Positions 1 through 64,000 of a stretch of DNA of 64,000 nucleotides are shown here, one piece after another; position 1 is the stretch's first letter, and every line of letters starts with the position of its first letter. Below the pieces are notes generated by a model. The model saw only the letters and a list, made by a program, of their open reading frames with translations, had not been told where the DNA came from and did no database searches. The position numbers and the translations under genes are program-made. This DNA is from Patescibacteria group bacterium (GTDB taxonomy: Bacteria; Patescibacteriota; Saccharimonadia; Saccharimonadales; VXPC01): the NCBI GenBank assembly GCA_039028495.1, contig JBCCHY010000001.1:3528-67527 (forward strand). Reading direction: 5' to 3'.

Positions 1-472
1 CGGCAGATATGGTGGCTACTTGGGCAACCCGTTTTTTGTCAGAACCAATGTCTTCGCGCATACCCTCTAGCGCTTTGAGTGCGTCTTCTGCAGCCGCCTC
101 GAGACCTTTCCTGAGTAGCATTGGGTTGTGGCCGGCTGCAATTAGCTTATTAGCCTCATTCAGGATGTGATAAGTCAACACAGTAACAGTAGTAGTGCCA
201 TCACCAGCCGCATCATTCATCTTGCTGGCAGCTTGTTTGATAAGTTCTGCACCGACCTTGTAGCCGTATGTTTCTGGGTCATTGTCAGCGAGCTCTACAC
301 CTTTAGCAACGGTCACGCCGTCATGAGTGATTGTTGGTGCACCGTAAGATTTAGCGATCACGACATTGCGGCCCTTTGGCCCCATAGTCGTCTTGACCGC
401 ATCGTAGAGAGCTTTTGCCCCACCCAGTAGACGCTCACGTGCGTCCGCATCATAAAATACTTGTTTTGCCAT
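1..472 (-). CDS. groEL: Chaperonin GroEL (partial, N-terminal ~157 aa; gene continues beyond window start)
   Basis: Reverse-complement translation from ATG at 470-472 reads MAKQVFYDADARERLLGGAKALYDAVKTTMGPKGRNVVIAKSYGAPTITHDGVTV...AGDGTTTVTVL, a canonical GroEL N-terminus; sits directly downstream of groES on the same strand. Confidence 0.85.
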   Translation of the reverse strand, partial: MAKQVFYDADARERLLGGAKALYDAVKTTMGPKGRNVVIAKSYGAPTITHDGVTVAKGVELADNDPETYGYKVGAELIKQAASKMNDAAGDGTTTVTVLTYHILNEANKLIAAGHNPMLLRKGLEAAAEDALKALEGMREDIGSDKKRVAQVATISA

Positions 473-487
473 TACTCTATATTCCTC

Positions 488-784
488 CTACTGCCCAACT
501 ACTGCTAGGACTTTGTCTTCTCGCACTAGTACATAGTCAGTACCACCATGCTTGACCTCTGTACCGCTAAAGCTTTCATAAATTATTTTGTCGCCCTTTT
601 TGACACCGACAACCATTGGACCGACTGACTCAACAGTGGCTGTCTTGGGCTTTTCCTGTGCACCCTCAGGCAGATAAATACCGCTGGATGTCTTTGTCTC
701 TGCTTTGTCAGCAGTTGCTAACACTAGGTTAGCCAGTGGTGTGATTGTACTCATCGCTGTTCCCTGTTTTATCCTGGCACTCAT
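488..784 (-). CDS. groES: Co-chaperonin GroES (10 kDa chaperonin)
   Basis: 98 aa; ...GIYLPEGAQEKPKTATVESVGP...GDKIIYESFSGTEVKHGGTDYVLVREDKVLAV matches the GroES mobile loop and fold; upstream of groEL. Confidence 0.9.
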   Translation of the reverse strand: MSARIKQGTAMSTITPLANLVLATADKAETKTSSGIYLPEGAQEKPKTATVESVGPMVVGVKKGDKIIYESFSGTEVKHGGTDYVLVREDKVLAVVGQ

Positions 785-811
785 ACTACCCGAGTGCTAA
801 AAACAAGTCAA

Positions 812-1570
812 CTACGCTGCTGTTCTGGCAACATCAGGTGTATCGATAAGAGTGCTCGCATGCTCTATCCCACGGCTCAAATCAGTTACGGGGTTGCCTG
901 CAGCTCCTTCTACATAAGGAGCCAACACATGTTGTCTGAGTTTGTCTGTGTTGTCGTATCTGTTGTGTATCGCTGACCTAACGAAAGTTAGAATGTCATC
1001 AGTGAAAGGGGCCGTTCTTCTGTGGCCAGTTTCTGGCGTACCACCACCAGGTAAGTCAAAAACCGCAGCTTGAGATGTATCCTGACCGATTATTGCAAAG
1101 TTCTTTGTCTGCGCATCACCAAGCGATATACCTCGCGCATGCAATAACCCCATTGTGTGCGCAGTTGCACGAACGCTCTCATCAACCATAGAAGCCACCG
1201 AAGGCTCGCTCGGATCTGTTCTCATTATTTCCGCCAGCGTTACGAGGCCGGGTATGTGCTCTGTGACATGATATGTAGTCGATTGGCCAGCAGGTCTTTC
1301 TACGCTCAGTGACTTTAGAGTCAAAAACCCCATACCACTAAGAAGCTCATACATCGCTCTTTCGTGATGTGCATCTTGTTCTCCACCGAGGTAAGCGTAT
1401 GGCTTAACAGCGCGTATGTTCTTGCCCTCCTCACTAACAAAAAAGACGCCCTGTGCAGAACGAGACGCGGTCAGTGTGAGCCCGCCTTCAACAGCTGCTC
1501 CTGCATATGCATTCAAATAATCCTGCTGTAGTTGATTGCGGCTTTTATTACGCATGTCGGCTTGTTTCAC
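812..1570 (-). CDS. Hypothetical protein, protein-kinase-like fold (putative atypical kinase)
   Basis: 252 aa; N-lobe-like VxxVK (NIRAVKPYAY) and a helix Glu (ERAMYELL); catalytic-loop-like LHARGISLGDAQTKNF and DLPGG, with Leu where the usual catalytic-loop His sits; assignment is tentative. Confidence 0.35.
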   Translation of the reverse strand: MKQADMRNKSRNQLQQDYLNAYAGAAVEGGLTLTASRSAQGVFFVSEEGKNIRAVKPYAYLGGEQDAHHERAMYELLSGMGFLTLKSLSVERPAGQSTTYHVTEHIPGLVTLAEIMRTDPSEPSVASMVDESVRATAHTMGLLHARGISLGDAQTKNFAIIGQDTSQAAVFDLPGGGTPETGHRRTAPFTDDILTFVRSAIHNRYDNTDKLRQHVLAPYVEGAAGNPVTDLSRGIEHASTLIDTPDVARTAA

Positions 1571-2183
1571 CCCAGGAGACCAATGGAATTTCTAAAATTT
1601 TGGCGATTCTTTCTTCCTCTTCGTTTTGTGAAGTAGTCTTTATGGTATCTGCTAAACCGACGCCAATTTCACTTAGCATGCCATCACGAGCCTCTACCAG
1701 CTCAACAGGTGGTAGCAAGTACATTCTGACAGGCTCTAGCCTATCAACCACTATCTGTTCAGGAGTAATAGATCCGGGTAATACTCCATGGCTTGAAGAC
1801 AAAGCCGCTAGATCTGAGCCTAGTTTAGTTAAGGCTCTAGATATAACGTCTAGAGCTCCTACTTCTGGTTGCTCAAGACCACCTTGGCGCTCACCGCTTA
1901 CTTCGTTCAAGATGCCTAGCAGGCCATGTGCGTGAGGGGACAATCTGAGAAGCCTGCGGTCGTCTACCTGAACTAGGTCTTGGATGAAGTCGGATCCATA
2001 GCTATGTTCTGGATAAGCTACACTCCGGGGTATGCCTAAAAAAGTATCATCATCACCAGTCATCTGGCATAGCTCCACATCATTTGGTAGAGCTATGCCT
2101 CTGAACACTCTGAAAGCTGCCGGAGTTAGCGTATGCGAGACAACATTAGGGGTATGTGAAGCCATATCGGTATATACTAGCAT
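1548..2183 (-). CDS. Hypothetical protein
   Basis: 211-aa ORF co-directional with and overlapping the downstream ORF by 23 nt; no recognisable motif. Confidence 0.45.
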   Translation of the reverse strand: MLVYTDMASHTPNVVSHTLTPAAFRVFRGIALPNDVELCQMTGDDDTFLGIPRSVAYPEHSYGSDFIQDLVQVDDRRLLRLSPHAHGLLGILNEVSGERQGGLEQPEVGALDVISRALTKLGSDLAALSSSHGVLPGSITPEQIVVDRLEPVRMYLLPPVELVEARDGMLSEIGVGLADTIKTTSQNEEEERIAKILEIPLVSWGETSRHA

Positions 2184-2237
2184 AAATGCTTGGAAAAGTC
2201 AATCTATCCACCCCTGTTATGATATACTTTCCTACGA

Positions 2238-3101
2238 ATGACAAAAATAAACAAAAAAGTCCTAGTTAGCTCGGCAAAATGCTTTGCTGATGATGCTGCT
2301 ATTAACTCACACATGGACAGCTCCATTGCAATAGATCAACAAAAAGCGGTTCAGGAACACGGCGAAATTACCAAGGCATTTCGGGCAGCTGGGATAGAGG
2401 TCACTCACGTCGACGAACCATCCAATTGTCAGGATGGGGTATACACCGCCAACTGGGCGCTCATAAGAAACGGCACCGCTGTCATGTCTCGCCTACCAAA
2501 CGCACGAAAGAGCGAAGAAGCCCACGCCAAACAAATCTTAGAAGACCTGGGCTACGAGACTATTGTTCTAGCCGAGAACTCCCCTTTCAGTGGTCAGGGT
2601 GATGCACTTTTTTGTGGCGACTATCTCTTTGTCGGCACCACTTATAGAACGAGTCCTGCTGCCCAAGATGCGCTCGAAAAAACGTGGCCAGACGTAAAAG
2701 TAGTCAGGCTACAGACCATTCCTGAGCTCGATGCAGAAGGTATGCCTGTCATCAACCAGTATTCTGGCTGGCCGGACAGCTTTTTCTATGACCTCGACCT
2801 AGCACTAGCTGTAATTGACGAGAGCCTAATCGCTTGGTGCCCAGACGCTTTTGACACAGAATCACAAGAAAAAATACGATCAATAAACGATGTTGAGAAA
2901 ATAGAGGTTAGCCTAGAAGAGGCTAAGGAAGGCTTTGCCTGCAATCTCGTCAGCACTGGTGAGTACGTGATAATGAGCGACCGCGCACCCGGGCTAAGGA
3001 CTGAACTACTGCGACGAGGACTACAGGTCATTACGCCTAGCTGCACCGAACTCGTCAAAGGCGGCGGCTTTATCCGCTGTATCTCACTAACCCTTGAGTA
3101 G
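2238..3101 (+). CDS. Amidinotransferase-superfamily enzyme (DDAH / arginine deiminase-like)
   Basis: 287 aa; C-terminal GGGFIRCISLTL matches the conserved Cys-nucleophile motif of the DDAH/amidinotransferase/arginine-deiminase superfamily. Confidence 0.55.
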   Translation: MTKINKKVLVSSAKCFADDAAINSHMDSSIAIDQQKAVQEHGEITKAFRAAGIEVTHVDEPSNCQDGVYTANWALIRNGTAVMSRLPNARKSEEAHAKQILEDLGYETIVLAENSPFSGQGDALFCGDYLFVGTTYRTSPAAQDALEKTWPDVKVVRLQTIPELDAEGMPVINQYSGWPDSFFYDLDLALAVIDESLIAWCPDAFDTESQEKIRSINDVEKIEVSLEEAKEGFACNLVSTGEYVIMSDRAPGLRTELLRRGLQVITPSCTELVKGGGFIRCISLTLE

Positions 3102-3103
3102 GG

Positions 3104-4459
3104 TTATTTGTTTAGCTTTTTGAGCAGCTTTTCTGTTGTTTCGATTTCGTTCCAGGGGTGGACTTCCCACGGATTGTCATGGTCTTTTTCGCCGCCACTG
3201 CCTATGGCCCGCTCGATCGTCTTTTCGTGACCCTTGCCCAGCAGTATCACTGTATCGCCCTTTTTGGCTGTTTTGAGAGCGAACTCGAGAGCTTCAGTAC
3301 GATCCAGGATGAGGTGCAGGTCTTTGTCTCGTATTTTGCCTGATTTCTCTGCGCCACCGGCTATCTGGTCCATGATTTCATTACCGTCTACATCGCGGTC
3401 GTCCTCTTCCGTCACAATCACTACGTCGCAGTATTTGCCCGCTATTTCCCCTTGGGTGGCACGCTTGGCGACGTCGCGCCTGCCTGCAGAGCCAAATAGG
3501 CCTATTAGACGGCCTTTTACCACTGGTCGTAGATCAGCAAACAGCTTCTCAAAGCTATCCGGCGTATGGGCAAAATCAACGATCACGTCAAAGTTCTGGC
3601 CTACGTCAACACGTGTCATACGACCTTCTACACCGTGCAGAGATTTGATGCCATTCTCTATCTGTTTTTTTGTCAGACCGAGAGCACGACCGACGAGCGC
3701 GGCTGCCATGCTGTTGCTGACATTGAAACTACCTGGCAGATTGCAGGTGATGTTGTAGCTGTCGCTACCAATAACCATTTTGTACTTACTGCCCTTTGGC
3801 GTGAGTTTGAGCCCCACAGGTTTGGCAACATTCGGTCCAGCATTTTCGTCTAGGCTATAGGCGGCTACGTTTTCTACCTGGTCGGCGAAAAGAGCTGCAT
3901 TGTCATCGTCTGAGTTGATTACCCCTAGTTTGCGACCATTTTTGTTACGTCCTGCTAGTTTAAATAGTTTGAGTTTGGCATTCAGATAGGCCTGGAATGT
4001 CCCGTGATAATCCAGATGCTCATGTGTGATGTTCGTCATAACGGCAATATCTATTGGCACACCCATGATTCTAAACTGCGCCAGCGCGTGACTAGTGACC
4101 TCTAGTACTAGATAGTCCATGCCTTTTGCTTTCATAGTCTCGATCCGGCCCATCAGCATCCCAATCGGCTGAGATGTCATGTGGGCGATCTGCTGGGTAA
4201 TGTCATCGTTCACGCCGTAAGCGACAGTACTCATAAGCCCCGCGTCATAACCAGCATCAACCAACATTTTGTGTATCAAGTAGCAGGTGCTGGTTTTGCC
4301 GTTTGTGCCAGTCACACCGATCACTTTGAGATCGCGGGCAGGGAAGCCTTTGCGCACATTAGTGGCCAGGGCGACGCCGTAGTGTTTTGGCAAGACTGCT
4401 TTGTTATAGATGTTGCCTTTTAGGGCTTTTTCGGCGATTTTTTTAGCGTGACGTTTCAT
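3104..4459 (-). CDS. murE: UDP-N-acetylmuramoyl-tripeptide synthetase, Mur ligase family (MurE-like)
   Basis: 451 aa; VIGVTGTNGKTST P-loop of Mur ligases and DFAHTPDSFEKLF (DYAHTPDAL-like) C-domain motif. Confidence 0.75.
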   Translation of the reverse strand: MKRHAKKIAEKALKGNIYNKAVLPKHYGVALATNVRKGFPARDLKVIGVTGTNGKTSTCYLIHKMLVDAGYDAGLMSTVAYGVNDDITQQIAHMTSQPIGMLMGRIETMKAKGMDYLVLEVTSHALAQFRIMGVPIDIAVMTNITHEHLDYHGTFQAYLNAKLKLFKLAGRNKNGRKLGVINSDDDNAALFADQVENVAAYSLDENAGPNVAKPVGLKLTPKGSKYKMVIGSDSYNITCNLPGSFNVSNSMAAALVGRALGLTKKQIENGIKSLHGVEGRMTRVDVGQNFDVIVDFAHTPDSFEKLFADLRPVVKGRLIGLFGSAGRRDVAKRATQGEIAGKYCDVVIVTEEDDRDVDGNEIMDQIAGGAEKSGKIRDKDLHLILDRTEALEFALKTAKKGDTVILLGKGHEKTIERAIGSGGEKDHDNPWEVHPWNEIETTEKLLKKLNK

Positions 4460-4546
4460 GCCCCTAGTATAGCAGGGCTAGGCAACCTGAACCTCAAAAC
4501 CCTCATCTGCTAGCAAGGAGGTTTTAAGGCTCAGACTAGGCCTGAC

Positions 4547-7546
4547 TTACTCGTCGTCTTGTTCGTCGAAAAACGCATCAAAGGCCTCTTGCGCGTCTGA
4601 GTCTACTTGGGCACCGAGCAGCTCGTCTAACTCAGTTGCTGCATCCTCATCTGCAGGGCTACTGTCTTCGTTCGCGGAGTCTTCACCAGTGCCTGCTGCG
4701 GCTAACCATTCTGGGCCGAGACTACTTAGCCAGTCCGGGCCGAGCTTTGCTGATAGCCCATTGCGTACGAAAGCATCGGCTATCTCAGGACCGAGTTCGA
4801 TAGAGCCCTCACCGGCAGGTTTCCAGGCGTCTCTCTTACCTGCTACCACAGTTTCAGCACCAAGTGGCGATCCTGCGGTTTGGTTAATAAGTTGGCTAAA
4901 CGCACTGCCGAGTGACTCATCAGCTCTTGCCTGACCGTATACCAGGGCCGTAGCATCATCGATAGATATACCGAATAGTTCTGCGAGTGCTGCTGTATAG
5001 CTCTCCTGCTGACCAAACACGAGTACGTTGTCTTCTACTAGTCGACGTAGATCATCTGCCTTGCCCTCAGCTGCTGCTCTCTGGATAACAGCATCGGGTA
5101 GGTTATCTATAGCACCGCTGACATCTACAGACTCTAGGTCCTCTGCTGCAGGTGTCTCTGCCTGAGTCGGTACTGCTGTTGGCTCACCTTCGGCGCTGCC
5201 GCCCGCTGTCTCGTCCGACCTGTCCGGATCATCAATCGGCTGCTGGGCTTCGTTGCCTCCCCTGCCTGCAAAGGCAAGTCCTGCTAGACCCAAGCTGAAC
5301 ACTAGAGTTGCGGCACCTACTGCCTTTACAAGTCGACGTGAACGCTTTTTCTCACCGCTGCTACTAGCATCGTCTGTAGCAGTCTCACCAGCCCCAACTG
5401 GTGTATTACCAGCAACAACAGTTCCGCTTGAATCAGGAGTACCGGTGCCTACCGTGAGCACTGGGACTACTGCGGCTCTACTGGTCGGACTAGGTCTGTG
5501 CTGTTCGATATCTCCACCTATGAATGCATCCTGGAGCAACTGTCTGTAGTTTGACGTATCAAGAAGCCGCTCCTTCTCCCCGTCCCTCACGGCGTCGATA
5601 CTGTCTAGGAGTCTTTGTAGTTCATCTACATCCTCTGGTAATAGACCTTCATTCTCCAGTTTGTCCATAACTAGATGGTTAATCTGATGTCTACGCACAA
5701 GTGGGTCCTGGGACAGCTCCCTGCCGTCAATTAGCGAGAACATCTGCTTGATGTCCTTGTCTCCAAGCCCGTATAGCCCGGTAAAGCTGACGCCAAAGGT
5801 ATCATAAAATAAACCTGGTATGTTAAGTCTGGTGTCATCCGGTGACTCGGGTGTCACTGGCTGTACATCTGACACTGCAAGATCGGCGTTCCACCAGTTG
5901 GTACCAGGAACTGTCGCGGTGTCTTGTGGACGACTAGGTCGACTTAAGGGCCTACCGTCTATGTCAATTGTCACGCTGTCCCTGTGACCACCATTTTCTA
6001 AAATCTGTCTGGCGACTTGTTTGTAGCCACCCCAGCTATGGATGCCAGCCGGACTATCTTCGCTACCAAAGCCTAGTATCTCTAGTGCTATACCTTCGGC
6101 GCGTCCAGGCAGAATATCCTGTTTGACAATACCAGCATCCTTACGCATTTTCGGTACTAAGCTTAATGCGAGCAGAGCATCAAGCTGGGCATTACGCTCG
6201 TCACTATACACGGGCGCTAATTCTATGCCGTCCAAGTGCTCCGCGAAAGCTTCTCTCAGCTCGTCATCATCCATGAATTCAACGTCCCGTATGCTATAGC
6301 CCAGGACGTCTTTGGCAAATGTATCTAGAGCATCTACGTTCTGCCTGCTGATCTCTTCTGACAGATCTGGATCTTCACGTCTTGCGTCTATGATACGTAG
6401 CTCGTACAGCTCCTCAAGCGTTTCAGGTTCTGTTGTCACCAGTTCAGCACGCGGAACATCCATAGGTATCCCAGGTACGTCAACTACAAGGAGCTCTTCC
6501 CTAGTATAAGCTTCGTTCTGTGCGGCTGCGCCGAGGGCTTCGAACCTCTCGCGAACCTCTGGAGTAGTTTCAGGGTCTACTGATCTAGCTACCGCCATGT
6601 CGACTAGCCTGTCTTCGACAAGCTCTGTCAGGTCACCATCAAGACGCTCTATAACTGCTGTATCTACACCAAGCAGGTCAGCTGCCTCGCCCGCAGGTAG
6701 TTCAAAAATAGACTCTATGCCAACTATACCTAGCTCGCTGGCTAATTCTGAAATCTTCGGACCAAATTTTAGATCATCAGCCACCTCCGTTTTGGTGGGT
6801 TTGAGTAGGGCCTCCGTAGTTCTGTTCTGATGTTCACGCAGTGCAAGAGCGGTCGGATTCGGACCTCTGTCTGGTCTCGTGGGAACCACAATCTTTTTAG
6901 TACGATTTCGACCCGCAGATGCTGCTTGGTCTTTCTTGACAACTGATTGTGCTCGCACTAACGCCTCGTCATAAAAGCTCTTTGGTCTAGAATAGTCCGC
7001 CTCAATACCTAACACACTCGCTATCTCAGATATACCGGCACCTGCAGACAGGTCTAGCAGTGAAGCTTCTTCCGCGGCCCAGTCGTTAGCATTTGTTTCG
7101 CCACGTCTTAGTCTGCCGTTTTCTGCACCTTCTCTGGCTATTTCTGATTCTGTTTTACTGCCAAATATCTCTTGATAATCTCTGCCGGTGTCTACCTGGT
7201 CCTGGTTTTGGTGATTTCTTGCATCCGCAAGTAGTCTGCCCGCGTCAAAGCCCCTGATAGCAGAGCCGCCGACCCACGGAGTATATGCATCCATAAAAGC
7301 AGGTACGGCATCTAGGCCAGTCTCCCCTGCTAGGTCCAGAAAGCTATCTCTGTCAGCACCGCCTTGATTTGCAATCACACCATAAAGTGCATCTTGCGCT
7401 GAGCGTACAGCCAAATCATAGTCGGACCTTGATACAAACTGACCAGAGGTGTCATGAATGACCTCTTGACCATTACGACCAACAGATACATTCATCCCTC
7501 TAAGAGAGGCTACGGGTTCTGTCTGTCTTGATTCAAAATTATGCAT
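4547..7546 (-). CDS. Large hypothetical acidic protein with a single predicted TM helix
   Basis: 999 aa, Asp/Glu-rich, TM segment RLVKAVGAATLVFSLGLAGLAFAG, acidic C-terminus FDEQDDE; no catalytic motifs recognised. Confidence 0.55.
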   Translation of the reverse strand: MHNFESRQTEPVASLRGMNVSVGRNGQEVIHDTSGQFVSRSDYDLAVRSAQDALYGVIANQGGADRDSFLDLAGETGLDAVPAFMDAYTPWVGGSAIRGFDAGRLLADARNHQNQDQVDTGRDYQEIFGSKTESEIAREGAENGRLRRGETNANDWAAEEASLLDLSAGAGISEIASVLGIEADYSRPKSFYDEALVRAQSVVKKDQAASAGRNRTKKIVVPTRPDRGPNPTALALREHQNRTTEALLKPTKTEVADDLKFGPKISELASELGIVGIESIFELPAGEAADLLGVDTAVIERLDGDLTELVEDRLVDMAVARSVDPETTPEVRERFEALGAAAQNEAYTREELLVVDVPGIPMDVPRAELVTTEPETLEELYELRIIDARREDPDLSEEISRQNVDALDTFAKDVLGYSIRDVEFMDDDELREAFAEHLDGIELAPVYSDERNAQLDALLALSLVPKMRKDAGIVKQDILPGRAEGIALEILGFGSEDSPAGIHSWGGYKQVARQILENGGHRDSVTIDIDGRPLSRPSRPQDTATVPGTNWWNADLAVSDVQPVTPESPDDTRLNIPGLFYDTFGVSFTGLYGLGDKDIKQMFSLIDGRELSQDPLVRRHQINHLVMDKLENEGLLPEDVDELQRLLDSIDAVRDGEKERLLDTSNYRQLLQDAFIGGDIEQHRPSPTSRAAVVPVLTVGTGTPDSSGTVVAGNTPVGAGETATDDASSSGEKKRSRRLVKAVGAATLVFSLGLAGLAFAGRGGNEAQQPIDDPDRSDETAGGSAEGEPTAVPTQAETPAAEDLESVDVSGAIDNLPDAVIQRAAAEGKADDLRRLVEDNVLVFGQQESYTAALAELFGISIDDATALVYGQARADESLGSAFSQLINQTAGSPLGAETVVAGKRDAWKPAGEGSIELGPEIADAFVRNGLSAKLGPDWLSSLGPEWLAAAGTGEDSANEDSSPADEDAATELDELLGAQVDSDAQEAFDAFFDEQDDE

Positions 7547-7593
7547 AGCTTTACCTAATATATATTAGCATTTTATTGACAGAAAGTCAATGT

Positions 7594-10074
7594 CTATACT
7601 CTTACACCTTCTGCTAGTCTTCGCTGCTCAGCCTGGAGTCTTTCTACCCAGTCTTTTTTAGAAACTGACAGATCTGGTTCAACCCCTAGAATATCAGCGA
7701 TTTCTGTTATGCCAAGAGAGCTTGGGCTTGGTGCCGCGAGTATCCTTTCGGCTCGTGCCTGGTCCTCTAGTCTTGCCTGATTTGCTTGGCGCCTCGCCTC
7801 TGTAGCAGCATCATGCTCAGTGTTGTGTTCCGCCTGACGAGCAAGCCACTCAGCTGCTTCATCAGCTATGCTAGTATCTGGTTCTGTGGGGTTTTCACGT
7901 GCCTGAGCTGTAGGCCTGTCAACTTCTTTGGTTTGAGGCTCAAGGGAATCACGCATGGCATCAAGACGGGACGATAGATCCTGGGCTTTTTCTCTAAACT
8001 CCTCTTGGCTCAGAGGCTTGTGCCCCTGGCTAACCTCAGCGCTGCCGTTTTGTGTTGCAGCCCTCGCTTCGACTACGTGGTCGACCAGGGATGTGGATAG
8101 CTTCTGTAGTGGAGATGACTCACCATTTCCTGAATTTTCGGGTCTTCCTCCTACCAGTGCCTTAAAGTGACCACTACTAGGAGTCTGCTGTTCCTTGTGG
8201 TCGGATCCTCCTTCGTTTAGTGGAGTTTCTAACTCTTCTGCGGAGTCTGATTCACCAACGGTTACTACAGGTACCTCTCCACTGACTCTTTCCATGAACC
8301 CGCCAAATGTCTCGTTTGAGGAAATCACAGGTTCTTCGTTATGAGAGTTGGGAGCTAGTCCGTTCGAGTGAGTACCTGCAACCCGACCTGCTTCATTGGT
8401 AGCTGACAGAACACTTGCACTCTGCTCAGCTTCTGTCCAATCGTCAGGATTGTACAGAGTGGTTAGACCTATAAAGGCCTTCGTGTCTTCAGCTGTGGGT
8501 GTCCATGACTCCTGATCAGCAAAGGGATCGACTATAGCTGGGACGACTTCATCCGCACTTCCTGCAGGAACTGCCTGTGTATCGTCTACAGAACCGGGAT
8601 GCGCTTCAATATCAGTCATCCAGACTATCTCGCCTGATGGCATGTCTGGGTTGGTGTTGTAGATAGGGGTGTCTAATGGCGGTAATTGAGGAGCCTCGCT
8701 GCTAGCCTGCCTCCCAGCGCCGAGCGCAAGTATACCAAGAGGTTGGTGCACACTTGCTGCTCTAACCGATCTGTCTGCTGCAATCAGCTCTTGAGCTACC
8801 TCAGGGCCGTAAGCATGAAGAAGTGCCCTAAGGCTGTCTCTCTGACTCGGTTCAGGCTCTATGGTCTCATCTAAATCGTCCGCTGTCTCCGCGGCTGCTT
8901 GCAATGCTAGCTGCGTTTCTGCGTTGTGATCAGCGTACACCCTAGCCCCTCTGCCGTCATCAATAACTACGCCTTCTCGCTCGGCTAGCTGATCATCAGT
9001 TAGCTCTTCGGCTTTCTGAGGGCCTAGGCCTAAAGCCTTTGCCATTTCTGTGGCAATTTGCGGTCCCATGCCTAGCCCTTCGTCGTTATATATTGCGGTT
9101 AGTTCATGGTGCGTGCCGTACATAGGATCATCGCGCATAAGTATCGCCGGAGGCTTGTATGACCACTCTTCGTCGCCTGAAGGGTTTTTGTCTCCAATCT
9201 TACCTTTGTCATGATCTGGTTCTGCAGATAAATCCATGCCTGGCTCATTCGTGAAACTTTCGGTTGCTCCTCCAGGCTGAGGTGCTACTTTAGGTCTAAC
9301 AACAGTCGGAGTTGCTACTTCAGGGGCAGGTGTTGGTTCAACCCCCTCAGTTGACGAGTAGACTTCTGCAGGAGAGGTGGTGTCTACTACGCCTTGAACA
9401 GACTGCCCAGGTGCGGTTTCCTTTGCTTCTTTCTTTCGCCTGAGGCGGAATCTTCTGCGCTTATTCGGTGTCGAGCCATCTTTTGTAGACTCTGGGGCCT
9501 GAGTAGTTTGACTATTTCCGTTTGGAGCTGGAGCATCAGCAGAGAGAAAAACCACATCTCTTTTTTCGCCAGTTACTGGGTCCTTAACTGTTCTGGTTAC
9601 GGTGCCGGTATCAGATGGAAGCCTATAATCATGGCTAGTGGGTCCGTCGATATCAGCCAGGGTCCTACTAGCCACACTACCAGTGTCACTGCTTTCAGTG
9701 GCTGCCCCTATCATAGAAGTAGCACCGTCAGAACCAAGATGCTTTACTGCCCACTCGTTATTCCCTGGACCAAAAGGAGTCGTAGCCCTATGCATCTCAG
9801 CTCGCCTAGCGTCTTCCACTTCAACTTTCTTGAGCCGTTCAGCGAGATCTCTGTCTGCTTTATCTACGGTTTTATGAAGATCTGCAAGTTCCGCCTTAAG
9901 CTCTTCCGCTCTGGCAGATGCGTCATCTCGAACCTTCTTGATATCCGCACCGACTCTTTTTCCTATATTAGCCGACACTGCTCTGCTGTCAGTTCCTATA
10001 TGTTGTACGCGCTGCTCTCCGTCAGATTCACTGATTACAAAATTTGGGGGTCTATTTCTTCTTCCGAATCGCAT
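7594..10074 (-). CDS. Large hypothetical acidic, low-complexity protein
   Basis: 826 aa, coiled-coil-like N-terminus (AEELKAELADLHKTVDKADRDLAERLKKVE), long Asp/Glu/Pro-rich regions. Confidence 0.55.
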   Translation of the reverse strand: MRFGRRNRPPNFVISESDGEQRVQHIGTDSRAVSANIGKRVGADIKKVRDDASARAEELKAELADLHKTVDKADRDLAERLKKVEVEDARRAEMHRATTPFGPGNNEWAVKHLGSDGATSMIGAATESSDTGSVASRTLADIDGPTSHDYRLPSDTGTVTRTVKDPVTGEKRDVVFLSADAPAPNGNSQTTQAPESTKDGSTPNKRRRFRLRRKKEAKETAPGQSVQGVVDTTSPAEVYSSTEGVEPTPAPEVATPTVVRPKVAPQPGGATESFTNEPGMDLSAEPDHDKGKIGDKNPSGDEEWSYKPPAILMRDDPMYGTHHELTAIYNDEGLGMGPQIATEMAKALGLGPQKAEELTDDQLAEREGVVIDDGRGARVYADHNAETQLALQAAAETADDLDETIEPEPSQRDSLRALLHAYGPEVAQELIAADRSVRAASVHQPLGILALGAGRQASSEAPQLPPLDTPIYNTNPDMPSGEIVWMTDIEAHPGSVDDTQAVPAGSADEVVPAIVDPFADQESWTPTAEDTKAFIGLTTLYNPDDWTEAEQSASVLSATNEAGRVAGTHSNGLAPNSHNEEPVISSNETFGGFMERVSGEVPVVTVGESDSAEELETPLNEGGSDHKEQQTPSSGHFKALVGGRPENSGNGESSPLQKLSTSLVDHVVEARAATQNGSAEVSQGHKPLSQEEFREKAQDLSSRLDAMRDSLEPQTKEVDRPTAQARENPTEPDTSIADEAAEWLARQAEHNTEHDAATEARRQANQARLEDQARAERILAAPSPSSLGITEIADILGVEPDLSVSKKDWVERLQAEQRRLAEGVRV

Positions 10075-10240
10075 GGCTATAACTTCTTCGTTTGTTGCTT
10101 ACTATTTAGTTTTTTTATTTTTGTGCTTAATGCTTAACAAATTTAGCAGAAATTCTTCGTTTTGTCAATACTTAAAGCTACAATTACTCTACTTTGTCAA
10201 TAGCTAGAAATACATTCAAGCGCTGTATAATAGCAAATCT

Positions 10241-11317
10241 ATGCTGGTGCTAGGAATCGAAACAAGTTGTGATGAAACAAGTGTTGGAGTCGTCCGAGAC
10301 GGTAGGGAGCTGTTGTCCAACTCCGTACTCAGCCAGATAGATATCCATGCCGAATATGGTGGTATCGTTCCTGAGATAGCTGCCAGAAGCCATCTAGAAG
10401 CAATGAACCCGATGATAGAGCAGGCCCTCAAAGAGGCTGATGTAGCCTGGAACGATATAGATGCCATCGGCGTCACCTACGGCGCTGGGTTATCTGGATC
10501 GCTACTGATAGGAGCGACTACAGCTAGGGTGCTAGCTATTGTTAAGGACAAGCCGCTGTATGCGTGTAATCATGTGGAGGGACATGTTTACGCAAACTAC
10601 CTGACTTCTTATGAGTCACCCGAGATAAGAGACGGCCGGCCGGCTTTGCCGTCGAGACAGCCTGCGTTCCCGCTGCTTGCGCTGATTGTGTCAGGTAAGC
10701 ACAGCCAGTTGGTTCTTTTTAGAGATCACGGTGACTATGATCTGCTAGGTCAAGCGCAAGATGACGCTATTGGCGAGGCATTCGACAAGGTCGCCCGCAT
10801 ACTCGGACTTCCCTACCCCGGTGGGCCGTCGATCGCCAAGATTGCGACAGATGGTGACCCAGACAAATATACTCTGCCTATCTCTAGGATAGCTGGCGAC
10901 TATAACTTTAGCTTCTCTGGGATCAAGACAGCCGTCCTGAGGCTCTGCCAGGGGCTAGCTGGTGGTGATCACGCTATGCCTAGTTTTGAGATAGCACAGC
11001 ACCTCTCAGAAGTTCAAAAAGCAGATGTCGCTGCCTCATTCCAAAAAACTGCCGTGAAAACAGTAGTCGATAAAACAATCAAAGCCTACGAAGAATTCCA
11101 ACCCAAGGACGTCGTAATAGCCGGGGGGGTCGCTGCTAGCCAAGAGTTACGAGCACAACTTACTGAGCGCCTACCGATAGATATCCAGTACGCACCGATT
11201 GGGCTATGTACAGATAATGGAGCCATGATCGCCTGTCTCTGCTGCCATCAAATCATGAACGAGATGGACCCCGCTGATCCCTACACACTGGGCATCAACC
11301 CTAGTCTCTCTATGTAG
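10241..11317 (+). CDS. tsaD: tRNA N6-adenosine threonylcarbamoyltransferase TsaD (Kae1/Gcp family)
   Basis: 358 aa; MLVLGIETSCDETSVGVV N-terminus and ...VEGHVYAN... typical of TsaD/Gcp. Confidence 0.88.
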   Translation: MLVLGIETSCDETSVGVVRDGRELLSNSVLSQIDIHAEYGGIVPEIAARSHLEAMNPMIEQALKEADVAWNDIDAIGVTYGAGLSGSLLIGATTARVLAIVKDKPLYACNHVEGHVYANYLTSYESPEIRDGRPALPSRQPAFPLLALIVSGKHSQLVLFRDHGDYDLLGQAQDDAIGEAFDKVARILGLPYPGGPSIAKIATDGDPDKYTLPISRIAGDYNFSFSGIKTAVLRLCQGLAGGDHAMPSFEIAQHLSEVQKADVAASFQKTAVKTVVDKTIKAYEEFQPKDVVIAGGVAASQELRAQLTERLPIDIQYAPIGLCTDNGAMIACLCCHQIMNEMDPADPYTLGINPSLSM

Positions 11318-11629
11318 CTAAACCGCAGGTTTAAAGATCTATTAAAAAGCATCTCCCGTTCTTGTCTGTTGGTACAATATAGCAACCAAAACAAACACGT
11401 GAATCTGGAAACACTGTAGCTGGGCACCCTACAAGGAGTCTTATTTGTCTTTCACGTGGATTACAATTTAATTAACTTTCACAAAATTAGCTCCTGCCGC
11501 CGTGCTAAACTAGCGTCATGTTCAGACGAGTTTTCATAACTGTGTACGTCGTAGTCCCCTGCGGGGCTTAACTTTCTCCTTATTTAGATTTACAATACAA
11601 CTTAAGACTTATGAAACAGAGGTAATAAC

Positions 11630-14128
11630 ATGGGTTTTGATAAAACTTACGACCCAGGCAAATATGAGGATGGGCTATATGCACAGTGGGAGGACGCAGG
11701 AGTGTTCAAACCGCAGACTAAAGACGCTGCAAAAGAACCCTTCACAATAATCATGCCACCACCCAATGCCAACGGCAGCCTGCATGCTGGACACGCCGTG
11801 GGCTATACCCTGGAAGACATAATTACCAGATACAAGCGCGCGCAGGGCCACCCTACTCTCTGGCAGCCAGGCACTGACCATGCCGGTATTGAAACGCAGT
11901 TCGTATACGAAAAAAGGCTCAAAGAACAGGGCCTGACTAGGTTTGATCTAGGGCGTGAGGAGTTTTACAAACAAGTCGAAGAATTCACGCGTAGCTCGCA
12001 GGACAATATCCTAAACCAGTTTCGCTCCATGGGCTTTAGCGCTGACTGGTCCAGGCTGAAATTCACACTAGATCAGGACGTCATCGACACAGTTTATGAA
12101 ACATTCAAACAGATGCACAAGGATGGCCATATATACAGAGGTAGACGTATTGTTAACTGGTGTCCTAACTGCCATGCAGCCTTTGCAGATATCGAAGTTG
12201 AGAGAGAAGAGCGAGAGGATCCATTCTACACGTTCAAATATGGTCCGTTTGAGATAGGTACAGCCAGACCCGAGACTAAGTTCGGTGATAAATACGTCGT
12301 CATGCACCCAGATGACGAGCGCTATTCCGACTACAAACACGGGGATACATTCGAGACGGAGTGGATTAACGGCCCAATCACTGCCACAGTTATTAAGGAC
12401 GAGGCTATAGATATGAAGTTTGGTACCGGTGCTATGACTATCACCCCGTGGCATGACGCAACAGACTTTGAAATAGCCGAAAGACACAACCTAGACAAGC
12501 AGCAAATCATAGACGAAAACGGCAATCTGCTGGAGATAGCCGAGGAATTTACCGGCATGCCAATAACTGAAGCTAGGGACAAAATCGTCGAGAAACTTGA
12601 GCGCAAAGGATTGCTCGTCAAAACAGAGTCAAAGGTTCACGCTGTAGCCCTACACGACCGATGTAAAAACATGATCGAGCCGCAGATCAGCCTGCAGTGG
12701 TTCGTACGTATGGCAGAGCTCAACAAACCAGTACTGGAAGCATTCGAGAACGACCTGAACGTCTACCCTGCCCGCTTCAAAAAAATCGCCACCAACTGGC
12801 TAGAAAACGAGCACGACTGGTGTATTTCGAGAGGCACCTGGTGGGGCATAACCATCCCTGTCTACTACCGCTTGGACTCCGCCGACAGCTCGCTTGACGA
12901 ATACATCATCGCCTTCACAGAGCAGGAAGCAATCGACTATTACGGCGAGGATAATTACCAGGCAGAGACAGATACGTTTGATACTTGGTATAGCTCTGGT
13001 CAGTGGCCCTATGCCACGCTGCAAAGCACCGTCGATGATTTCGATGCGTTCTACCCTACTAGCCTGATGGGTACAGCCAAAGAGATCCTGCACAAATGGG
13101 TTACGCGCATGGTGATGTTCAGTCTCTACAGGCACGGCAAAGTGCCCTTCCGCGATATCTATCTCTGGGGCCTCGTAACAGATGAGCACGGCGCCAAAAT
13201 GAGTAAAAGCAAAGGTAATGTCCTCGACCCGCTAAAGCTGACTGCTAAATATGGCACTGACGCTCTACGATTCACTGCAGCTCTTACCAATACTCCCGGC
13301 AATGATTCGCCTCTAGGCGAGAACAAGGTGCTACCACAGCGCAATTTCTGCAATAAACTCTGGAACATTGCACGGTTTATTGATGGCATGGAGGACGGCA
13401 GTGAAGACCCAGCACCAATATCTAGTGCTGACCACTGGATATGTCAGCAGTTCAACACCAGACAGGCCGCTATCGACAAGGCGATGTCTACATACCGTCT
13501 GAATGAAGCGGCTTACGAGCTCTACCACTACATCTGGGATGACCTAGCAGACTGGTATCTGGAGGCTAGTAAAGCCGTCCCGAATCCGGCTCTGCTCAAA
13601 GAGATCCTCAGGCGCACACTAGTGCTAGCGCACCCTTTCATGCCATTCATTACAGAAGCTATCTGGCAAAATACCGGTGAGCCGAGTCTGCTCGCCTCTG
13701 ACCCATGGCCTGAAGGCTTTGCTACCAATGAAAATGCAGCAGAAAAGTTTGCCAGCATGCAGGGCATTGTTTCTGACCTAAGAGTTGCCGACAAACAGCT
13801 GGTGCTAGGCACCAGAGTCATTGGCGTATCCATGGATCTAACCCCAGAAGACGCTGCAGTCATCACCAAACTAACTCGCTTTGAGGTAGGGGAGGCCACC
13901 GGCATAACTCTCAGTCCGCTGGTGACGATCCAGGCCACACCACAAGAGGTAAAATCTTACGAAAAAGCCAAATCAGATAAAAAGAAATCTCTGCTGTCCC
14001 AGATAAAGTCCCTAGAAGCTCGTCTGGCAAATGAAAACTACGTAGCTAAAGCCCCTAAAGCACTAGTGGATGAAACTAAGTCCCAGCTAGAAACCCTCCG
14101 GTCTGAACTCGACTCGATCCAGTTTTAA
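11630..14128 (+). CDS. valS: Valine--tRNA ligase
   Basis: 832 aa; PPPNANGSLHAGHA (HIGH motif), KMSKSKGN (KMSKS), ValRS-type C-terminal coiled coil. Confidence 0.88.
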   Translation: MGFDKTYDPGKYEDGLYAQWEDAGVFKPQTKDAAKEPFTIIMPPPNANGSLHAGHAVGYTLEDIITRYKRAQGHPTLWQPGTDHAGIETQFVYEKRLKEQGLTRFDLGREEFYKQVEEFTRSSQDNILNQFRSMGFSADWSRLKFTLDQDVIDTVYETFKQMHKDGHIYRGRRIVNWCPNCHAAFADIEVEREEREDPFYTFKYGPFEIGTARPETKFGDKYVVMHPDDERYSDYKHGDTFETEWINGPITATVIKDEAIDMKFGTGAMTITPWHDATDFEIAERHNLDKQQIIDENGNLLEIAEEFTGMPITEARDKIVEKLERKGLLVKTESKVHAVALHDRCKNMIEPQISLQWFVRMAELNKPVLEAFENDLNVYPARFKKIATNWLENEHDWCISRGTWWGITIPVYYRLDSADSSLDEYIIAFTEQEAIDYYGEDNYQAETDTFDTWYSSGQWPYATLQSTVDDFDAFYPTSLMGTAKEILHKWVTRMVMFSLYRHGKVPFRDIYLWGLVTDEHGAKMSKSKGNVLDPLKLTAKYGTDALRFTAALTNTPGNDSPLGENKVLPQRNFCNKLWNIARFIDGMEDGSEDPAPISSADHWICQQFNTRQAAIDKAMSTYRLNEAAYELYHYIWDDLADWYLEASKAVPNPALLKEILRRTLVLAHPFMPFITEAIWQNTGEPSLLASDPWPEGFATNENAAEKFASMQGIVSDLRVADKQLVLGTRVIGVSMDLTPEDAAVITKLTRFEVGEATGITLSPLVTIQATPQEVKSYEKAKSDKKKSLLSQIKSLEARLANENYVAKAPKALVDETKSQLETLRSELDSIQF

Positions 14129-14784
14129 ATCAGTTGGTACATTCGCCTGAAGCCATATACATCCTGCGGGTAGTCTATCGATGCTCCTCTGTTAAGCTCT
14201 TCTGTCGTTTCCAGCATACGAGCGATCCTCCTCGTTAGCTCCATACCCTTAGATGACTTTTCAATAGATTCGACCACATGCGAGCGCAATCGCTTGATCT
14301 CAAATGGTCCAATACTTGGTAAAAACAAACCAGAAATATAATCAATGACATTTGGTTCAAGTCTTAAGTTCTCAGGATTCTTTACGCAAGTATCAATCTT
14401 ATCTAACAGGTTCTGTTCCGTGATGGAAAAGACATTCAAGCCAGTAAATCGATCATCACCCTCGGTTCTCCGTACATGACTAGTGAAACCATCATCCATA
14501 TTAAAAAGCCAGGACACGCCAAGCATCCCTGTGACCATTGTTCTCGTATAAATGAAACAATCCAGGTCACTCCCCCGCCTACATCTACCTTTTACACTTG
14601 AGCCGAACACTGTAGCTGCAACGATATCAATCCCGTAATTATCTAGATCAACGAGATAGTTACGCAGTAATGAGGTTCTCTGTGCGGCCAAAGACCGGCC
14701 TCCCGAGACCTCGTCGTAAGGCGATGCCAGTTCAAACCGTCGATGCTCGTCTGGTGTAGACGTTGGGGATAGTTTTTCCGTCAT
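14125..14784 (-). CDS. Nucleotidyltransferase-domain protein (Pol-beta superfamily, minimal NTase-like)
   Basis: 219 aa; GSSVKGRCRRGSDLDCFIY = GS-x(9)-DxD nucleotidyltransferase signature; stop overlaps the convergent valS stop. Confidence 0.5.
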   Translation of the reverse strand: MTEKLSPTSTPDEHRRFELASPYDEVSGGRSLAAQRTSLLRNYLVDLDNYGIDIVAATVFGSSVKGRCRRGSDLDCFIYTRTMVTGMLGVSWLFNMDDGFTSHVRRTEGDDRFTGLNVFSITEQNLLDKIDTCVKNPENLRLEPNVIDYISGLFLPSIGPFEIKRLRSHVVESIEKSSKGMELTRRIARMLETTEELNRGASIDYPQDVYGFRRMYQLI

Positions 14785-14805
14785 ATCTAGAGACTAGCCC
14801 GTGCA

Positions 14806-15933
14806 TCAAGCTGAGTCGAGCATAAGCGATAAGGTATCGGGCTCTATGACTTGCTGCGAGGTAGGGGAGAGGTCATTAAATACCTGGCTTTCACGTACAT
14901 TTTTGCCGTCCCAGCTGATACGGTAGCCATGGATCTGCTGGCCGCGCTGCTCGACCAGATCTACCTCTGCACCGTCATAGCTACGCCAAAAATAATGCTG
15001 TGCGAGCTGCTGGCTGTACGTGGCAGCTTTTAGCCGTTCACTTATAACGAAGTTCTGCCACAACCTATCTGTATCCTGGCGCTGATCCAGCGGGGTGAAA
15101 TCCTCTAATAGGGCATTTCGTATACCGGTATCCCAGAAATATACTTTGTACGACCGGCGGATACTACCAGCCCTTGAGTAGGGCATCAGCGTATAAACAA
15201 TAAAGCTCTTAGTCAGCAGATCTATGTAGCGATCAATTGTGCGCCTATCAATACTGAGCTTAATGCTGGCGTCATTGATGCTGATTGTCTCGCCTATATT
15301 GCTGGCTAGATAGCGCAGTAGCGCCACGAGATCCCCGCTAGCACGTGCGCCTGTAACATCTAGCACGTCACGATATAGACTGCTCTCTGCTAGCTCCATC
15401 AGTGCGTCTAGCTTGTCTTGTGGATCATCCTCGTTCAAGACCTCTGGATATAGACCATAGAGCATGAGCTGATGCAGCTCCTGAGAGCTCTCTAGGCCCT
15501 CTGGTGCGTATTCTGGCAGCGAGATAGGGTAGAGCTCAAACACCCGCTTACGACCTGTCAGAGGCTCTGTGGTGCTATCGATGAGGTTAACTGTGGAGCT
15601 GCCTGTCAGGATGATCTGCTTGTCTTTGCCGTAGTGATCAACCATTGATTTTATAATGTCGCCGATTCTACTGACTTTGTGAGCCTCATCTATGAGCAGG
15701 CAGTCGTAATCAGCAATCAGCTCGAGAATCTCATGACCCTCCATCTTTGACAGCCTCTGCGCCTCGTAGTTATCGCCATTTAAGACCAGGGTTTTTCCGG
15801 CAGGGTAGAGAGCAAGCAGGTCTTTGGTCAAAGTCGTCTTGCCAACCTGGCGGGCGCCTATGAGTATGATGACCTTACCCTTGTTTAGCCGAGATGTAAT
15901 TAGGTCGAGTGTTTTTCTTAAAAACATTGTCAA
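14806..15933 (-). CDS. AAA-family ATPase (AAA_14 N-domain plus DUF4143-type C-domain)
   Basis: 375 aa; Walker A GARQVGKTT, Walker B LLIDEAH; architecture typical of widespread ATPases of unknown function. Confidence 0.65.
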   Translation of the reverse strand: MTMFLRKTLDLITSRLNKGKVIILIGARQVGKTTLTKDLLALYPAGKTLVLNGDNYEAQRLSKMEGHEILELIADYDCLLIDEAHKVSRIGDIIKSMVDHYGKDKQIILTGSSTVNLIDSTTEPLTGRKRVFELYPISLPEYAPEGLESSQELHQLMLYGLYPEVLNEDDPQDKLDALMELAESSLYRDVLDVTGARASGDLVALLRYLASNIGETISINDASIKLSIDRRTIDRYIDLLTKSFIVYTLMPYSRAGSIRRSYKVYFWDTGIRNALLEDFTPLDQRQDTDRLWQNFVISERLKAATYSQQLAQHYFWRSYDGAEVDLVEQRGQQIHGYRISWDGKNVRESQVFNDLSPTSQQVIEPDTLSLMLDSA

Positions 15934-16012
15934 AGTTTATATTAAAAGCCTAATTTTGTACATATATGTTCAGTTTTAGATTAAACGGATGCCGAATTTT
16001 GTACGTATATGC

Positions 16013-16909
16013 CTAAAATTCGAGAGCTTGTTTGATGCGATCTACTGATTGCGTAGGTTGATAGTCGTCTAGCCACAGCACCTGCCAACCCATGCGCTCG
16101 GCCGCCATTAGGTTCGTCCGAGAGTCATCAACAAACAGTATCTCTTCTGCCTGGACACCAGAGCGCTCTGTTGCTAGCTGATAAATACTCGGCTCTGGTT
16201 TAATCGCGCCAACAACCGAGCTATCAATGACCGCACTATAGGCCAGACTAGGTAGTACGCCGCTGTTCATCATCTGGGTAATAAACCCGGGCATGATGTT
16301 ACTAAGCAGCCCGACTCGGTAATGTTCTGCAGCCCACTTCAGGCATTCCTGGACCTCTGATAGTGGCTCGATTGTGCTCATATAGTATTTCTGCCAATCG
16401 ATTGCATCTACCTTAATCCGGCTAGCCAATGCCCGGTTAAACTCATCCATGGTCATCTCACCACGACAGACAGCGTCATTGTAATGCCAAAAAGCCGTCT
16501 CGATAACGCTGGCCGATACATTCGTATCAGCGGCTAGTTGATTGAATGCCCCGTGGAAAAATCGTACAAGTACACCGTTAATGTCAAAGTAGATAAATCT
16601 GATGCCTGTTTTGGACGTTTTGTAGTCGACTACAGGTGCGCTCTCACGAGCTGCCTCGGTGAGAGGCTGCATACCAATGAGCTGTTCCACAGTGGTATTT
16701 GTGGCTTGGGCTATAATCGCTACAGTAAATACACTTGGTGTTTTTATTGCACCCCGTTCTATCTTGGCAAGTGTTGAATATGACAGTCCTGCTTTGATGC
16801 ATAGCTCCTGCTGGGTGAGTCCAACAGCTCGACGGGCATCACCGATAGATTTACCGAGCTCTTTTGTGTCTACCTGAGCACTACCAGGCGCTGATCCCAC
16901 ATTCGTCAT
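16013..16909 (-). CDS. Fusion protein: N-terminal XRE-type HTH domain plus C-terminal HAD-superfamily hydrolase domain
   Basis: 298 aa; HTH (LTQQELCIKAGLSYSTLAKIERG); HAD motif I FIYFDINGVL (DxN rather than DxD), Lys motif GAIKPEP, motif IV FVDDSRTN. Confidence 0.6.
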   Translation of the reverse strand: MTNVGSAPGSAQVDTKELGKSIGDARRAVGLTQQELCIKAGLSYSTLAKIERGAIKTPSVFTVAIIAQATNTTVEQLIGMQPLTEAARESAPVVDYKTSKTGIRFIYFDINGVLVRFFHGAFNQLAADTNVSASVIETAFWHYNDAVCRGEMTMDEFNRALASRIKVDAIDWQKYYMSTIEPLSEVQECLKWAAEHYRVGLLSNIMPGFITQMMNSGVLPSLAYSAVIDSSVVGAIKPEPSIYQLATERSGVQAEEILFVDDSRTNLMAAERMGWQVLWLDDYQPTQSVDRIKQALEF

Positions 16910-16977
16910 GCGATCTAGAATAGCATGATACTGCCAGCATCAACTAGCAAATTGACGCTTAGTGCTAGAATGGATGC

Positions 16978-17985
16978 ATGAGATACATAAAGGGTTTCTT
17001 GCTGTGGGTTGGTACACTGACGCTAGCTGGGTCCTACACGCTCTTCGCCGTGAGCTTTACCGCCAACAGCACTATTGGTAACCAAGAAACAGTAGTTGGC
17101 TGGCTGGACGAGTCCGATACTTATCAAAACGCTATTGATGCTATTGGCTCAATAGACATAGAGACCTCTGAAGAAGGAGGCGAGGGTGTCGAGATTGATG
17201 AAAAAGTAGCCTTGAGAGCGGCGCAGCAGGCGCTAGACAGTAGTGACGTTCGAGCGTGGTCAAACAGCGTCATATCTGGTGTTTTTGCCTGGCTCGAAGG
17301 AGAAGCAGATAGGCCAGAGTTTACGATAAACCTTGGAGACACAAAAACGTCGTTTGCCGACGCTCTCTACAACGAGCTGCTAAACGAGTATGAGAACCTA
17401 CCCGAGTGTACAGAGGAGAAGGTCCAAGAAGCCAGACGAGACCCAATAGGAGCCAGCTGCCAATCCAGCCTGGCAAACTATGAACTGGCTGCTAGTCAAA
17501 TACGATCAGATATACTGAACAATGACGATTTCTTGGGCGAAAGTGTCTATACAGTTGACTCCCTGAACCGCGAGGGCGAAGAGCCTATATACGAACAGCT
17601 GGACAGTCTGCCAGCACTCTATGGGGTGAGCCAAAAACTACCACTTATATTCATAGCTATAGCTGCTGCCTCATCAGTAGTAATTGTATTCGCAAGCGGC
17701 AATAGATCACTCGGCCTTCGGCGACTCAGTGGACGACTGATAACGAGTGCTGTTGGTGGGGCAGTTGCTACGGGAATGTTCATAGTCGCCACAATGCTTA
17801 TCCTCAGATCGATTGGATCAAATGCAGAGGGCGAGGCGGCCAATATCATCCTAGAACCTCTAGCAAGCGTGATTGTAAAAGATCTCATCAAATACGCCGT
17901 GATTGTTACTGTCACAGCTTTGCTGCTAGCAATTGGTCTCAGAATTATTTCTATCAAGACCCGTAGGGAAAACAAGAGTAGCTAA
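16978..17985 (+). CDS. Hypothetical membrane protein
   Basis: 335 aa; N-terminal TM, acidic middle, several C-terminal TM helices. Confidence 0.5.
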   Translation: MRYIKGFLLWVGTLTLAGSYTLFAVSFTANSTIGNQETVVGWLDESDTYQNAIDAIGSIDIETSEEGGEGVEIDEKVALRAAQQALDSSDVRAWSNSVISGVFAWLEGEADRPEFTINLGDTKTSFADALYNELLNEYENLPECTEEKVQEARRDPIGASCQSSLANYELAASQIRSDILNNDDFLGESVYTVDSLNREGEEPIYEQLDSLPALYGVSQKLPLIFIAIAAASSVVIVFASGNRSLGLRRLSGRLITSAVGGAVATGMFIVATMLILRSIGSNAEGEAANIILEPLASVIVKDLIKYAVIVTVTALLLAIGLRIISIKTRRENKSS

Positions 17986-18013
17986 TACTCTTTAAATGTG
18001 ATATAGTATAGAT

Positions 18014-18331
18014 ATGAATCAACAAAACACAAAACCGAGCTGTGTGCGATACGCGGCTTCAATACTCGGTGACAAATGGACTCCAGTACTATTACGAGAG
18101 CTGTGTGAAGGAGCACGGACATTCTCTGAGCTGTCAACAGCATCGGGCGGAATCAGTCCCAGAACACTTAGCCAACGTCTGCATTTTCTCTTGGAAGAAG
18201 ACATCATCAGCCGCGACTGCAATATTGATGACAAGCGCAGCAACTATTACTGTCTGACTGTTAAAGGCCTAGAGCTTCAGGAGATCCTGGATAAGATGGC
18301 TGAGTGGTCATCAAGAAATAACGCCTGCTGA
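18014..18331 (+). CDS. HxlR-family winged-helix transcriptional regulator
   Basis: 105 aa; ILGDKWTPVLLRELCEGARTFSEL...ISPRTLSQRLHFLLEEDIISR matches HxlR/MarR-like DUF24 pattern. Confidence 0.7.
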   Translation: MNQQNTKPSCVRYAASILGDKWTPVLLRELCEGARTFSELSTASGGISPRTLSQRLHFLLEEDIISRDCNIDDKRSNYYCLTVKGLELQEILDKMAEWSSRNNAC

Positions 18332-18401
18332 CACAGATGTGAAGCCTGTGTCACTTCGATTAGTGACACAAAATACTTATTGAGTAGGGTACAATATTCG
18401 T

Positions 18402-18884
18402 ATGCAAGACAACGTGGGTGAGTCACAATCTGTCAGCTGGGTAGGCCCAGAATTCATCCATCACCCTAAGAATGCAGGATGGTACATGGGGCTAGGGTTC
18501 ATAGCTGCGGTTGTAGCTGTTGCCTGCTACTTCCTAACATCCGGGAGCATATTTGCAGTAATTACTATTGTTTTGGCGGTTATCGCATTAGCTGCTTTTG
18601 CGAGCAGACAACCAAAAGATCACCAGTTCACCATAGATTATAGCGGGGTGTACGTAGGTGAGAGGTTATACCCATACGAACAATTCGGATCCTTTGCGAT
18701 TACCAACAACGATGACATCGAGAGTATCTATCTCATGTCTGTGAATAGACTCCAGATGCCGCTATCCCTGTACGTTCCAGCAGAACAAATGGAAGCGGCC
18801 CTGCAGATTGTAGAGGCAATGGTCCCTTACCAAGAGCGTGACCAAACACTAGTCGAACAATTGATGCACAATCTGAGGTTCTAG
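18402..18884 (+). CDS. Hypothetical membrane protein
   Basis: 160 aa; two TM helices after residue ~30; followed by a rho-independent terminator. Confidence 0.5.
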   Translation: MQDNVGESQSVSWVGPEFIHHPKNAGWYMGLGFIAAVVAVACYFLTSGSIFAVITIVLAVIALAAFASRQPKDHQFTIDYSGVYVGERLYPYEQFGSFAITNNDDIESIYLMSVNRLQMPLSLYVPAEQMEAALQIVEAMVPYQERDQTLVEQLMHNLRF

Positions 18885-18931
18885 CACATAGGCCGTACAT
18901 GACCCAAGAGTTCAAATCGTGATACGTAAAA

Positions 18932-18964
18932 GAAAAAACCTGCACAAATGGCAGGTTTTTTCTT
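18932..18964. terminator. Bidirectional rho-independent terminator hairpin (CCTGC-ACAAATG-GCAGG flanked by A-run and T-run)
   Basis: agaaaaaaCCTGCacaaatgGCAGGtttttt lies between the + ORF ending at 18884 and the 3' end of the minus-strand tRNA-Arg. Confidence 0.6.
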
Positions 18965-19041
18965 TGGCGTACCTGGCAGGATTTGAACCTGCGACCTCTT
19001 GTACCGCAAACAAACGCTCTATCCAGCTGAGCTACAGGTAC
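18965..19041 (-). tRNA. tRNA-Arg (apparent anticodon GCG)
   Basis: Reverse complement GTACCTGTAGCTCAGCTGGATAGAGCGTTTGTTTGCGGTACAAGAGGTCGCAGGTTCAAATCCTGCCAGGTACGCCA folds as a cloverleaf (D arm GCTC/GAGC, T arm GCAGG-TTCAAAT-CCTGC, encoded CCA); anticodon loop TTGCGGT. Confidence 0.7.
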
Positions 19042-19184
19042 TTAGTCGGCGTGTGATGGTGATTCCGCCTGGCGGAGAGGGTGGGATGACGCTAACGCTA
19101 CTCCGTTCCTTACGAACCGCATTGGGTTCAACTCCACTTTCTGCTAGAAAGTCGCCCGTCTACTAGTGTAGACAGACGCCCTTC

Positions 19185-19275
<91 letters not shown>

Positions 19276-19401
19276 ACTACGTTGCGAGCCGTCCTCGTTC
19301 CACAAACACTCGCTGGTTGGATAGTGTACCAGCTCGCTAATTGTGTCAAGCAAGCTTGACTACAATCTGGTCACCTCTCCACTAACTATCATGGCCCAGC
19401 A

Positions 19402-19494
19402 TGGCGGAGAGAGAGGGATTCGAACCCTCGCGCCAGCTTGCGCCGACCTACAGCTTTAGCAAAGCCGCCCCTTCAGCCACTTGGGTACCTCTCC
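19402..19494 (-). tRNA. tRNA-Ser (anticodon GCT), class II with long variable arm
   Basis: Reverse complement GGAGAGGTACCCAAGTGGCTGAAGGGGCGGCTTTGCTAAAGCTGTAGGTCGGCGCAAGCTGGCGCGAGGGTTCGAATCCCTCTCTCTCCGCCA; anticodon loop TTGCTAA. Confidence 0.85.
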
Positions 19495-19554
19495 AGATAC
19501 AGGGCAATGATAGAACAGGGGTGATTTTATCACCTTGAGCCTACTTTAGCAAAG

Positions 19555-20217
19555 CTACTTAGATCGTATTAGTACGGCGCCGTATACATGTTTCGCCCCG
19601 GCTTGCTTAAGTAGCTTGGTGCAGGCTGTTAACGTTGCGCCTGTAGTATATATATCGTCTACCAGCAGAATCCTCTCGGGTACTACCCTAGAAGCAGCAA
19701 TCGCATACTGTTCTTTTGCCTGCCTGAGCCGTGCGGCCCTGCTAGAACCTACCTGTTTGCTGGTACCTACCCTGCGCAGTAGCTGATGGCTGGCAAGCTG
19801 CTTTCTAGACGCTAATTCGTGAGCTACTACAGCAGCATGGTCAAACCCACGCTCACGCACTCTGCTGTAGGCTGATGGAACATGAGTTACACCAAACTCG
19901 TCTAGATAGTCCGGGGATATCTCGCCCATCAGGGCAGCTGCTGCGGTGCAAGCATCTTTGTTGGATGAGTATTTTGCGCTGGAGATCAGTCTGCGGGCAG
20001 GGGAGTCGCTTGTGCTGAAGAAATAACACGTGTCCATGCCTGTTGTTTTTCGGCAAGGGCTGCACAGCCGGTAGTCCTTTGACAGCGCACCACAAACAAT
20101 GCAGCTGGGTGGGGCAGCCTCCATCTCTTCCGTGCAGTCATCATGTAGTAGTTTTGATTCTCTACCACACACAATGCACAGATCCGGCGCAACAACTCTC
20201 ATAAATCTACGAATCAT
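19555..20217 (-). CDS. comFC: ComF-family protein (double zinc-ribbon plus phosphoribosyltransferase domain)
   Basis: 220 aa; N-terminal CxxC...CxxC pairs; C-terminal PRTase motif ILLVDDIYTTGATL. Confidence 0.75.
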   Translation of the reverse strand: MIRRFMRVVAPDLCIVCGRESKLLHDDCTEEMEAAPPSCIVCGALSKDYRLCSPCRKTTGMDTCYFFSTSDSPARRLISSAKYSSNKDACTAAAALMGEISPDYLDEFGVTHVPSAYSRVRERGFDHAAVVAHELASRKQLASHQLLRRVGTSKQVGSSRAARLRQAKEQYAIAASRVVPERILLVDDIYTTGATLTACTKLLKQAGAKHVYGAVLIRSK

Positions 20218-20570
20218 CAGCTCATCCTAGCCCAAACAAACGCAGACAAGCATCTTTCTAACAAATACCTAAAAATCCCACTGCAAAGAAGGTCTCAGGC
20301 AAGGGCTTGCGAATTATTGCTAATCATTACCTCTTAAAGACTGTCTTTATTAGGTCATTTTTCTATCAGGCGAGGCTAATCGAGCTACAGGCAAAGATCT
20401 CTTAGCGTTAAAAAACTCAGCTCGAGCCAAGGCCTGACCCTAAATCTTGGTTAAAAACCACCTGACTTTGAGCCAGAATGGAATTTTCATGAGGACAATA
20501 AAAGGTTGCTGTGCATATGGCACTGCGCCTTTTGTTCCCGGAATTAAAATATCTATTCTGGCCAAAGAAA

Positions 20571-20615
20571 AAACCGGAAAGTGCGGCTTTGCCAACACTC
20601 TCCGGTTTTTGGTCA
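20571..20615 (-). terminator. Rho-independent terminator downstream of hsp20 (minus strand)
   Basis: Minus-strand read AAAAACCGGAGAG-TGTTGGCAAAGCCGCA-CTTTCCGGTTTTTT: 8-bp stem (one G-U) followed by U-run, just 3' of the hsp20 stop at 20624. Confidence 0.55.
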
Positions 20616-20623
20616 GTTGGTTT

Positions 20624-21082
20624 TTACTGGACGGTTATTTTCTTAACAGTATCTTGCTTAACCTTAGTAAACGACACCGTCAAAACCCCATCCTTAAGAA
20701 GCGCCTCGATCTCGTCTTCTTTAACAGGTACAGGTAGAGTGATGCTTCGAGCAAATTCACCCCAGTAGCACTCCTGGACAAAGTAGTTATCAACATCATC
20801 TTCTACACCTGCAGACAGAGTCCCGCGAATGGTCAGAGTGTTATCTGCGATGCTAACATCCAGGTCTTCTTTATTGACTCCAGCGACGCGGCATTTAACC
20901 ATCAGTCGCTCTTTTGTCTCGTAGACGTCTAACGCTAGTTGACCTGGCAGGTCGGCCTGCTCTTCGCTCCAAGAGTCGTCCTGCTGACCCTCTGTTGCTT
21001 GCGGCTCTGCTATTAGATCGTCATCTCCGAGGAACGCAGCCGTTAGCTCTTCCTCAACAAATAGTTCATCATTTTCATTCAT
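20624..21082 (-). CDS. Hsp20/alpha-crystallin family small heat-shock protein
   Basis: 152 aa; alpha-crystallin domain (LALDVYETKERLMVKCRVAGVNKEDLDVSI...GVLTVSFTKV). Confidence 0.85.
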   Translation of the reverse strand: MNENDELFVEEELTAAFLGDDDLIAEPQATEGQQDDSWSEEQADLPGQLALDVYETKERLMVKCRVAGVNKEDLDVSIADNTLTIRGTLSAGVEDDVDNYFVQECYWGEFARSITLPVPVKEDEIEALLKDGVLTVSFTKVKQDTVKKITVQ

Positions 21083-21287
21083 TTTCTCGCTAACCCTCCT
21101 TGGTCTTGCTCCGAATTATACGGTGTAGGGGGCGGGGGCTGCAAGACTTTGTTGTACCTTTAACTGATCCTGTAGAGCTTCCCCAAACCCTGCCGATGTT
21201 TCTAGCCTGGCTTGGGAGAGTTCTACTTGAAAAAGAAACAGCCCCGAGATCCAGGGCTGTTTCGCTACTTCTAGCCTATGCGTCGTA

Positions 21288-21725
21288 TTAGACTCGGCCG
21301 AGCACGAACCTAACTATTGTCTGCGCGAGCGCTACAACTACTAGGCCAATGATGGCGTAGAGGATTGTATCCTTAGCTGCTTTGACTCCAGCCTGGTCGC
21401 CACCAGATGTGATGTACTTGAAGCCAGCATAGATAATCATGATTACGGCAACAACACCGATGATCCATGAGAATATGTCGATTATAGTCGTGACGATGTT
21501 GTTTATATCGTCAGTAGCAGCTGTTGTATCACAATTAGACGCGTCTGAGTCAAACTTCAGGTCAGCACCTTGACATAGCCTGTTCTCAATATTAGTTGTT
21601 TCCGAAGATCCGCCTGGGGCAGGGGTTTCCTGGGCCAGAACCGTACTCGAACCTACAACAGGTAGCCCTAACGGCAATGCTGCTGCGAAGAGACTGATTA
21701 CAAGTATTTTGAGTTTACTTAGCAT
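21288..21725 (-). CDS. T4SS pilin-like protein (TrbC/VirB2-like), paralog 1
   Basis: 145 aa; signal peptide, Cys-containing variable region, conserved C-terminal module IIGVVAVIMIIYAGFKYITSGGDQAGVKAAKDTILYAIIGLVVVALAQTIVRFV shared by all five neighbours. Confidence 0.65.
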   Translation of the reverse strand: MLSKLKILVISLFAAALPLGLPVVGSSTVLAQETPAPGGSSETTNIENRLCQGADLKFDSDASNCDTTAATDDINNIVTTIIDIFSWIIGVVAVIMIIYAGFKYITSGGDQAGVKAAKDTILYAIIGLVVVALAQTIVRFVLGRV

Positions 21726-21805
21726 TTAGTTAATCCTTTTTTATCACTATATGGTTATGATTATAGACGTATTAGCTCGGAGCGTCCACTATAAATAGGG
21801 GGTGC

Positions 21806-22231
21806 CTAGCCAGCTGCTGGGTCAACTGCCTCAACTGCGCCCGGGGTTCCAGTCGCCTCGTTGATGACAAATCGCACAATCGCCTGAGCCATGACTACCA
21901 CTGCTAGGCCTACCAGTCCGTAGATGATACCGTTTCGAGCCTGGCCAACTTTCTGAGCGTCACCGCCTGCCAGGATGAATCTCAGGCCAGACACTATTAT
22001 CATGATCACAGCAATCACTCCAACCACCCAGCTGAGTATGCTGATCACATTGCCGACTAGGTTATTAACTTCTGTTTCGGCATTGCCACCAGGGCCACCG
22101 GCTGCGTCTACGCCGCGCAACACATCGCTGCCGTCCTGTGCGCTAGCAGTCCCCGTCATGAAGCCTATTAGGGCAATTACCACCATCAGGCTGATCGTGC
22201 TGAAGGCATCTATTTTTGTGAGTGTGTTCAT
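21806..22231 (-). CDS. T4SS pilin-like protein, paralog 2
   Basis: 141 aa; VVGVIAVIMIIVSGLRFILAGGDAQKVGQARNGIIYGLVGLAVVVMAQAIVRFV module. Confidence 0.65.
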   Translation of the reverse strand: MNTLTKIDAFSTISLMVVIALIGFMTGTASAQDGSDVLRGVDAAGGPGGNAETEVNNLVGNVISILSWVVGVIAVIMIIVSGLRFILAGGDAQKVGQARNGIIYGLVGLAVVVMAQAIVRFVINEATGTPGAVEAVDPAAG

Positions 22232-22261
22232 TTTTTATCCTTTTTATCAGATTGACTGATG

Positions 22262-22870
22262 TTAACTATACCATATTCTCTGGTTTTCAGCTGGTCTGGT
22301 CATATAGGTTGTTTCGGATTCTGCGCTCGGAGTTTCAGTAATCCGCTCTACCATGTAGGCAACTATCGGGGCTGCAAAGGTCGCTATGACTGCTCCGACT
22401 AGTGCATATATTATCGTTTGGCGAGCACTCGACGTCTTGGCCGGATCACCGTCGGACAGAACGTATCTGATGCCGCCAACCACAATCATGATTACGGATA
22501 TGATTCCCGTTGCGACTGCAATTAATCCTGCGATGCGGCCAACTAGTGTCGGTGCGTCGCCATCGACGGTTATGACTTCTCCTAGAGCAAACCTGGTGAT
22601 CGCAAATCCAAATATCGCTACTGCCATACCGACACCGGCATAGATGATGCCGTTCTTTGCCTGAGACGTCTTGCCCGGATCGCCACCTGATAGGGCGTAG
22701 CGCATACCCTGCAGTGTGATCATCAGCACACTGAGCGCACCCAGCACGCTAAACGCCAGAGTCAGGACATCGCTCACCGTTTCCTGTGCACTACCTGTGC
22801 TGATCTGGGGGAGAGAGTCAGGTCTCTCCAGAACAATTTGTGCAAAACCAGCGATCATATCTAGAACCAT
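22262..22870 (-). CDS. T4SS pilin-like protein with two tandem pilin modules, paralog 3
   Basis: 202 aa; two copies of the hydrophobic-helix / GGDPxKT / hydrophobic-helix module (LQGMRYALSGGDPGKTSQAKNGIIYAGVG... and VGGIRYVLSDGDPAKTSSARQTIIYALVG...). Confidence 0.6.
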   Translation of the reverse strand: MVLDMIAGFAQIVLERPDSLPQISTGSAQETVSDVLTLAFSVLGALSVLMITLQGMRYALSGGDPGKTSQAKNGIIYAGVGMAVAIFGFAITRFALGEVITVDGDAPTLVGRIAGLIAVATGIISVIMIVVGGIRYVLSDGDPAKTSSARQTIIYALVGAVIATFAAPIVAYMVERITETPSAESETTYMTRPAENQRIWYS

Positions 22871-23427
22871 AGGAACCCCGCGCTACCGTCTACAAGCGTT
22901 GTATGTACCCATTCCAATATTAGTCGTACAGAGCCAGCAATAACCGCTCCGACGATGCCATTGATGATAGTCTGACGAGCATCGTTTGTCTTGTCCGGCG
23001 ACCCATCACTAGCGACGTATTTGAACCCACCAACTATAGTGAAGCCTACAGCGACAATACCTGCGAGCGATACGATCGCGATCAGAACATTGTTGGCAAT
23101 TATCAGGATGGGGTTTTGATCTGCATCACCACTCAGCACGTCACCTGTATCCAGATCATCGCAGTTAGACAGGCCACGATCCCAGGTAGGTATACCGAGT
23201 ATGCTACGGTTCTCGGCATCGCCTTCACATCCACTAGCGCTTACACCCGGTTCAGGCGTAGAGTCCTGCGCATATACACTCGGTGTACTCGCTAAATGTA
23301 GTGCAGGAACAACCAGAGAGAGGAGTGCCACGAGTACAATGAGCTTACGTTTTATCATGCGAAAACTCCTCCGGGTATTAGATAGTTCAGAAATGCGTAG
23401 AGGCCTAGGAATGCCACGTAGGCCCAA
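22861..23427 (-). CDS. T4SS pilin-like protein, paralog 4 (probable true start at ATG 23358)
   Basis: 188 aa ORF; likely start MIKRKLIVLV whose ATG overlaps the upstream gene's TGA (ATGA coupling); C-terminal module IVGGFKYVASDGSPDKTNDARQTIINGIVGAVIAG. Confidence 0.6.
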   Translation of the reverse strand: MGLRGIPRPLRISELSNTRRSFRMIKRKLIVLVALLSLVVPALHLASTPSVYAQDSTPEPGVSASGCEGDAENRSILGIPTWDRGLSNCDDLDTGDVLSGDADQNPILIIANNVLIAIVSLAGIVAVGFTIVGGFKYVASDGSPDKTNDARQTIINGIVGAVIAGSVRLILEWVHTTLVDGSAGFLWF

Positions 23428-24053
23428 ATAGCATTGTATATACGATTCTTGGCTGACTGAACTCTCTGGGGGTTACCGTTGCTAGCAGAGTACTGAATAC
23501 CCCCTACTGCAGCCACGGCAACAACAATCAATGTCGTCAGCAGTGCCATGACGTTCAGTATGCCGTTGATCAGATTAAACAATTCACAATTACTGTGGGA
23601 TGTACACGTACTACTTCCTCCGCTTGATGAGGTGCTACCACCTAGTGCAGCTGGTGTACCCGCGTCAATAGCTCCCGATGGGCATTCACCTGTCGTATAT
23701 AGCTCTAGTCGACCAGTGCCGTTATCACAAAACGCCCCGTCAGAGCCTGTGACCGCTGTGGCTGGACCACCATCATTGATCGCTGGACAGCCAGATGCGT
23801 CTTCTGTGTAATAGACTCCGCGGTTTGAGCCCGATAGAACAGCCTCTTCAAACACACACAGTGCACCACCACTGGTTGTAGGTTGTTGTCCATCTGGACA
23901 ATCGTCACCGGCACCGTATTCAAAAACACGCCCAATATCGTCATAACAGGTCAGTGCGGCAACATTTTGTACATTTGGCTGAACCATGACAAAGAGAGCT
24001 CCGGCGAGCACCGGGACAATTAGCAGTTTTAGATTTTTTAGTTTTGCAATCAT
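23355..24053 (-). CDS. T4SS pilin-like protein, paralog 5, with Cys-rich extracellular region
   Basis: 232 aa; signal peptide, ~12 Cys in the variable region, C-terminal module VVAVAAVGGIQYSASNGNPQRVQSAKNRIYNAIWAYVAFLGL. Confidence 0.6.
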   Translation of the reverse strand: MIAKLKNLKLLIVPVLAGALFVMVQPNVQNVAALTCYDDIGRVFEYGAGDDCPDGQQPTTSGGALCVFEEAVLSGSNRGVYYTEDASGCPAINDGGPATAVTGSDGAFCDNGTGRLELYTTGECPSGAIDAGTPAALGGSTSSSGGSSTCTSHSNCELFNLINGILNVMALLTTLIVVAVAAVGGIQYSASNGNPQRVQSAKNRIYNAIWAYVAFLGLYAFLNYLIPGGVFA

Positions 24054-24151
24054 TTCTAATACTCTGTCAATTATCCCTCAATTAGCTTAATAAGTATAGC
24101 CCTATTCAAACTGTAGTAATTGTTACGTCTATAGGTTATATTAGTGCTTAA

Positions 24152-25852
24152 GTGATGAGAGCTAAAATAAAACAATTTCTTGGTCAGGGGTTGGTGCTAC
24201 TTGTGGCATTGTTTGCGATTAGTTCGCTACAAACTGCAAATGTCCACGCCGACCATGTTACTAACGGTAGTGACTTCCCGGGAACCGTTACAGCTGAAAT
24301 CATCGGCATAGATACCGTCCAGATTACTATCGATCGCGACCCTCAGGCTAATGGTCGAGATGACCCACCGCTTACATTTACGCTCTTTAACGATAGAGGT
24401 CTCCACAACCCAGACAATAAACCAACCGCAAAATTCGAAGCAGGTGACCAAGAAGGCATTCCAGAATACCAATGTGGTGACGATGCATGGAGCTCAAAAT
24501 TAGTCATAAATGACTATCCATACATTGGCGATCAGCCGACAAGCTTCACCGCTAACCTAGGATTCCACTATCCGGTAACCGTAGGAGACTGCTCGATAGA
24601 GTTCAGAGTCAGCGGACTAGCTGTCTCTAATGCACTCTCGGGCGACACCGGTGTCTCTCCAGGGGCTGAAAACTATATATTCGATGGTGGAGAAGTAAGA
24701 TCAGCTGATGGTCAATTCTGCTATCGTCAAGATCCACTGCTTGATTCACGGGTGCAGGCGGGGGCATATGTTCAGTATGAATGCGGCTCAGGTCCTGTCA
24801 GATATCGACCAGAGTGCCCCGACTTCTTTTTATTTGGTGGATCAGAAGCTCAGCTTGAAAACACCTCACCACTGACCTTTGATCTCATCCAAAGGTTTGA
24901 GGAGAGAACAGGCGCTGATAGATGTAGATCCGCAGCAAACGCTGTCAGAACCGCAGTATCAGTAGTCAATAACGCCGCCTTACCCGAAGACAGCCAGGTC
25001 ACCACAGGACCTAACTCACCAGGATCAGGTGAGGGGGTTCAGGACTGTGAGACTACTGGCTATGACGAGTCTAGACTCTCCTGGATCATTTGTAGCGCCC
25101 TAGAGCTTGCGGACAGGGCTCTAACCTGGATCGATGGACAGATCGCCGACCAGCTGCGCATAAATGTTGATGAGCTACGAAACGAAGATAGCTACCGTAA
25201 GGCCTGGGGTGCTATGCGTAACCTGGCAACGGTATTCATTATCATTACCGCGTTCGTGATGGTTATCTCTACCGCATTAGACGTCAATGTATTCAGTAAC
25301 TACACGGTTAAAAAATACTTGCCTAGACTGGTGCTGGGCACAATATTCATCCAGCTCTCGTGGGTTCTGGGCCTACTCACGATAGAGGCCGCTGGGTTCC
25401 TGGCAGATGGTATAGAGTTCCTGTTATTCACCGCGTTTAACGGTGACGGGGTTGTGCAGAATCTCAATCTAACCACTCTGTTTGAACACTATATACAAAG
25501 AGAGGGATTGACTACAGCGGCGACAGGCGTTGGATTTGCAGGACTCATCGCCGCAGGTGCTCTACTGAGTCTGGGCGGGTTCTTTGCGATTTTGGCACTC
25601 GCCTGGTCAGCGGCCGGGTTCCTATTTTTCGCCTGGATATTCCTCATCATCAGACAGCTACTAATATTCACACTGATCATCATGGCGCCGCTGGGTATAT
25701 CACTATGGATCCTGCCGGGCAGCGATAGGGCCTGGGGACTATACCGCAAACTGTTCTTTATACTGCTATATATCGAAATAACCATGGTCTCTATATCGGC
25801 AATTGGTAAAATAATGGCCTGGATAACAATCGGCGCACCGGGGAGCCTCTAG
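24152..25852 (+). CDS. VirB6/TrbL-like polytopic membrane protein of the T4SS-like locus
   Basis: 566 aa; signal peptide and ~330-aa extracellular domain, then at least 6 TM helices (ATVFIIITAFVMVIS... FAWIFLIIRQLLIFTLIIMAPLGISLWIL) in VirB6-like topology; divergent from the pilin array. Confidence 0.55.
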   Translation: MMRAKIKQFLGQGLVLLVALFAISSLQTANVHADHVTNGSDFPGTVTAEIIGIDTVQITIDRDPQANGRDDPPLTFTLFNDRGLHNPDNKPTAKFEAGDQEGIPEYQCGDDAWSSKLVINDYPYIGDQPTSFTANLGFHYPVTVGDCSIEFRVSGLAVSNALSGDTGVSPGAENYIFDGGEVRSADGQFCYRQDPLLDSRVQAGAYVQYECGSGPVRYRPECPDFFLFGGSEAQLENTSPLTFDLIQRFEERTGADRCRSAANAVRTAVSVVNNAALPEDSQVTTGPNSPGSGEGVQDCETTGYDESRLSWIICSALELADRALTWIDGQIADQLRINVDELRNEDSYRKAWGAMRNLATVFIIITAFVMVISTALDVNVFSNYTVKKYLPRLVLGTIFIQLSWVLGLLTIEAAGFLADGIEFLLFTAFNGDGVVQNLNLTTLFEHYIQREGLTTAATGVGFAGLIAAGALLSLGGFFAILALAWSAAGFLFFAWIFLIIRQLLIFTLIIMAPLGISLWILPGSDRAWGLYRKLFFILLYIEITMVSISAIGKIMAWITIGAPGSL

Positions 25853-26998
25853 ATGCTACAAGAAGAAGTTGAACTACTGATCGCATTTGTCCTACTGGCA
25901 GGGTCAGTCTTCGGGGCTGTATTTTTGGCTACTCGCGCCGTAGCTGGTGTCCTGGGCATATTCGGTATACAAAACGACCCAACCAAAGGTATCCTCGACC
26001 GCGGCAAAAACTTCCTCAACAAAAAAGGAGAAGCACGCAAGCAAAGAAATGCTGAACAAAAACAGCTTGATGCCGCGAGCCGTCTTGCCAGAGACGCCCG
26101 TACTGGTGGGGCAAAAGGCGTAGGTAGAAGAGCAGTCAGAAGAGCGACCGGAGGAACGCTCAGAGATCGAGCTCGTACAGGAACCTTGGGGGTTGCTCCT
26201 GTGGGTACTTCTGCGAGGGCAAGAAAAAGAAAGAGGGCAGATACATTGGTGCAGGGTAATGAAGCGGACCTTGCAAGAAAGATTCAACAGGCGAGAGTTC
26301 TTGAGTCAGAAGACAAATACTTCAATACAGACGTCGACTCTATTGATGCATCACAGAAAGCGGCCGTCGAGAAAGCGGCTATTGATAATGCGACCGCATT
26401 AATAACTAGACAGACCTCACAAATGGGTTTTGTAGATAAAATGAACCACCTTCAAGAGCTCTCCTTAGACGAATCGGCAAGCAGTGAACAAAGAAGAGCT
26501 GCGATAACCATGATCACCAAAAACAAACAATATGGTAGGCTTGCTAGCATACAGGGGGAACTGGCAGACAGGGGTTCTGGTGGTGCAGAGTTATGGCGTA
26601 AAGCGCTCGGTGATAACTATAGTGATTTTAAAGAACTAGGCGCAGGATTAACGGTTGATCTATCCGACGGAAACGATAGAGTCAACAGAAAGACCGGTGA
26701 AGTCACCATAACCGGATCAAAGAACTCTTCACGAGTTGCAGCAGATCGGCTTGTTGAGATGGCCAAGCTTGATGATAAAACGCTTTCACTACAAGATGCG
26801 GGCGCACTACGAGAGTTTATGTCTGTACCCGTAATTGTGACTGATCCAGCAACCGGTGCGACAGTGAATACTGGCGACAGAGGTGCCGCAATAGCAGGTG
26901 ATCATACCTTACCAGTAGGTGCGCCAGGAAGAAGCGGTAGCGAAAAACTTCAGAGTGAAATGGCTCCAGAAAATATCGACATTCTACGCAGAACATAA
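25853..26998 (+). CDS. Hypothetical membrane-anchored protein (T4SS-locus associated)
   Basis: 381 aa; ATG immediately follows the stop of the VirB6-like gene; N-terminal TM then basic/charged region. Confidence 0.45.
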   Translation: MLQEEVELLIAFVLLAGSVFGAVFLATRAVAGVLGIFGIQNDPTKGILDRGKNFLNKKGEARKQRNAEQKQLDAASRLARDARTGGAKGVGRRAVRRATGGTLRDRARTGTLGVAPVGTSARARKRKRADTLVQGNEADLARKIQQARVLESEDKYFNTDVDSIDASQKAAVEKAAIDNATALITRQTSQMGFVDKMNHLQELSLDESASSEQRRAAITMITKNKQYGRLASIQGELADRGSGGAELWRKALGDNYSDFKELGAGLTVDLSDGNDRVNRKTGEVTITGSKNSSRVAADRLVEMAKLDDKTLSLQDAGALREFMSVPVIVTDPATGATVNTGDRGAAIAGDHTLPVGAPGRSGSEKLQSEMAPENIDILRRT

Positions 26999-27071
26999 TT
27001 GGTGTTCTAGTTTTGATGTCAGTTCAGTATATCTTGGCCTGGCTCACTTCTAGCAAAGCTATACCTACAGG

Positions 27072-27938
27072 CTATACCCTTCTCTTGCTCCGTCTACGTT
27101 GTCGTATAGACCCACCGGAACCACTACGACCAATCCCTAGCGCTCCAAAAGGACTAAAGCCAAGTGCTTTCTGCCCCAAGCCATCTCGAGCTGACCAATT
27201 TGCGTGACCCGTAGCTCCTATAATATTGTCATGTTCGTCCCGATGAACTGTAACCTTCCTCTCGTTACCGAGAACTGCAGCACCAACAGCTACAGCGCCT
27301 GAAAATAGAGCAACACCGACCGGCATGGATGTGAGGTTTTCCGCCCCATCAAATAGCAGATCTTTAAAGAACCATTTAAACGGCTGGAATTCGCCCGAAG
27401 GCACCTCGGATATGCTTTCGCCTAATCTTCCGGCTGCATCCCTTGCCATGTCCGTGCCCTTATCAATTTCATCTGCCCAGCTGTCTGGGATTATGTCCAC
27501 TGGGTCTTTATCTGTAATTTCATCCAATCCGTCGTTTGATAATTCGCTGGTTTCTCGACCAGAGTTAAAGAGTGTCCCTCTGATACCGCTACCCCAAAAA
27601 CCTATCGCAGCCACTGTTCCTACGAATCTAATTGCAGATCTACCTTTTTCTACTATAAAAGACTCAGGTGTCCCCGGCTCTACTGTTTCATTTTTCAGAG
27701 TTGTAACAAAACGTGCTGGTGCATCTACAGGTTTTGTGAGTATATTCATCCCTCCTGCGAATACACGCCTAACCCCTGTGTAAGGATTGGCTTTCACGGG
27801 TGGTGTAGAGAATGCAATCGCAGCAGCCCCTAGAGCATTTTGGTCTTCAGGATCGAGATTGTTATAAGCATTTCTAGCATTAGCGGCTGCTCGACGCGCA
27901 TTTGCTTTTATATTCATTCTAGGTAGTCTTGGTGCCAT
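27072..27938 (-). CDS. Hypothetical protein with Gly-rich TM region and basic C-terminal tail
   Basis: 288 aa; only minus-strand gene inside the + strand T4SS block; C-terminus ...RQRRRSKRRV. Confidence 0.4.
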   Translation of the reverse strand: MAPRLPRMNIKANARRAAANARNAYNNLDPEDQNALGAAAIAFSTPPVKANPYTGVRRVFAGGMNILTKPVDAPARFVTTLKNETVEPGTPESFIVEKGRSAIRFVGTVAAIGFWGSGIRGTLFNSGRETSELSNDGLDEITDKDPVDIIPDSWADEIDKGTDMARDAAGRLGESISEVPSGEFQPFKWFFKDLLFDGAENLTSMPVGVALFSGAVAVGAAVLGNERKVTVHRDEHDNIIGATGHANWSARDGLGQKALGFSPFGALGIGRSGSGGSIRQRRRSKRRV

Positions 27939-27994
27939 GGCTATATATTAGCATAAGTTTGCTTGTTTGTAAATAGTCTTATGCTTACTTTTCT

Positions 27995-28990
27995 TTGTAC
28001 TTGCACCTACTCGAATCACCACTGGAGAAAAGTCTGACTACTGTTATAATAATGCTCATGGCAACCTATAAAGTTCTGCAGGACATAGAGGCAGAAGACA
28101 AGCTGATCGGGCCGCTGACGTTCAAGCAGCTGGTGTTTGGATTCATTGCTGCCGGGATCATGTTTCTCGGCTGGTTTGTAGCACGCAGTAGCAGCATATT
28201 CATATTCATTCCATTCTTCATCCTGGCCAGCCCATTTTTATTTCTGGCGGCACCCATAGGGCAGGACCAGCCTAATGATGTCTGGCTAGGCGCTCGGCTA
28301 CGATTTTTTTTCAAACCGCGCGTACGTAAGTGGGACCAGACAGGGCAAAGCGAATACGTCACCGTAACTGCCCCAAAGCGTGAAGAGCACGTATACACAG
28401 ATGGATTGGAGCAGACAGAGGTAGAAAGCCGCCTAAAGCTACTCGCCAACACACTAGACAGCCGCGGCTGGGCGGTTAAAAATAGCAACGTAAACCTAGA
28501 AAAGGTGACCAGCGCTAGCACCATGAGCGATGGGGCGCGACTCGTCCATCCGGGCGACCTGCCGCAAGAGGTGCAGCAAGTGGACATACATGCTAGTGAC
28601 GATATGTTTGATGGTACCGCTCGTATTGGCCAGAACGTTGACCAGCTCATGAGTGAACGGCAGGAGCAGGCCCGTATATCAGCCGTACGCCAGATGCAGA
28701 CAACGCCGACTAGCGGACAAGTTCTAGAGGCAGAGTTCCTCGACCAGCTCCACAAACAGCAGGACCGTCTAGGCATACATCATGGTGACGAAGTAGCTGA
28801 AGCCAGAGACGTCGGTCACTCAGCAGTAGCGGCAGAACGAAAAATACCGGAGATACCAAAAGCCCCAGATACTAACCAACAGCTGGGGGCGGTAAATGAC
28901 CTGAAAGTATCGACGCTCGCTAGTCTGGCGAAAAACAAAAAATCCGGTGACGATACACTTACCGACGATACGGTGATAGAATTACACTAA
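27995..28990 (+). CDS. PrgI/VirB3-like membrane protein with long C-terminal extension (start possibly at 28055 or 28061)
   Basis: N-terminus MATYKVLQDIEAEDKLIGPLTFKQLVFGFIAAGIMFLGWF plus a second TM helix resembles PrgI-family (VirB3-like) proteins that precede VirB4 in Gram-positive-type T4SS. Confidence 0.5.
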   Translation: MYLHLLESPLEKSLTTVIIMLMATYKVLQDIEAEDKLIGPLTFKQLVFGFIAAGIMFLGWFVARSSSIFIFIPFFILASPFLFLAAPIGQDQPNDVWLGARLRFFFKPRVRKWDQTGQSEYVTVTAPKREEHVYTDGLEQTEVESRLKLLANTLDSRGWAVKNSNVNLEKVTSASTMSDGARLVHPGDLPQEVQQVDIHASDDMFDGTARIGQNVDQLMSERQEQARISAVRQMQTTPTSGQVLEAEFLDQLHKQQDRLGIHHGDEVAEARDVGHSAVAAERKIPEIPKAPDTNQQLGAVNDLKVSTLASLAKNKKSGDDTLTDDTVIELH

Positions 28991-29003
28991 TTAAAGGGGT
29001 GGG

Positions 29004-29870
29004 ATGAATCCAAATAACCAAGCACCAGGACAACCAGGACAGGCGGCCGCTCAAGCCCCGGTCAATCCTACCCTGGCTCCAGTCAACCCTGGAGCAATCA
29101 CTGGAGGCCCACAGCCTGGTCAGCCAAAACCTGCGGTATCCGTAAACCCCAATAGCACCCAAAACACCCTGCAGGTAGCAGAGGTCCGTGACGGTATCGT
29201 CATCATGGCCGATGGATCATTCCGGGCCGTTGTCATGTGTAAAGCCATCAACTTTGACCTCATGAGCCCTCAGGAAAAAGAGGGTGTAGAGTACGCCTAT
29301 CAGGGATTTCTAAATTCCCTCTACTTTGACATCCAGATATCTGTCAAATCTCGCCGCGTAGACGTCAAACCATATCTAGAGAAACTGACCAAAATCCGCC
29401 GCGAACAGGACAATATGCTGCTCGGTCTACTCATGGAGGACTACATATATTTCCTCGAGGATCTCACGCAGCAGACTAATATCATGGACAAAATGTTCTA
29501 TGTCACGATCCCATACTATGACACTAGCCTATCTGCCGCCAACATCTCTCGCAGTACCAAAAATATCTTTGCCAACATATTCTCATTCAATAAAACTCCG
29601 GACAAAGTAACAATAGACGAAAATGCTCTGGAGCAGGCTAAAACAGAGCTCCGTAACCGCGTCCAGGCAATCATGCAGGGATTACAGGCCTGTGGGGTCC
29701 AGAGCCTACCACTTGATACAGAGGAGCTGATCGAGCTCTACTACGATAGCTATAACCCAGATACTGCAACTAGGCAAAAGCTCAAAAACTTCGGTGGACT
29801 GTCTCAGGATGTTATTGGCAAGGGTGACGGTGTTGCCAGTACGGATCACTTGAATCGGAGTGTCCAGTAA
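29004..29870 (+). CDS. VirB4-like ATPase, N-terminal domain encoded as a separate ORF (Pro/Gln-rich leader plus TcpF/PrgJ-type N-domain)
   Basis: 288 aa; IVIMADGSFRAVVMCKAINFDLMSPQEKEGVEYAYQGFLNSLYFDIQISVKSRRVD matches the N-terminal domain of Gram-positive-type VirB4; stop TAA overlaps next ATG (TAATG). Confidence 0.5.
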   Translation: MNPNNQAPGQPGQAAAQAPVNPTLAPVNPGAITGGPQPGQPKPAVSVNPNSTQNTLQVAEVRDGIVIMADGSFRAVVMCKAINFDLMSPQEKEGVEYAYQGFLNSLYFDIQISVKSRRVDVKPYLEKLTKIRREQDNMLLGLLMEDYIYFLEDLTQQTNIMDKMFYVTIPYYDTSLSAANISRSTKNIFANIFSFNKTPDKVTIDENALEQAKTELRNRVQAIMQGLQACGVQSLPLDTEELIELYYDSYNPDTATRQKLKNFGGLSQDVIGKGDGVASTDHLNRSVQ

Positions 29871-31801
29871 TGTTCGGTAAAAAGAAACAGCAGGTAGACC
29901 CCGTTACTCTGGCTCAGCAGCAGCGCATGCAGGAACAAGTAGAGGTCCAGCACGCCTTTCAAAAAGGCGTCACAGCACTACGTGACTTTATCGCCCCCAG
30001 TAGCATCATGTTCGAAGGCGGCTACTTCCAGCTCGGTACGCGCTATGCCCGCACATACTATGTGTATGGTTACCCGCGCAAGGTATATACCGGCTGGTTA
30101 AGCGGTCTCATAAACATCGATGAAGTCATGGACATGTCGATGTTTATCTACACTGCCGACAGCCAAGTCGTACTAGAAAACCTACGTAAAAAGGTTGGTC
30201 AGCTAGAGGCGGGTATAAGCCTCGACAATGAAAAGGGCCGCGTCCGTGACCCGGCCAAACAAGCAGCGATCCTGGACGCTGAAGAAATGCGAGACAAACT
30301 ACAGGTGGGTGAAGAGCGCTTCTTCCGCTTTGGACTGTACTTCACAATCTACGGCAATAGTTTTGATGAGCTAGAGTTCATTAGCCACAAGGTAGAAACA
30401 ATGCTCGGTAACCAACTGGTATACAGTAAACCAGCCAGCGCCCAGCAAGAACAAGGCCTCAATAGCACCATCCCGCAATTTGTCGACCAGCTACAAATTA
30501 GGCGCAATATGAACACGGGTGCTATCAGTACTTCATTCCCATTCACTAGTGCCGACCTGACACAGGAGAGCGGCATTCTCTACGGTGTAAACATGCACAA
30601 TTCTGGGCTAGTCATTTTTGACCGCTTCGGTTTAGAGAACAGCAACAGCGTGGTTTTCGCGAAATCTGGTGCAGGTAAAAGCTTTACCGTCAAACTCGAA
30701 GCCCTCCGCCAGCTAATGCTTGGCACAGAGATCGTCATTATCGACCCAGAGAATGAATACCAGCGCATGTGTGAAGCAGTCGGCGGATCCTATCTGAAAC
30801 TCAGTCTCAATAGCCCAACCAGAGTCAATCCTTTTGACCTACCAAGAGTAGTTGATGCCGAAGACGGTGAGAACGCCCTGCGGTCTAACCTGATTACACT
30901 ACATGGGCTGCTGCGTCTTATGATGGGTGGGGCACAGGCCCAGCTAGCGGCAGGTGGGGCAGCTACCATGCCGGTGCTCACCCCGAGTGAAGAGGCAGAC
31001 CTAGATGCAGCCCTCATTACTACCTACGAAAAGGCCGGTATCACCAACGACCCGCTAACCCATGGTAGCCCTCCGCCGACCATAGCTGATCTCTACGATA
31101 CTCTGCTGCACATGGGCGGCTCTGGGCCTCAGCTTGCACAGCGACTGCGTAAATATACCAGCGGCACATTCGCCGGTATATTCAGCCAGCAGAGCAACAT
31201 TGATATGGATAATCCGCTTGTCTGCTTTAACGTGCGGGACCTAGAGGACGAGCTACGACCAGTGGCTATGTATATCGTGCTTAACTACATCTGGAACAAG
31301 ACCAAGGCTGACCAGAAGCGCCGTATCCTGGTCGTTGACGAGGCCTGGCAGCTAATGAAATATGAAGACTCTGCTAATTTCCTTTTCAGCCTGGCAAAAC
31401 GAGCCCGTAAGTATAATCTAGGTATCACGACGATCACTCAGGATGTAGAGGACTTCATGGCATCTCGCATGGGTAGGGCAATCGTCGCCAATGCGAGCAT
31501 GCAGATACTGCTCAAACAGTCTCCAAGTGCTGTCGACGTTCTCGCAGATGTCTTCAAGCTAACGAGCGAGGAAAAGAAACGTCTTAGTCAGTTCCCTGTC
31601 GGGCAAGGGCTCTTTTTCGCCGGTCAAAACCATGTCCATATACAAATTCTACCGAGCGCAACCGAGCAGGAGCTCATCACAACTAATCCGGATCAGATCG
31701 CTGCTCTGCAGCAGGCCCAGGAGCAGCCTCAGCAAACAACAAATCTAAACGACAGCCTCATGCCTGGTGTCGGTGATAGCTCCGAAATCCAGCTCCACTA
31801 A
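29870..31801 (+). CDS. virB4: VirB4-like T4SS ATPase (central and C-terminal ATPase domains)
   Basis: 643 aa; Walker A FAKSGAGKSFTVK, Walker B ILVVDEAWQLM, VirB4-type middle region (GYFQLGTRYARTYYVYGYP...GWLSGL). Confidence 0.8.
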   Translation: MFGKKKQQVDPVTLAQQQRMQEQVEVQHAFQKGVTALRDFIAPSSIMFEGGYFQLGTRYARTYYVYGYPRKVYTGWLSGLINIDEVMDMSMFIYTADSQVVLENLRKKVGQLEAGISLDNEKGRVRDPAKQAAILDAEEMRDKLQVGEERFFRFGLYFTIYGNSFDELEFISHKVETMLGNQLVYSKPASAQQEQGLNSTIPQFVDQLQIRRNMNTGAISTSFPFTSADLTQESGILYGVNMHNSGLVIFDRFGLENSNSVVFAKSGAGKSFTVKLEALRQLMLGTEIVIIDPENEYQRMCEAVGGSYLKLSLNSPTRVNPFDLPRVVDAEDGENALRSNLITLHGLLRLMMGGAQAQLAAGGAATMPVLTPSEEADLDAALITTYEKAGITNDPLTHGSPPPTIADLYDTLLHMGGSGPQLAQRLRKYTSGTFAGIFSQQSNIDMDNPLVCFNVRDLEDELRPVAMYIVLNYIWNKTKADQKRRILVVDEAWQLMKYEDSANFLFSLAKRARKYNLGITTITQDVEDFMASRMGRAIVANASMQILLKQSPSAVDVLADVFKLTSEEKKRLSQFPVGQGLFFAGQNHVHIQILPSATEQELITTNPDQIAALQQAQEQPQQTTNLNDSLMPGVGDSSEIQLH

Positions 31802-31855
31802 TATCTACCTCTGTAAAAACTAGATACTCATGGTTAGCTCCTATATACTTACGTC

Positions 31856-34675
31856 ATGGGAATTTTCAGAGGTGACAACCAGGACGACGGCTACGAGCCT
31901 GACGCTCTTGCTCCCGATGCAGCAGAAACACCCGACAATACTCACCACACTGCTGAAGCCGAACAGGCTCAACTGGCAAACATACTGGCTGAAAACGGCG
32001 TGTATGATGCCGAGGATCAAGGGAGTTTTTATACGGGCCCCATTGCTGAGGCAGAGGATGAGGCTGCGGCAAGCACAGAGGAAACATCTAATGATGACCT
32101 AGAGAGCGGTCGCCTGGGTAGTTTTTACCAGGCAGCGGCCGCACGGACCTCTCCATCAAAGGGCAAAATATTCGGTGCACTGGGGTTGTTTGTTGCCCCT
32201 TATCTATTCCTGCTGCCATTACTATTCACACCCGGATTCGACCTAGAGCATATCAACCGCCTGACGACGGCTTTTAGGTTTGGGCATTTCCACACACAAC
32301 TCGGCAAACGAGTAAACCATCTAGCTAATTTCCAGATAGCCTACACTGCAGGGGGCGCCGACTATATAGAGGGTAGAAATATACCAAACTACGAGAGAAC
32401 CACCATGTTTCAGCGCATGGTTGGATCGGATGCAAAATCTGTCTGGGATAAATACGGAGACAGATTTACTCCTGTCTATGAACGCAGGGCAACGACCCTC
32501 GGACTTAGACGTCTAACGTCAATTACGGACGAAGTCACTGGCATAACCTATAGCACTAGACGAACCCCTGATCTGAGAGCGCTCGAGCAGCTCACTGCTA
32601 GCCTGGACCCAACCGATGCCCAAGTCGGAGTGCTCAGAACTAGGCCTGAGATATCCCTGTTTGCCCGAAATAACGGCGTGCCGTTCAGTAGGTTCGCACT
32701 TATAGTTAGCAAACTGAGAGAAAACCATCCTGACGTTGATACCAGACAAAAGGTGCGTGCAGAAGCAACTAAAGAAAGGCGCAATGCTACAAAACCAAGA
32801 GCAACCACCTTTCAAACCTTGGCGGGAGCTGGTCAGGAAGAGCTGAGCGATGGCTTCGTAGAGCAAATTGAATCGGGTGAATCACCTGGCAGAGCTCGCC
32901 AATGGCTCGCCGACAATCTCGAGTTTAATAAAAAGGTGCTCCTAAATACTGGTAGGCTCAGTGTAGCTGTTGGATTGGGTACAATTGCCTGCGTCTTCAG
33001 GGATGCTGCTGACACTATAGAGCAGGGTATCGTGGATAGAACACGAGGGCTCATGGTTCAGGCATCAGACACAGAGACAAATGTGTCTCAAAACAGACTT
33101 GGCTTAAACCCCGCCGAGATTGCAGCAGTGCTATCTAGCGATTTTGACGGACATGTACGCTCTGCAGCCTGGGCAGCATCAATGAAGGGCGTTCCTGTTG
33201 AAGAGACCGATCCAGATTTTAATTTTAGTAATCTATTCAACTTTAAAAATTATCTGGGAATATCAGTACGTACAGTCCTAGAGTTTGATAGGGCTATAGA
33301 CTTTGCTATCGACAACATACCTTCAAACCCTGCTGAGGTGTTAACAGACATTGGCGAAGCTATTCCTGTAGTGGGTAGTCCTTTTGGACTAATTGATAAT
33401 TCTTTTGATAGTCTCAAAAGAAGAGCTGCTGATGAAGGTTGCAAACATATCCTCAACCCGGGAGTGCAGATCGGCCTCACCGTAGTAGAACTCGTAGGTA
33501 CTGTAATTCTGACCTTCTTTACTGGACCGCTTGCAGGAACCGCTAAAGGAGGAGCTGGTGCGGTGATATCGCAGATTGCTAGATCAGTTGCCACCACCAG
33601 AGCAGCTGTTTCGTTAGGAGCGAGCATAGGGGCAGATTGGCTAATATATAACTGGATAATCCCGCGAGCGATAGAACAAAGTACAGGCATAAGCACCACC
33701 TACCTACCAGGTGAGGGCGCCAGGAATGTTGAAATACTGCTAGAAGGAAGTCGGCTCAATGCTGAGTCTGTTTCTCTCACGAGCGGGGGCACCATTACGA
33801 GCTCTGAGGTAGCGCTGGCGGCAAGCTTTGACCATATGCACAAATATCGAGAGTCTTTCACAGACCGCGGACTAGCCAGTAACCTCTTTGACCTAGACAA
33901 TCCATATTCAGGCGCCTCTAGTCTCGCCTCTAGCATACCTAGTAGTGTAAAAGACGGCGGTCAAAGCGTAGCTAGTCTGGCTTCATCAGTTTTTAGCGGA
34001 AGTGCGCTTATGAGCATATTTGGCGGTTCAGCATCAGCGCAGACCCAGAATAGAGACTTTAGAAACAACGGCCAGGCCTATATAGATCTCCTCTACGCAG
34101 GCAGTAGCTTTGGTGTTGGTTTTAACGAGCAGGAAATGACAGGCGAGGACCTAGACTTTGACCATGTAATAAACAGTGACTACGTCGAAGCAGATCTGCC
34201 GATACTGCTGGAGGAGTACGGCAAGTGTATAACCGTAAATTATCATGATCTAGTCCTCGTGGAGAGTGGCGTCATTAGGGATGATGAGCGTAAAAAAGAG
34301 TTAGGATATCCAGAAGAGTGCTACGATCGTGATGCACGTAGACTGCTGATCTACTGGTCCGACTGCAACACTGCCGTTAGCCTGCGCGAGGTAAGTCAGC
34401 TGCGCAGTGCCTTTTACTCGACCGAGTGTGCTCAGGATCTCGCGCCAGAGCTGCTGACCGCTGCACCGGTGAACGAGGAAGACTATCGCTATAATACTGC
34501 TCCCTACAGACTGCTGGCTGCCGCGCAGGACAAAGAGGCAAAGGAGCGGACCTTTACACAAAAAATCGGGGCTGAGCTGCGCGAGCTTCACCAAACAAGC
34601 CTTGACATGCGCGGGGACGTTTATGCAGCTACAGACGAGCCAGCCATCGCCTCGAGAAGGAGCACACTACTATGA
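31856..34675 (+). CDS. Large hypothetical membrane protein of the T4SS-like locus
   Basis: 939 aa; acidic N-terminus, TM hairpin near residue 100 (IFGALGLFVAPYLFLLPLLF), second hydrophobic block near residue 540-600; no catalytic motif. Confidence 0.5.
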   Translation: MGIFRGDNQDDGYEPDALAPDAAETPDNTHHTAEAEQAQLANILAENGVYDAEDQGSFYTGPIAEAEDEAAASTEETSNDDLESGRLGSFYQAAAARTSPSKGKIFGALGLFVAPYLFLLPLLFTPGFDLEHINRLTTAFRFGHFHTQLGKRVNHLANFQIAYTAGGADYIEGRNIPNYERTTMFQRMVGSDAKSVWDKYGDRFTPVYERRATTLGLRRLTSITDEVTGITYSTRRTPDLRALEQLTASLDPTDAQVGVLRTRPEISLFARNNGVPFSRFALIVSKLRENHPDVDTRQKVRAEATKERRNATKPRATTFQTLAGAGQEELSDGFVEQIESGESPGRARQWLADNLEFNKKVLLNTGRLSVAVGLGTIACVFRDAADTIEQGIVDRTRGLMVQASDTETNVSQNRLGLNPAEIAAVLSSDFDGHVRSAAWAASMKGVPVEETDPDFNFSNLFNFKNYLGISVRTVLEFDRAIDFAIDNIPSNPAEVLTDIGEAIPVVGSPFGLIDNSFDSLKRRAADEGCKHILNPGVQIGLTVVELVGTVILTFFTGPLAGTAKGGAGAVISQIARSVATTRAAVSLGASIGADWLIYNWIIPRAIEQSTGISTTYLPGEGARNVEILLEGSRLNAESVSLTSGGTITSSEVALAASFDHMHKYRESFTDRGLASNLFDLDNPYSGASSLASSIPSSVKDGGQSVASLASSVFSGSALMSIFGGSASAQTQNRDFRNNGQAYIDLLYAGSSFGVGFNEQEMTGEDLDFDHVINSDYVEADLPILLEEYGKCITVNYHDLVLVESGVIRDDERKKELGYPEECYDRDARRLLIYWSDCNTAVSLREVSQLRSAFYSTECAQDLAPELLTAAPVNEEDYRYNTAPYRLLAAAQDKEAKERTFTQKIGAELRELHQTSLDMRGDVYAATDEPAIASRRSTLL

Positions 34676-35961
34676 GCCTGATTACGAAAATTACCGAGAA
34701 GCTATGGGGGATGACTGCTACACTGCTAGTACTCTCGGTCATTCTGGCGCCGACCACGTCCGCACAGTCTACCTTCAACGAAGGGGCCGCTCACCTGTAC
34801 CCTTGGTTTGACTATCGTGACGACGGCTCTTTCCTCGCGAACTATTCGCCCGATAACTGTAGCGTAGCTTCAAATCTCGTCGGTGGCGACCATCAAGAAA
34901 AGGCCTTTAACTTCTTTATCGGCGAAGGGCGTGGACTCTCTGCACCCCAATCAGCCGGCATAGTCGGAAACTTAATGGTCGAGTCCTACGACGAGATCAA
35001 TCCAACTGCAGAGTATCCCGGAAGCGCCAGACCCTACGGCATAGCCCAGTGGACAGACAACGGTGGCAGAAGAGATAGAATGCTAACGTGGGTAAACTCA
35101 GCCCTAAAGGACCGAGGAATTGACACCGGAGACGATCCATATACATATTTCAGTGAAGCCAGTGCTCCGTCCAGTGATGAGTTAGAAATCTATTTTGAAG
35201 TGCAGCTAGAGTTCATTTGGTACGAAATGACCCAGGGCGACGAAACGCTAGCACTCACCGAACTACAAAAGACAAACTCTGCTATTGAAGCGGCAACAGC
35301 CTTTGAGAAGTACTACGAAAGGGCTAATGGTCAGAAGCTGGAAGATCGTATAGCTAACGCAGTCGGTATTCTAAATAAATATGGCTCTAACTACGGTGGA
35401 GATGTCAGCTCTGATAGCCGCATATGTGGACAGGCAGGTAGTGGTGAAATTGTTGGTGACTGGAGCTTACCACTGAGAAGAGCGCTGTTTGATCAGAATC
35501 AGTACTGGTTCAACAAACCCCACCATAACAAGAACGAAGCCGTAGACCTAGAGGCGTCTCCCGGTGAAGAGGTCTACTCTATGACTTCTGGAACGATTAT
35601 AAACGCAGGTACTGGTACAACGGATCTATGTGGCCTGGGTGTAGTCGTTCAGTCACCAGACGGGACTCAGTTTATCTACTGCCACGGTCTCGATGGTGGC
35701 TCCGTTGATGGGGCCCGCATTAATGATACCGTAAAGGCCGGTCAGCTAATCATGCATAACGGATCCACCGGAAACTACCCGCTGGACCATCCAGACCCAG
35801 ATCTGAGAGGTAAACCTTCCTCGTCAGGGCCTCATCTACATCTTGCGATTCAGACCCCTGATGGCGCCAGAAGATGCCCACAAAAACTGCTTGAATCAAT
35901 TTACAACAAGGCTCCGATCAGCCCCGAGTCGCTTGCCACGTCAGGATGTACCAAAGGATGA
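34672..35961 (+). CDS. Secreted peptidoglycan hydrolase: lysozyme-like (phage-tail-lysozyme type) domain plus M23 peptidase domain
   Basis: 429 aa; signal peptide; SAGIVGNLMVESYDEINP...YGIAQWTDNGGRRDRML (lysozyme-like); C-terminal HHNKNEAVDL ... GSTGNYPLD...GPHLHLAIQ (M23 HxxxD / HxH). Confidence 0.7.
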   Translation: MSLITKITEKLWGMTATLLVLSVILAPTTSAQSTFNEGAAHLYPWFDYRDDGSFLANYSPDNCSVASNLVGGDHQEKAFNFFIGEGRGLSAPQSAGIVGNLMVESYDEINPTAEYPGSARPYGIAQWTDNGGRRDRMLTWVNSALKDRGIDTGDDPYTYFSEASAPSSDELEIYFEVQLEFIWYEMTQGDETLALTELQKTNSAIEAATAFEKYYERANGQKLEDRIANAVGILNKYGSNYGGDVSSDSRICGQAGSGEIVGDWSLPLRRALFDQNQYWFNKPHHNKNEAVDLEASPGEEVYSMTSGTIINAGTGTTDLCGLGVVVQSPDGTQFIYCHGLDGGSVDGARINDTVKAGQLIMHNGSTGNYPLDHPDPDLRGKPSSSGPHLHLAIQTPDGARRCPQKLLESIYNKAPISPESLATSGCTKG

Positions 35962-37457
35962 TACACCTGCTAATCAGACTGAGATTCGTTATCCTAGGGC
36001 TTATCCTAGCGGGTATAGGCTTATTGATCACCAGTAGAATCAGCTTTATAAGCCTAGAGCTACCCAGTCCACAAGAGATCGAAACCACGGTCAGCCTGAC
36101 AGACAAGGGTAGCTTGAAGAATAGCCAAATCACTATACCTAGCGGATCAACAACAGCTCGAAGGCTAGTTTTCGGTAACAACTATCAACTCAGGCTGAGG
36201 TCCGGTGACCGTGCCTCTATAGAAGCTGTAGACACCAGGGGTTTTTTCCGAACGAGCTCCGTAACAGCCGATCTACGACAGAAGCCTTCTGTCGAGTTCA
36301 TCGCTAACAACCCGGGGCCCTGTTCATTTACCGAGTCAGGTGTCGTTTATAGCTACACCTGCGGCGGTAGTCTAGATACTATGAGTGTGCATATCCCCCC
36401 AGATGGTCAGCAGCCAGGATATGTCTCCGGTTACACCGGCTCAAATCCGTCCCTAGCAATCATTGATACAGCCACACTAAATGGTAAAACTATCCTGCAT
36501 CTAGAGTCGACCGACGGCGCCAAATACCTGGCAGAATTCGATTCAGGGAACGTTGCCGAGATCGCTGTAATCAACAACCTCAGTCAGCCTGAATACAGGC
36601 TGCTCGAACGGTCCAACGACATAGTTTTGTATTCTAGCAATCTAAGGCAGGTTTTGGTTTTTAATGATATTGGGTCGACCCCTAATCTACTCGCTATTCC
36701 CGAACCTAGCAATAAGACACTAGTCGGTCATGAGCTGAGACACTTGAACGATAGGCTGTTGGCAGTATACTCAGATGCCTTCAAAGATCAGGCTATTGGT
36801 GACTCTGATGTGAATAGCGGAGAGCTAGGGGACAATAGAGGAGAATCTGAGCTAATAGTGTTCGGCGGTGGCGAAGAAATCAGGCTCCCTCTGGATCAAA
36901 CAAGGGTAGACGTCGGTTTCTGTTCTGGCAGTCTTATTTGTGTACATACAGGTGGACAGCTAGATGTCTACAGGCTTAGTAACAATTCGATACAAAAAGC
37001 TACCGACTACACAGGTGTCGAAGATATGGCCTATACAGCCTCAGGCGGATACATACTATTCGCCCAGCAAATCGCACTCCTCGATGAAGATAGCGCTTCG
37101 GTACATGAAGTTATCTCGAACAGTGCTGGATTTTGTGGGATACATCAAAATGACTCAGTACTGAGTGTATGCACAACTGTACGCGGCAGAAAACACCTGG
37201 TGAGACTGGTAGAGTCTAGCAGCTACGATAGGATCATTGAAGCGTATCAAACACTTAGCATTAGTCCCGATATTGACAGCCTAAGCATCCATAAAAACAC
37301 AATTCACATATCTCCGATCAGAGCAAAAACAGTTCAAGACCCTGGCTCTCGTTTTTCTGGACAAGACCCAGTTGAGCGAGCAGAGATACGCTCTAGGGTT
37401 GAGGCTGCCATCCAGAACGCTGGCATACCGTCTGACTATGAGGTCTATATACTCTAG
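35946..37457 (+). CDS. Hypothetical N-terminally anchored extracytoplasmic protein (T4SS-locus associated)
   Basis: 503 aa; single N-terminal TM (FVILGLILAGIGLLI); overlaps previous gene by 16 nt. Confidence 0.45.
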   Translation: MYQRMIHLLIRLRFVILGLILAGIGLLITSRISFISLELPSPQEIETTVSLTDKGSLKNSQITIPSGSTTARRLVFGNNYQLRLRSGDRASIEAVDTRGFFRTSSVTADLRQKPSVEFIANNPGPCSFTESGVVYSYTCGGSLDTMSVHIPPDGQQPGYVSGYTGSNPSLAIIDTATLNGKTILHLESTDGAKYLAEFDSGNVAEIAVINNLSQPEYRLLERSNDIVLYSSNLRQVLVFNDIGSTPNLLAIPEPSNKTLVGHELRHLNDRLLAVYSDAFKDQAIGDSDVNSGELGDNRGESELIVFGGGEEIRLPLDQTRVDVGFCSGSLICVHTGGQLDVYRLSNNSIQKATDYTGVEDMAYTASGGYILFAQQIALLDEDSASVHEVISNSAGFCGIHQNDSVLSVCTTVRGRKHLVRLVESSSYDRIIEAYQTLSISPDIDSLSIHKNTIHISPIRAKTVQDPGSRFSGQDPVERAEIRSRVEAAIQNAGIPSDYEVYIL

Positions 37458-37525
37458 ATTGACCATCTGACAGTTGTTGATAACACCTTTTATGGGTACA
37501 CGGAACTTGTTAAACTGTTAGGACT

Positions 37526-38491
37526 ATGTGGGAAGCATTAGTAGTAAAACCAATCGTCAATGTCCTAATAGCGATCTATGCGCTGATTCCTGGGCATAGT
37601 TTTGGGCTGGCTATAATTCTGTTCACCATTCTGGCCAGAGTCCTGCTTTATCCAATCGTAAAGAGGCAGCTCCACCACAGTAAAGCCCTACGAGAACTCC
37701 AGCCAGAGATTCAGGAGATCAAGAAAAAACACAAAGATGACCGTACTGCCCAAATGATGGCCATCAGCGCTCTGTACAAGCAACGAGAAGTCAGACCAGC
37801 AGCCGGTATAGGCTTCGCGCTGCTGCAGATACCCATTTTTCTTGCCCTCTATCAGGGAATAAACCGCATCATGAATGAGCCGCAAGAGATCATCGACACG
37901 TCATATCAATTCGTGCGTGATCTGCCCTGGATGCAGGATCTATCTGCAAACATTGCGCTGTTTGACACTGACTTTTTCGGTATTTTGGACCTGGGTCGTA
38001 GACCGTTTGATGACAGTACGCTCTATATTCCCGGCCTGATACTAGTATTTCTGACGGCCTATGTGCAGTTTATTTCTAGCAAGCAGATGCTCGCCAGCCA
38101 GGGCGAACGCAAGTCACTACGACAAATATTCAAAGACCAGGCAGATGGTAAAGAAGTAGACCAAGCAGAGGTCAGTGCAGCTACAGCAGGTGCCATGCCT
38201 TACATGATTCCCGGCATCATACTGCTCGTGTCCCTCGGGTTCGTGGCCGCACTACCGCTCTACTGGCTAACGAGCGGGGTTATCGGCTACTACCAGCAGC
38301 GTAGAGTTCTAAATATGGACGTCGACGAAGCTCTCGCTATTTCGGAGGAGAAGCAAAACAAACCAAAAAAGCTCAACGCCAAAGAGAAAAAGGCCGTAGG
38401 CTCAAGTGAACAAGAGGCGGCCAACAAAAAACCCAAAAAAATGAACGCCAAACAAAAACGCGAAGCCATGCGTAAGAAAGCAAAGAAATAG
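37526..38491 (+). CDS. yidC: Membrane protein insertase YidC (short Oxa1-like form) with Lys-rich C-tail
   Basis: 321 aa; YidC/Oxa1 core helices (LAIILFTILARVLLYPI...QMMAISALYKQREVRP...LLQIPIFLALY), C-terminal KKPKKLNAKEKK tail. Confidence 0.8.
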   Translation: MWEALVVKPIVNVLIAIYALIPGHSFGLAIILFTILARVLLYPIVKRQLHHSKALRELQPEIQEIKKKHKDDRTAQMMAISALYKQREVRPAAGIGFALLQIPIFLALYQGINRIMNEPQEIIDTSYQFVRDLPWMQDLSANIALFDTDFFGILDLGRRPFDDSTLYIPGLILVFLTAYVQFISSKQMLASQGERKSLRQIFKDQADGKEVDQAEVSAATAGAMPYMIPGIILLVSLGFVAALPLYWLTSGVIGYYQQRRVLNMDVDEALAISEEKQNKPKKLNAKEKKAVGSSEQEAANKKPKKMNAKQKREAMRKKAKK

Positions 38492-38501
38492 GGAGCGACC
38501 A

Positions 38502-38945
38502 GTGAAAGACGCAGCAGCATTCGCCCAGAAATATACCGAAGATCTGATGAGTTTTTTTGGTCTCAATGTTCCTGTTGAAACCGTAATCGAAAACGACATC
38601 ATCAAGCTCTCCGTTCCAGCCAACGATATCAGCGGCTCGCTGATAGGGACCAAAGCCGACACATTAATCGCATTTCAGAACATCATCAACTCAGCCCTAC
38701 GCTCTCAGGGCCATGATGTGCGCGCAAATCTCGACATCGCTGGCTACAAGCGTGATCGACAGGCTAAATTGGCGGAGAAAGCCAAGCACTGGGTAGAGCG
38801 GGCAGTCGAAAAGGGCGAGGATCTAGAGCTCAATCCTATGAATTCAGCCGACCGCCGAGTCGTCCACCAGGTTGCATCGGATATGGGTATTCAGACCGAG
38901 TCTATTGGTGAAGGCCGCGAGAGAAGAGTACTGCTCAAACCCTAA
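38502..38945 (+). CDS. jag: Jag/KhpB RNA-binding protein (KH plus R3H domains)
   Basis: 147 aa; immediately downstream of yidC (conserved synteny); R3H-like C-terminus RRVVHQVASDMGIQTESIGEG. Confidence 0.75.
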   Translation: MKDAAAFAQKYTEDLMSFFGLNVPVETVIENDIIKLSVPANDISGSLIGTKADTLIAFQNIINSALRSQGHDVRANLDIAGYKRDRQAKLAEKAKHWVERAVEKGEDLELNPMNSADRRVVHQVASDMGIQTESIGEGRERRVLLKP

Positions 38946-39016
38946 AACAACACTTTGCCTGAGATGTAAAGTCTTCAAAACTGGCTACACACTACTGTCA
39001 TCAGTATACTGATCGT

Positions 39017-40069
39017 ATGAAGATTCATTCAGTGAGAATGCAAAATGTGCGGGGGCACAATGATCTCAGCCTCGAGTTTGTTGATGGGGTTAATGTGCTG
39101 GTAGGTCCAAATGCCTGCGGTAAAACAACAGTGCTTGAGTCGCTGTCTATGGGTTGCACCGGCAAAAGCCCGGGTACTAAGCCGTCCGAAATGCTGCAAA
39201 ACGATGCCAGCTGGATGCGGATCGATATTTCTACAGACACTGATGCACGTATCGTCCGCTACCAGCCAGAAAAAAGCCAGACTAGAACAATAGAGATAGA
39301 CGGCAAACAACAGACCAGACTAAAGCACTCCCACATAGCGCCCATTGTCTGGTTTGACCCTGAGCAGCTACGCCTGCTACGCGGATCGCCTGCAAGAAGA
39401 CGAGAATACATGGACTACGTATTGTCCCAGCTGGACCCAAACTACAGTACACACCTGTCGCGTTACAGCAGGGCCCTGCGTCAACGTAACGCACTGCTCA
39501 AATCTGCCAACCCTACCAGAGATGCGCTCTTTGTCTGGAATGTGCGCCTCAGTGAGCATGGTGACTATATTCACAGCTCCAGGAAAAAACTAGTTGAAGA
39601 CATCACCGGTAGTATCGAGCAGAAATATCTCGACCTCTCGGGTACTACAAAAAGTATCTCGCCCATGTACCAGGCGCTGGAGGCAAAAGGCAGCTACTCA
39701 GAAAACCTCCTTAAGAGTCTCGAGAGCAGCTATGACCGAGATCGAGCCATCGGCCATACTACAGCAGGCCCGCACAGAGACGATCTATTATTCGGGGACG
39801 ATTCTGGTCAGGCACTCGGTCTGTCGGCATCTAGGGGCGAAGTCCGCACATTGGTTCTGGCTCTTAAGCTACTCGAGGTGGAGCTACTAGAGAGTGCCTT
39901 CAGTAGCAGTCCCTTACTGCTATTTGACGATGTATTCTCAGAGCTAGACGGTGCCCGCAGACAAGCATTCGTATCCGCACTATCCCATCTACAAACCATC
40001 ATAACTACTACAGATGCAGACATAGTGACCAAAGATTTCGCACGTAAAGCCAATATCCTCGCCATCTAG
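39017..40069 (+). CDS. recF: DNA replication and repair protein RecF
   Basis: 350 aa; Walker A GPNACGKTT, signature/Walker B LLLFDDVFSELD. Confidence 0.85.
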   Translation: MKIHSVRMQNVRGHNDLSLEFVDGVNVLVGPNACGKTTVLESLSMGCTGKSPGTKPSEMLQNDASWMRIDISTDTDARIVRYQPEKSQTRTIEIDGKQQTRLKHSHIAPIVWFDPEQLRLLRGSPARRREYMDYVLSQLDPNYSTHLSRYSRALRQRNALLKSANPTRDALFVWNVRLSEHGDYIHSSRKKLVEDITGSIEQKYLDLSGTTKSISPMYQALEAKGSYSENLLKSLESSYDRDRAIGHTTAGPHRDDLLFGDDSGQALGLSASRGEVRTLVLALKLLEVELLESAFSSSPLLLFDDVFSELDGARRQAFVSALSHLQTIITTTDADIVTKDFARKANILAI

Positions 40070-40078
40070 CACCCTAAA

Positions 40079-40128
40079 CCAAAAAGGTGAAAAAACGAGA
40101 CGATCGTCTCGTTTTTTCACCTTTTTGG
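40079..40128. repeat. 50-bp perfect palindrome (copy 1) between convergent recF and rnpA; probable bidirectional terminator
   Basis: CCAAAAAGGTGAAAAAACGAGACGATCGTCTCGTTTTTTCACCTTTTTGG is its own reverse complement; 44-bp core identical to 44807-44850. Confidence 0.8.
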
Positions 40129-40138
40129 TTTTAGCTGT

Positions 40139-40480
40139 TTAGGTAGACTTCAGGTCTTCTATAGCTGGCAGGAGCGATCTCTCTAGCTCTGTATGATCAA
40201 CCGTAGATACACGCTCATCGTGCACTATTATCGCTATATCTAGATTGGGCATACCGTCGATGTTTTTTCGTATAAGTTCATATATGCGTCTACGTATGCG
40301 GTTGCGAGTAACCGCGCTCTTTGCAACCTTTTTACTGACAATTACAGCTAGGCGGTAGTTCTTTCGTTTTGGATTCTGGACGTATTTAACCGTGGCATAC
40401 TTTGTGCGTGTGCCTTTGCCGTGCCTAAACAGATACTTTAGGCTGCCATGCCCATGAAAACGAAATGTGTTGCTTATCAT
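40139..40480 (-). CDS. rnpA: Ribonuclease P protein component
   Basis: 113 aa; basic RnpA pattern (RLAVIVSKKVAKSAVTRNRIRRRIYEL). Confidence 0.8.
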   Translation of the reverse strand: MISNTFRFHGHGSLKYLFRHGKGTRTKYATVKYVQNPKRKNYRLAVIVSKKVAKSAVTRNRIRRRIYELIRKNIDGMPNLDIAIIVHDERVSTVDHTELERSLLPAIEDLKST

Positions 40481-40557
40481 TAGACCATAGTATATCCCGA
40501 AATGATGGTAGCTGGTTACGCTTGTCTTTTAAATCTTATGTGTTGTACATTTACTGT

Positions 40558-41433
40558 ATGAATACCCTTCTAATCGAAAGATGCTTGAATAGAGCAACCG
40601 TGGACGGACATAACGCGGCTGTTGCTAACAGACCACTGACAGGTATTGAGCTAATGATGCTTCAACCATCACAGGTCCCAGAAGAAAGACTTGCTGCTGT
40701 ACGAGACGCCATATCGAGAACACCAAGACATATTGCTGGTATTGTTCTTGGTAATCCTTTTTATTTTGATGTTATGAAGATAGACGGTGTAGATACGAAT
40801 ACGTCTGCGTGTCGACCACCCCTAATTGATGTTCTGACTAGATCTAGTGACGGGTGGCAAGGACACTACTGCCAACCAAAAGCAATCGAAAACCTAGCAA
40901 GAAGCGCCGGCTATACCCCCGACTCTCACACCAATATAGTCGTTGCCGGCCATACAACCGCGACGTGCAGTGCGGTTATCGCTCTGGCGCGCAGGACATC
41001 ACAAACGCATCTTGTCAGTCTTGCCAGAGACCCTTTCAGAGAACTAAACAGGTTTTCTCGAAAAACCGGACGTGAAGCTAAGCTGCATCACGGAAAAAGG
41101 GCATCTGCCGAGTTAGCGCGCACGCTCACCATGCCTGCTGTAGTCGTAATTGAAACCTTTGATAAACCAGACTCCGAAGACTATGCCGAAAGGGTGCTTC
41201 CAGACGAATCGCTTCGTGATCTACCGGATGGCTCAATAGTGATTGATGTTGGCTCTCATTCAAAGAGACGGGCCTTGACCGAGAGAGTAGAAGAATTTGA
41301 CCATCTATCTATTTGCGGAGGCGTAGAGTTTACAGCTAGGCTAATTCTAGCTCAGGAGAAAACAATTCACGGCGGCAAAATCCCCTTTATGCCCATCCTA
41401 GAAGCCATAACAAACGACAAGAGTGAGTACTAG
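40558..41433 (+). CDS. Hypothetical protein lying between rnpA and rpmH (ORF track start 40465; ATG 40558 more plausible)
   Basis: ~291 aa from MNTLLIERC; weak resemblance to cysteine-hydrolase-like motif (NIVVAGHTTATCSAVIALAR); function unknown. Confidence 0.4.
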   Translation: MNTLLIERCLNRATVDGHNAAVANRPLTGIELMMLQPSQVPEERLAAVRDAISRTPRHIAGIVLGNPFYFDVMKIDGVDTNTSACRPPLIDVLTRSSDGWQGHYCQPKAIENLARSAGYTPDSHTNIVVAGHTTATCSAVIALARRTSQTHLVSLARDPFRELNRFSRKTGREAKLHHGKRASAELARTLTMPAVVVIETFDKPDSEDYAERVLPDESLRDLPDGSIVIDVGSHSKRRALTERVEEFDHLSICGGVEFTARLILAQEKTIHGGKIPFMPILEAITNDKSEY

Positions 41434-41540
41434 CGAGCAAAGATTTATGTATACGTGTCTTTAAGTAATTACTTGCTCATTACTTAAAGAATCCGCTTTC
41501 GGTGGGAGGATCACCTGAGAAATCTATGATTTCCCGGCGT

Positions 41541-41568
41541 CTAAGGAGGGAGGTGCCCTCCCTCCTTA
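41541..41568. terminator. Perfect 12-bp-stem hairpin (TAAGGAGGGAGG-TGCC-CTCCCTCCTTA) immediately 3' of the rpmH stop
   Basis: Inverted repeat seen directly in sequence between convergent ORF 40558-41433 and rpmH; no clean U-run, so terminator function is uncertain. Confidence 0.4.
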
Positions 41569-41706
41569 CTAGGCAGAGATTTTTTTGCGGCCCTTTAAGC
41601 GGCGGCGCTTGAGCACTTTTTTACCAGCGCGGTTCTTCATCCGAGCAAAGAAGCCGTGATTTCTGGCTCTTTTACGCTTTTTGGGCTGGAATGTCCTTTT
41701 TGGCAT
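41569..41706 (-). CDS. rpmH: 50S ribosomal protein L34 (not in ORF track because <60 aa)
   Basis: Reverse-complement translation [45 protein letters not shown]; classic L34. Confidence 0.8.
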
Positions 41707-41768
41707 GATTTTCTTTCAATATTTGATTCGGGCGATAACTATACCAGAGGTGTAACAGATTGACAAAT

Positions 41769-44186
41769 CTACCCTAGATGCAGGTAGTAGATATGTCTGC
41801 CGGATGAAATCATTTTGTGAACCGAGATTATCCAGCGCTGGCTGTCACCTGCCGGCTCAACCAGCCCTAGTCCCTGGTATTCAGCTGAATCTTCTGTAAC
41901 CCGATACACAGGTAACAGGGGCGGATCTATAGCGACCGGGATGAGGCGTGCAGCCTGAGCCTGACTCTCTGTGAGAAATACTTTTGGCTCTAACGGCTGT
42001 GGACTTGTCGGTACCCTGACCGTCCCTCCAGGGCCAATCAGCACGACCTCTACATCGTCTAGTGTTAAACCCTCTACCTCAATCCCTGCAGATTCTGCTG
42101 GCAAGCTAACGATGTGCTGGCCATCCTGCTCAATTTGTAGCCAATCAACATCGACTAGGCCGTCCCACTCGATACGTAGCCCATCTTTTGTTTCTATCGA
42201 AGTGATGTCGGCACTAGGCGGTAACACATCAGTAACTGTCGAATCCGTACCAACCTCGACAACTATCCGCTCCCGCGATGCTGTCCCGTCATGTGATGTA
42301 GCCTGAGCCGTAATCTCGTACTGACCCTCGTTCGCTGCAATAAACACGACTGAATCTGATTCTATTTCATACACGCCATCGCCGCTCAGATCCCATTCAA
42401 TCCTGTCAATAAAACTATCTGGATCAGTTGCATCAACCAGTAGCTCTAGCTGTTGCCCCGGCACTACGACATACTCGCCTGAACTACTGGTATGGATAGG
42501 GGCCAGCCTGATATCAATCTCTGGGGCATTAATGCTACCAATTAGCACATCGTATAGCTCATGATTGCCCCGATATTTAGGATATATCTCGCTAACATGA
42601 CCGCAGGCTCCGTCAGCGATCGTCTCATGAAACTTACGGGCCTGAGCTAGATGATACGGGGCCAGAACATCTGAACTATCTAGTAGTGTCGGATAAAACA
42701 CTGGAATGATACAGACACCCTTGTCATTAGCGGCTTGCAGCACATCCTGGATGCTTACTCCCGTGGTGTTCTCGGGGCTTGTGCTGTAGGAGTTTGTGAA
42801 ATAGACGATCGTATTGCTGCTCAGCCCTAACCAGTCGGCGTTATTGACAGTGTCAAGCAGGACACCTAGGTTGCTGTCTGGCAGATCACGCCCACCACCA
42901 GAGAAAGACCTCAGTGTGTATTGGCCAACATAGGCCTGAATAGGGCTGTAGTCAGTCAAACGTTGCCTGTAGACATCACCGGATAGATCAAGCGGCATCT
43001 CCCAGCTGGGTATGGACTCATCTCCTGATGAATACTCGTTATAGACCACCAAACCTGCTCTAGCGAGCGGCCTAGACTCAGTGATTTTTCTAAAGCTTTC
43101 GTTCAGCGTAAAACGAGAGCCGCCGAGCAGCACTTTGTCCATATTGGCCGTTGTATCGAACATCAACATAACATCGCCAGCAAAGCCGACATCTCTGCCG
43201 TTTATAGGCACACTGCTACGACGCAAATCCGGATCGGCTCCACTTAAATCTGCTAGGCGGGACTGAGTGCTTAGCACCATTTCCACCGCTGATTCGGCGA
43301 TATACTCGTCTTTATATTTATTGACGTGGGCATCGGCTGGATTTTTCTTGCTAGTGTAGGGACTAACCCCATTACAGATAATATCCGCCCGGTCACACCA
43401 ACTAGTAAATTTGCCCAGCAGCACATCCGGCACATATGGGTCGCGAGCACCCAGCGACGGAAACCCAAGGCCCGATGTCTTGCCACGAGCATAGGGTTGT
43501 TTGGGGTTGCCACCGCCGAAACCTGTGTACAGATTAGCTCTCGGGTCTCCATATAGGGCAACATGAGCGAGCCGTTCGATCAGCGGGTCCAGACCATCCT
43601 CATGCATCTGCCAAAGTGCCGTTCCGACAACATCTGCTCCTTGAGAATACCCACCTAGATATATCAGCTGATTGGGGCAGCGCTGCATATGCTCCTCGAG
43701 GAATCCAGCTAACTCTATCGCCCCATTGTATACAGATCCGCCGTATTCGCTCTGGCCTGAACCACGGTGCACAAATGCTCCGATACCCTCAGGAGTCGGT
43801 ATGGTTACGAACGGCAATCTATCAGTGACCACGCCAATTGCCTGGTATCCGTGCTGGCTATACTTGTGAGGGAAATTCTGCAGCGTCAACCGATCAATCC
43901 GTAAATTTTCATGTCCATTCGCATGAATCTGCTCCTCAAGTTTTTCGAAGAACCTAAAAGACTCGGGTTCAAAATCAAAAAGACTATCCTGATCAAAGTT
44001 ATTGGGATTGCCCGCGCCACCATTCTGTCCAGACCCTCGTATAAATAAGGCCAGAACATCCTCACAAGGTCTCTCAGACACGATGTTGCTATCTAGTATT
44101 GTTTGCTCCACAGCCTCGGTAGCGCGATAGCTTAATGGACCCAATACAAGCACGCAGAAACCCACCAGCACTAAGCTATATCTCAT
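41769..44186 (-). CDS. Secreted multidomain protein: cutinase-like serine esterase domain plus C-terminal PKD/Ig-like domains
   Basis: 805 aa; signal peptide; GYSQGA nucleophile elbow (cutinase-type GxSxG); C-terminal beta-rich region IEWDLSGDGVYEIESDSVVFIAANEGQYEITAQATSHDG (PKD-like). Confidence 0.5.
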   Translation of the reverse strand: MRYSLVLVGFCVLVLGPLSYRATEAVEQTILDSNIVSERPCEDVLALFIRGSGQNGGAGNPNNFDQDSLFDFEPESFRFFEKLEEQIHANGHENLRIDRLTLQNFPHKYSQHGYQAIGVVTDRLPFVTIPTPEGIGAFVHRGSGQSEYGGSVYNGAIELAGFLEEHMQRCPNQLIYLGGYSQGADVVGTALWQMHEDGLDPLIERLAHVALYGDPRANLYTGFGGGNPKQPYARGKTSGLGFPSLGARDPYVPDVLLGKFTSWCDRADIICNGVSPYTSKKNPADAHVNKYKDEYIAESAVEMVLSTQSRLADLSGADPDLRRSSVPINGRDVGFAGDVMLMFDTTANMDKVLLGGSRFTLNESFRKITESRPLARAGLVVYNEYSSGDESIPSWEMPLDLSGDVYRQRLTDYSPIQAYVGQYTLRSFSGGGRDLPDSNLGVLLDTVNNADWLGLSSNTIVYFTNSYSTSPENTTGVSIQDVLQAANDKGVCIIPVFYPTLLDSSDVLAPYHLAQARKFHETIADGACGHVSEIYPKYRGNHELYDVLIGSINAPEIDIRLAPIHTSSSGEYVVVPGQQLELLVDATDPDSFIDRIEWDLSGDGVYEIESDSVVFIAANEGQYEITAQATSHDGTASRERIVVEVGTDSTVTDVLPPSADITSIETKDGLRIEWDGLVDVDWLQIEQDGQHIVSLPAESAGIEVEGLTLDDVEVVLIGPGGTVRVPTSPQPLEPKVFLTESQAQAARLIPVAIDPPLLPVYRVTEDSAEYQGLGLVEPAGDSQRWIISVHKMISSGRHIYYLHLG

Positions 44187-44237
44187 GCTATCTATACTAG
44201 CTAGAAACCACCATCATATGATTTAGGTTTGTGTTAA

Positions 44238-44750
44238 TTAATCCCTGGTGTTCTTAGAGCTTCTAATGGAGAGTTTGTAGTGGCTGTCATCATAAAAAGA
44301 GACGGACAGGTCTAGTTCATATCTACCAGATGTTGTGGTAATCCTACAAGTAGTTTGAGCACCTATATCGTCACAGCCGTTGGTAGTGCTGTCCACTACA
44401 TTGCTATATTGATTTTGCTGAGAAAAAGCACTCATATAGTCTTCTGGCTTACCTACTGTTGAAACGGACACTTTATATGTCTCACGATAAAAAGGGCACT
44501 CGCCGCCTCCAATGAAGGGACAGAATATACCGAAGCGTCCGCGCTCTTCACTGGTGCTGATTAGCTCCCAGTCAGCTGGTATTTCAAAGCTCTGGAGCTT
44601 GTTGCGGACTAGCCAGAACACCGGCGCACGGGTACCTAGTGTGTGGTTGTAAATAGTCGCGAACACGAACCAGGCTAGCAGAATCAGCGGTAGCCTCTTC
44701 AACCATTCTCTTGTCGTCCATTTCAGAGGGTTAGAGATCCATGTTTTCAT
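44238..44750 (-). CDS. Hypothetical membrane-anchored protein
   Basis: 170 aa; one TM (LPLILLAWFVFATIY), Cys-containing ectodomain. Confidence 0.4.
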   Translation of the reverse strand: MKTWISNPLKWTTREWLKRLPLILLAWFVFATIYNHTLGTRAPVFWLVRNKLQSFEIPADWELISTSEERGRFGIFCPFIGGGECPFYRETYKVSVSTVGKPEDYMSAFSQQNQYSNVVDSTTNGCDDIGAQTTCRITTTSGRYELDLSVSFYDDSHYKLSIRSSKNTRD

Positions 44751-44806
44751 ACCCCAATACTACCAAAGATAGTCGCTACAACATGAATCTATAATCAAAC
44801 CATAAC

Positions 44807-44850
44807 AAAAGGTGAAAAAACGAGACGATCGTCTCGTTTTTTCACCTTTT
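44807..44850. repeat. 44-bp perfect palindrome (copy 2), identical to the core of 40079-40128, upstream of dnaA
   Basis: AAAAGGTGAAAAAACGAGACGATCGTCTCGTTTTTTCACCTTTT. Confidence 0.8.
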
Positions 44851-44949
44851 TTAGTGATTAGCACAGGTATCTTTCTTCCGCAATAGAATCTTGGGGATAG
44901 TTGTAGAATTTGCGTCGGCTTTTGCCCTGAAAATGACGAGTTTATACAC

Positions 44950-45075
44950 ATTTGTAGCCAAGTAGTCCACAGATTTACCTCTGTTAATTATTCTGTGTGG
45001 AAAAAAGCTAAAGTGTTTTGTGTTTTTTAGGTAAATAAACATTGACGGACTTTTTCCTGTGGAAAAGTCTGAAAT
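44950..45075. promoter_or_regulatory. DnaA-box-like motifs upstream of dnaA (candidate oriC part / dnaA autoregulation)
   Basis: AGTCCACAG (~44961), TGTGTGGAAAA (~44994), CTGTGGAAAAG (~45058): TGTGGA/TCCACA cores of the TTATCCACA consensus. Confidence 0.45.
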
Positions 45076-45121
45076 CAAGGTGTATATTTATGGCTAGATT
45101 ACGAGGTAAAAGGGGTAGTAA

Positions 45122-46507
45122 GTGGAAGCAGAAAACCTATGGCAGTCTGTGCTCGGAGAAATCGAGCTGAGCGTATCCAGAGCTAGCTATGTGACTTGGT
45201 TTAAAAACACTCGTCTGCTCCGCCGTAGCGAAGAAGAAATCGTCGTAGGTGTCCCAAATATATTCGCTAAGCAGCAGTTAGAAATGAAGTTTTCTGACCT
45301 GATAACAGACATTTTACGAAAGAACGGCGCTGACCCAGAAGTAGTTTCATTCAAAATACATACCCCGAAAAAAACTATGACTCACGCAAAGACCGAGGAC
45401 GAAGAGACAGTCCAAGTATCCTTTCCCGAAGAGTCCTCTCAGAGCAAGCCCACTAAGAAACCTCCTGCCATGACAGCCGATGTGTCACATGACTACCGCC
45501 AGGGACTAAATAGTAAATACACTTTCGAAAATTTTATATCTGGATCAGGCAATGAGCTAGCCTATGCTGCCTGCCAAGCAGTTGCTAACAAGCCTGGTGA
45601 GAAATATAACCCACTATTCATATACGGTGGAGTGGGTATAGGTAAAACCCATCTCATCCAGGCTGTCGGCAATGAGGTGCTGAAGAATAACCCAAAGGCC
45701 AAGGTTGTCTACGTCACTATCGAGCAGTTCGTGCAGGAATTTACTGACTCTATCAGACACAAAAAAGCTGGGGCATTCGCCCAACACTACCGTAATGTTG
45801 ATGTGTTAATAGTCGACGACATACAGTTCATCGCGAGCAAAGAAAAAACTCAGGAGGAGTTCTTCCATACCTTTAACGTCCTACATCAGGCTAACAAGCA
45901 GGTGATCATCAGCAGCGACAAGCCTCCCCACGCCATCCCAACACTCGAAGAGCGTCTCAGGAGCCGTTTCCAGATGGGAATGAGTATCGACATGCAAACA
46001 CCAGACTTTGAGACACGCTGCGCAATTCTGCAGCTCAAAAGTGACGACGTCGATATCAATATAGATCGTGAAAGCATCGAATTCCTGGCAAATAGTTTCC
46101 CGAGTAACATTCGTGAACTGGAAGGTGCTCTCAATCAACTAGTCGCGTTCTGTGAAATGAGGCAAATAGACGCTAATGTAGACATAGCCAAGCAGGTCTT
46201 TGCAAAGCTAGCCAGCCGCCCTAAACACATCTCGCCAAAACAAGTCGTCGAAAAAGTGGCTCGTTACTACCAAATCACTGTTGAGCAGATTGTCGGACCA
46301 AAACGAGACAAAGACATCGTTCTACCTCGCCAAGTAGCCATGTATCTACTGCGTAGTGAGCTGCACCTGAGTTTCCCTAGAATCGCCCAGGAGCTAGGCC
46401 GCAAGGACCACACCACGGCGATCCATTCAGTTGAAAAGATCGAACGAGAGTCAAAAGTAGACCTCATACTAGCTCAGCAGCTAGGGGAGATAAAGGATAC
46501 TCTATGA
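45122..46507 (+). CDS. dnaA: Chromosomal replication initiator protein DnaA
   Basis: 461 aa; AAA+ Walker A GGVGIGKTHL, Walker B VLIVDDIQF, C-terminal DNA-binding domain (LPRQVAMYLLRSELHLSFPRIAQELGRKDHTTAIH). Confidence 0.9.
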   Translation: MEAENLWQSVLGEIELSVSRASYVTWFKNTRLLRRSEEEIVVGVPNIFAKQQLEMKFSDLITDILRKNGADPEVVSFKIHTPKKTMTHAKTEDEETVQVSFPEESSQSKPTKKPPAMTADVSHDYRQGLNSKYTFENFISGSGNELAYAACQAVANKPGEKYNPLFIYGGVGIGKTHLIQAVGNEVLKNNPKAKVVYVTIEQFVQEFTDSIRHKKAGAFAQHYRNVDVLIVDDIQFIASKEKTQEEFFHTFNVLHQANKQVIISSDKPPHAIPTLEERLRSRFQMGMSIDMQTPDFETRCAILQLKSDDVDINIDRESIEFLANSFPSNIRELEGALNQLVAFCEMRQIDANVDIAKQVFAKLASRPKHISPKQVVEKVARYYQITVEQIVGPKRDKDIVLPRQVAMYLLRSELHLSFPRIAQELGRKDHTTAIHSVEKIERESKVDLILAQQLGEIKDTL

Positions 46508-46793
46508 TAAGCAACCAACAATATAGCGCTACGAATAGTCCACACACACAACATGGCGCGTCAGTAACTGAGGACAACCGTGCCCCTGCTTGTGCAGAAC
46601 TCTCAACGTACCCACATATTCAAAGAACAAGTGGTCTTGTAGGTCAAATAGACCCACAGCTTTTCCAGAACCGTACACTGATACTTACCCAGGCTTTTGC
46701 TCAAACAGAATTGGTTGATTTAACAGATATCATTGATGTTTTTTGCACAGAATCCACAGGACCTAAAACTATTACTACAAAGGAGATAAATAC
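46508..46793. promoter_or_regulatory. dnaA-dnaN intergenic region with several DnaA-box-like motifs and AT-rich stretch (candidate oriC)
   Basis: TAGTCCACAC, TACCCACATA, GACCCACAG, GAATCCACAG plus AT-rich TTTAACAGATATCATTGATGTTTTTTG; the 97-aa ORF called here is probably spurious. Confidence 0.45.
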
Positions 46794-47888
46794 ATGAATA
46801 TACAAGTTACTCAGGAAAACTTGTCACGTGCACTCAGCAATGTCTCGCGAGTAGCTACAAGCTCACGTGGTGCACTACCTATACTCTCGAACATTCTCAT
46901 CAAAACGACAGACGGAAGACTAACAATCTCTGCGACTAATCTAGAGATAGCAATAACAGAAGTTATCGGTGCAAAGGTCATGAGGGAGGGGTCTATTACA
47001 CTGCCCGCCAAACTTATTCAGGAATATGTCAGCTCTCTACCAAAAGGTACTGTCACGATGGAGCTCGAGGATCATAAACTCAAACTATCCTGCGGTGATT
47101 ACACATCGACGATCAACGGAACACTCGCAGATGACTACCCAGTGATTCCACAGGCAGGAGATAAACACATCTGGAAGATCAACTCAGCAGTACTCAAGAA
47201 AGCTCTGTCGCAGGTAGTATTTGCGGCTAGTTCAGATGATGCGCGTCCTGTACTAACGGGTGTATTGCTACACACTGTAGGTGAGGACGTCTTCTTCGCT
47301 GCTACAGACAGCTATAGGCTCTCAGAAAAGCGTGTTGGTACAAGCAAGAGTGAGATCAGTCTTCTTATCCCCGGTAGCTCGCTCAATGACCTACAGCGCA
47401 TCCTGAGTGATGATGAGGCAGATGTGTTTGTATACGGCGAAGGTGACCAGGTGGCCTTCAAAGTAGGTGATATAGAGCTGGTATCCAGACTGATAGAGGG
47501 TACGTATCCTGACTACCGCAAGCTACTACCTGCCAAATTTGAGAGCTCTGCCGAACTAGAGCGTAGTGAGTACGTGAGTGCAACAAAACTAGCTAGTCTC
47601 TTTGCCCGCGAAAGCGCTGGTGCAATCACTGTTAGCGTCAAACCTGACACAAAGTCTCTCAACATTCAGTCATCTGCCTCTCAGCTAGGTGAAAACTCTA
47701 CGTCACTCAGCGCCAGTGTAGAGGGTGATGGAGTGATATCTCTGAACTCTAGATTCTTACTAGACGGATTACAATCTCTAGAAGGTGACACGGTACAGAT
47801 GTCACTTAATGGTAAGCTCGATCCGTGTGTACTGCGGGCGCCTGAGCATGATGACTATCTACACATCATAATGCCCCTCAAGAGTTAA
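46794..47888 (+). CDS. dnaN: DNA polymerase III beta sliding clamp
   Basis: 364 aa; MNIQVTQENLSRALSNVSRVA...LPILSNILIKTTDGRLTISATNLEIAI typical DnaN N-domain. Confidence 0.88.
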   Translation: MNIQVTQENLSRALSNVSRVATSSRGALPILSNILIKTTDGRLTISATNLEIAITEVIGAKVMREGSITLPAKLIQEYVSSLPKGTVTMELEDHKLKLSCGDYTSTINGTLADDYPVIPQAGDKHIWKINSAVLKKALSQVVFAASSDDARPVLTGVLLHTVGEDVFFAATDSYRLSEKRVGTSKSEISLLIPGSSLNDLQRILSDDEADVFVYGEGDQVAFKVGDIELVSRLIEGTYPDYRKLLPAKFESSAELERSEYVSATKLASLFARESAGAITVSVKPDTKSLNIQSSASQLGENSTSLSASVEGDGVISLNSRFLLDGLQSLEGDTVQMSLNGKLDPCVLRAPEHDDYLHIIMPLKS

Positions 47889-47910
47889 GGAGAGAGGATA
47901 ATAACTCCCT

Positions 47911-48210
47911 TTAGAGTTTGTAGTAGAGACCAAAGGCACCGACGTGGGTCTCTGTGTTTGTACCAGTAACGGACGAATCAAATATGTCACAGGACAGGTC
48001 TTCTAGACAGTTAGTTATTGACTCATCCTCTACCTCTACTCTATATCCATAGGGCATGGTCTGAACACTATTGATGTTGTAGCCAGTCTCAATTTCTTTA
48101 CGGAGGTTTTTTGTGTAGTAGTCTTCAAACAGTAGATTTACGCCGTATAAACCTGCAGCTACCACTGATAGAACGATTAGTTTAGGTAGTAGCCGAATGA
48201 GAAGAAACAT
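47911..48210 (-). CDS. Small hypothetical membrane protein
   Basis: 99 aa, one N-terminal TM; co-oriented and abutting the downstream GT1 gene. Confidence 0.35.
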   Translation of the reverse strand: MFLLIRLLPKLIVLSVVAAGLYGVNLLFEDYYTKNLRKEIETGYNINSVQTMPYGYRVEVEDESITNCLEDLSCDIFDSSVTGTNTETHVGAFGLYYKL

Positions 48211-49340
48211 TACCCTAGGATCCTATCATAGACAGACTTTGTTTCTTTGGCCATTTTGGACCAAGAGTAGTTCTTCACTTGTTTCTTCCCATTTGCGACA
48301 AGCCTTTTTCGCAAAGCCTCATTACTTAACACTTCGTCTATAGCTGCGTACATCTCATCTGCGTTATTAGGGTCAAAGTAGTGAGCTGCATCTCCACATA
48401 TTTCTGGTAAACAAGTGGCGTTACTAGAGACAACAGGGCAGCCACAAACCATGGCCTCTAGATTCATGAGCCCGAAGCCTTCACTGGTGCTGGCTTGTAC
48501 GAATGCAGCGGCATTTGAGTATGCCCAGGACAGCTCTTCGTCAGACACAAAACCTAGAAAGTCTACACCGCTATAGCTATGTTCTTTGACAATACGTTTT
48601 AGCTTGTCCGTGTATTCATTAGGCTTACCTATGATGGCGAGGCGCAGGTCTTTGTGAATTATGCGTAATCTCTGCAGAGTCTTGATAATTTTCAGCTGAC
48701 CCTTGTACTTTGAGCTTTGGCCGACGTACATGAGGTACTTTTTACCCACGAGCTTCTTCACAGGTTTTGTCTTTTCAGGATTTACTTGTCCAGCGGTACC
48801 TTCGTGAGTTACAAATACTTTCTGGGGATCCACACCGGTGTAATCGATGAGATCTTTGGCGGTGTAATTCGTTGGAGCGATGAGCGCATCGTTTCTACGT
48901 GAGATAATGCGTAAGAACACCTTAAATATTAGACGCTTGAACTCGTAGTGCAGCACCCCACGGTTGTAGATGCGTAGATGTATGTAATTTAGGTCATGAA
49001 CGGTAGATACTTTTTTACCTCGGTAGAGGAGAGGTTGCTGAGGCATCCAGAAATGAACCAAGTCAGGCTTTAAGTCCCGTAATGTTCGCCACAAGGTCCA
49101 TTGCTCACGTAGCGTATAGTGAGGTGTGTCTAGGACATAGCTAGAAAAGTTTTTAGATGTTGGTGTCCACGAGTGAGCACCTTTGAAATCTTCACTATGA
49201 CCAATGATTATGTAGTCATCTTCTGAATCAATCTTCTCAAGCTCAGTCAGAAGCTCCCTAGCGTAGCGGCCAGTACTCGTGCGCATTTTGCGAGCATCAA
49301 TAACTATTTTCATAACTACTAGTATATATAGCCCCCGCAA
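48210..49340 (-). CDS. Glycosyltransferase family 1 (GT4-type)
   Basis: 376 aa; C-terminal STSEGFGLMNLEAMVCGCPVVSS (E-x7-E motif region of GT1 retaining transferases). Confidence 0.75.
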   Translation of the reverse strand: MRGLYILVVMKIVIDARKMRTSTGRYARELLTELEKIDSEDDYIIIGHSEDFKGAHSWTPTSKNFSSYVLDTPHYTLREQWTLWRTLRDLKPDLVHFWMPQQPLLYRGKKVSTVHDLNYIHLRIYNRGVLHYEFKRLIFKVFLRIISRRNDALIAPTNYTAKDLIDYTGVDPQKVFVTHEGTAGQVNPEKTKPVKKLVGKKYLMYVGQSSKYKGQLKIIKTLQRLRIIHKDLRLAIIGKPNEYTDKLKRIVKEHSYSGVDFLGFVSDEELSWAYSNAAAFVQASTSEGFGLMNLEAMVCGCPVVSSNATCLPEICGDAAHYFDPNNADEMYAAIDEVLSNEALRKRLVANGKKQVKNYSWSKMAKETKSVYDRILG

Positions 49341-49386
49341 AACAAATCCACCATGGTTTGCAAAAGTCCTATATAATTTGCCAGCA

Positions 49387-50211
49387 ATGATCTCCGGATA
49401 TATAGACAGGTTAAAAAAACGCTATAGATACTCGCTAGTACTGCTTAGAGAGCTCGTACGTACAGATTTCAAGCTGCGCTACCAGGATTCAGTACTAGGC
49501 TACATGTGGTCTCTGCTAAAGCCGCTATTTATGTTCCTCGTCCTCTACGTCATATTCGTGAGGTTTTTGAAAATTGGAAGCAATATTGAGAACTGGCCCG
49601 TGGCATTGTTCCTGGGACTAGTGTTATGGGAGTTTTTCAGCGAAGTAACAAAATATGGACTAAAGGCAATTGTTAACAAGAGAGGCATAATACGAAAGAT
49701 TAACTTCTCTAAATTCATAATTATGATCGCTAGCAGCATGTCGGCATTCATAAACCTGCTACTTAACATGATTGTTGTTGCTGTATTTATTATCTTTTCG
49801 GACGTTACAGTTACCTGGTCGATACTACTGGTGCCGTTTTTTGTCCTGCAGCTATATGCGTTTGCGCTCGGTGTGTCGCTGATACTGGCAACTATATATG
49901 TAAAGGCCCGGGATATAGATTTTATCTGGGAGATAGTCATGCGGGCGGGATTTTACGCATCAGCAGTCATGTTTCCGATGACGCGAATCCTTGATGTATC
50001 GGAACTCATGGGCAAGCTGCTACTTCTGAACCCAGTTGCGCAGACTATGCAGGACACCAGACATGCACTAGTTGAGAATATACCCTCGTCGAGCGAGTTA
50101 TTTGGTAACACATTGCTGGCAGCCACCCCAATCATTCTGTCTTTCGTAATCTTTTTCATCGGAGCTATCTATTTCAAAAAGAGAGCTCCGATGTTCGCGG
50201 AGGAGGTCTAG
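49387..50211 (+). CDS. ABC-2 type polysaccharide/teichoic-acid export permease (Wzm/TagG-like); ORF track start 49279 trimmed to MISGYIDRL
   Basis: 6 TM helices, pattern DFKLRYQDSVLGYMWSLLKPLFMFLVLYVIF typical of Wzm/TagG; paired with downstream ATPase. Confidence 0.65.
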   Translation: MISGYIDRLKKRYRYSLVLLRELVRTDFKLRYQDSVLGYMWSLLKPLFMFLVLYVIFVRFLKIGSNIENWPVALFLGLVLWEFFSEVTKYGLKAIVNKRGIIRKINFSKFIIMIASSMSAFINLLLNMIVVAVFIIFSDVTVTWSILLVPFFVLQLYAFALGVSLILATIYVKARDIDFIWEIVMRAGFYASAVMFPMTRILDVSELMGKLLLLNPVAQTMQDTRHALVENIPSSSELFGNTLLAATPIILSFVIFFIGAIYFKKRAPMFAEEV

Positions 50212-50214
50212 TAT

Positions 50215-50970
50215 ATGGCTAAACGACTATCGAAAAACGTCATGATCAGGGTTGAGGGTCTTCACAAAGAATTTGTCTTACCTAATCAGAAAAGTGACTC
50301 CATCAAAAAGCGGATTACCCAGATATTCAAAAAAAGAGATGGCGGTCATACGTATAACAAAGCGCTGGACGGCATAAGTTTTGATATTAACAGAGGTGAC
50401 TTTTTCGGAATTGTTGGTCGCAACGGTAGCGGTAAAAGTACGTTACTAAAAATAATATCTGAAATTTATCAGCCAACATCTGGGTCGGTGACCCGTAGAG
50501 GTAGTATCGTAGCCTTTATCGAGCTGGGCGTCGGATTTAACCCTCAGCTATCGGGTAGAGATAATGTTTATCTCAATGGGGCTATGCTAGGGTTTGATCG
50601 AGCTCAGGTAGATGAAATGTATGACGATATTGTGGCTTTCGCCGAGCTAGAAAAATTCATGGATCTGGAGCTTAAAAACTATTCATCGGGAATGCGTGTT
50701 AGGCTGGCTTTTTCGATAGCAATTCGCGCTGATGCGGATGTACTGGTTCTCGACGAAGTGCTAGCGGTCGGGGACAAGGCTTTCAGGGCAAAATGCTATA
50801 ACTACTTCCAAAACCTAAAAGACAACAACAAGACAATAATATTCGTAACCCACAGCATGCCTCAGGTAGAAAAGTACTGTAACAAAGCAATACTAATTGA
50901 AAACGGAAAGATAGCGCACGAGGGCAGCGCATCAGAGGTGGCTGAGAAATATCTAGAACTGTTTAGCTGA
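50215..50970 (+). CDS. ABC transporter ATP-binding protein (Wzt/TagH-like)
   Basis: 251 aa; Walker A GRNGSGKST, signature YSSGMRVRLAF, Walker B VLVLDE. Confidence 0.85.
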   Translation: MAKRLSKNVMIRVEGLHKEFVLPNQKSDSIKKRITQIFKKRDGGHTYNKALDGISFDINRGDFFGIVGRNGSGKSTLLKIISEIYQPTSGSVTRRGSIVAFIELGVGFNPQLSGRDNVYLNGAMLGFDRAQVDEMYDDIVAFAELEKFMDLELKNYSSGMRVRLAFSIAIRADADVLVLDEVLAVGDKAFRAKCYNYFQNLKDNNKTIIFVTHSMPQVEKYCNKAILIENGKIAHEGSASEVAEKYLELFS

Positions 50971-52694
50971 TGAGCAGGACGACCCTATATCTAGATTTTG
51001 TCGAGCCACTTGGTAGCGGTCGATTCAAAATAGAAGGATATCTAGGAGGAGGTGGTAGCGCTACCCTCAAAGACCTGCAGCTGATGGTTAATGGCAGTAA
51101 GCAGGATATAGAGTACGTAAAAAGAAACCAAGAACAAGAAGGCATTGATGGCCACAACCCACTACCTAAAACAACATTCACTGCAGAGATAGTCACTAAA
51201 GATAAAGCTGTTTTGGCAGCCAGCCTACAGGGCCGCAAGATTGCAATTAAGTGTAATAGATTTACGCGCCTCCCTAATCTACTCATTGCCTATAAAAAAA
51301 CGAATGGGCATTTGGTTGTCAGGACAGCTAAGTCAATCAGATTCATACGGTATAGCCGTCCTAAACATGCGTTTTTAGAGCTTCTGACAATACTGTCGGT
51401 TGCGTTCAACTGGCGGCTCGCAACAGCAGCTCAGCGTGTAAGCACGGCAAAGAGCAGAGGTCGCTCGGTGCTGAGTGAGGGGGCAAAGGGTGTTTTTGTG
51501 ACCCTCGAATCGATGCTCGAGATCCCCAGGGCTCTGCTGCTGAGACTTATGTATTGGACGTCTGAGTGGCGAAGCTCAGGGCGGGCGGTCTGGCTTTTTA
51601 GCGACAGGGTTACATCTGCAGGTGATAACGGTGAAGCTTTGTTCAGATACGCAGCAGCCCAAAAAGATCTGCCCGCTGACATATATTTTGTCATTTCTAG
51701 AAAAACACAAAGCTACAAAGAGCTACAGCAAATAGGCCGCGTTGTGGCCTACGGTAGCCTCAAGCACCTATTGGTTTTTCTGCGGGCACATATGGTTATT
51801 TCATCCCATGCAGATATAGAGGTGATTAATCCATTCTTGCGTCAGGCCGATAAATACCGGAATTTATTTCGGTTTAAATTCATTTTTCTGCAACACGGAG
51901 TGATACGTCATGACTTATCGTCATGGCTCAACCGCTATAACAGGAACATAGACCTGTTTATAACCAGCTCACAAGTAGAGTACGACTCCATTCTTTCGAA
52001 TCCGTATTACTACAGCTCTGACAGCGTGTTGCTCAGTGGACTGCCTAGACATGATAGTTATGAGAGTGCCCCAGACAAGACGCTTCTGATTATGCCGACC
52101 CATAGGGCCTATCTGCTCAAAGGTAGAGTCTTACGTAGCGGTGCAAGACCCTACAGCGAGAGCTTCAAAGACTCGCGCTATAGGAACTTTTATAACGATC
52201 TGATTAACGACCCTAAACTACACGCTGCACTTGATAGGAATGGTATGCGAGCTGAGTTTTATCTACATCCAGCCCTAGCAGCGCAGGAAAGAGACTTTAG
52301 TGGTAATAAGCACGTAGAGATCATGAGCTATCCTCATAGCTACAGGAGGGCGTATAAGCACGGGTCTATATTAGTTAGCGACCATTCTAGTGTTATCTTT
52401 GACTTTGTGTATCTGAGCAAACCTGTTCTTTACGCTCATTTTGACAATGAAGAGTTCTACGAAAACCACACCTATACAAAATCAGACTTCTTCGATGATG
52501 AGCGCGACGGGTTTGGACCAGTCTGTACTAGTTATGACGGCTTAGTCGGTGAGCTGATTAAGCAAATAGATGCAGGCTGCAAACTGAAAGGTGCATATAA
52601 AAAACGTGCAGGCAAATATTTTGCATATAAGGATAAGCACAATTCAAAAAGGGTCTATGATGCTATCATAGATAGAGCAAGACAACAGGGATAG
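50970..52694 (+). CDS. CDP-glycerol glycerophosphotransferase family protein (TagF/TagB-like)
   Basis: 574 aa; TagF-type C-terminal domain (HADIEVINPF...VSDHSSVIFDFVYLSKPVLYAHFD); start overlaps Wzt stop (TGATG). Confidence 0.7.
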   Translation: MSRTTLYLDFVEPLGSGRFKIEGYLGGGGSATLKDLQLMVNGSKQDIEYVKRNQEQEGIDGHNPLPKTTFTAEIVTKDKAVLAASLQGRKIAIKCNRFTRLPNLLIAYKKTNGHLVVRTAKSIRFIRYSRPKHAFLELLTILSVAFNWRLATAAQRVSTAKSRGRSVLSEGAKGVFVTLESMLEIPRALLLRLMYWTSEWRSSGRAVWLFSDRVTSAGDNGEALFRYAAAQKDLPADIYFVISRKTQSYKELQQIGRVVAYGSLKHLLVFLRAHMVISSHADIEVINPFLRQADKYRNLFRFKFIFLQHGVIRHDLSSWLNRYNRNIDLFITSSQVEYDSILSNPYYYSSDSVLLSGLPRHDSYESAPDKTLLIMPTHRAYLLKGRVLRSGARPYSESFKDSRYRNFYNDLINDPKLHAALDRNGMRAEFYLHPALAAQERDFSGNKHVEIMSYPHSYRRAYKHGSILVSDHSSVIFDFVYLSKPVLYAHFDNEEFYENHTYTKSDFFDDERDGFGPVCTSYDGLVGELIKQIDAGCKLKGAYKKRAGKYFAYKDKHNSKRVYDAIIDRARQQG

Positions 52695-52695
52695 C

Positions 52696-53565
52696 ATGAG
52701 CAAAAAAGTCAAAAAGCCAATAGTTGCTGTAGTGACTAGGACTAGAGACAGGCCACTTTTTTTAAAGAGAGCGATTAGTTCGATAGCCGAGCAGACGTTT
52801 ACAGACTATGTGCATGTCATAGTCAATGATGGAGGTGATAGAGAGACGCTCGAGAGCATTATTGGTGATTTAGACGCAGCTACTAGGGATAGAATCAGGC
52901 TTTTTCACAGAGATTCAGCCAGTCAGGGTCCAGACACAATATTTAGTGAGTCTGCTGATAGAGTCGACTCTGAATATATTGTCATGCATGACGATGATGA
53001 CACGTGGCACCCTGAGTTTCTAGAGCGTACACACGCAGTGCTTAAAACAGGCGCTGTAGGTGTTGCTGTACGGACAGACCGTGTCTATGAAAAGGCGACT
53101 GAGGACAAAATAGACATAAAATCAAAGATTAGGTATATGCCTGATGTGGACTCAATAAGTCTATACCGACAGTGCTACGAAAATCTCCTAACACCAATCC
53201 TATTTATATACTCCAGAGAAGTTTATGAAACCGTTGGTAAATATGATGACACCATGACCGTTGCAGGTGACTGGGAGTTCGGCATTCGCTTTTTGAGTAG
53301 GTATGACATTGAGTATTTGGATCCTGGCTTTGCACTAGCTAACTATCATCAGCGTGTAAATCGTCGTGACAATAGCTATGCCCAACACAGTCATAGACAG
53401 CAGATAACTAGAGTTACCAACAAATATCTCAGACGTGACCTAGAGAACGGCTCTCTGGGTCTCGGCTACATCATTAACAAGCTCCGCTATGATCATGACG
53501 ACAGAGTCAGACTCCTAAAAAAGCTGACGCCAAAGAGCCTCTACAGGAAGCTGCGAAGAAGATAG
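52696..53565 (+). CDS. Glycosyltransferase family 2
   Basis: 289 aa; PIVAVVTRTRDRPLFLKRAISSIAEQTFTDYVHVIVNDGGD (GT2 N-terminal DxD-containing fold). Confidence 0.7.
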   Translation: MSKKVKKPIVAVVTRTRDRPLFLKRAISSIAEQTFTDYVHVIVNDGGDRETLESIIGDLDAATRDRIRLFHRDSASQGPDTIFSESADRVDSEYIVMHDDDDTWHPEFLERTHAVLKTGAVGVAVRTDRVYEKATEDKIDIKSKIRYMPDVDSISLYRQCYENLLTPILFIYSREVYETVGKYDDTMTVAGDWEFGIRFLSRYDIEYLDPGFALANYHQRVNRRDNSYAQHSHRQQITRVTNKYLRRDLENGSLGLGYIINKLRYDHDDRVRLLKKLTPKSLYRKLRRR

Positions 53566-53568
53566 GTT

Positions 53569-55218
53569 ATGAGTAGCCGCATTAAAAAGATTGTTCTGCT
53601 GATCCTGAAACTAGCAGACATTATGCTAAGTTATCTCATGGTTCCTCTGCAGGTCCAAAAAGGCATTACTGCAGCCAGAAAGCTTGGCAGGAGAAAGGTC
53701 CTGGCCGCGCTGTTTGATGGCCAATTTAACGCATATGAAGAGATCAGCAGAAATACAGAGCTAATCATCTCTGCCCTTAAGAGAGCTAATATCGACCACA
53801 TAGTCTTCAAAAGACTAGACCAGACAGTGTCTATTGCCGTCATTGATTCTGCCGATAGGTCACTAGAAGCCGTTCAGGCGTTAGATCTAGAGGGTTATTA
53901 TTACGAAACGCATAGGGACAAGAACAACTCACGAATAGGCCGCCTGGCGAGTCGGTTACCAAAAAGGGTGGGTAGCATACGAGCAATCTCTTTTTACAGA
54001 CACTTAACAACAGATGGTGCTCGGGCTGTGAATGGTAAACCGTATCAGGTTACACTAGAGTTTTGGACTTCGTTTAAGCACTCAGGTAGTGGCACTGTGC
54101 AGCGTGTCATGGATGAATTCGGGATTAGCGACAAGCAGGCCCTCAAGGGAGCACTCATAGCTTCTATTGGAAATGATATCGCTCGCATATTTGCACCTGA
54201 CACCCAGAAGCGCTCAACCACAAAAATATATGGAAAAAATTATCCGACACTTCAGATTTTCAAAGAAAAGCTCCTAGCAGAAGTCACGTTCCCTATAGAT
54301 ATTGTGTATACATGGGTTGATGGGTCTGACCCGCTGTGGTTAGAAAAATACGAAGAACACCGCCGGCTAGAAGACCCAAACTACTCCAACAACTCCATGT
54401 CAAGGTACAGCGATCATGATGAGCTGAGACACTCCCTCAGATCAGCGGAGATGTACGCTCCGTGGGTGCGCAATATCTATATCGTAACCATGGGTCAGAG
54501 ACCTAAGTGGTTAAAGAAAAGCAGCGGCAAGGTCAAGATTATAGATCACAAGGATGTATTTACAGACCCTAGTGTGTTGCCTGTGTTTAACTCCCACGCT
54601 ATTGAGACACAGCTGCATCATATAGACGGTTTGAGCGAGCACTTTTTATACTTGAACGACGACATACTCTTTACAAACATGACGAGACCATCGGACTTCT
54701 TTTTTGCTAATGGTGTTGCGAGGGTGCAGCCGTCCTCTGCCCAGATAGGCACAGGCAATCCTGTACCGGGTGAGGTAGCTCCAAGCTCAGCCGGTAAAAA
54801 TGCCAGAAAACTGCTAAAAAAAGAACTCAGTGTATATATAACAGACAAGTTTCGGCACGTACCTCACCCACAAATAAAAACAGCATCACAGGATATAGAA
54901 AGGGTTTTTAGCAGACTTGTAGCATCTACTATGAAATCTCGATTCAGAGATCCTAGCGATATACCTTTCACGAGCATCTTGTCTCAAAGCTACCTCCTAG
55001 GTTCAGGTAAAGGAGTCCCGGCGCCCATTCACACAAGAACGATCAATATATCTGACAGAGGATCAGTAAAAGCACTACTTGATCTAGAAAGAGACCCTGA
55101 ATGCAAAACAGTCTGCATAAATGAAGGCACCGACAGAGTTGATAGGGACGTAATTACAGAAAGAATGAGCAGATATCTAGGAAGTAACTTTCCGTTTAAA
55201 TCCAGGTATGAGATATAG
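53569..55218 (+). CDS. Stealth-family protein (CR1-CR4), putative sugar-1-phosphate transferase, paralog 1
   Basis: 549 aa; CR1 FPIDIVYTWVDGSDPLW, CR2 ELRHSLRSAEMYAPWVRNIYIVTMGQRPKWL, CR3 HFLYLNDDILF. Confidence 0.75.
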   Translation: MSSRIKKIVLLILKLADIMLSYLMVPLQVQKGITAARKLGRRKVLAALFDGQFNAYEEISRNTELIISALKRANIDHIVFKRLDQTVSIAVIDSADRSLEAVQALDLEGYYYETHRDKNNSRIGRLASRLPKRVGSIRAISFYRHLTTDGARAVNGKPYQVTLEFWTSFKHSGSGTVQRVMDEFGISDKQALKGALIASIGNDIARIFAPDTQKRSTTKIYGKNYPTLQIFKEKLLAEVTFPIDIVYTWVDGSDPLWLEKYEEHRRLEDPNYSNNSMSRYSDHDELRHSLRSAEMYAPWVRNIYIVTMGQRPKWLKKSSGKVKIIDHKDVFTDPSVLPVFNSHAIETQLHHIDGLSEHFLYLNDDILFTNMTRPSDFFFANGVARVQPSSAQIGTGNPVPGEVAPSSAGKNARKLLKKELSVYITDKFRHVPHPQIKTASQDIERVFSRLVASTMKSRFRDPSDIPFTSILSQSYLLGSGKGVPAPIHTRTINISDRGSVKALLDLERDPECKTVCINEGTDRVDRDVITERMSRYLGSNFPFKSRYEI

Positions 55219-55234
55219 TATCTGACAACGCACA

Positions 55235-56905
55235 ATGATCCACAAGATAAGTAGCAGCATAAAAAAGCAACGAGACATAGCCAGTCGTAGGCTTGAAGCC
55301 ACCAAAGAATGGATCGGTCTAAAGAGATATATAAGAGACAGACCCCAGCAGGTAATACTAAAAGACAAGAGACACCTGGTTCTATGTCAGGAAAACAGTG
55401 GCGTGTTCAACGGCTCCCAGCAGTCGATCAAGATCCTCGAGGCGATAACAGGCTCTCTGGAGAAAAATTCCGTGGAGTTCTATGTATATAAAGGACAGAA
55501 GGCCTATTCAGTAATTGTGATGCGAGCTGATACAGAGAAAGCTATTGCTGCTCTGAAGCAGTCAGATCTACTAGCTGTTAGCTATTACCGCCCAAGATAC
55601 GACGCAGGTCTTGCTATACGTGAGAAGATTTTTGGCTTCTCGCCTCCTAAAAACCTGGGAAACATGCGCAGCCTCAAGGTATACCAGCATATTAGGGCAG
55701 GAGACAGGATTCTTGACGGTTCGGCTTTCGGGGTATTTATAGAGTTTTGGTCAAAGGGAGAGGATCTGTCAGAAGAAGAACAGGAAAAAGCAATGTCCGC
55801 AGCGGGCATCAAGGAGCCCACCCTGCTCAAAGACGCTCTAGTGCCGCTGGTAAGCAGTGACATAGCAGCAGTTTTCTCCGGTAAGGAAGCAAAGCCTACA
55901 AGTATAACAATTGGTGGCCGTAGGTACCCGACACTGGCGGTCTTTAAAGAGAACAGCCTGCACACAGTGGATTTTCCCATAGACTTTGTCTACACCTGGG
56001 TTGACGGGTCTGACCCCGTCTGGATGAAAGAGTACGACAAGGCCCGTAAAAAGATTGATAAAAATCATCAGAACAATAGCTCTTCGCGCTGGGCAAACCA
56101 CAATGAACTGATGTATTCACTACGCTCGGTAGAGATGTATGCATCATGGGTTCGCAATATCTACATAGTCACAATGGGGCAGACACCTGCATTTTTAAAG
56201 AATATTGACAATAAAAAGCTAAAAATAATCGACCACAAAGAGTTATTTAAAGATCCGTCAGTCCTGCCGGTATTTAACTCACACGCTATTGAGACACAGC
56301 TTCATAGAATTCCTGGACTCAGCGAGCATTTCATTTATATCAATGATGACATTCTATTTACGCGGCCGACATATCCCGAGTTTTTCTTCTTTCCCAGTGG
56401 GGTAGTCAAGATCCAGCAGTCATCTGCAAAAATAGGTACAGGTCCACCAACAGAAGATGAGTCAGCACCCAGCTCTGCCGGTAAAAATGCCCGTAAAATA
56501 GTTAAAAAAGATGTTGGGTTCTATATAACCAATAAATTTAGACACACAGTAAATCCGCAGCTCAGGAGTGTCTCAGAGACAATATATAAAGACAATAAAA
56601 AGATCACCGATAAAACAATGGCATCAAAATTCAGATCAGTAGAGGATATTCCATTTACTAGCATCCTGATGCAAAACTACTTGCTTGCATCTGGCAAAGG
56701 CGTGCCCGCACCCTACAGATCAACAACGGTTAATGTCTCGGTTGATCAAGCCGACGCAACCCTGAGCGCTATTTTAAAGAAGAGCAGGTTCGTAACAATC
56801 TGCCTAAACGAAGGCGACACACTAGAAGAAGACAGAGACAAGGTCGACAGACGTATCAAAAAATTTTTAGAAGAGCTCTTTCCGTTCCCGTCCAGATGGG
56901 AGTAG
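55235..56905 (+). CDS. Stealth-family protein (CR1-CR4), paralog 2
   Basis: 556 aa; FPIDFVYTWVDGSDPVW, ELMYSLRSVEMYASWVRNIYIVTMGQTPAFL, HFIYINDDILF; clearly paralogous to the upstream gene. Confidence 0.75.
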   Translation: MIHKISSSIKKQRDIASRRLEATKEWIGLKRYIRDRPQQVILKDKRHLVLCQENSGVFNGSQQSIKILEAITGSLEKNSVEFYVYKGQKAYSVIVMRADTEKAIAALKQSDLLAVSYYRPRYDAGLAIREKIFGFSPPKNLGNMRSLKVYQHIRAGDRILDGSAFGVFIEFWSKGEDLSEEEQEKAMSAAGIKEPTLLKDALVPLVSSDIAAVFSGKEAKPTSITIGGRRYPTLAVFKENSLHTVDFPIDFVYTWVDGSDPVWMKEYDKARKKIDKNHQNNSSSRWANHNELMYSLRSVEMYASWVRNIYIVTMGQTPAFLKNIDNKKLKIIDHKELFKDPSVLPVFNSHAIETQLHRIPGLSEHFIYINDDILFTRPTYPEFFFFPSGVVKIQQSSAKIGTGPPTEDESAPSSAGKNARKIVKKDVGFYITNKFRHTVNPQLRSVSETIYKDNKKITDKTMASKFRSVEDIPFTSILMQNYLLASGKGVPAPYRSTTVNVSVDQADATLSAILKKSRFVTICLNEGDTLEEDRDKVDRRIKKFLEELFPFPSRWE

Positions 56906-56914
56906 ATTCTTTCC

Positions 56915-57703
56915 CTAAGCGTCACCCGAGTAGAATTCAGACAGCCGTCTTCTGAATAGGTCGTTCTGCGTGAGTAGCTTCTTGTCGATATAGATTACAT
57001 TGTATTGATACCTGGACTGGTAGTCTCTAGCAATTGGGATAAAGCCCTGTTTGAAGAATAGCCGATCAACATCGTGTCTGAGTATCTGTCCTGGCCAATA
57101 GGGTCGATCCTCTACTTCGACAAAAACCATCTTTGTGCGTTTAAAGCTCTTTCTTGTGTATCTTGAGAAAACAATGCCGAGTGCACCCTCAACATCCACC
57201 CAGAGCACAGCCGATTGCGGTAGGTGCTCCGAAAATATGTCATCCATGGTTACAGAGGGCACGCTTACTTCTTTGTAGCCCGTTTCATGTTCTGAGTGCT
57301 CCAGTAGCGAAGATTGACCATCAGCCATGACTCGGCCCTTTGCATCTACCCGAAGCTTGAAGGTCACACCATCAGAGGAGTCTGCAACTGCCGCGTGGAT
57401 GTAGTTAACCCCCTCTTTTTTTAATCGTTTCTTATGTTCGCCGTAGTTTGTTTCGTTGGCCTCGTAGGCGACGACATTTGTTTTGTCTTTAAGCGTCTTT
57501 TTTGCACGTGACGATGCAAATGCGTCTCTCGCCCCGACTTCTAGAAATAGATCGGGCTCAATTGCTTCGATTGACTTGAAAAAGAACCGCTCGAGATCTT
57601 TAACAGATCTGTCCCGCTCCTTTCTATCGTTTAGGTTATATTTTACGGCGTGTTGTAGTAGCAACAGATCATATATTGCTGCTGTGTCTTTACTAAATAT
57701 CAT
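56915..57703 (-). CDS. FkbM-family methyltransferase
   Basis: 262 aa; FLEVGARDAFAS and VDVEGALG motifs characteristic of Methyltransf_21/FkbM. Confidence 0.55.
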   Translation of the reverse strand: MIFSKDTAAIYDLLLLQHAVKYNLNDRKERDRSVKDLERFFFKSIEAIEPDLFLEVGARDAFASSRAKKTLKDKTNVVAYEANETNYGEHKKRLKKEGVNYIHAAVADSSDGVTFKLRVDAKGRVMADGQSSLLEHSEHETGYKEVSVPSVTMDDIFSEHLPQSAVLWVDVEGALGIVFSRYTRKSFKRTKMVFVEVEDRPYWPGQILRHDVDRLFFKQGFIPIARDYQSRYQYNVIYIDKKLLTQNDLFRRRLSEFYSGDA

Positions 57704-57761
57704 CTGGACTACTTTATAGCATTTTCAACTATACTTCCAGAGAGAAGCCTCTCTCGGCCGA

Positions 57762-59522
57762 CTAGTCGTTGATCAGTATGTTGGATAGGGTGGGTATGGG
57801 TCCATCAGTGACGCTGGAGTAAAAGAATATCTCCTCAGAGTCATCTCCATCGTACAGGGATAGAGGGGTTATATTCGTCCAGACGTCGCTCCAGTCATCG
57901 TAGGCTCTTATAGAGCTAAAGTTGGAGTTCTGATGGACATTGTAGAGCTCTCCGTCCCCGTTCTGGTCATAGAATATGAGCTCATCGTAGCTGTCTCCGT
58001 CAATATCAACAGGAACTATGAGCTCCCATGTTGGACGCCATCCGCTAAAGGATTTACTTAGGGAGAGTGATCCATTGGCTCCTATATGATAGGTTTGGCT
58101 GATATCCTCTGCATAAAATAGCAGTTCGGTTGCTTGGTTTCCTTGGAAGTTCAGCGGGATAATATGCTGCCAGCGGTTCAGCCAAGACTTCCTGCGAGTG
58201 ATCAGACTCAGTGATCCATTCTCATCAATGTCATATATTTCACCTGTGCCCTTGGTGGCACCCTTACGGTAAAACAGTAGCTCACTACTGCCATCTCCAT
58301 CTATATCTATCGGTATTATTGAATCCCAGTTACTCCTCCAGGTTGTATGAGATTTTATGTGGCTCATGGAGCCATCTCCATCCAAGTCATAGAACTCACC
58401 ATTACCGCGCCCATTCGAGCCTACTCCATAAAACAGTAGCTCACTACTGCCATCTCCATCTATATCTATCGGTATTATTGAATCCCAGTTACTCCTCCAG
58501 GTTGTATGTTCAGTAAGAAGTGACAGAGATCCGTCGCCGGCTACATCATATAGTTTTGCGTTACCGCGCCCATTGTCTCCCACACCGTATAGCAGTAGCT
58601 CGTCATCACCGTTGCCTCGAGCGTCTAAGCGCAGGGTTTTTGTCCAGCTAGTGTCTAAGTCGTCATAGCTGTCAATCGTCAACAAATTGCCATTTTCAAT
58701 CGACGTACTGCCGAACCAATCGTTAAAATAGCGCCAGAAATTTCGGTTGCCATAGGCGCTGCAACTATCACCCGTACCGTAGAGATTGTCCAGAGCGGCT
58801 TGGTTAGGTGTATACGGCGTGTAGAGATAGAGAGCAACGGTTGCGGCGTTCTCTATGTTGATAGATTTTGTACCACAACGAGCTAGATCGGGGTGATAGT
58901 AGATATTATTCTGCCCTATGCCATACCAGTAGATATCTAGGTTATCGAGGTAAAAACGAAACAGATTGGCTGCTCCGTCGACTTGTTTGTAAAAATCTGC
59001 TTGCGCAGGGTCACATGGTGCAGTATCAGGGCAGAGGTAGCCAGTTGCGCGGCTGTACTGCCTGGTCCAGGGCCAGTTGTCTGTGACGAGGCCTTGTTCT
59101 TTCTGCAGTAGGACTATGAGCACCTGTGGGTTGATATCGTGATCTTGAGCTGCCTGCCAGACGATTTCTGCGGCAGAGATGCCGCCAGGAACACTGCTCG
59201 GTGTACCGTCTGGTTCGAACTGACCGTAGTTGTTTTCATTAGTGACTGGATTCTGCTGGAACTCAAACAAACAGGTGTATGGTGGCGGGAAATCGTCGTT
59301 ATAAGTAGGTCTATTGCGGTCGCACGCACCACCGCTAACCTTTGATTCAAAGAATTCCTGTATTTCTGCAACGGTCATAGTCGATGAGTCAGTAAAGATT
59401 TCGTCATCGATGATCCGTCCGTGAGGGAAGTCAGCGCCATTTAGCTGCGCTGTCCCTGTAGAAAGAGGGGTAAGCAGAAATAATGCAGCGCTCAGTAGTA
59501 AAAATAGTAGTAGTTTTCTCAC
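57762..59522 (-). CDS. Secreted protein with N-terminal domain and tandem FG-GAP/VCBS-like repeats
   Basis: 586 aa; signal peptide; ~53-aa repeats with DxDGDGxxE Ca-binding-like cores (IPIDIDGDGSSELLFY repeated); encoded partly by a perfect DNA tandem repeat. Confidence 0.55.
   Translation of the reverse strand: MRKLLLFLLLSAALFLLTPLSTGTAQLNGADFPHGRIIDDEIFTDSSTMTVAEIQEFFESKVSGGACDRNRPTYNDDFPPPYTCLFEFQQNPVTNENNYGQFEPDGTPSSVPGGISAAEIVWQAAQDHDINPQVLIVLLQKEQGLVTDNWPWTRQYSRATGYLCPDTAPCDPAQADFYKQVDGAANLFRFYLDNLDIYWYGIGQNNIYYHPDLARCGTKSINIENAATVALYLYTPYTPNQAALDNLYGTGDSCSAYGNRNFWRYFNDWFGSTSIENGNLLTIDSYDDLDTSWTKTLRLDARGNGDDELLLYGVGDNGRGNAKLYDVAGDGSLSLLTEHTTWRSNWDSIIPIDIDGDGSSELLFYGVGSNGRGNGEFYDLDGDGSMSHIKSHTTWRSNWDSIIPIDIDGDGSSELLFYRKGATKGTGEIYDIDENGSLSLITRRKSWLNRWQHIIPLNFQGNQATELLFYAEDISQTYHIGANGSLSLSKSFSGWRPTWELIVPVDIDGDSYDELIFYDQNGDGELYNVHQNSNFSSIRAYDDWSDVWTNITPLSLYDGDDSEEIFFYSSVTDGPIPTLSNILIND
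58271..58508. repeat. Tandem direct repeat inside the FG-GAP gene: 79 bp identical at 58271-58349 and 58430-58508 (period 159 bp = 53 codons)
   Basis: AAAACAGTAGCTCACTACTGCCATCTCCATCTATATCTATCGGTATTATTGAATCCCAGTTACTCCTCCAGGTTGTATG occurs twice; also visible as duplicated peptide in spurious + ORF 58211-58516. Confidence 0.8.
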
Positions 59523-60064
59523 CTGTCAGCCTCCAGTACTTGTCCGACGTCTGTATTTGTTTGATTGCCTTCATCATCTGTAGCGTACACAGATATGTCC
59601 CAGTCGGCTGCATTATCGAGTGTATCTATGTCTAGTTCGATAAAACAGCCAGACGATCCGTTACCGAGCAGTGTTTTCGAGGAGCTTTGTTTTTCGATTG
59701 CACCGTCTGAAACAGTAAATGAACATGTACCGGAGTAGCTACTAGCACTAATCATTGCACCTATTTCTAGGGTGGATCCATCTAGTGAGGCTCTAGTCAG
59801 TGTGATGACATCAGAGTTCGGGGTTGTCTTTTGCGCTGTCTCGCCATCGTTTTGTTTGACGGTCTCTGCCTGTTCGTTTTCTTCTGGGGTGCTTGGGCTG
59901 AGGTCGACAGTATTTCTCGGAGCAACAGCGACGTTCTTGATAGGCTCTTGAGACGTCCCTGACTCAAACACGGTTGTTTCAGTGTAGATTAGAAAACCGG
60001 CAATGGCAGCCAGGATAATTAATAGCAGGAGCTCGATCAGCGTATTTGATGTAAGGTTTTTCAT
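59519..60064 (-). CDS. Prepilin-like N-terminal domain protein (type IV pilin/pseudopilin-like, non-canonical Ser at -1)
   Basis: 181 aa; MKNLTSNTLIELLLLIILAAIAGFLIY: N-terminus resembling class III (prepilin) signal with Glu at +5 relative to a putative cut before NTLIE, but Ser instead of Gly at -1. Confidence 0.4.
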   Translation of the reverse strand: MKNLTSNTLIELLLLIILAAIAGFLIYTETTVFESGTSQEPIKNVAVAPRNTVDLSPSTPEENEQAETVKQNDGETAQKTTPNSDVITLTRASLDGSTLEIGAMISASSYSGTCSFTVSDGAIEKQSSSKTLLGNGSSGCFIELDIDTLDNAADWDISVYATDDEGNQTNTDVGQVLEADR

Positions 60065-60149
60065 TGTTTTTTATTTTTGTAATTAACGTAAGTATTTTAC
60101 CAAGACTGGTGTTCAGTGGTCAAGAACCTAATCTGCTAGCAAGGAGGTT

Positions 60150-61271
60150 TTAAGACTCAGATTCAAGAGAGCCTGCGGCCTTTTTCTCGACCAGTTTTTT
60201 GAGCTTTTTTGCAAATTCTGCTTCTGAGAACTTCTGGGCATGCTTGGTAATACGCCCAGGAGAGTAGTTTTTGACCGTAAAGTCTGCCAGGATCTTCTGG
60301 AGTGACGCGCTCGTCTGAGCGTCAAAAAACTCACCTGTCTTTCCGGGCTCGACGTAGTCAAGGGCGCCCCCTGCTTTGTAGGCAATCACAGGAGTGCCGC
60401 CGGCCATTGCTTCTATCGGAGTAATCCCAAAGTCCTCTTCGCCTGGATGGATGAATCCGATTGACTCTGAGAATGCCCTAATAATGTCCTCATCGCTAGC
60501 ACTGCTGTTAAATGTAATTGTTGGACCAGCCGAGTTTTTTAGTTTTTCGTTTTCAGGACCACTACCTAGTACCAGAAGCTCCAGGCCTAGTTCGCTACAA
60601 GCACTTACCGCTAAATCGTGTCTTTTATAGGCCACTTGCCGACCGGCTGTCACAAAGTAAGAAGCTCTTTTTTTCGAGGGCTTAAAACTACCAACCCTCA
60701 CGGGTGGATACAGAACGGTTGACTCCTGGCCGTAAAATTCTTTAATTCGTTTTTTTACTGCTTTGGAATTAGCAATAAACAAGTCAACTTTCTGAGCAGC
60801 CCTATAGTCCGATCGTTTAAGTAGGGGTAGCAGTAGTTTCAAAGCAAATGGTGCAAGCCAGTTCAATGGACCAAGACCTGGATCTTTCATGTATTTTTCG
60901 GGGTTAACCCAGTAGTAGCGTATAGGTGTATGGCAATAACAGATGTTGACACCATTTTTTGTACGCGCGTGCTTGGATTCCGCGCTAGAGCTTGTAATGA
61001 CGATGTCGTAGTCGTCTAGCCTGAGGCTACGGAAAGCAAGAGGTCTGAGGACCGACCAAAGCTGGTGCTTGTATTTTAGCCGTCCGGGTATTTTCTGTAG
61101 CCATGTTGTGTGTACTCTGTAGCCTCTGAAGAGATCAATACCTTTATCGTCATAGACACTTGTATAGAGGTCCGCGTCTGGAAACGCATTCAGGATGCTA
61201 AGGACTGTACGCTCGGCGCCACCGAGATTAGTCAGCCAGTCGTGCACTATAGCAACTTTTGGCCTATTCAT
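60150..61271 (-). CDS. Glycosyltransferase family 1 (ORF track extends to 61397; MNRPKVAIVHDW start at 61271 more plausible)
   Basis: PKVAIVHDWLTNLGGAERT N-terminus and C-terminal EDFGITPIEAMAGGTPVIAYKAGGALDYV (GT1/GT4). Confidence 0.75.
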   Translation of the reverse strand: MNRPKVAIVHDWLTNLGGAERTVLSILNAFPDADLYTSVYDDKGIDLFRGYRVHTTWLQKIPGRLKYKHQLWSVLRPLAFRSLRLDDYDIVITSSSAESKHARTKNGVNICYCHTPIRYYWVNPEKYMKDPGLGPLNWLAPFALKLLLPLLKRSDYRAAQKVDLFIANSKAVKKRIKEFYGQESTVLYPPVRVGSFKPSKKRASYFVTAGRQVAYKRHDLAVSACSELGLELLVLGSGPENEKLKNSAGPTITFNSSASDEDIIRAFSESIGFIHPGEEDFGITPIEAMAGGTPVIAYKAGGALDYVEPGKTGEFFDAQTSASLQKILADFTVKNYSPGRITKHAQKFSEAEFAKKLKKLVEKKAAGSLESES

Positions 61272-61541
61272 CGTGATGCGCCTGCCTTTCTGTAGAGCAG
61301 AAAGCACTGCACACCACTGACGGCTCAGGCATAAATTTTTGACTGCGGGACGCAGTCGGAGTGCCATATGCACGCCTCCTTGGCGGGTCCTCGTCAAGAA
61401 ATTTCTGCCTGAGCTCGCCTGAATAACCCAAAAGATCTACAGTAGAAGAACTAGTTATAGTTAGCCTATTCACCGTGGCGTACCTGTCTCGTCATAGTAA
61501 AAGTATATAGCTACTGGCTGCAGGTTGCTATACTAGTCCTC

Positions 61542-62993
61542 ATGGTTCGTAACTTCTTTAGCTATGTGTTTGCGTTAGTCCTCATGGCGGCAGACTATGT
61601 AGCCATCATGGCCGCCTTCGCCGCTGCGTACATTATCCGCGTCGATATAGACGGCAGGCAGCTGATCAGAGACATCCAGGGCTGGGAGTTCATGCTCATT
61701 ATGGCAGTGCTATTACCACTGTGGATAGCCGTATTTGCGGCTCTAGGCCTGTATAGACAAGACGTCTACAGGCGAAAGCTACGTGAGTTGATGCTACTTG
61801 TGATTGGTTCGGCCGTTGGAATGCTGCTAGTAATCGCTTATGATTTTGCGAATCTCGATACGATATTTCCAGCGCGGAGAGTCCCTATCTATGCGGCCTT
61901 TTTGACCGTGATATTCCTCTGGATAGGCAGATGGGTGATGTCTATTATCAGGCGACGTTTGTTTAGAGTCGGATACGGCGTAGCCAATGTGCTGGTGATC
62001 GGCAATACTCATATGACAACAGAGGTCATCAGGCAGCTACGCAGAACAGAACATACCGGCCACAGGATCGTTGCGGCTATGTCAAATACCAAATGGTTGC
62101 GTGAATTCTCAGGCATGAATATAGCCAGGATGACTAACCTGACCGAAGCACTTGAATTTATGGGTTCAGGCAAGGTCAACGTAGTTATACAGACCGAGCG
62201 TTACTCGGATCCAAAAAAGAATCAAAAGATAATAAACACGGCTCATAGCAACCACATCGGCTACAAGTTTGTGCCCCACGAGGACGGAATACTAAGCAGT
62301 AATTTGCAGGTTGACCTACTGGCAGGCATACCTGTCGTGTCCGCCTATCCTACAGCTCTTATTGGCTGGGGTAGGATACTGAAACGCGCCTATGACATAG
62401 TTCTCGCGGTTGTAGGGCTAATTGCAAGTTTGCCCATATGGTTTGTTGTCGCTCTAGTTATCCGATTTACGGATCCGAAGGGTCCAGTGCTGTACATGCA
62501 TAAAAGAGTTACGCGCTACGGCAAAACCATCAAGGTCTACAAGCTCCGTAGTATGTACTGGGAATACTGTGCAGGTAAAAAAACAGAAGAGCAGATATTT
62601 GCTGAGATGGGGCGTAAAGATCTATTAGCTGAATGGAAGGAAAATCAAAAGGTCGATAATGATCCGCGCATCATGCCGATTGGCAGACTCATTCGCAAAT
62701 ATAGCCTAGACGAGTTACCCCAACTGTGGAACGTACTACTAGGGGATCTTAGCCTGATTGGCCCCCGCGCAGTTACTAAAAAAGAGCTCGATCGCTACGC
62801 AAAGTCTAGCCCGCTGTTTTTGAGTATCAAACCTGGAGTCACTGGCCTATGGCAAGTATCTGGACGTAACGAAGATACGTATGATGAGCGTATTGCGCTT
62901 GACTTATATTACGTTCGCAACTGGAGTTTTCTGCTCGATCTGAAAATAACCTATCTGACAATAGGAGCGGTCCTGAAGGGGTCGGGCAAGTAG
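61542..62993 (+). CDS. Polyprenyl-phosphate glycosylphosphotransferase (WbaP/CpsE-like priming sugar transferase)
   Basis: 483 aa; N-terminal TM helices; C-terminal bacterial sugar transferase domain (KRAYDIVLAVVGLIASLPIWFVVALVIRFTDPKGPVLY...DELPQLWNVLLGDLSLIGPR). Confidence 0.8.
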   Translation: MVRNFFSYVFALVLMAADYVAIMAAFAAAYIIRVDIDGRQLIRDIQGWEFMLIMAVLLPLWIAVFAALGLYRQDVYRRKLRELMLLVIGSAVGMLLVIAYDFANLDTIFPARRVPIYAAFLTVIFLWIGRWVMSIIRRRLFRVGYGVANVLVIGNTHMTTEVIRQLRRTEHTGHRIVAAMSNTKWLREFSGMNIARMTNLTEALEFMGSGKVNVVIQTERYSDPKKNQKIINTAHSNHIGYKFVPHEDGILSSNLQVDLLAGIPVVSAYPTALIGWGRILKRAYDIVLAVVGLIASLPIWFVVALVIRFTDPKGPVLYMHKRVTRYGKTIKVYKLRSMYWEYCAGKKTEEQIFAEMGRKDLLAEWKENQKVDNDPRIMPIGRLIRKYSLDELPQLWNVLLGDLSLIGPRAVTKKELDRYAKSSPLFLSIKPGVTGLWQVSGRNEDTYDERIALDLYYVRNWSFLLDLKITYLTIGAVLKGSGK

Positions 62994-62999
62994 CCAGCA

Positions 63000-63398
63000 A
63001 TGAGATCAACTCGTCCTACTAAAAAGCAAAAGGCAATGCTGGAATATATAGAGCAGTTTATAGTCGAGAACGGCTACAGCCCAAGCTACCGTGAGATTAT
63101 GGTTGGGCTGGACTATAACTCAGTCGCAACAGTCGCTAAACACATCGAAAATCTAGTTGCCAGAGGACATTTAATCAAAAGACCAAACAGCGCTAGGTCC
63201 ATAGAGCCTTCTAATATGGATCTGGCTGGCGCTCAAGATCATAGGCAGTGGTTGTGTGAACAGATAGACAAACGTATAGAGGCTGGTGTGGATACTGATG
63301 ATTTGTATGTACTAGTCGGCGCGCTCAAGGTTCTCGGGTTTCAGTCAGAATTAGAAAAATACTCGGAAAAAATTAGACAGATGCAGACTGATAGCTAA
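63000..63398 (+). CDS. LexA-N-terminal-like winged-helix DNA-binding protein (no S24 peptidase domain)
   Basis: 132 aa; PTKKQKAMLEYIEQFIVENGYSPSYREIMVGLDYNSVATVAKHIENLVARGHLIKR matches LexA_DNA_bind pattern; C-terminus short and lacks Ser/Lys dyad. Confidence 0.5.
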   Translation: MRSTRPTKKQKAMLEYIEQFIVENGYSPSYREIMVGLDYNSVATVAKHIENLVARGHLIKRPNSARSIEPSNMDLAGAQDHRQWLCEQIDKRIEAGVDTDDLYVLVGALKVLGFQSELEKYSEKIRQMQTDS

Positions 63399-63495
63399 GC
63401 TGGGTGCCTCCTGGCTAGAAATGATCAGGTCGAAGCTAGTCTCAAGCAGCAGACTACTGATATAATACTTTTCAAGCATAAGGGGTTTATTTATC

Positions 63496-64000
63496 ATGGA
63501 TCATGCTCGGTTAGTAAAAGGGATAAAAATATTTGCTCTCAGCCTGGTCGCTGTCAGTGTTGCGCTTTTAGGATTTCAATCGACTGAAGTTGCCTCGATA
63601 GACGATGATGATTCTTCAGAGATGAGTCATCTGCCCGACACCGAATGTTCGCCGAACATCATACTGCTCTACCCCAACGAAAATTCTTCGACGGGTGGTA
63701 CGCCAGCTGTGCTCTCGGGTGTGAATTCGCTTATAGTTGTTGCTTCGGGCGCCAATCAACCAATTGCAAAGGCGTCTGCATACGTACTAAACGACGAGTA
63801 CTCTCAGTATCGTTTTCTTACAAAGCTGACTGTTTCTGAAGGAAGCAGCGCGCATGGTGACTGGAATACTAGATTTCAACCTAATGGACCAAATGAATTA
63901 TTCGTTGCTCTGACATTTATAGGTGGCGACAGTTGTTTTGTCGAGGCCGAGTATCTACTGGATAACGATTTTAACTTCGATGGCATAGAGGCATTCCTAA
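63496..64000 (+). CDS. Hypothetical secreted protein (partial; runs off window end)
   Basis: ATG at 63496 preceded by AAGGGG; MDHARLVKGIKIFALSLVAVSVALLGF signal-like N-terminus; open to the end of the window. Confidence 0.35.
   Translation, partial: MDHARLVKGIKIFALSLVAVSVALLGFQSTEVASIDDDDSSEMSHLPDTECSPNIILLYPNENSSTGGTPAVLSGVNSLIVVASGANQPIAKASAYVLNDEYSQYRFLTKLTVSEGSSAHGDWNTRFQPNGPNELFVALTFIGGDSCFVEAEYLLDNDFNFDGIEAFL

Follow-up and report, generated by a model that had tools for sequence, protein, structure and literature searches.

A duplicated perfect palindrome with a terminator-like build at two intergenic sites near the replication origin of a Saccharibacteria genome

Short, identical extragenic palindromes lodged in intergenic spacers, where they may provide a hairpin at the 3' end of a transcript, include REP/BIME sequences, the Correia elements of Neisseria and the Rickettsia palindromic elements. 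REP sequences are expected in tens to hundreds of copies and are associated with a RAYT (Y1 transposase) gene. Bidirectional intrinsic terminators offer a second point of comparison, as an A-run, a GC-rich core and a T-run have been reported as their build in published terminator surveys (PMC1852404). Identical sequences also recur in terminator-like hairpins as paired uptake sequences, namely the DUS of Neisseria and the USS of Pasteurellaceae (PMC1852404). Finally, the gene order rpmH-rnpA-yidC-jag / dnaA-dnaN-recF around the origin has been reshaped by inversions in the clade considered here, whose members range from the canonical arrangement (L010) to those of L006, L005, L012 and the genome under study.

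The element described below occurs in a MAG of uncultured Saccharibacteria, in a 64-kb stretch of DNA that was analysed as a whole and is hereafter called the window. It is an exact direct repeat of 45 nt present twice (40082-40126 and 44807-44851), 4.7 kb apart and next to the replication origin. The earlier note on this DNA had reported an identical 44-bp palindrome at two loci, which holds, the shared identity in fact reaching 45 nt; its coordinates for the second locus (44807-44850) are correct, those for the first (40083-40126) are one base off, since the 44-mer matches exactly at 40082-40125 and 44807-44850 only, and the surrounding palindrome, given as 50 bp, measures 56 nt. In the window, no additional copy of the 44-mer was found at up to three mismatches, shuffled sequences giving an expectation of 0, and at the same tolerance the 22-nt half-site matched only the four arms of the two palindromes. 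The element is built in two nested layers, an inner CGAGAC-GATC-GTCTCG hairpin flanked by A6 and T6 lying inside a second layer made up of GGTG/CACC and A/T runs. Copy 1 accounts for 56 of the 69 nt separating the stop codons of recF (40069) and rnpA (40139). Copy 2, a perfect palindrome over 44 nt (44807-44850) whose arms extend further imperfectly, lies 57 nt upstream of the start of a 170-aa ORF and 271 nt upstream of that of dnaA. The AAACCA on its left flank recurs as the outer arms of copy 1 in its full 56-nt form; apart from this match, which involves a 4-nt indel, no significant homology links the flanks of the two copies, and no direct repeat of the kind left by a MITE-type target-site duplication surrounds either of them.

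The element has no REP-type head and no target-site duplication, in which it departs from the REP/BIME, Correia and Rickettsia families. Only two copies, and no degenerate ones, are seen in the 64 kb, and "element family" here rests on n = 2 copies within the 64-kb window. No RAYT, transposase or recombinase was detected among the 40 window ORFs scanned against Pfam, and no Rfam family was found. Searches of GTDB genomes, JGI metagenomes, IMG/VR, phages and plasmids returned neither the element nor a related sequence. The central 22-mer had a single match among GTDB genomes and three among JGI metagenomes, each of them GC-rich, unrelated and differently flanked, and none in IMG/VR; the 69-nt recF/rnpA junction matched no phage or plasmid. 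Uptake sequences share with the element the recurrence of an identical sequence in terminator-like hairpins, but they are 9-12-mers present in hundreds to thousands of copies, also singly, whereas the half-site was found in the 64 kb only inside the two palindromes; a DUS/USS-type pair was rejected on the distribution of the half-site, at up to three mismatches, in four arms only. A protelomerase target or hairpin telomere was also discarded, as each copy is flanked by different genes (recF and rnpA; the 170-aa gene and dnaA) and no protelomerase gene lies in the window.

The gene content reported earlier (recF, rnpA, rpmH, cutinase, dnaA) agrees with Pfam (Table 1), in which the 322-aa and 170-aa ORFs have no family match. 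The hairpin directly downstream of rpmH is likely the terminator of that gene. Upstream of dnaA, the part of the spacer that is conserved is probably the oriC and dnaA control region. It carries DnaA-box-like sites at 44942-44950, 44996-45004 and 45058-45066 and a promoter-like site at 45060-45088; the cumulative GC-skew minimum falls at ~46-48 kb. The ~1-kb stretch between rnpA and rpmH is, on comparison of the sequences, a lineage-specific insertion. Its most likely ORF (40558-41433, 291 aa) precedes a hairpin at 41458-41490, and its only homologues are its own sequence in Logan and a single protein with 26% identity. It was considered as an enzyme acting on the palindrome and set aside, as it matches no Pfam, NCBIfam or PDB entry and its AlphaFold model is unusable (pLDDT 39.7). 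Its motifs VLGNPF and DGGW-G-NT may recall shikimate dehydrogenase.

Table 1. Features of the origin-proximal region, in window coordinates.
Feature	Coordinates	Strand	Basis or remark
Inverted block relative to L005	37458-40069	+	68-nt former rnpA-yidC spacer (37458-37525), yidC, jag, recF
yidC	37526-38491	+	Pfam
jag/R3H	38502-38945	+	Pfam
recF	39017-40069	+	Pfam
Palindrome copy 1	40076-40131	none	perfect 56-nt palindrome; core 40082-40126 common with copy 2
rnpA (RNase P protein, 113 aa)	40139-40480	-	Pfam PF00825, E = 1.9e-19
~1-kb insertion between rnpA and rpmH	40481-41540	+	only about 100-470 nt at the same place in L005 and L006
GC-rich hairpin directly downstream of rpmH	41542-41568	-	-27.9 kcal/mol
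rpmH	41569-41706	-	Pfam
rpmH, cutinase-domain protein and 170-aa ORF	41569-44750	-	order and orientation relative to dnaA as in palindrome-free relatives
Cutinase-domain secreted protein	41769-44186	-	Pfam
Palindrome copy 2	44807-44851	none	45 nt identical to copy 1
Conserved spacer part upstream of dnaA	44893-45121	+	DnaA-box-like sites, promoter-like site
dnaA	45122-46507	+	Pfam
dnaN	46794-47888	+	Pfam

The gene order near the origin is indeed non-canonical. Comparison with the closest retrievable relatives, L005 (DnaA 84% identical) and L006 (DnaA 75% identical), relocates the rearrangement. The 4.7-kb segment bracketed by the copies had been taken as the rearranged part. In both relatives, rnpA-rpmH-cutinase-170aa diverges from dnaA and keeps the order and orientation of the window, and neither locus carries the palindrome; gene order without the repeats is what had been named beforehand as refuting that claim. 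Neither the palindrome, its half-site nor any hairpin with arms of at least 18 nt was found in L005, L006-9 or L010-12, and the 16-mer of the element is missing from the loci of every relative. By blastn, window positions 37508-40041 match L005 5929-3410 in reverse, and collinearity holds for 34943-34985 and 40214-47888; the 68-nt spacer at 37458-37525 aligns over its full length with the reverse complement of the L005 rnpA-yidC spacer, a score equalled by none of 2000 shuffles (0/2000). As read from these alignments, the inversion specific to the window is that of yidC-jag-recF, outside the bracket between the copies. The outgroups L006 and L010, with jag-yidC-rnpA on one strand, establish the ancestral state. 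The rnpA gene, of the same length as its L005 counterpart (113 aa) and collinear with it, now converges with recF, and yidC-jag no longer comes after it.

The convergent recF/rnpA junction created by this inversion consists almost entirely of copy 1. The ancestral spacers at this site measured 11 nt (501aa|recF) and 68 nt, and the whole 68 nt moved with yidC; thus, at most ~13 nt of the 69-nt junction are not palindrome. The other inversion junction (37458-37525) carries neither a palindrome nor an insertion, and the 8-nt CACCTTTT found there belongs to the spacer homologous to that of L005. At the site of copy 2, the 170-aa start and the conserved TAGAAT block are separated by 165 nt in the window against 121 nt in L005, an excess of 44-45 nt, and subtracting 45 nt leaves 120 nt. 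The corresponding spacers of L005 and L006 are devoid of the sequence. Copy 2 is a clean insertion of 45 nt within the divergent 170aa-dnaA spacer, in its non-conserved portion and adjoining the conserved DnaA-box region. An origin in situ was rejected because neither the homologous spacers nor the breakpoint regions of L005 and L006 resemble the element (p = 0.48-0.68; about 0.5 for the spacers).

Folded as RNA, the element is very stable. The minimum free energy of copy 1 is -44.9 kcal/mol on the + strand and -46.4 kcal/mol on the - strand (z ~ -9.3), that of copy 2 is -31/-35 kcal/mol, and z over both copies and both strands ranges from -7 to -9.3 against shuffles. Copy 1 scored as terminator-like, with T-rich tails on both strands; its stem is followed by the U-tracts TTTTTGGTTTT (+) and TTTTTGGTTTA (-), that of copy 2 by TTTTTT (+) and only TTTTG (-). 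In these respects the element resembles bidirectional intrinsic terminators, with a stable stem-loop lying between an A-run and a T-run, such that each strand presents a hairpin and a U-tract, and with copy 1 between convergent 3' ends, the classic place for such a terminator. It differs from them in its stem of 20-28 bp, against 11-16 bp in the other hairpins of the window, in its perfectly symmetric, nested two-layer structure and in its identical duplication between divergent promoters. A second convergent junction in the window has a hairpin (18929-18965) of the same A-run, GC-core and T-run style; the other convergent pairs, with spacers of 2, -4, 9 and 22 nt, have none. A terminator is therefore not obligatory at such sites, and any selection for one at recF/rnpA is hypothetical. 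The bidirectional terminator proposed in the earlier note thus fits the hairpin stability, the A- and T-runs and the convergent setting of copy 1; it leaves copy 2 unexplained, because this copy is flanked by divergent genes (starts at 44750 and 45122) and no annotated transcript ends there.

We favor, with a probability of about 0.55, a reading in which the element is a small inserted palindrome, specific to this lineage and built like a bidirectional intrinsic terminator; copy 1 would probably work as a terminator, and copy 2 would be idle or insulating. In this scenario, the element would have entered two intergenic spacers close to the origin by a putative copy-and-insert process. Its sequence is the same at both sites, and the homologous sites of all retrievable relatives lack it. 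The yidC-jag-recF inversion would have generated the convergent recF/rnpA junction now occupied nearly entirely by copy 1, which most likely ends the transcripts of both genes; this activity is a prediction in line with the stability of the hairpin and its U-tracts. Because both divergent promoters, that of the 170-aa gene and that of dnaA/oriC, lie downstream of copy 2, this copy would be a neutral passenger or would insulate oriC from stray transcription.

The position of copy 1, exactly at one inversion junction and making up nearly all of its spacer, also suits another origin, in which one copy was templated on the other, in either direction, during the replication or repair event that inverted yidC-jag-recF. 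The palindrome would then be junction filler, a scar of template switching at a hairpin-forming sequence and neither a mobile element nor a selected terminator. The perfect identity and proximity of the copies, their restriction to the lineage with the inversion and the AAACCA shared by the left flank of copy 2 and the outer arms of the 56-nt copy 1 are all in line with this account, which we nonetheless consider unlikely: the other junction has no insertion, and a source would still be needed for copy 2, which lacks a local precursor and is itself inserted when compared with L005. The copies could alternatively act on the DNA between them. Identity over 45 nt, in either orientation, suffices for rare RecA-type exchange. 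Because the repeat is its own reverse complement, homologous recombination could flip the 4.7-kb segment, and may have shaped or may still be switching the local gene order; deletion of the segment would lose the essential rnpA and rpmH. The flipped isomer, with which the k=31 Logan contigs are compatible, would bring both copies to gene 3' ends (recF facing copy 1 and rnpA facing copy 2) and give the otherwise idle copy 2 a role. Such an inversion, also put forward in the earlier note, is conceivable in principle but without support: the genes of the segment keep their order and orientation with respect to dnaA in the repeat-free L005 and L006, and the rearrangement specific to the window lies outside the bracket, with one breakpoint lacking a copy, which makes this reading distinctly unlikely. 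The broader proposition that the palindrome is either a hairpin sequence copied into breaks, as a scar of the yidC-jag-recF inversion, or an active pair flipping the rnpA-rpmH-cutinase segment, usable as a terminator in both orientations, appears rather unlikely.

Both copies also lie within 5 kb of the conserved DnaA-box region and the GC-skew minimum, as might a protein-binding or structural site associated with the origin, such as a centromere-like site, an operator common to recF/rnpA and 170aa/dnaA, or an oriC cruciform. The absence of the element from the same spacers in all relatives, where the DnaA-box block is conserved, the location of copy 1 at a gene 3' end 5 kb from oriC, and a perfect symmetry of 44-56 nt that far exceeds that of typical operators render this role highly improbable. 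Nor is the element parS-like: scanning for 16-bp TGTTNCACGTGAAACA-type ParB sites gave only two matches with three mismatches, elsewhere in the window and at chance level, and the GTGAAA/TTTCAC half-sites of the element are everted, 24 nt apart. Lastly, the source is a MAG and palindromes give false joins in de Bruijn graphs, by which the repeat or the gene order could be unreal. A Logan assembly of run SRR22824298 (k=31), independent of the MAG, provides three contigs that are 100% identical to the window and end inside the palindromes: L015 (34412-40105), L013 (40102-41560, which also stops at the centre of the hairpin downstream of rpmH) and L014 (44836-41832). They reproduce three of the four flank-palindrome joints, the pairing of flanks across the 45-nt repeat lying beyond k=31 contigs. 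The left inversion junction, a unique sequence, is reproduced by L015, which excludes a misassembly behind the inversion, and the flanks of each copy are different genes and not mirror images. An artefact is therefore barely credible.

For annotation, the rearranged block of this region is to be taken as yidC-jag-recF and not as the segment between the copies, and for assembly, it should be kept in mind that k=31 contigs break at every palindrome. If the favored reading is true, this locus would show, as a small and ordinary case, how a terminator-like palindrome can spread into another intergenic spacer of a reduced CPR genome. The finding would gain weight if the copies had exchanged flanks next to oriC, or if more copies existed at junctions, as hairpin repeats would then be tied to the repeated origin-proximal inversions of the clade. 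In the window, the most recent of these inversions has a palindromic insertion at one junction and is not attributable to the repeat. Should the scar or the flipping reading nevertheless be true, a tiny palindromic repeat would have a causal link to the unusual fluidity of the origin region in this Saccharibacteria clade.

Two copies of a palindromic repeat lie 4.7 kb apart near the replication origin. The 44-mer reported in the earlier note is indeed present at two places in the 64-kb window, 40082-40125 (copy 1, one base left of the start first assigned, 40083) and 44807-44850 (copy 2); no further match with ≤3 mismatches was found in the window, and none in 100 shuffles. Exact identity between the copies extends to 45 nt (40082-40126 and 44807-44851). 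Copy 1 is embedded in a perfect palindrome of 56 nt (40076-40131), not the 50 nt initially described; that of copy 2 is 44 nt, its arms extending imperfectly beyond. The inner stem (CGAGAC/GTCTCG), with a GATC loop and A6/T6 on its flanks, is surrounded by an outer layer (GGTG/CACC) with its own A/T runs. Outside this core only AAACCA on the left is common to both copies, with a 4-nt indel, and no target-site duplication was found around either. These are by far the longest hairpins in the window (arms of 24-28 bp versus 11-16 bp in eight others), with predicted RNA folding energies of -44.9 (+) and -46.4 (-) kcal/mol for copy 1 and -31.3 and -35.1 kcal/mol for copy 2 (z-scores -7 to -9.3).

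Coordinates of genes around the repeat and of matching Logan contigs
Feature	Window positions	Strand	Basis or remark
yidC	37526-38491	+	Pfam
jag/R3H	38502-38945	+	Pfam
recF	39017-40069	+	Pfam
rnpA	40139-40480	-	Pfam
322-aa ORF	40465-41433	+	family match: none
rpmH	41569-41706	-	Pfam
cutinase-domain protein, 805 aa	41769-44186	-	Pfam
170-aa ORF	44238-44750	-	family match: none
dnaA	45122-46507	+	Pfam
dnaN	46794-47888	+	Pfam
L015	34412-40105		Logan contig
L013	40102-41560		Logan contig; other end at centre of rpmH hairpin 41542-41568
L014	44836-41832		Logan contig

The dnaA neighbourhood is the origin region, since the cumulative GC skew is lowest at ~46-48 kb and the right-hand 230 bp of the dnaA upstream spacer, with DnaA-box-like sites, are kept among relatives. 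A 97-aa ORF occupies the dnaA-dnaN spacer (46504-46797), within which no DnaA box was matched at ≤1 mismatch; counterparts are called in the related loci L005 (88 aa) and L006 (81 aa), and since it is only 31% identical to the former it may be non-coding origin DNA. The closest DnaA proteins are from Saccharibacteria (84%, 75%, 74% and 72% identity). At L010 (DnaA 72%) the canonical order is found, with jag, yidC, rnpA and rpmH divergent from dnaA-dnaN-recF; L006 (75%) adds cutinase and 168-aa genes between rpmH and dnaA; at L012 (72%) rnpA-yidC-jag lies downstream of dnaN; and L005 (84%) has a forward 501-aa gene, then recF, jag, yidC, rnpA, rpmH, cutinase and 170-aa genes in reverse, then dnaA-dnaN. 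Gene order around the origin is thus prone to rearrangement in this clade. The rpmH-rnpA-yidC-jag and dnaA-dnaN-recF blocks take five arrangements among the window and these four loci (DnaA 72-84%), with breakpoints repeatedly at the same block boundaries, and the cutinase and 170-aa genes wedged between rpmH and dnaA are common to the window, L005 and L006. Directly adjoining the origin block is a type IV secretion-like cluster (24152-35961; PrgI-family 27995-28990, TraG P-loop ATPase 29870-31801, phage-lysozyme/M23 peptidase 34672-35961); the corresponding genes of L006 and L010 are on the opposite side, after recF.

By blastn, window positions 40214-47888 are collinear with L005 6055-12742, as is the left flank at 34943-34985, and between them 37508-40041 aligns to L005 5929-3410 in the opposite orientation. 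The rearrangement specific to the window is thus the inversion of yidC-jag-recF, a block that does not belong to the segment bracketed by the repeats. As L006 and L010 both keep yidC-jag downstream of rnpA on one strand, the window arrangement is the derived state. The bracketed segment itself, previously considered rearranged, holds rnpA, rpmH, cutinase and 170-aa genes divergent from dnaA in conserved order and orientation, and genomes without the repeat show the same order.

At the left junction, 68 nt of spacer separate yidC from the stop codon of a 503-aa gene (37457). This spacer aligns over its full length, in reverse complement, to the L005 spacer between rnpA and yidC, also of 68 nt (0/2000 shuffles score equally), which places one breakpoint essentially at the stop codon of rnpA. 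The second falls within the 11-nt spacer of a convergent 501-aa gene/recF pair of ancestral type, as in L005. Lengths and C-termini of RnpA and RecF are retained relative to L005, as is the C-terminal IL of the 503-aa protein (501 aa in L005); thus, a plain inversion would leave ~11-13 nt between recF and rnpA. The spacer is 69 nt (6 nt, the 56-nt palindrome and 7 nt), and copy 1 is extra sequence in this new junction. No repeat copy was found at the left junction.

Copy 2 sits in the spacer from which the 170-aa ORF (start 44750) and dnaA (start 45122) diverge, within a 140-bp part that shows no conservation across the window, L005 and L006. The 170-aa start is 165 nt from the conserved GTTGTAGAATTTGC block in the window and 121 nt in L005; without the 45-nt repeat the window distance becomes 120 nt, and a conserved TGGTAG(T/A)AT motif, located immediately before the 170-aa start, falls into alignment. 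Copy 2 is thus a clean insertion of 45 nt that lies upstream of the two divergent promoters. It does not resemble the homologous L005 and L006 spacers (p ~0.5) and so did not form in place. The motif, a putative extended -10 element of the 170-aa gene, stands 6-9 nt upstream of its ATG (window 44751-44765; L005 9661-9678), which suggests a leaderless or near-leaderless mRNA; the L006 counterpart has instead TTGCCA-18-TAAAAT with a GGGGG leader.

Normally adjacent rnpA and rpmH are separated by a ~1-kb lineage-specific insertion (40481-41540) that carries a 291-aa orphan ORF (40558-41433, +) followed by a hairpin (41458-41490). Among 5.8 + 1.8 billion proteins its only homologues were the same ORF in Logan SRR22824298 and a single protein 26% identical to it; Pfam, NCBIfam and PDB gave no match, and its AlphaFold pLDDT is 39.7. 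Farther away, a 586-aa ORF with an FG-GAP-like repeat (57762-59522, -) contains a perfect 80-nt direct repeat (58270-58349 and 58429-58508, 159 nt apart), and adjacent paralogous genes (53569-55218, 549 aa; 55235-56905, 556 aa) with common repeat families ~71-73% identical at a spacing of 1687 nt sit in a glycosyltransferase/ABC-transporter surface-polysaccharide region.

The repeat is built like a bidirectional intrinsic terminator, and the same A-tail/T-tail pairing has been described in terminator surveys (PMC1852404). A hairpin of the same style (18929-18965) lies between a + strand gene and a - strand tRNA. The earlier proposal of bidirectional termination agrees with the stable hairpins, the A/T runs and the convergent site of copy 1, whose position makes termination of recF and rnpA transcripts likely, but copy 2 coincides with no annotated transcript end and cannot be accounted for as a terminator of annotated genes. 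Nor need copy 1 have been selected as a terminator, because the genome tolerates convergent genes without one: in four hairpin-free pairs of the window the spacer measures 2 (3101/3104), -4 (14125/14128), 22 (47888/47911) and 9 nt (56905/56915), and the ancestral 501-aa gene/recF pair has 11 nt.

Since a foreign unit at both sites is the common denominator, we favour, with a probability of roughly 0.55, a small palindromic insertion element serving also as terminator at one site. A discrete 45-56-nt palindromic unit would have entered two spacers, both in the lineage with the inversion and the 1-kb orphan-gene insertion. Filler templated from one site and copied to the other during the rearrangement would also yield identical copies, one of them in a new junction, and is a distinctly weaker candidate. 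Recombination between the copies, as first proposed, is weaker still: they bracket a segment, but the inverted block lies outside it, and the proposed causal link does not hold. An origin-associated binding site would suit two copies less than 5 kb from the DnaA-box region and is improbable; no parS was found in the window, and the repeat was rejected as such. It was likewise rejected as a telomere-resolvase site and as an uptake-sequence pair, a half-site scan (≤3 mismatches) having matched only the four arms of the two copies in the window.

An assembly artefact is the least credible reading. The same organism, reached via the orphan ORF, is present in the Logan assembly of run SRR22824298, whose contigs L013, L014 and L015 match the window at 100% identity, stop 30 nt (k-1) into the palindromes, and reproduce three of the four flank-palindrome joints as well as the inversion junction on the left. 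k-mers ≤45 nt are identical for both orientations of the bracketed segment, so these k=31 contigs cannot phase the two copies. Their ends fall in each long palindrome and at the rpmH hairpin centre; short palindromes thus break up k=31 assemblies and can in turn be located from contig ends.

The 16-nt half-core is absent from all relatives' loci, which also contain no hairpin with arms ≥18 bp. The central 22-mer was matched once among 185,579 GTDB species genomes and three times in JGI metagenomes, with every match rejected as a true copy given its unrelated, GC-rich context, and not at all in IMG/VR; the 69-nt junction had no match in phage or plasmid collections, and an Rfam scan of the window returned three tRNAs and nothing else. 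The repeat, with two copies in 64 kb, resembles REP/MITE-type extragenic palindromes, but has no target-site duplication or head motif, and no transposase, recombinase or RAYT family among 40 scanned ORFs of the window. It fits best in the broad class of terminator-like palindromic repeats, as a new member with two copies to date.
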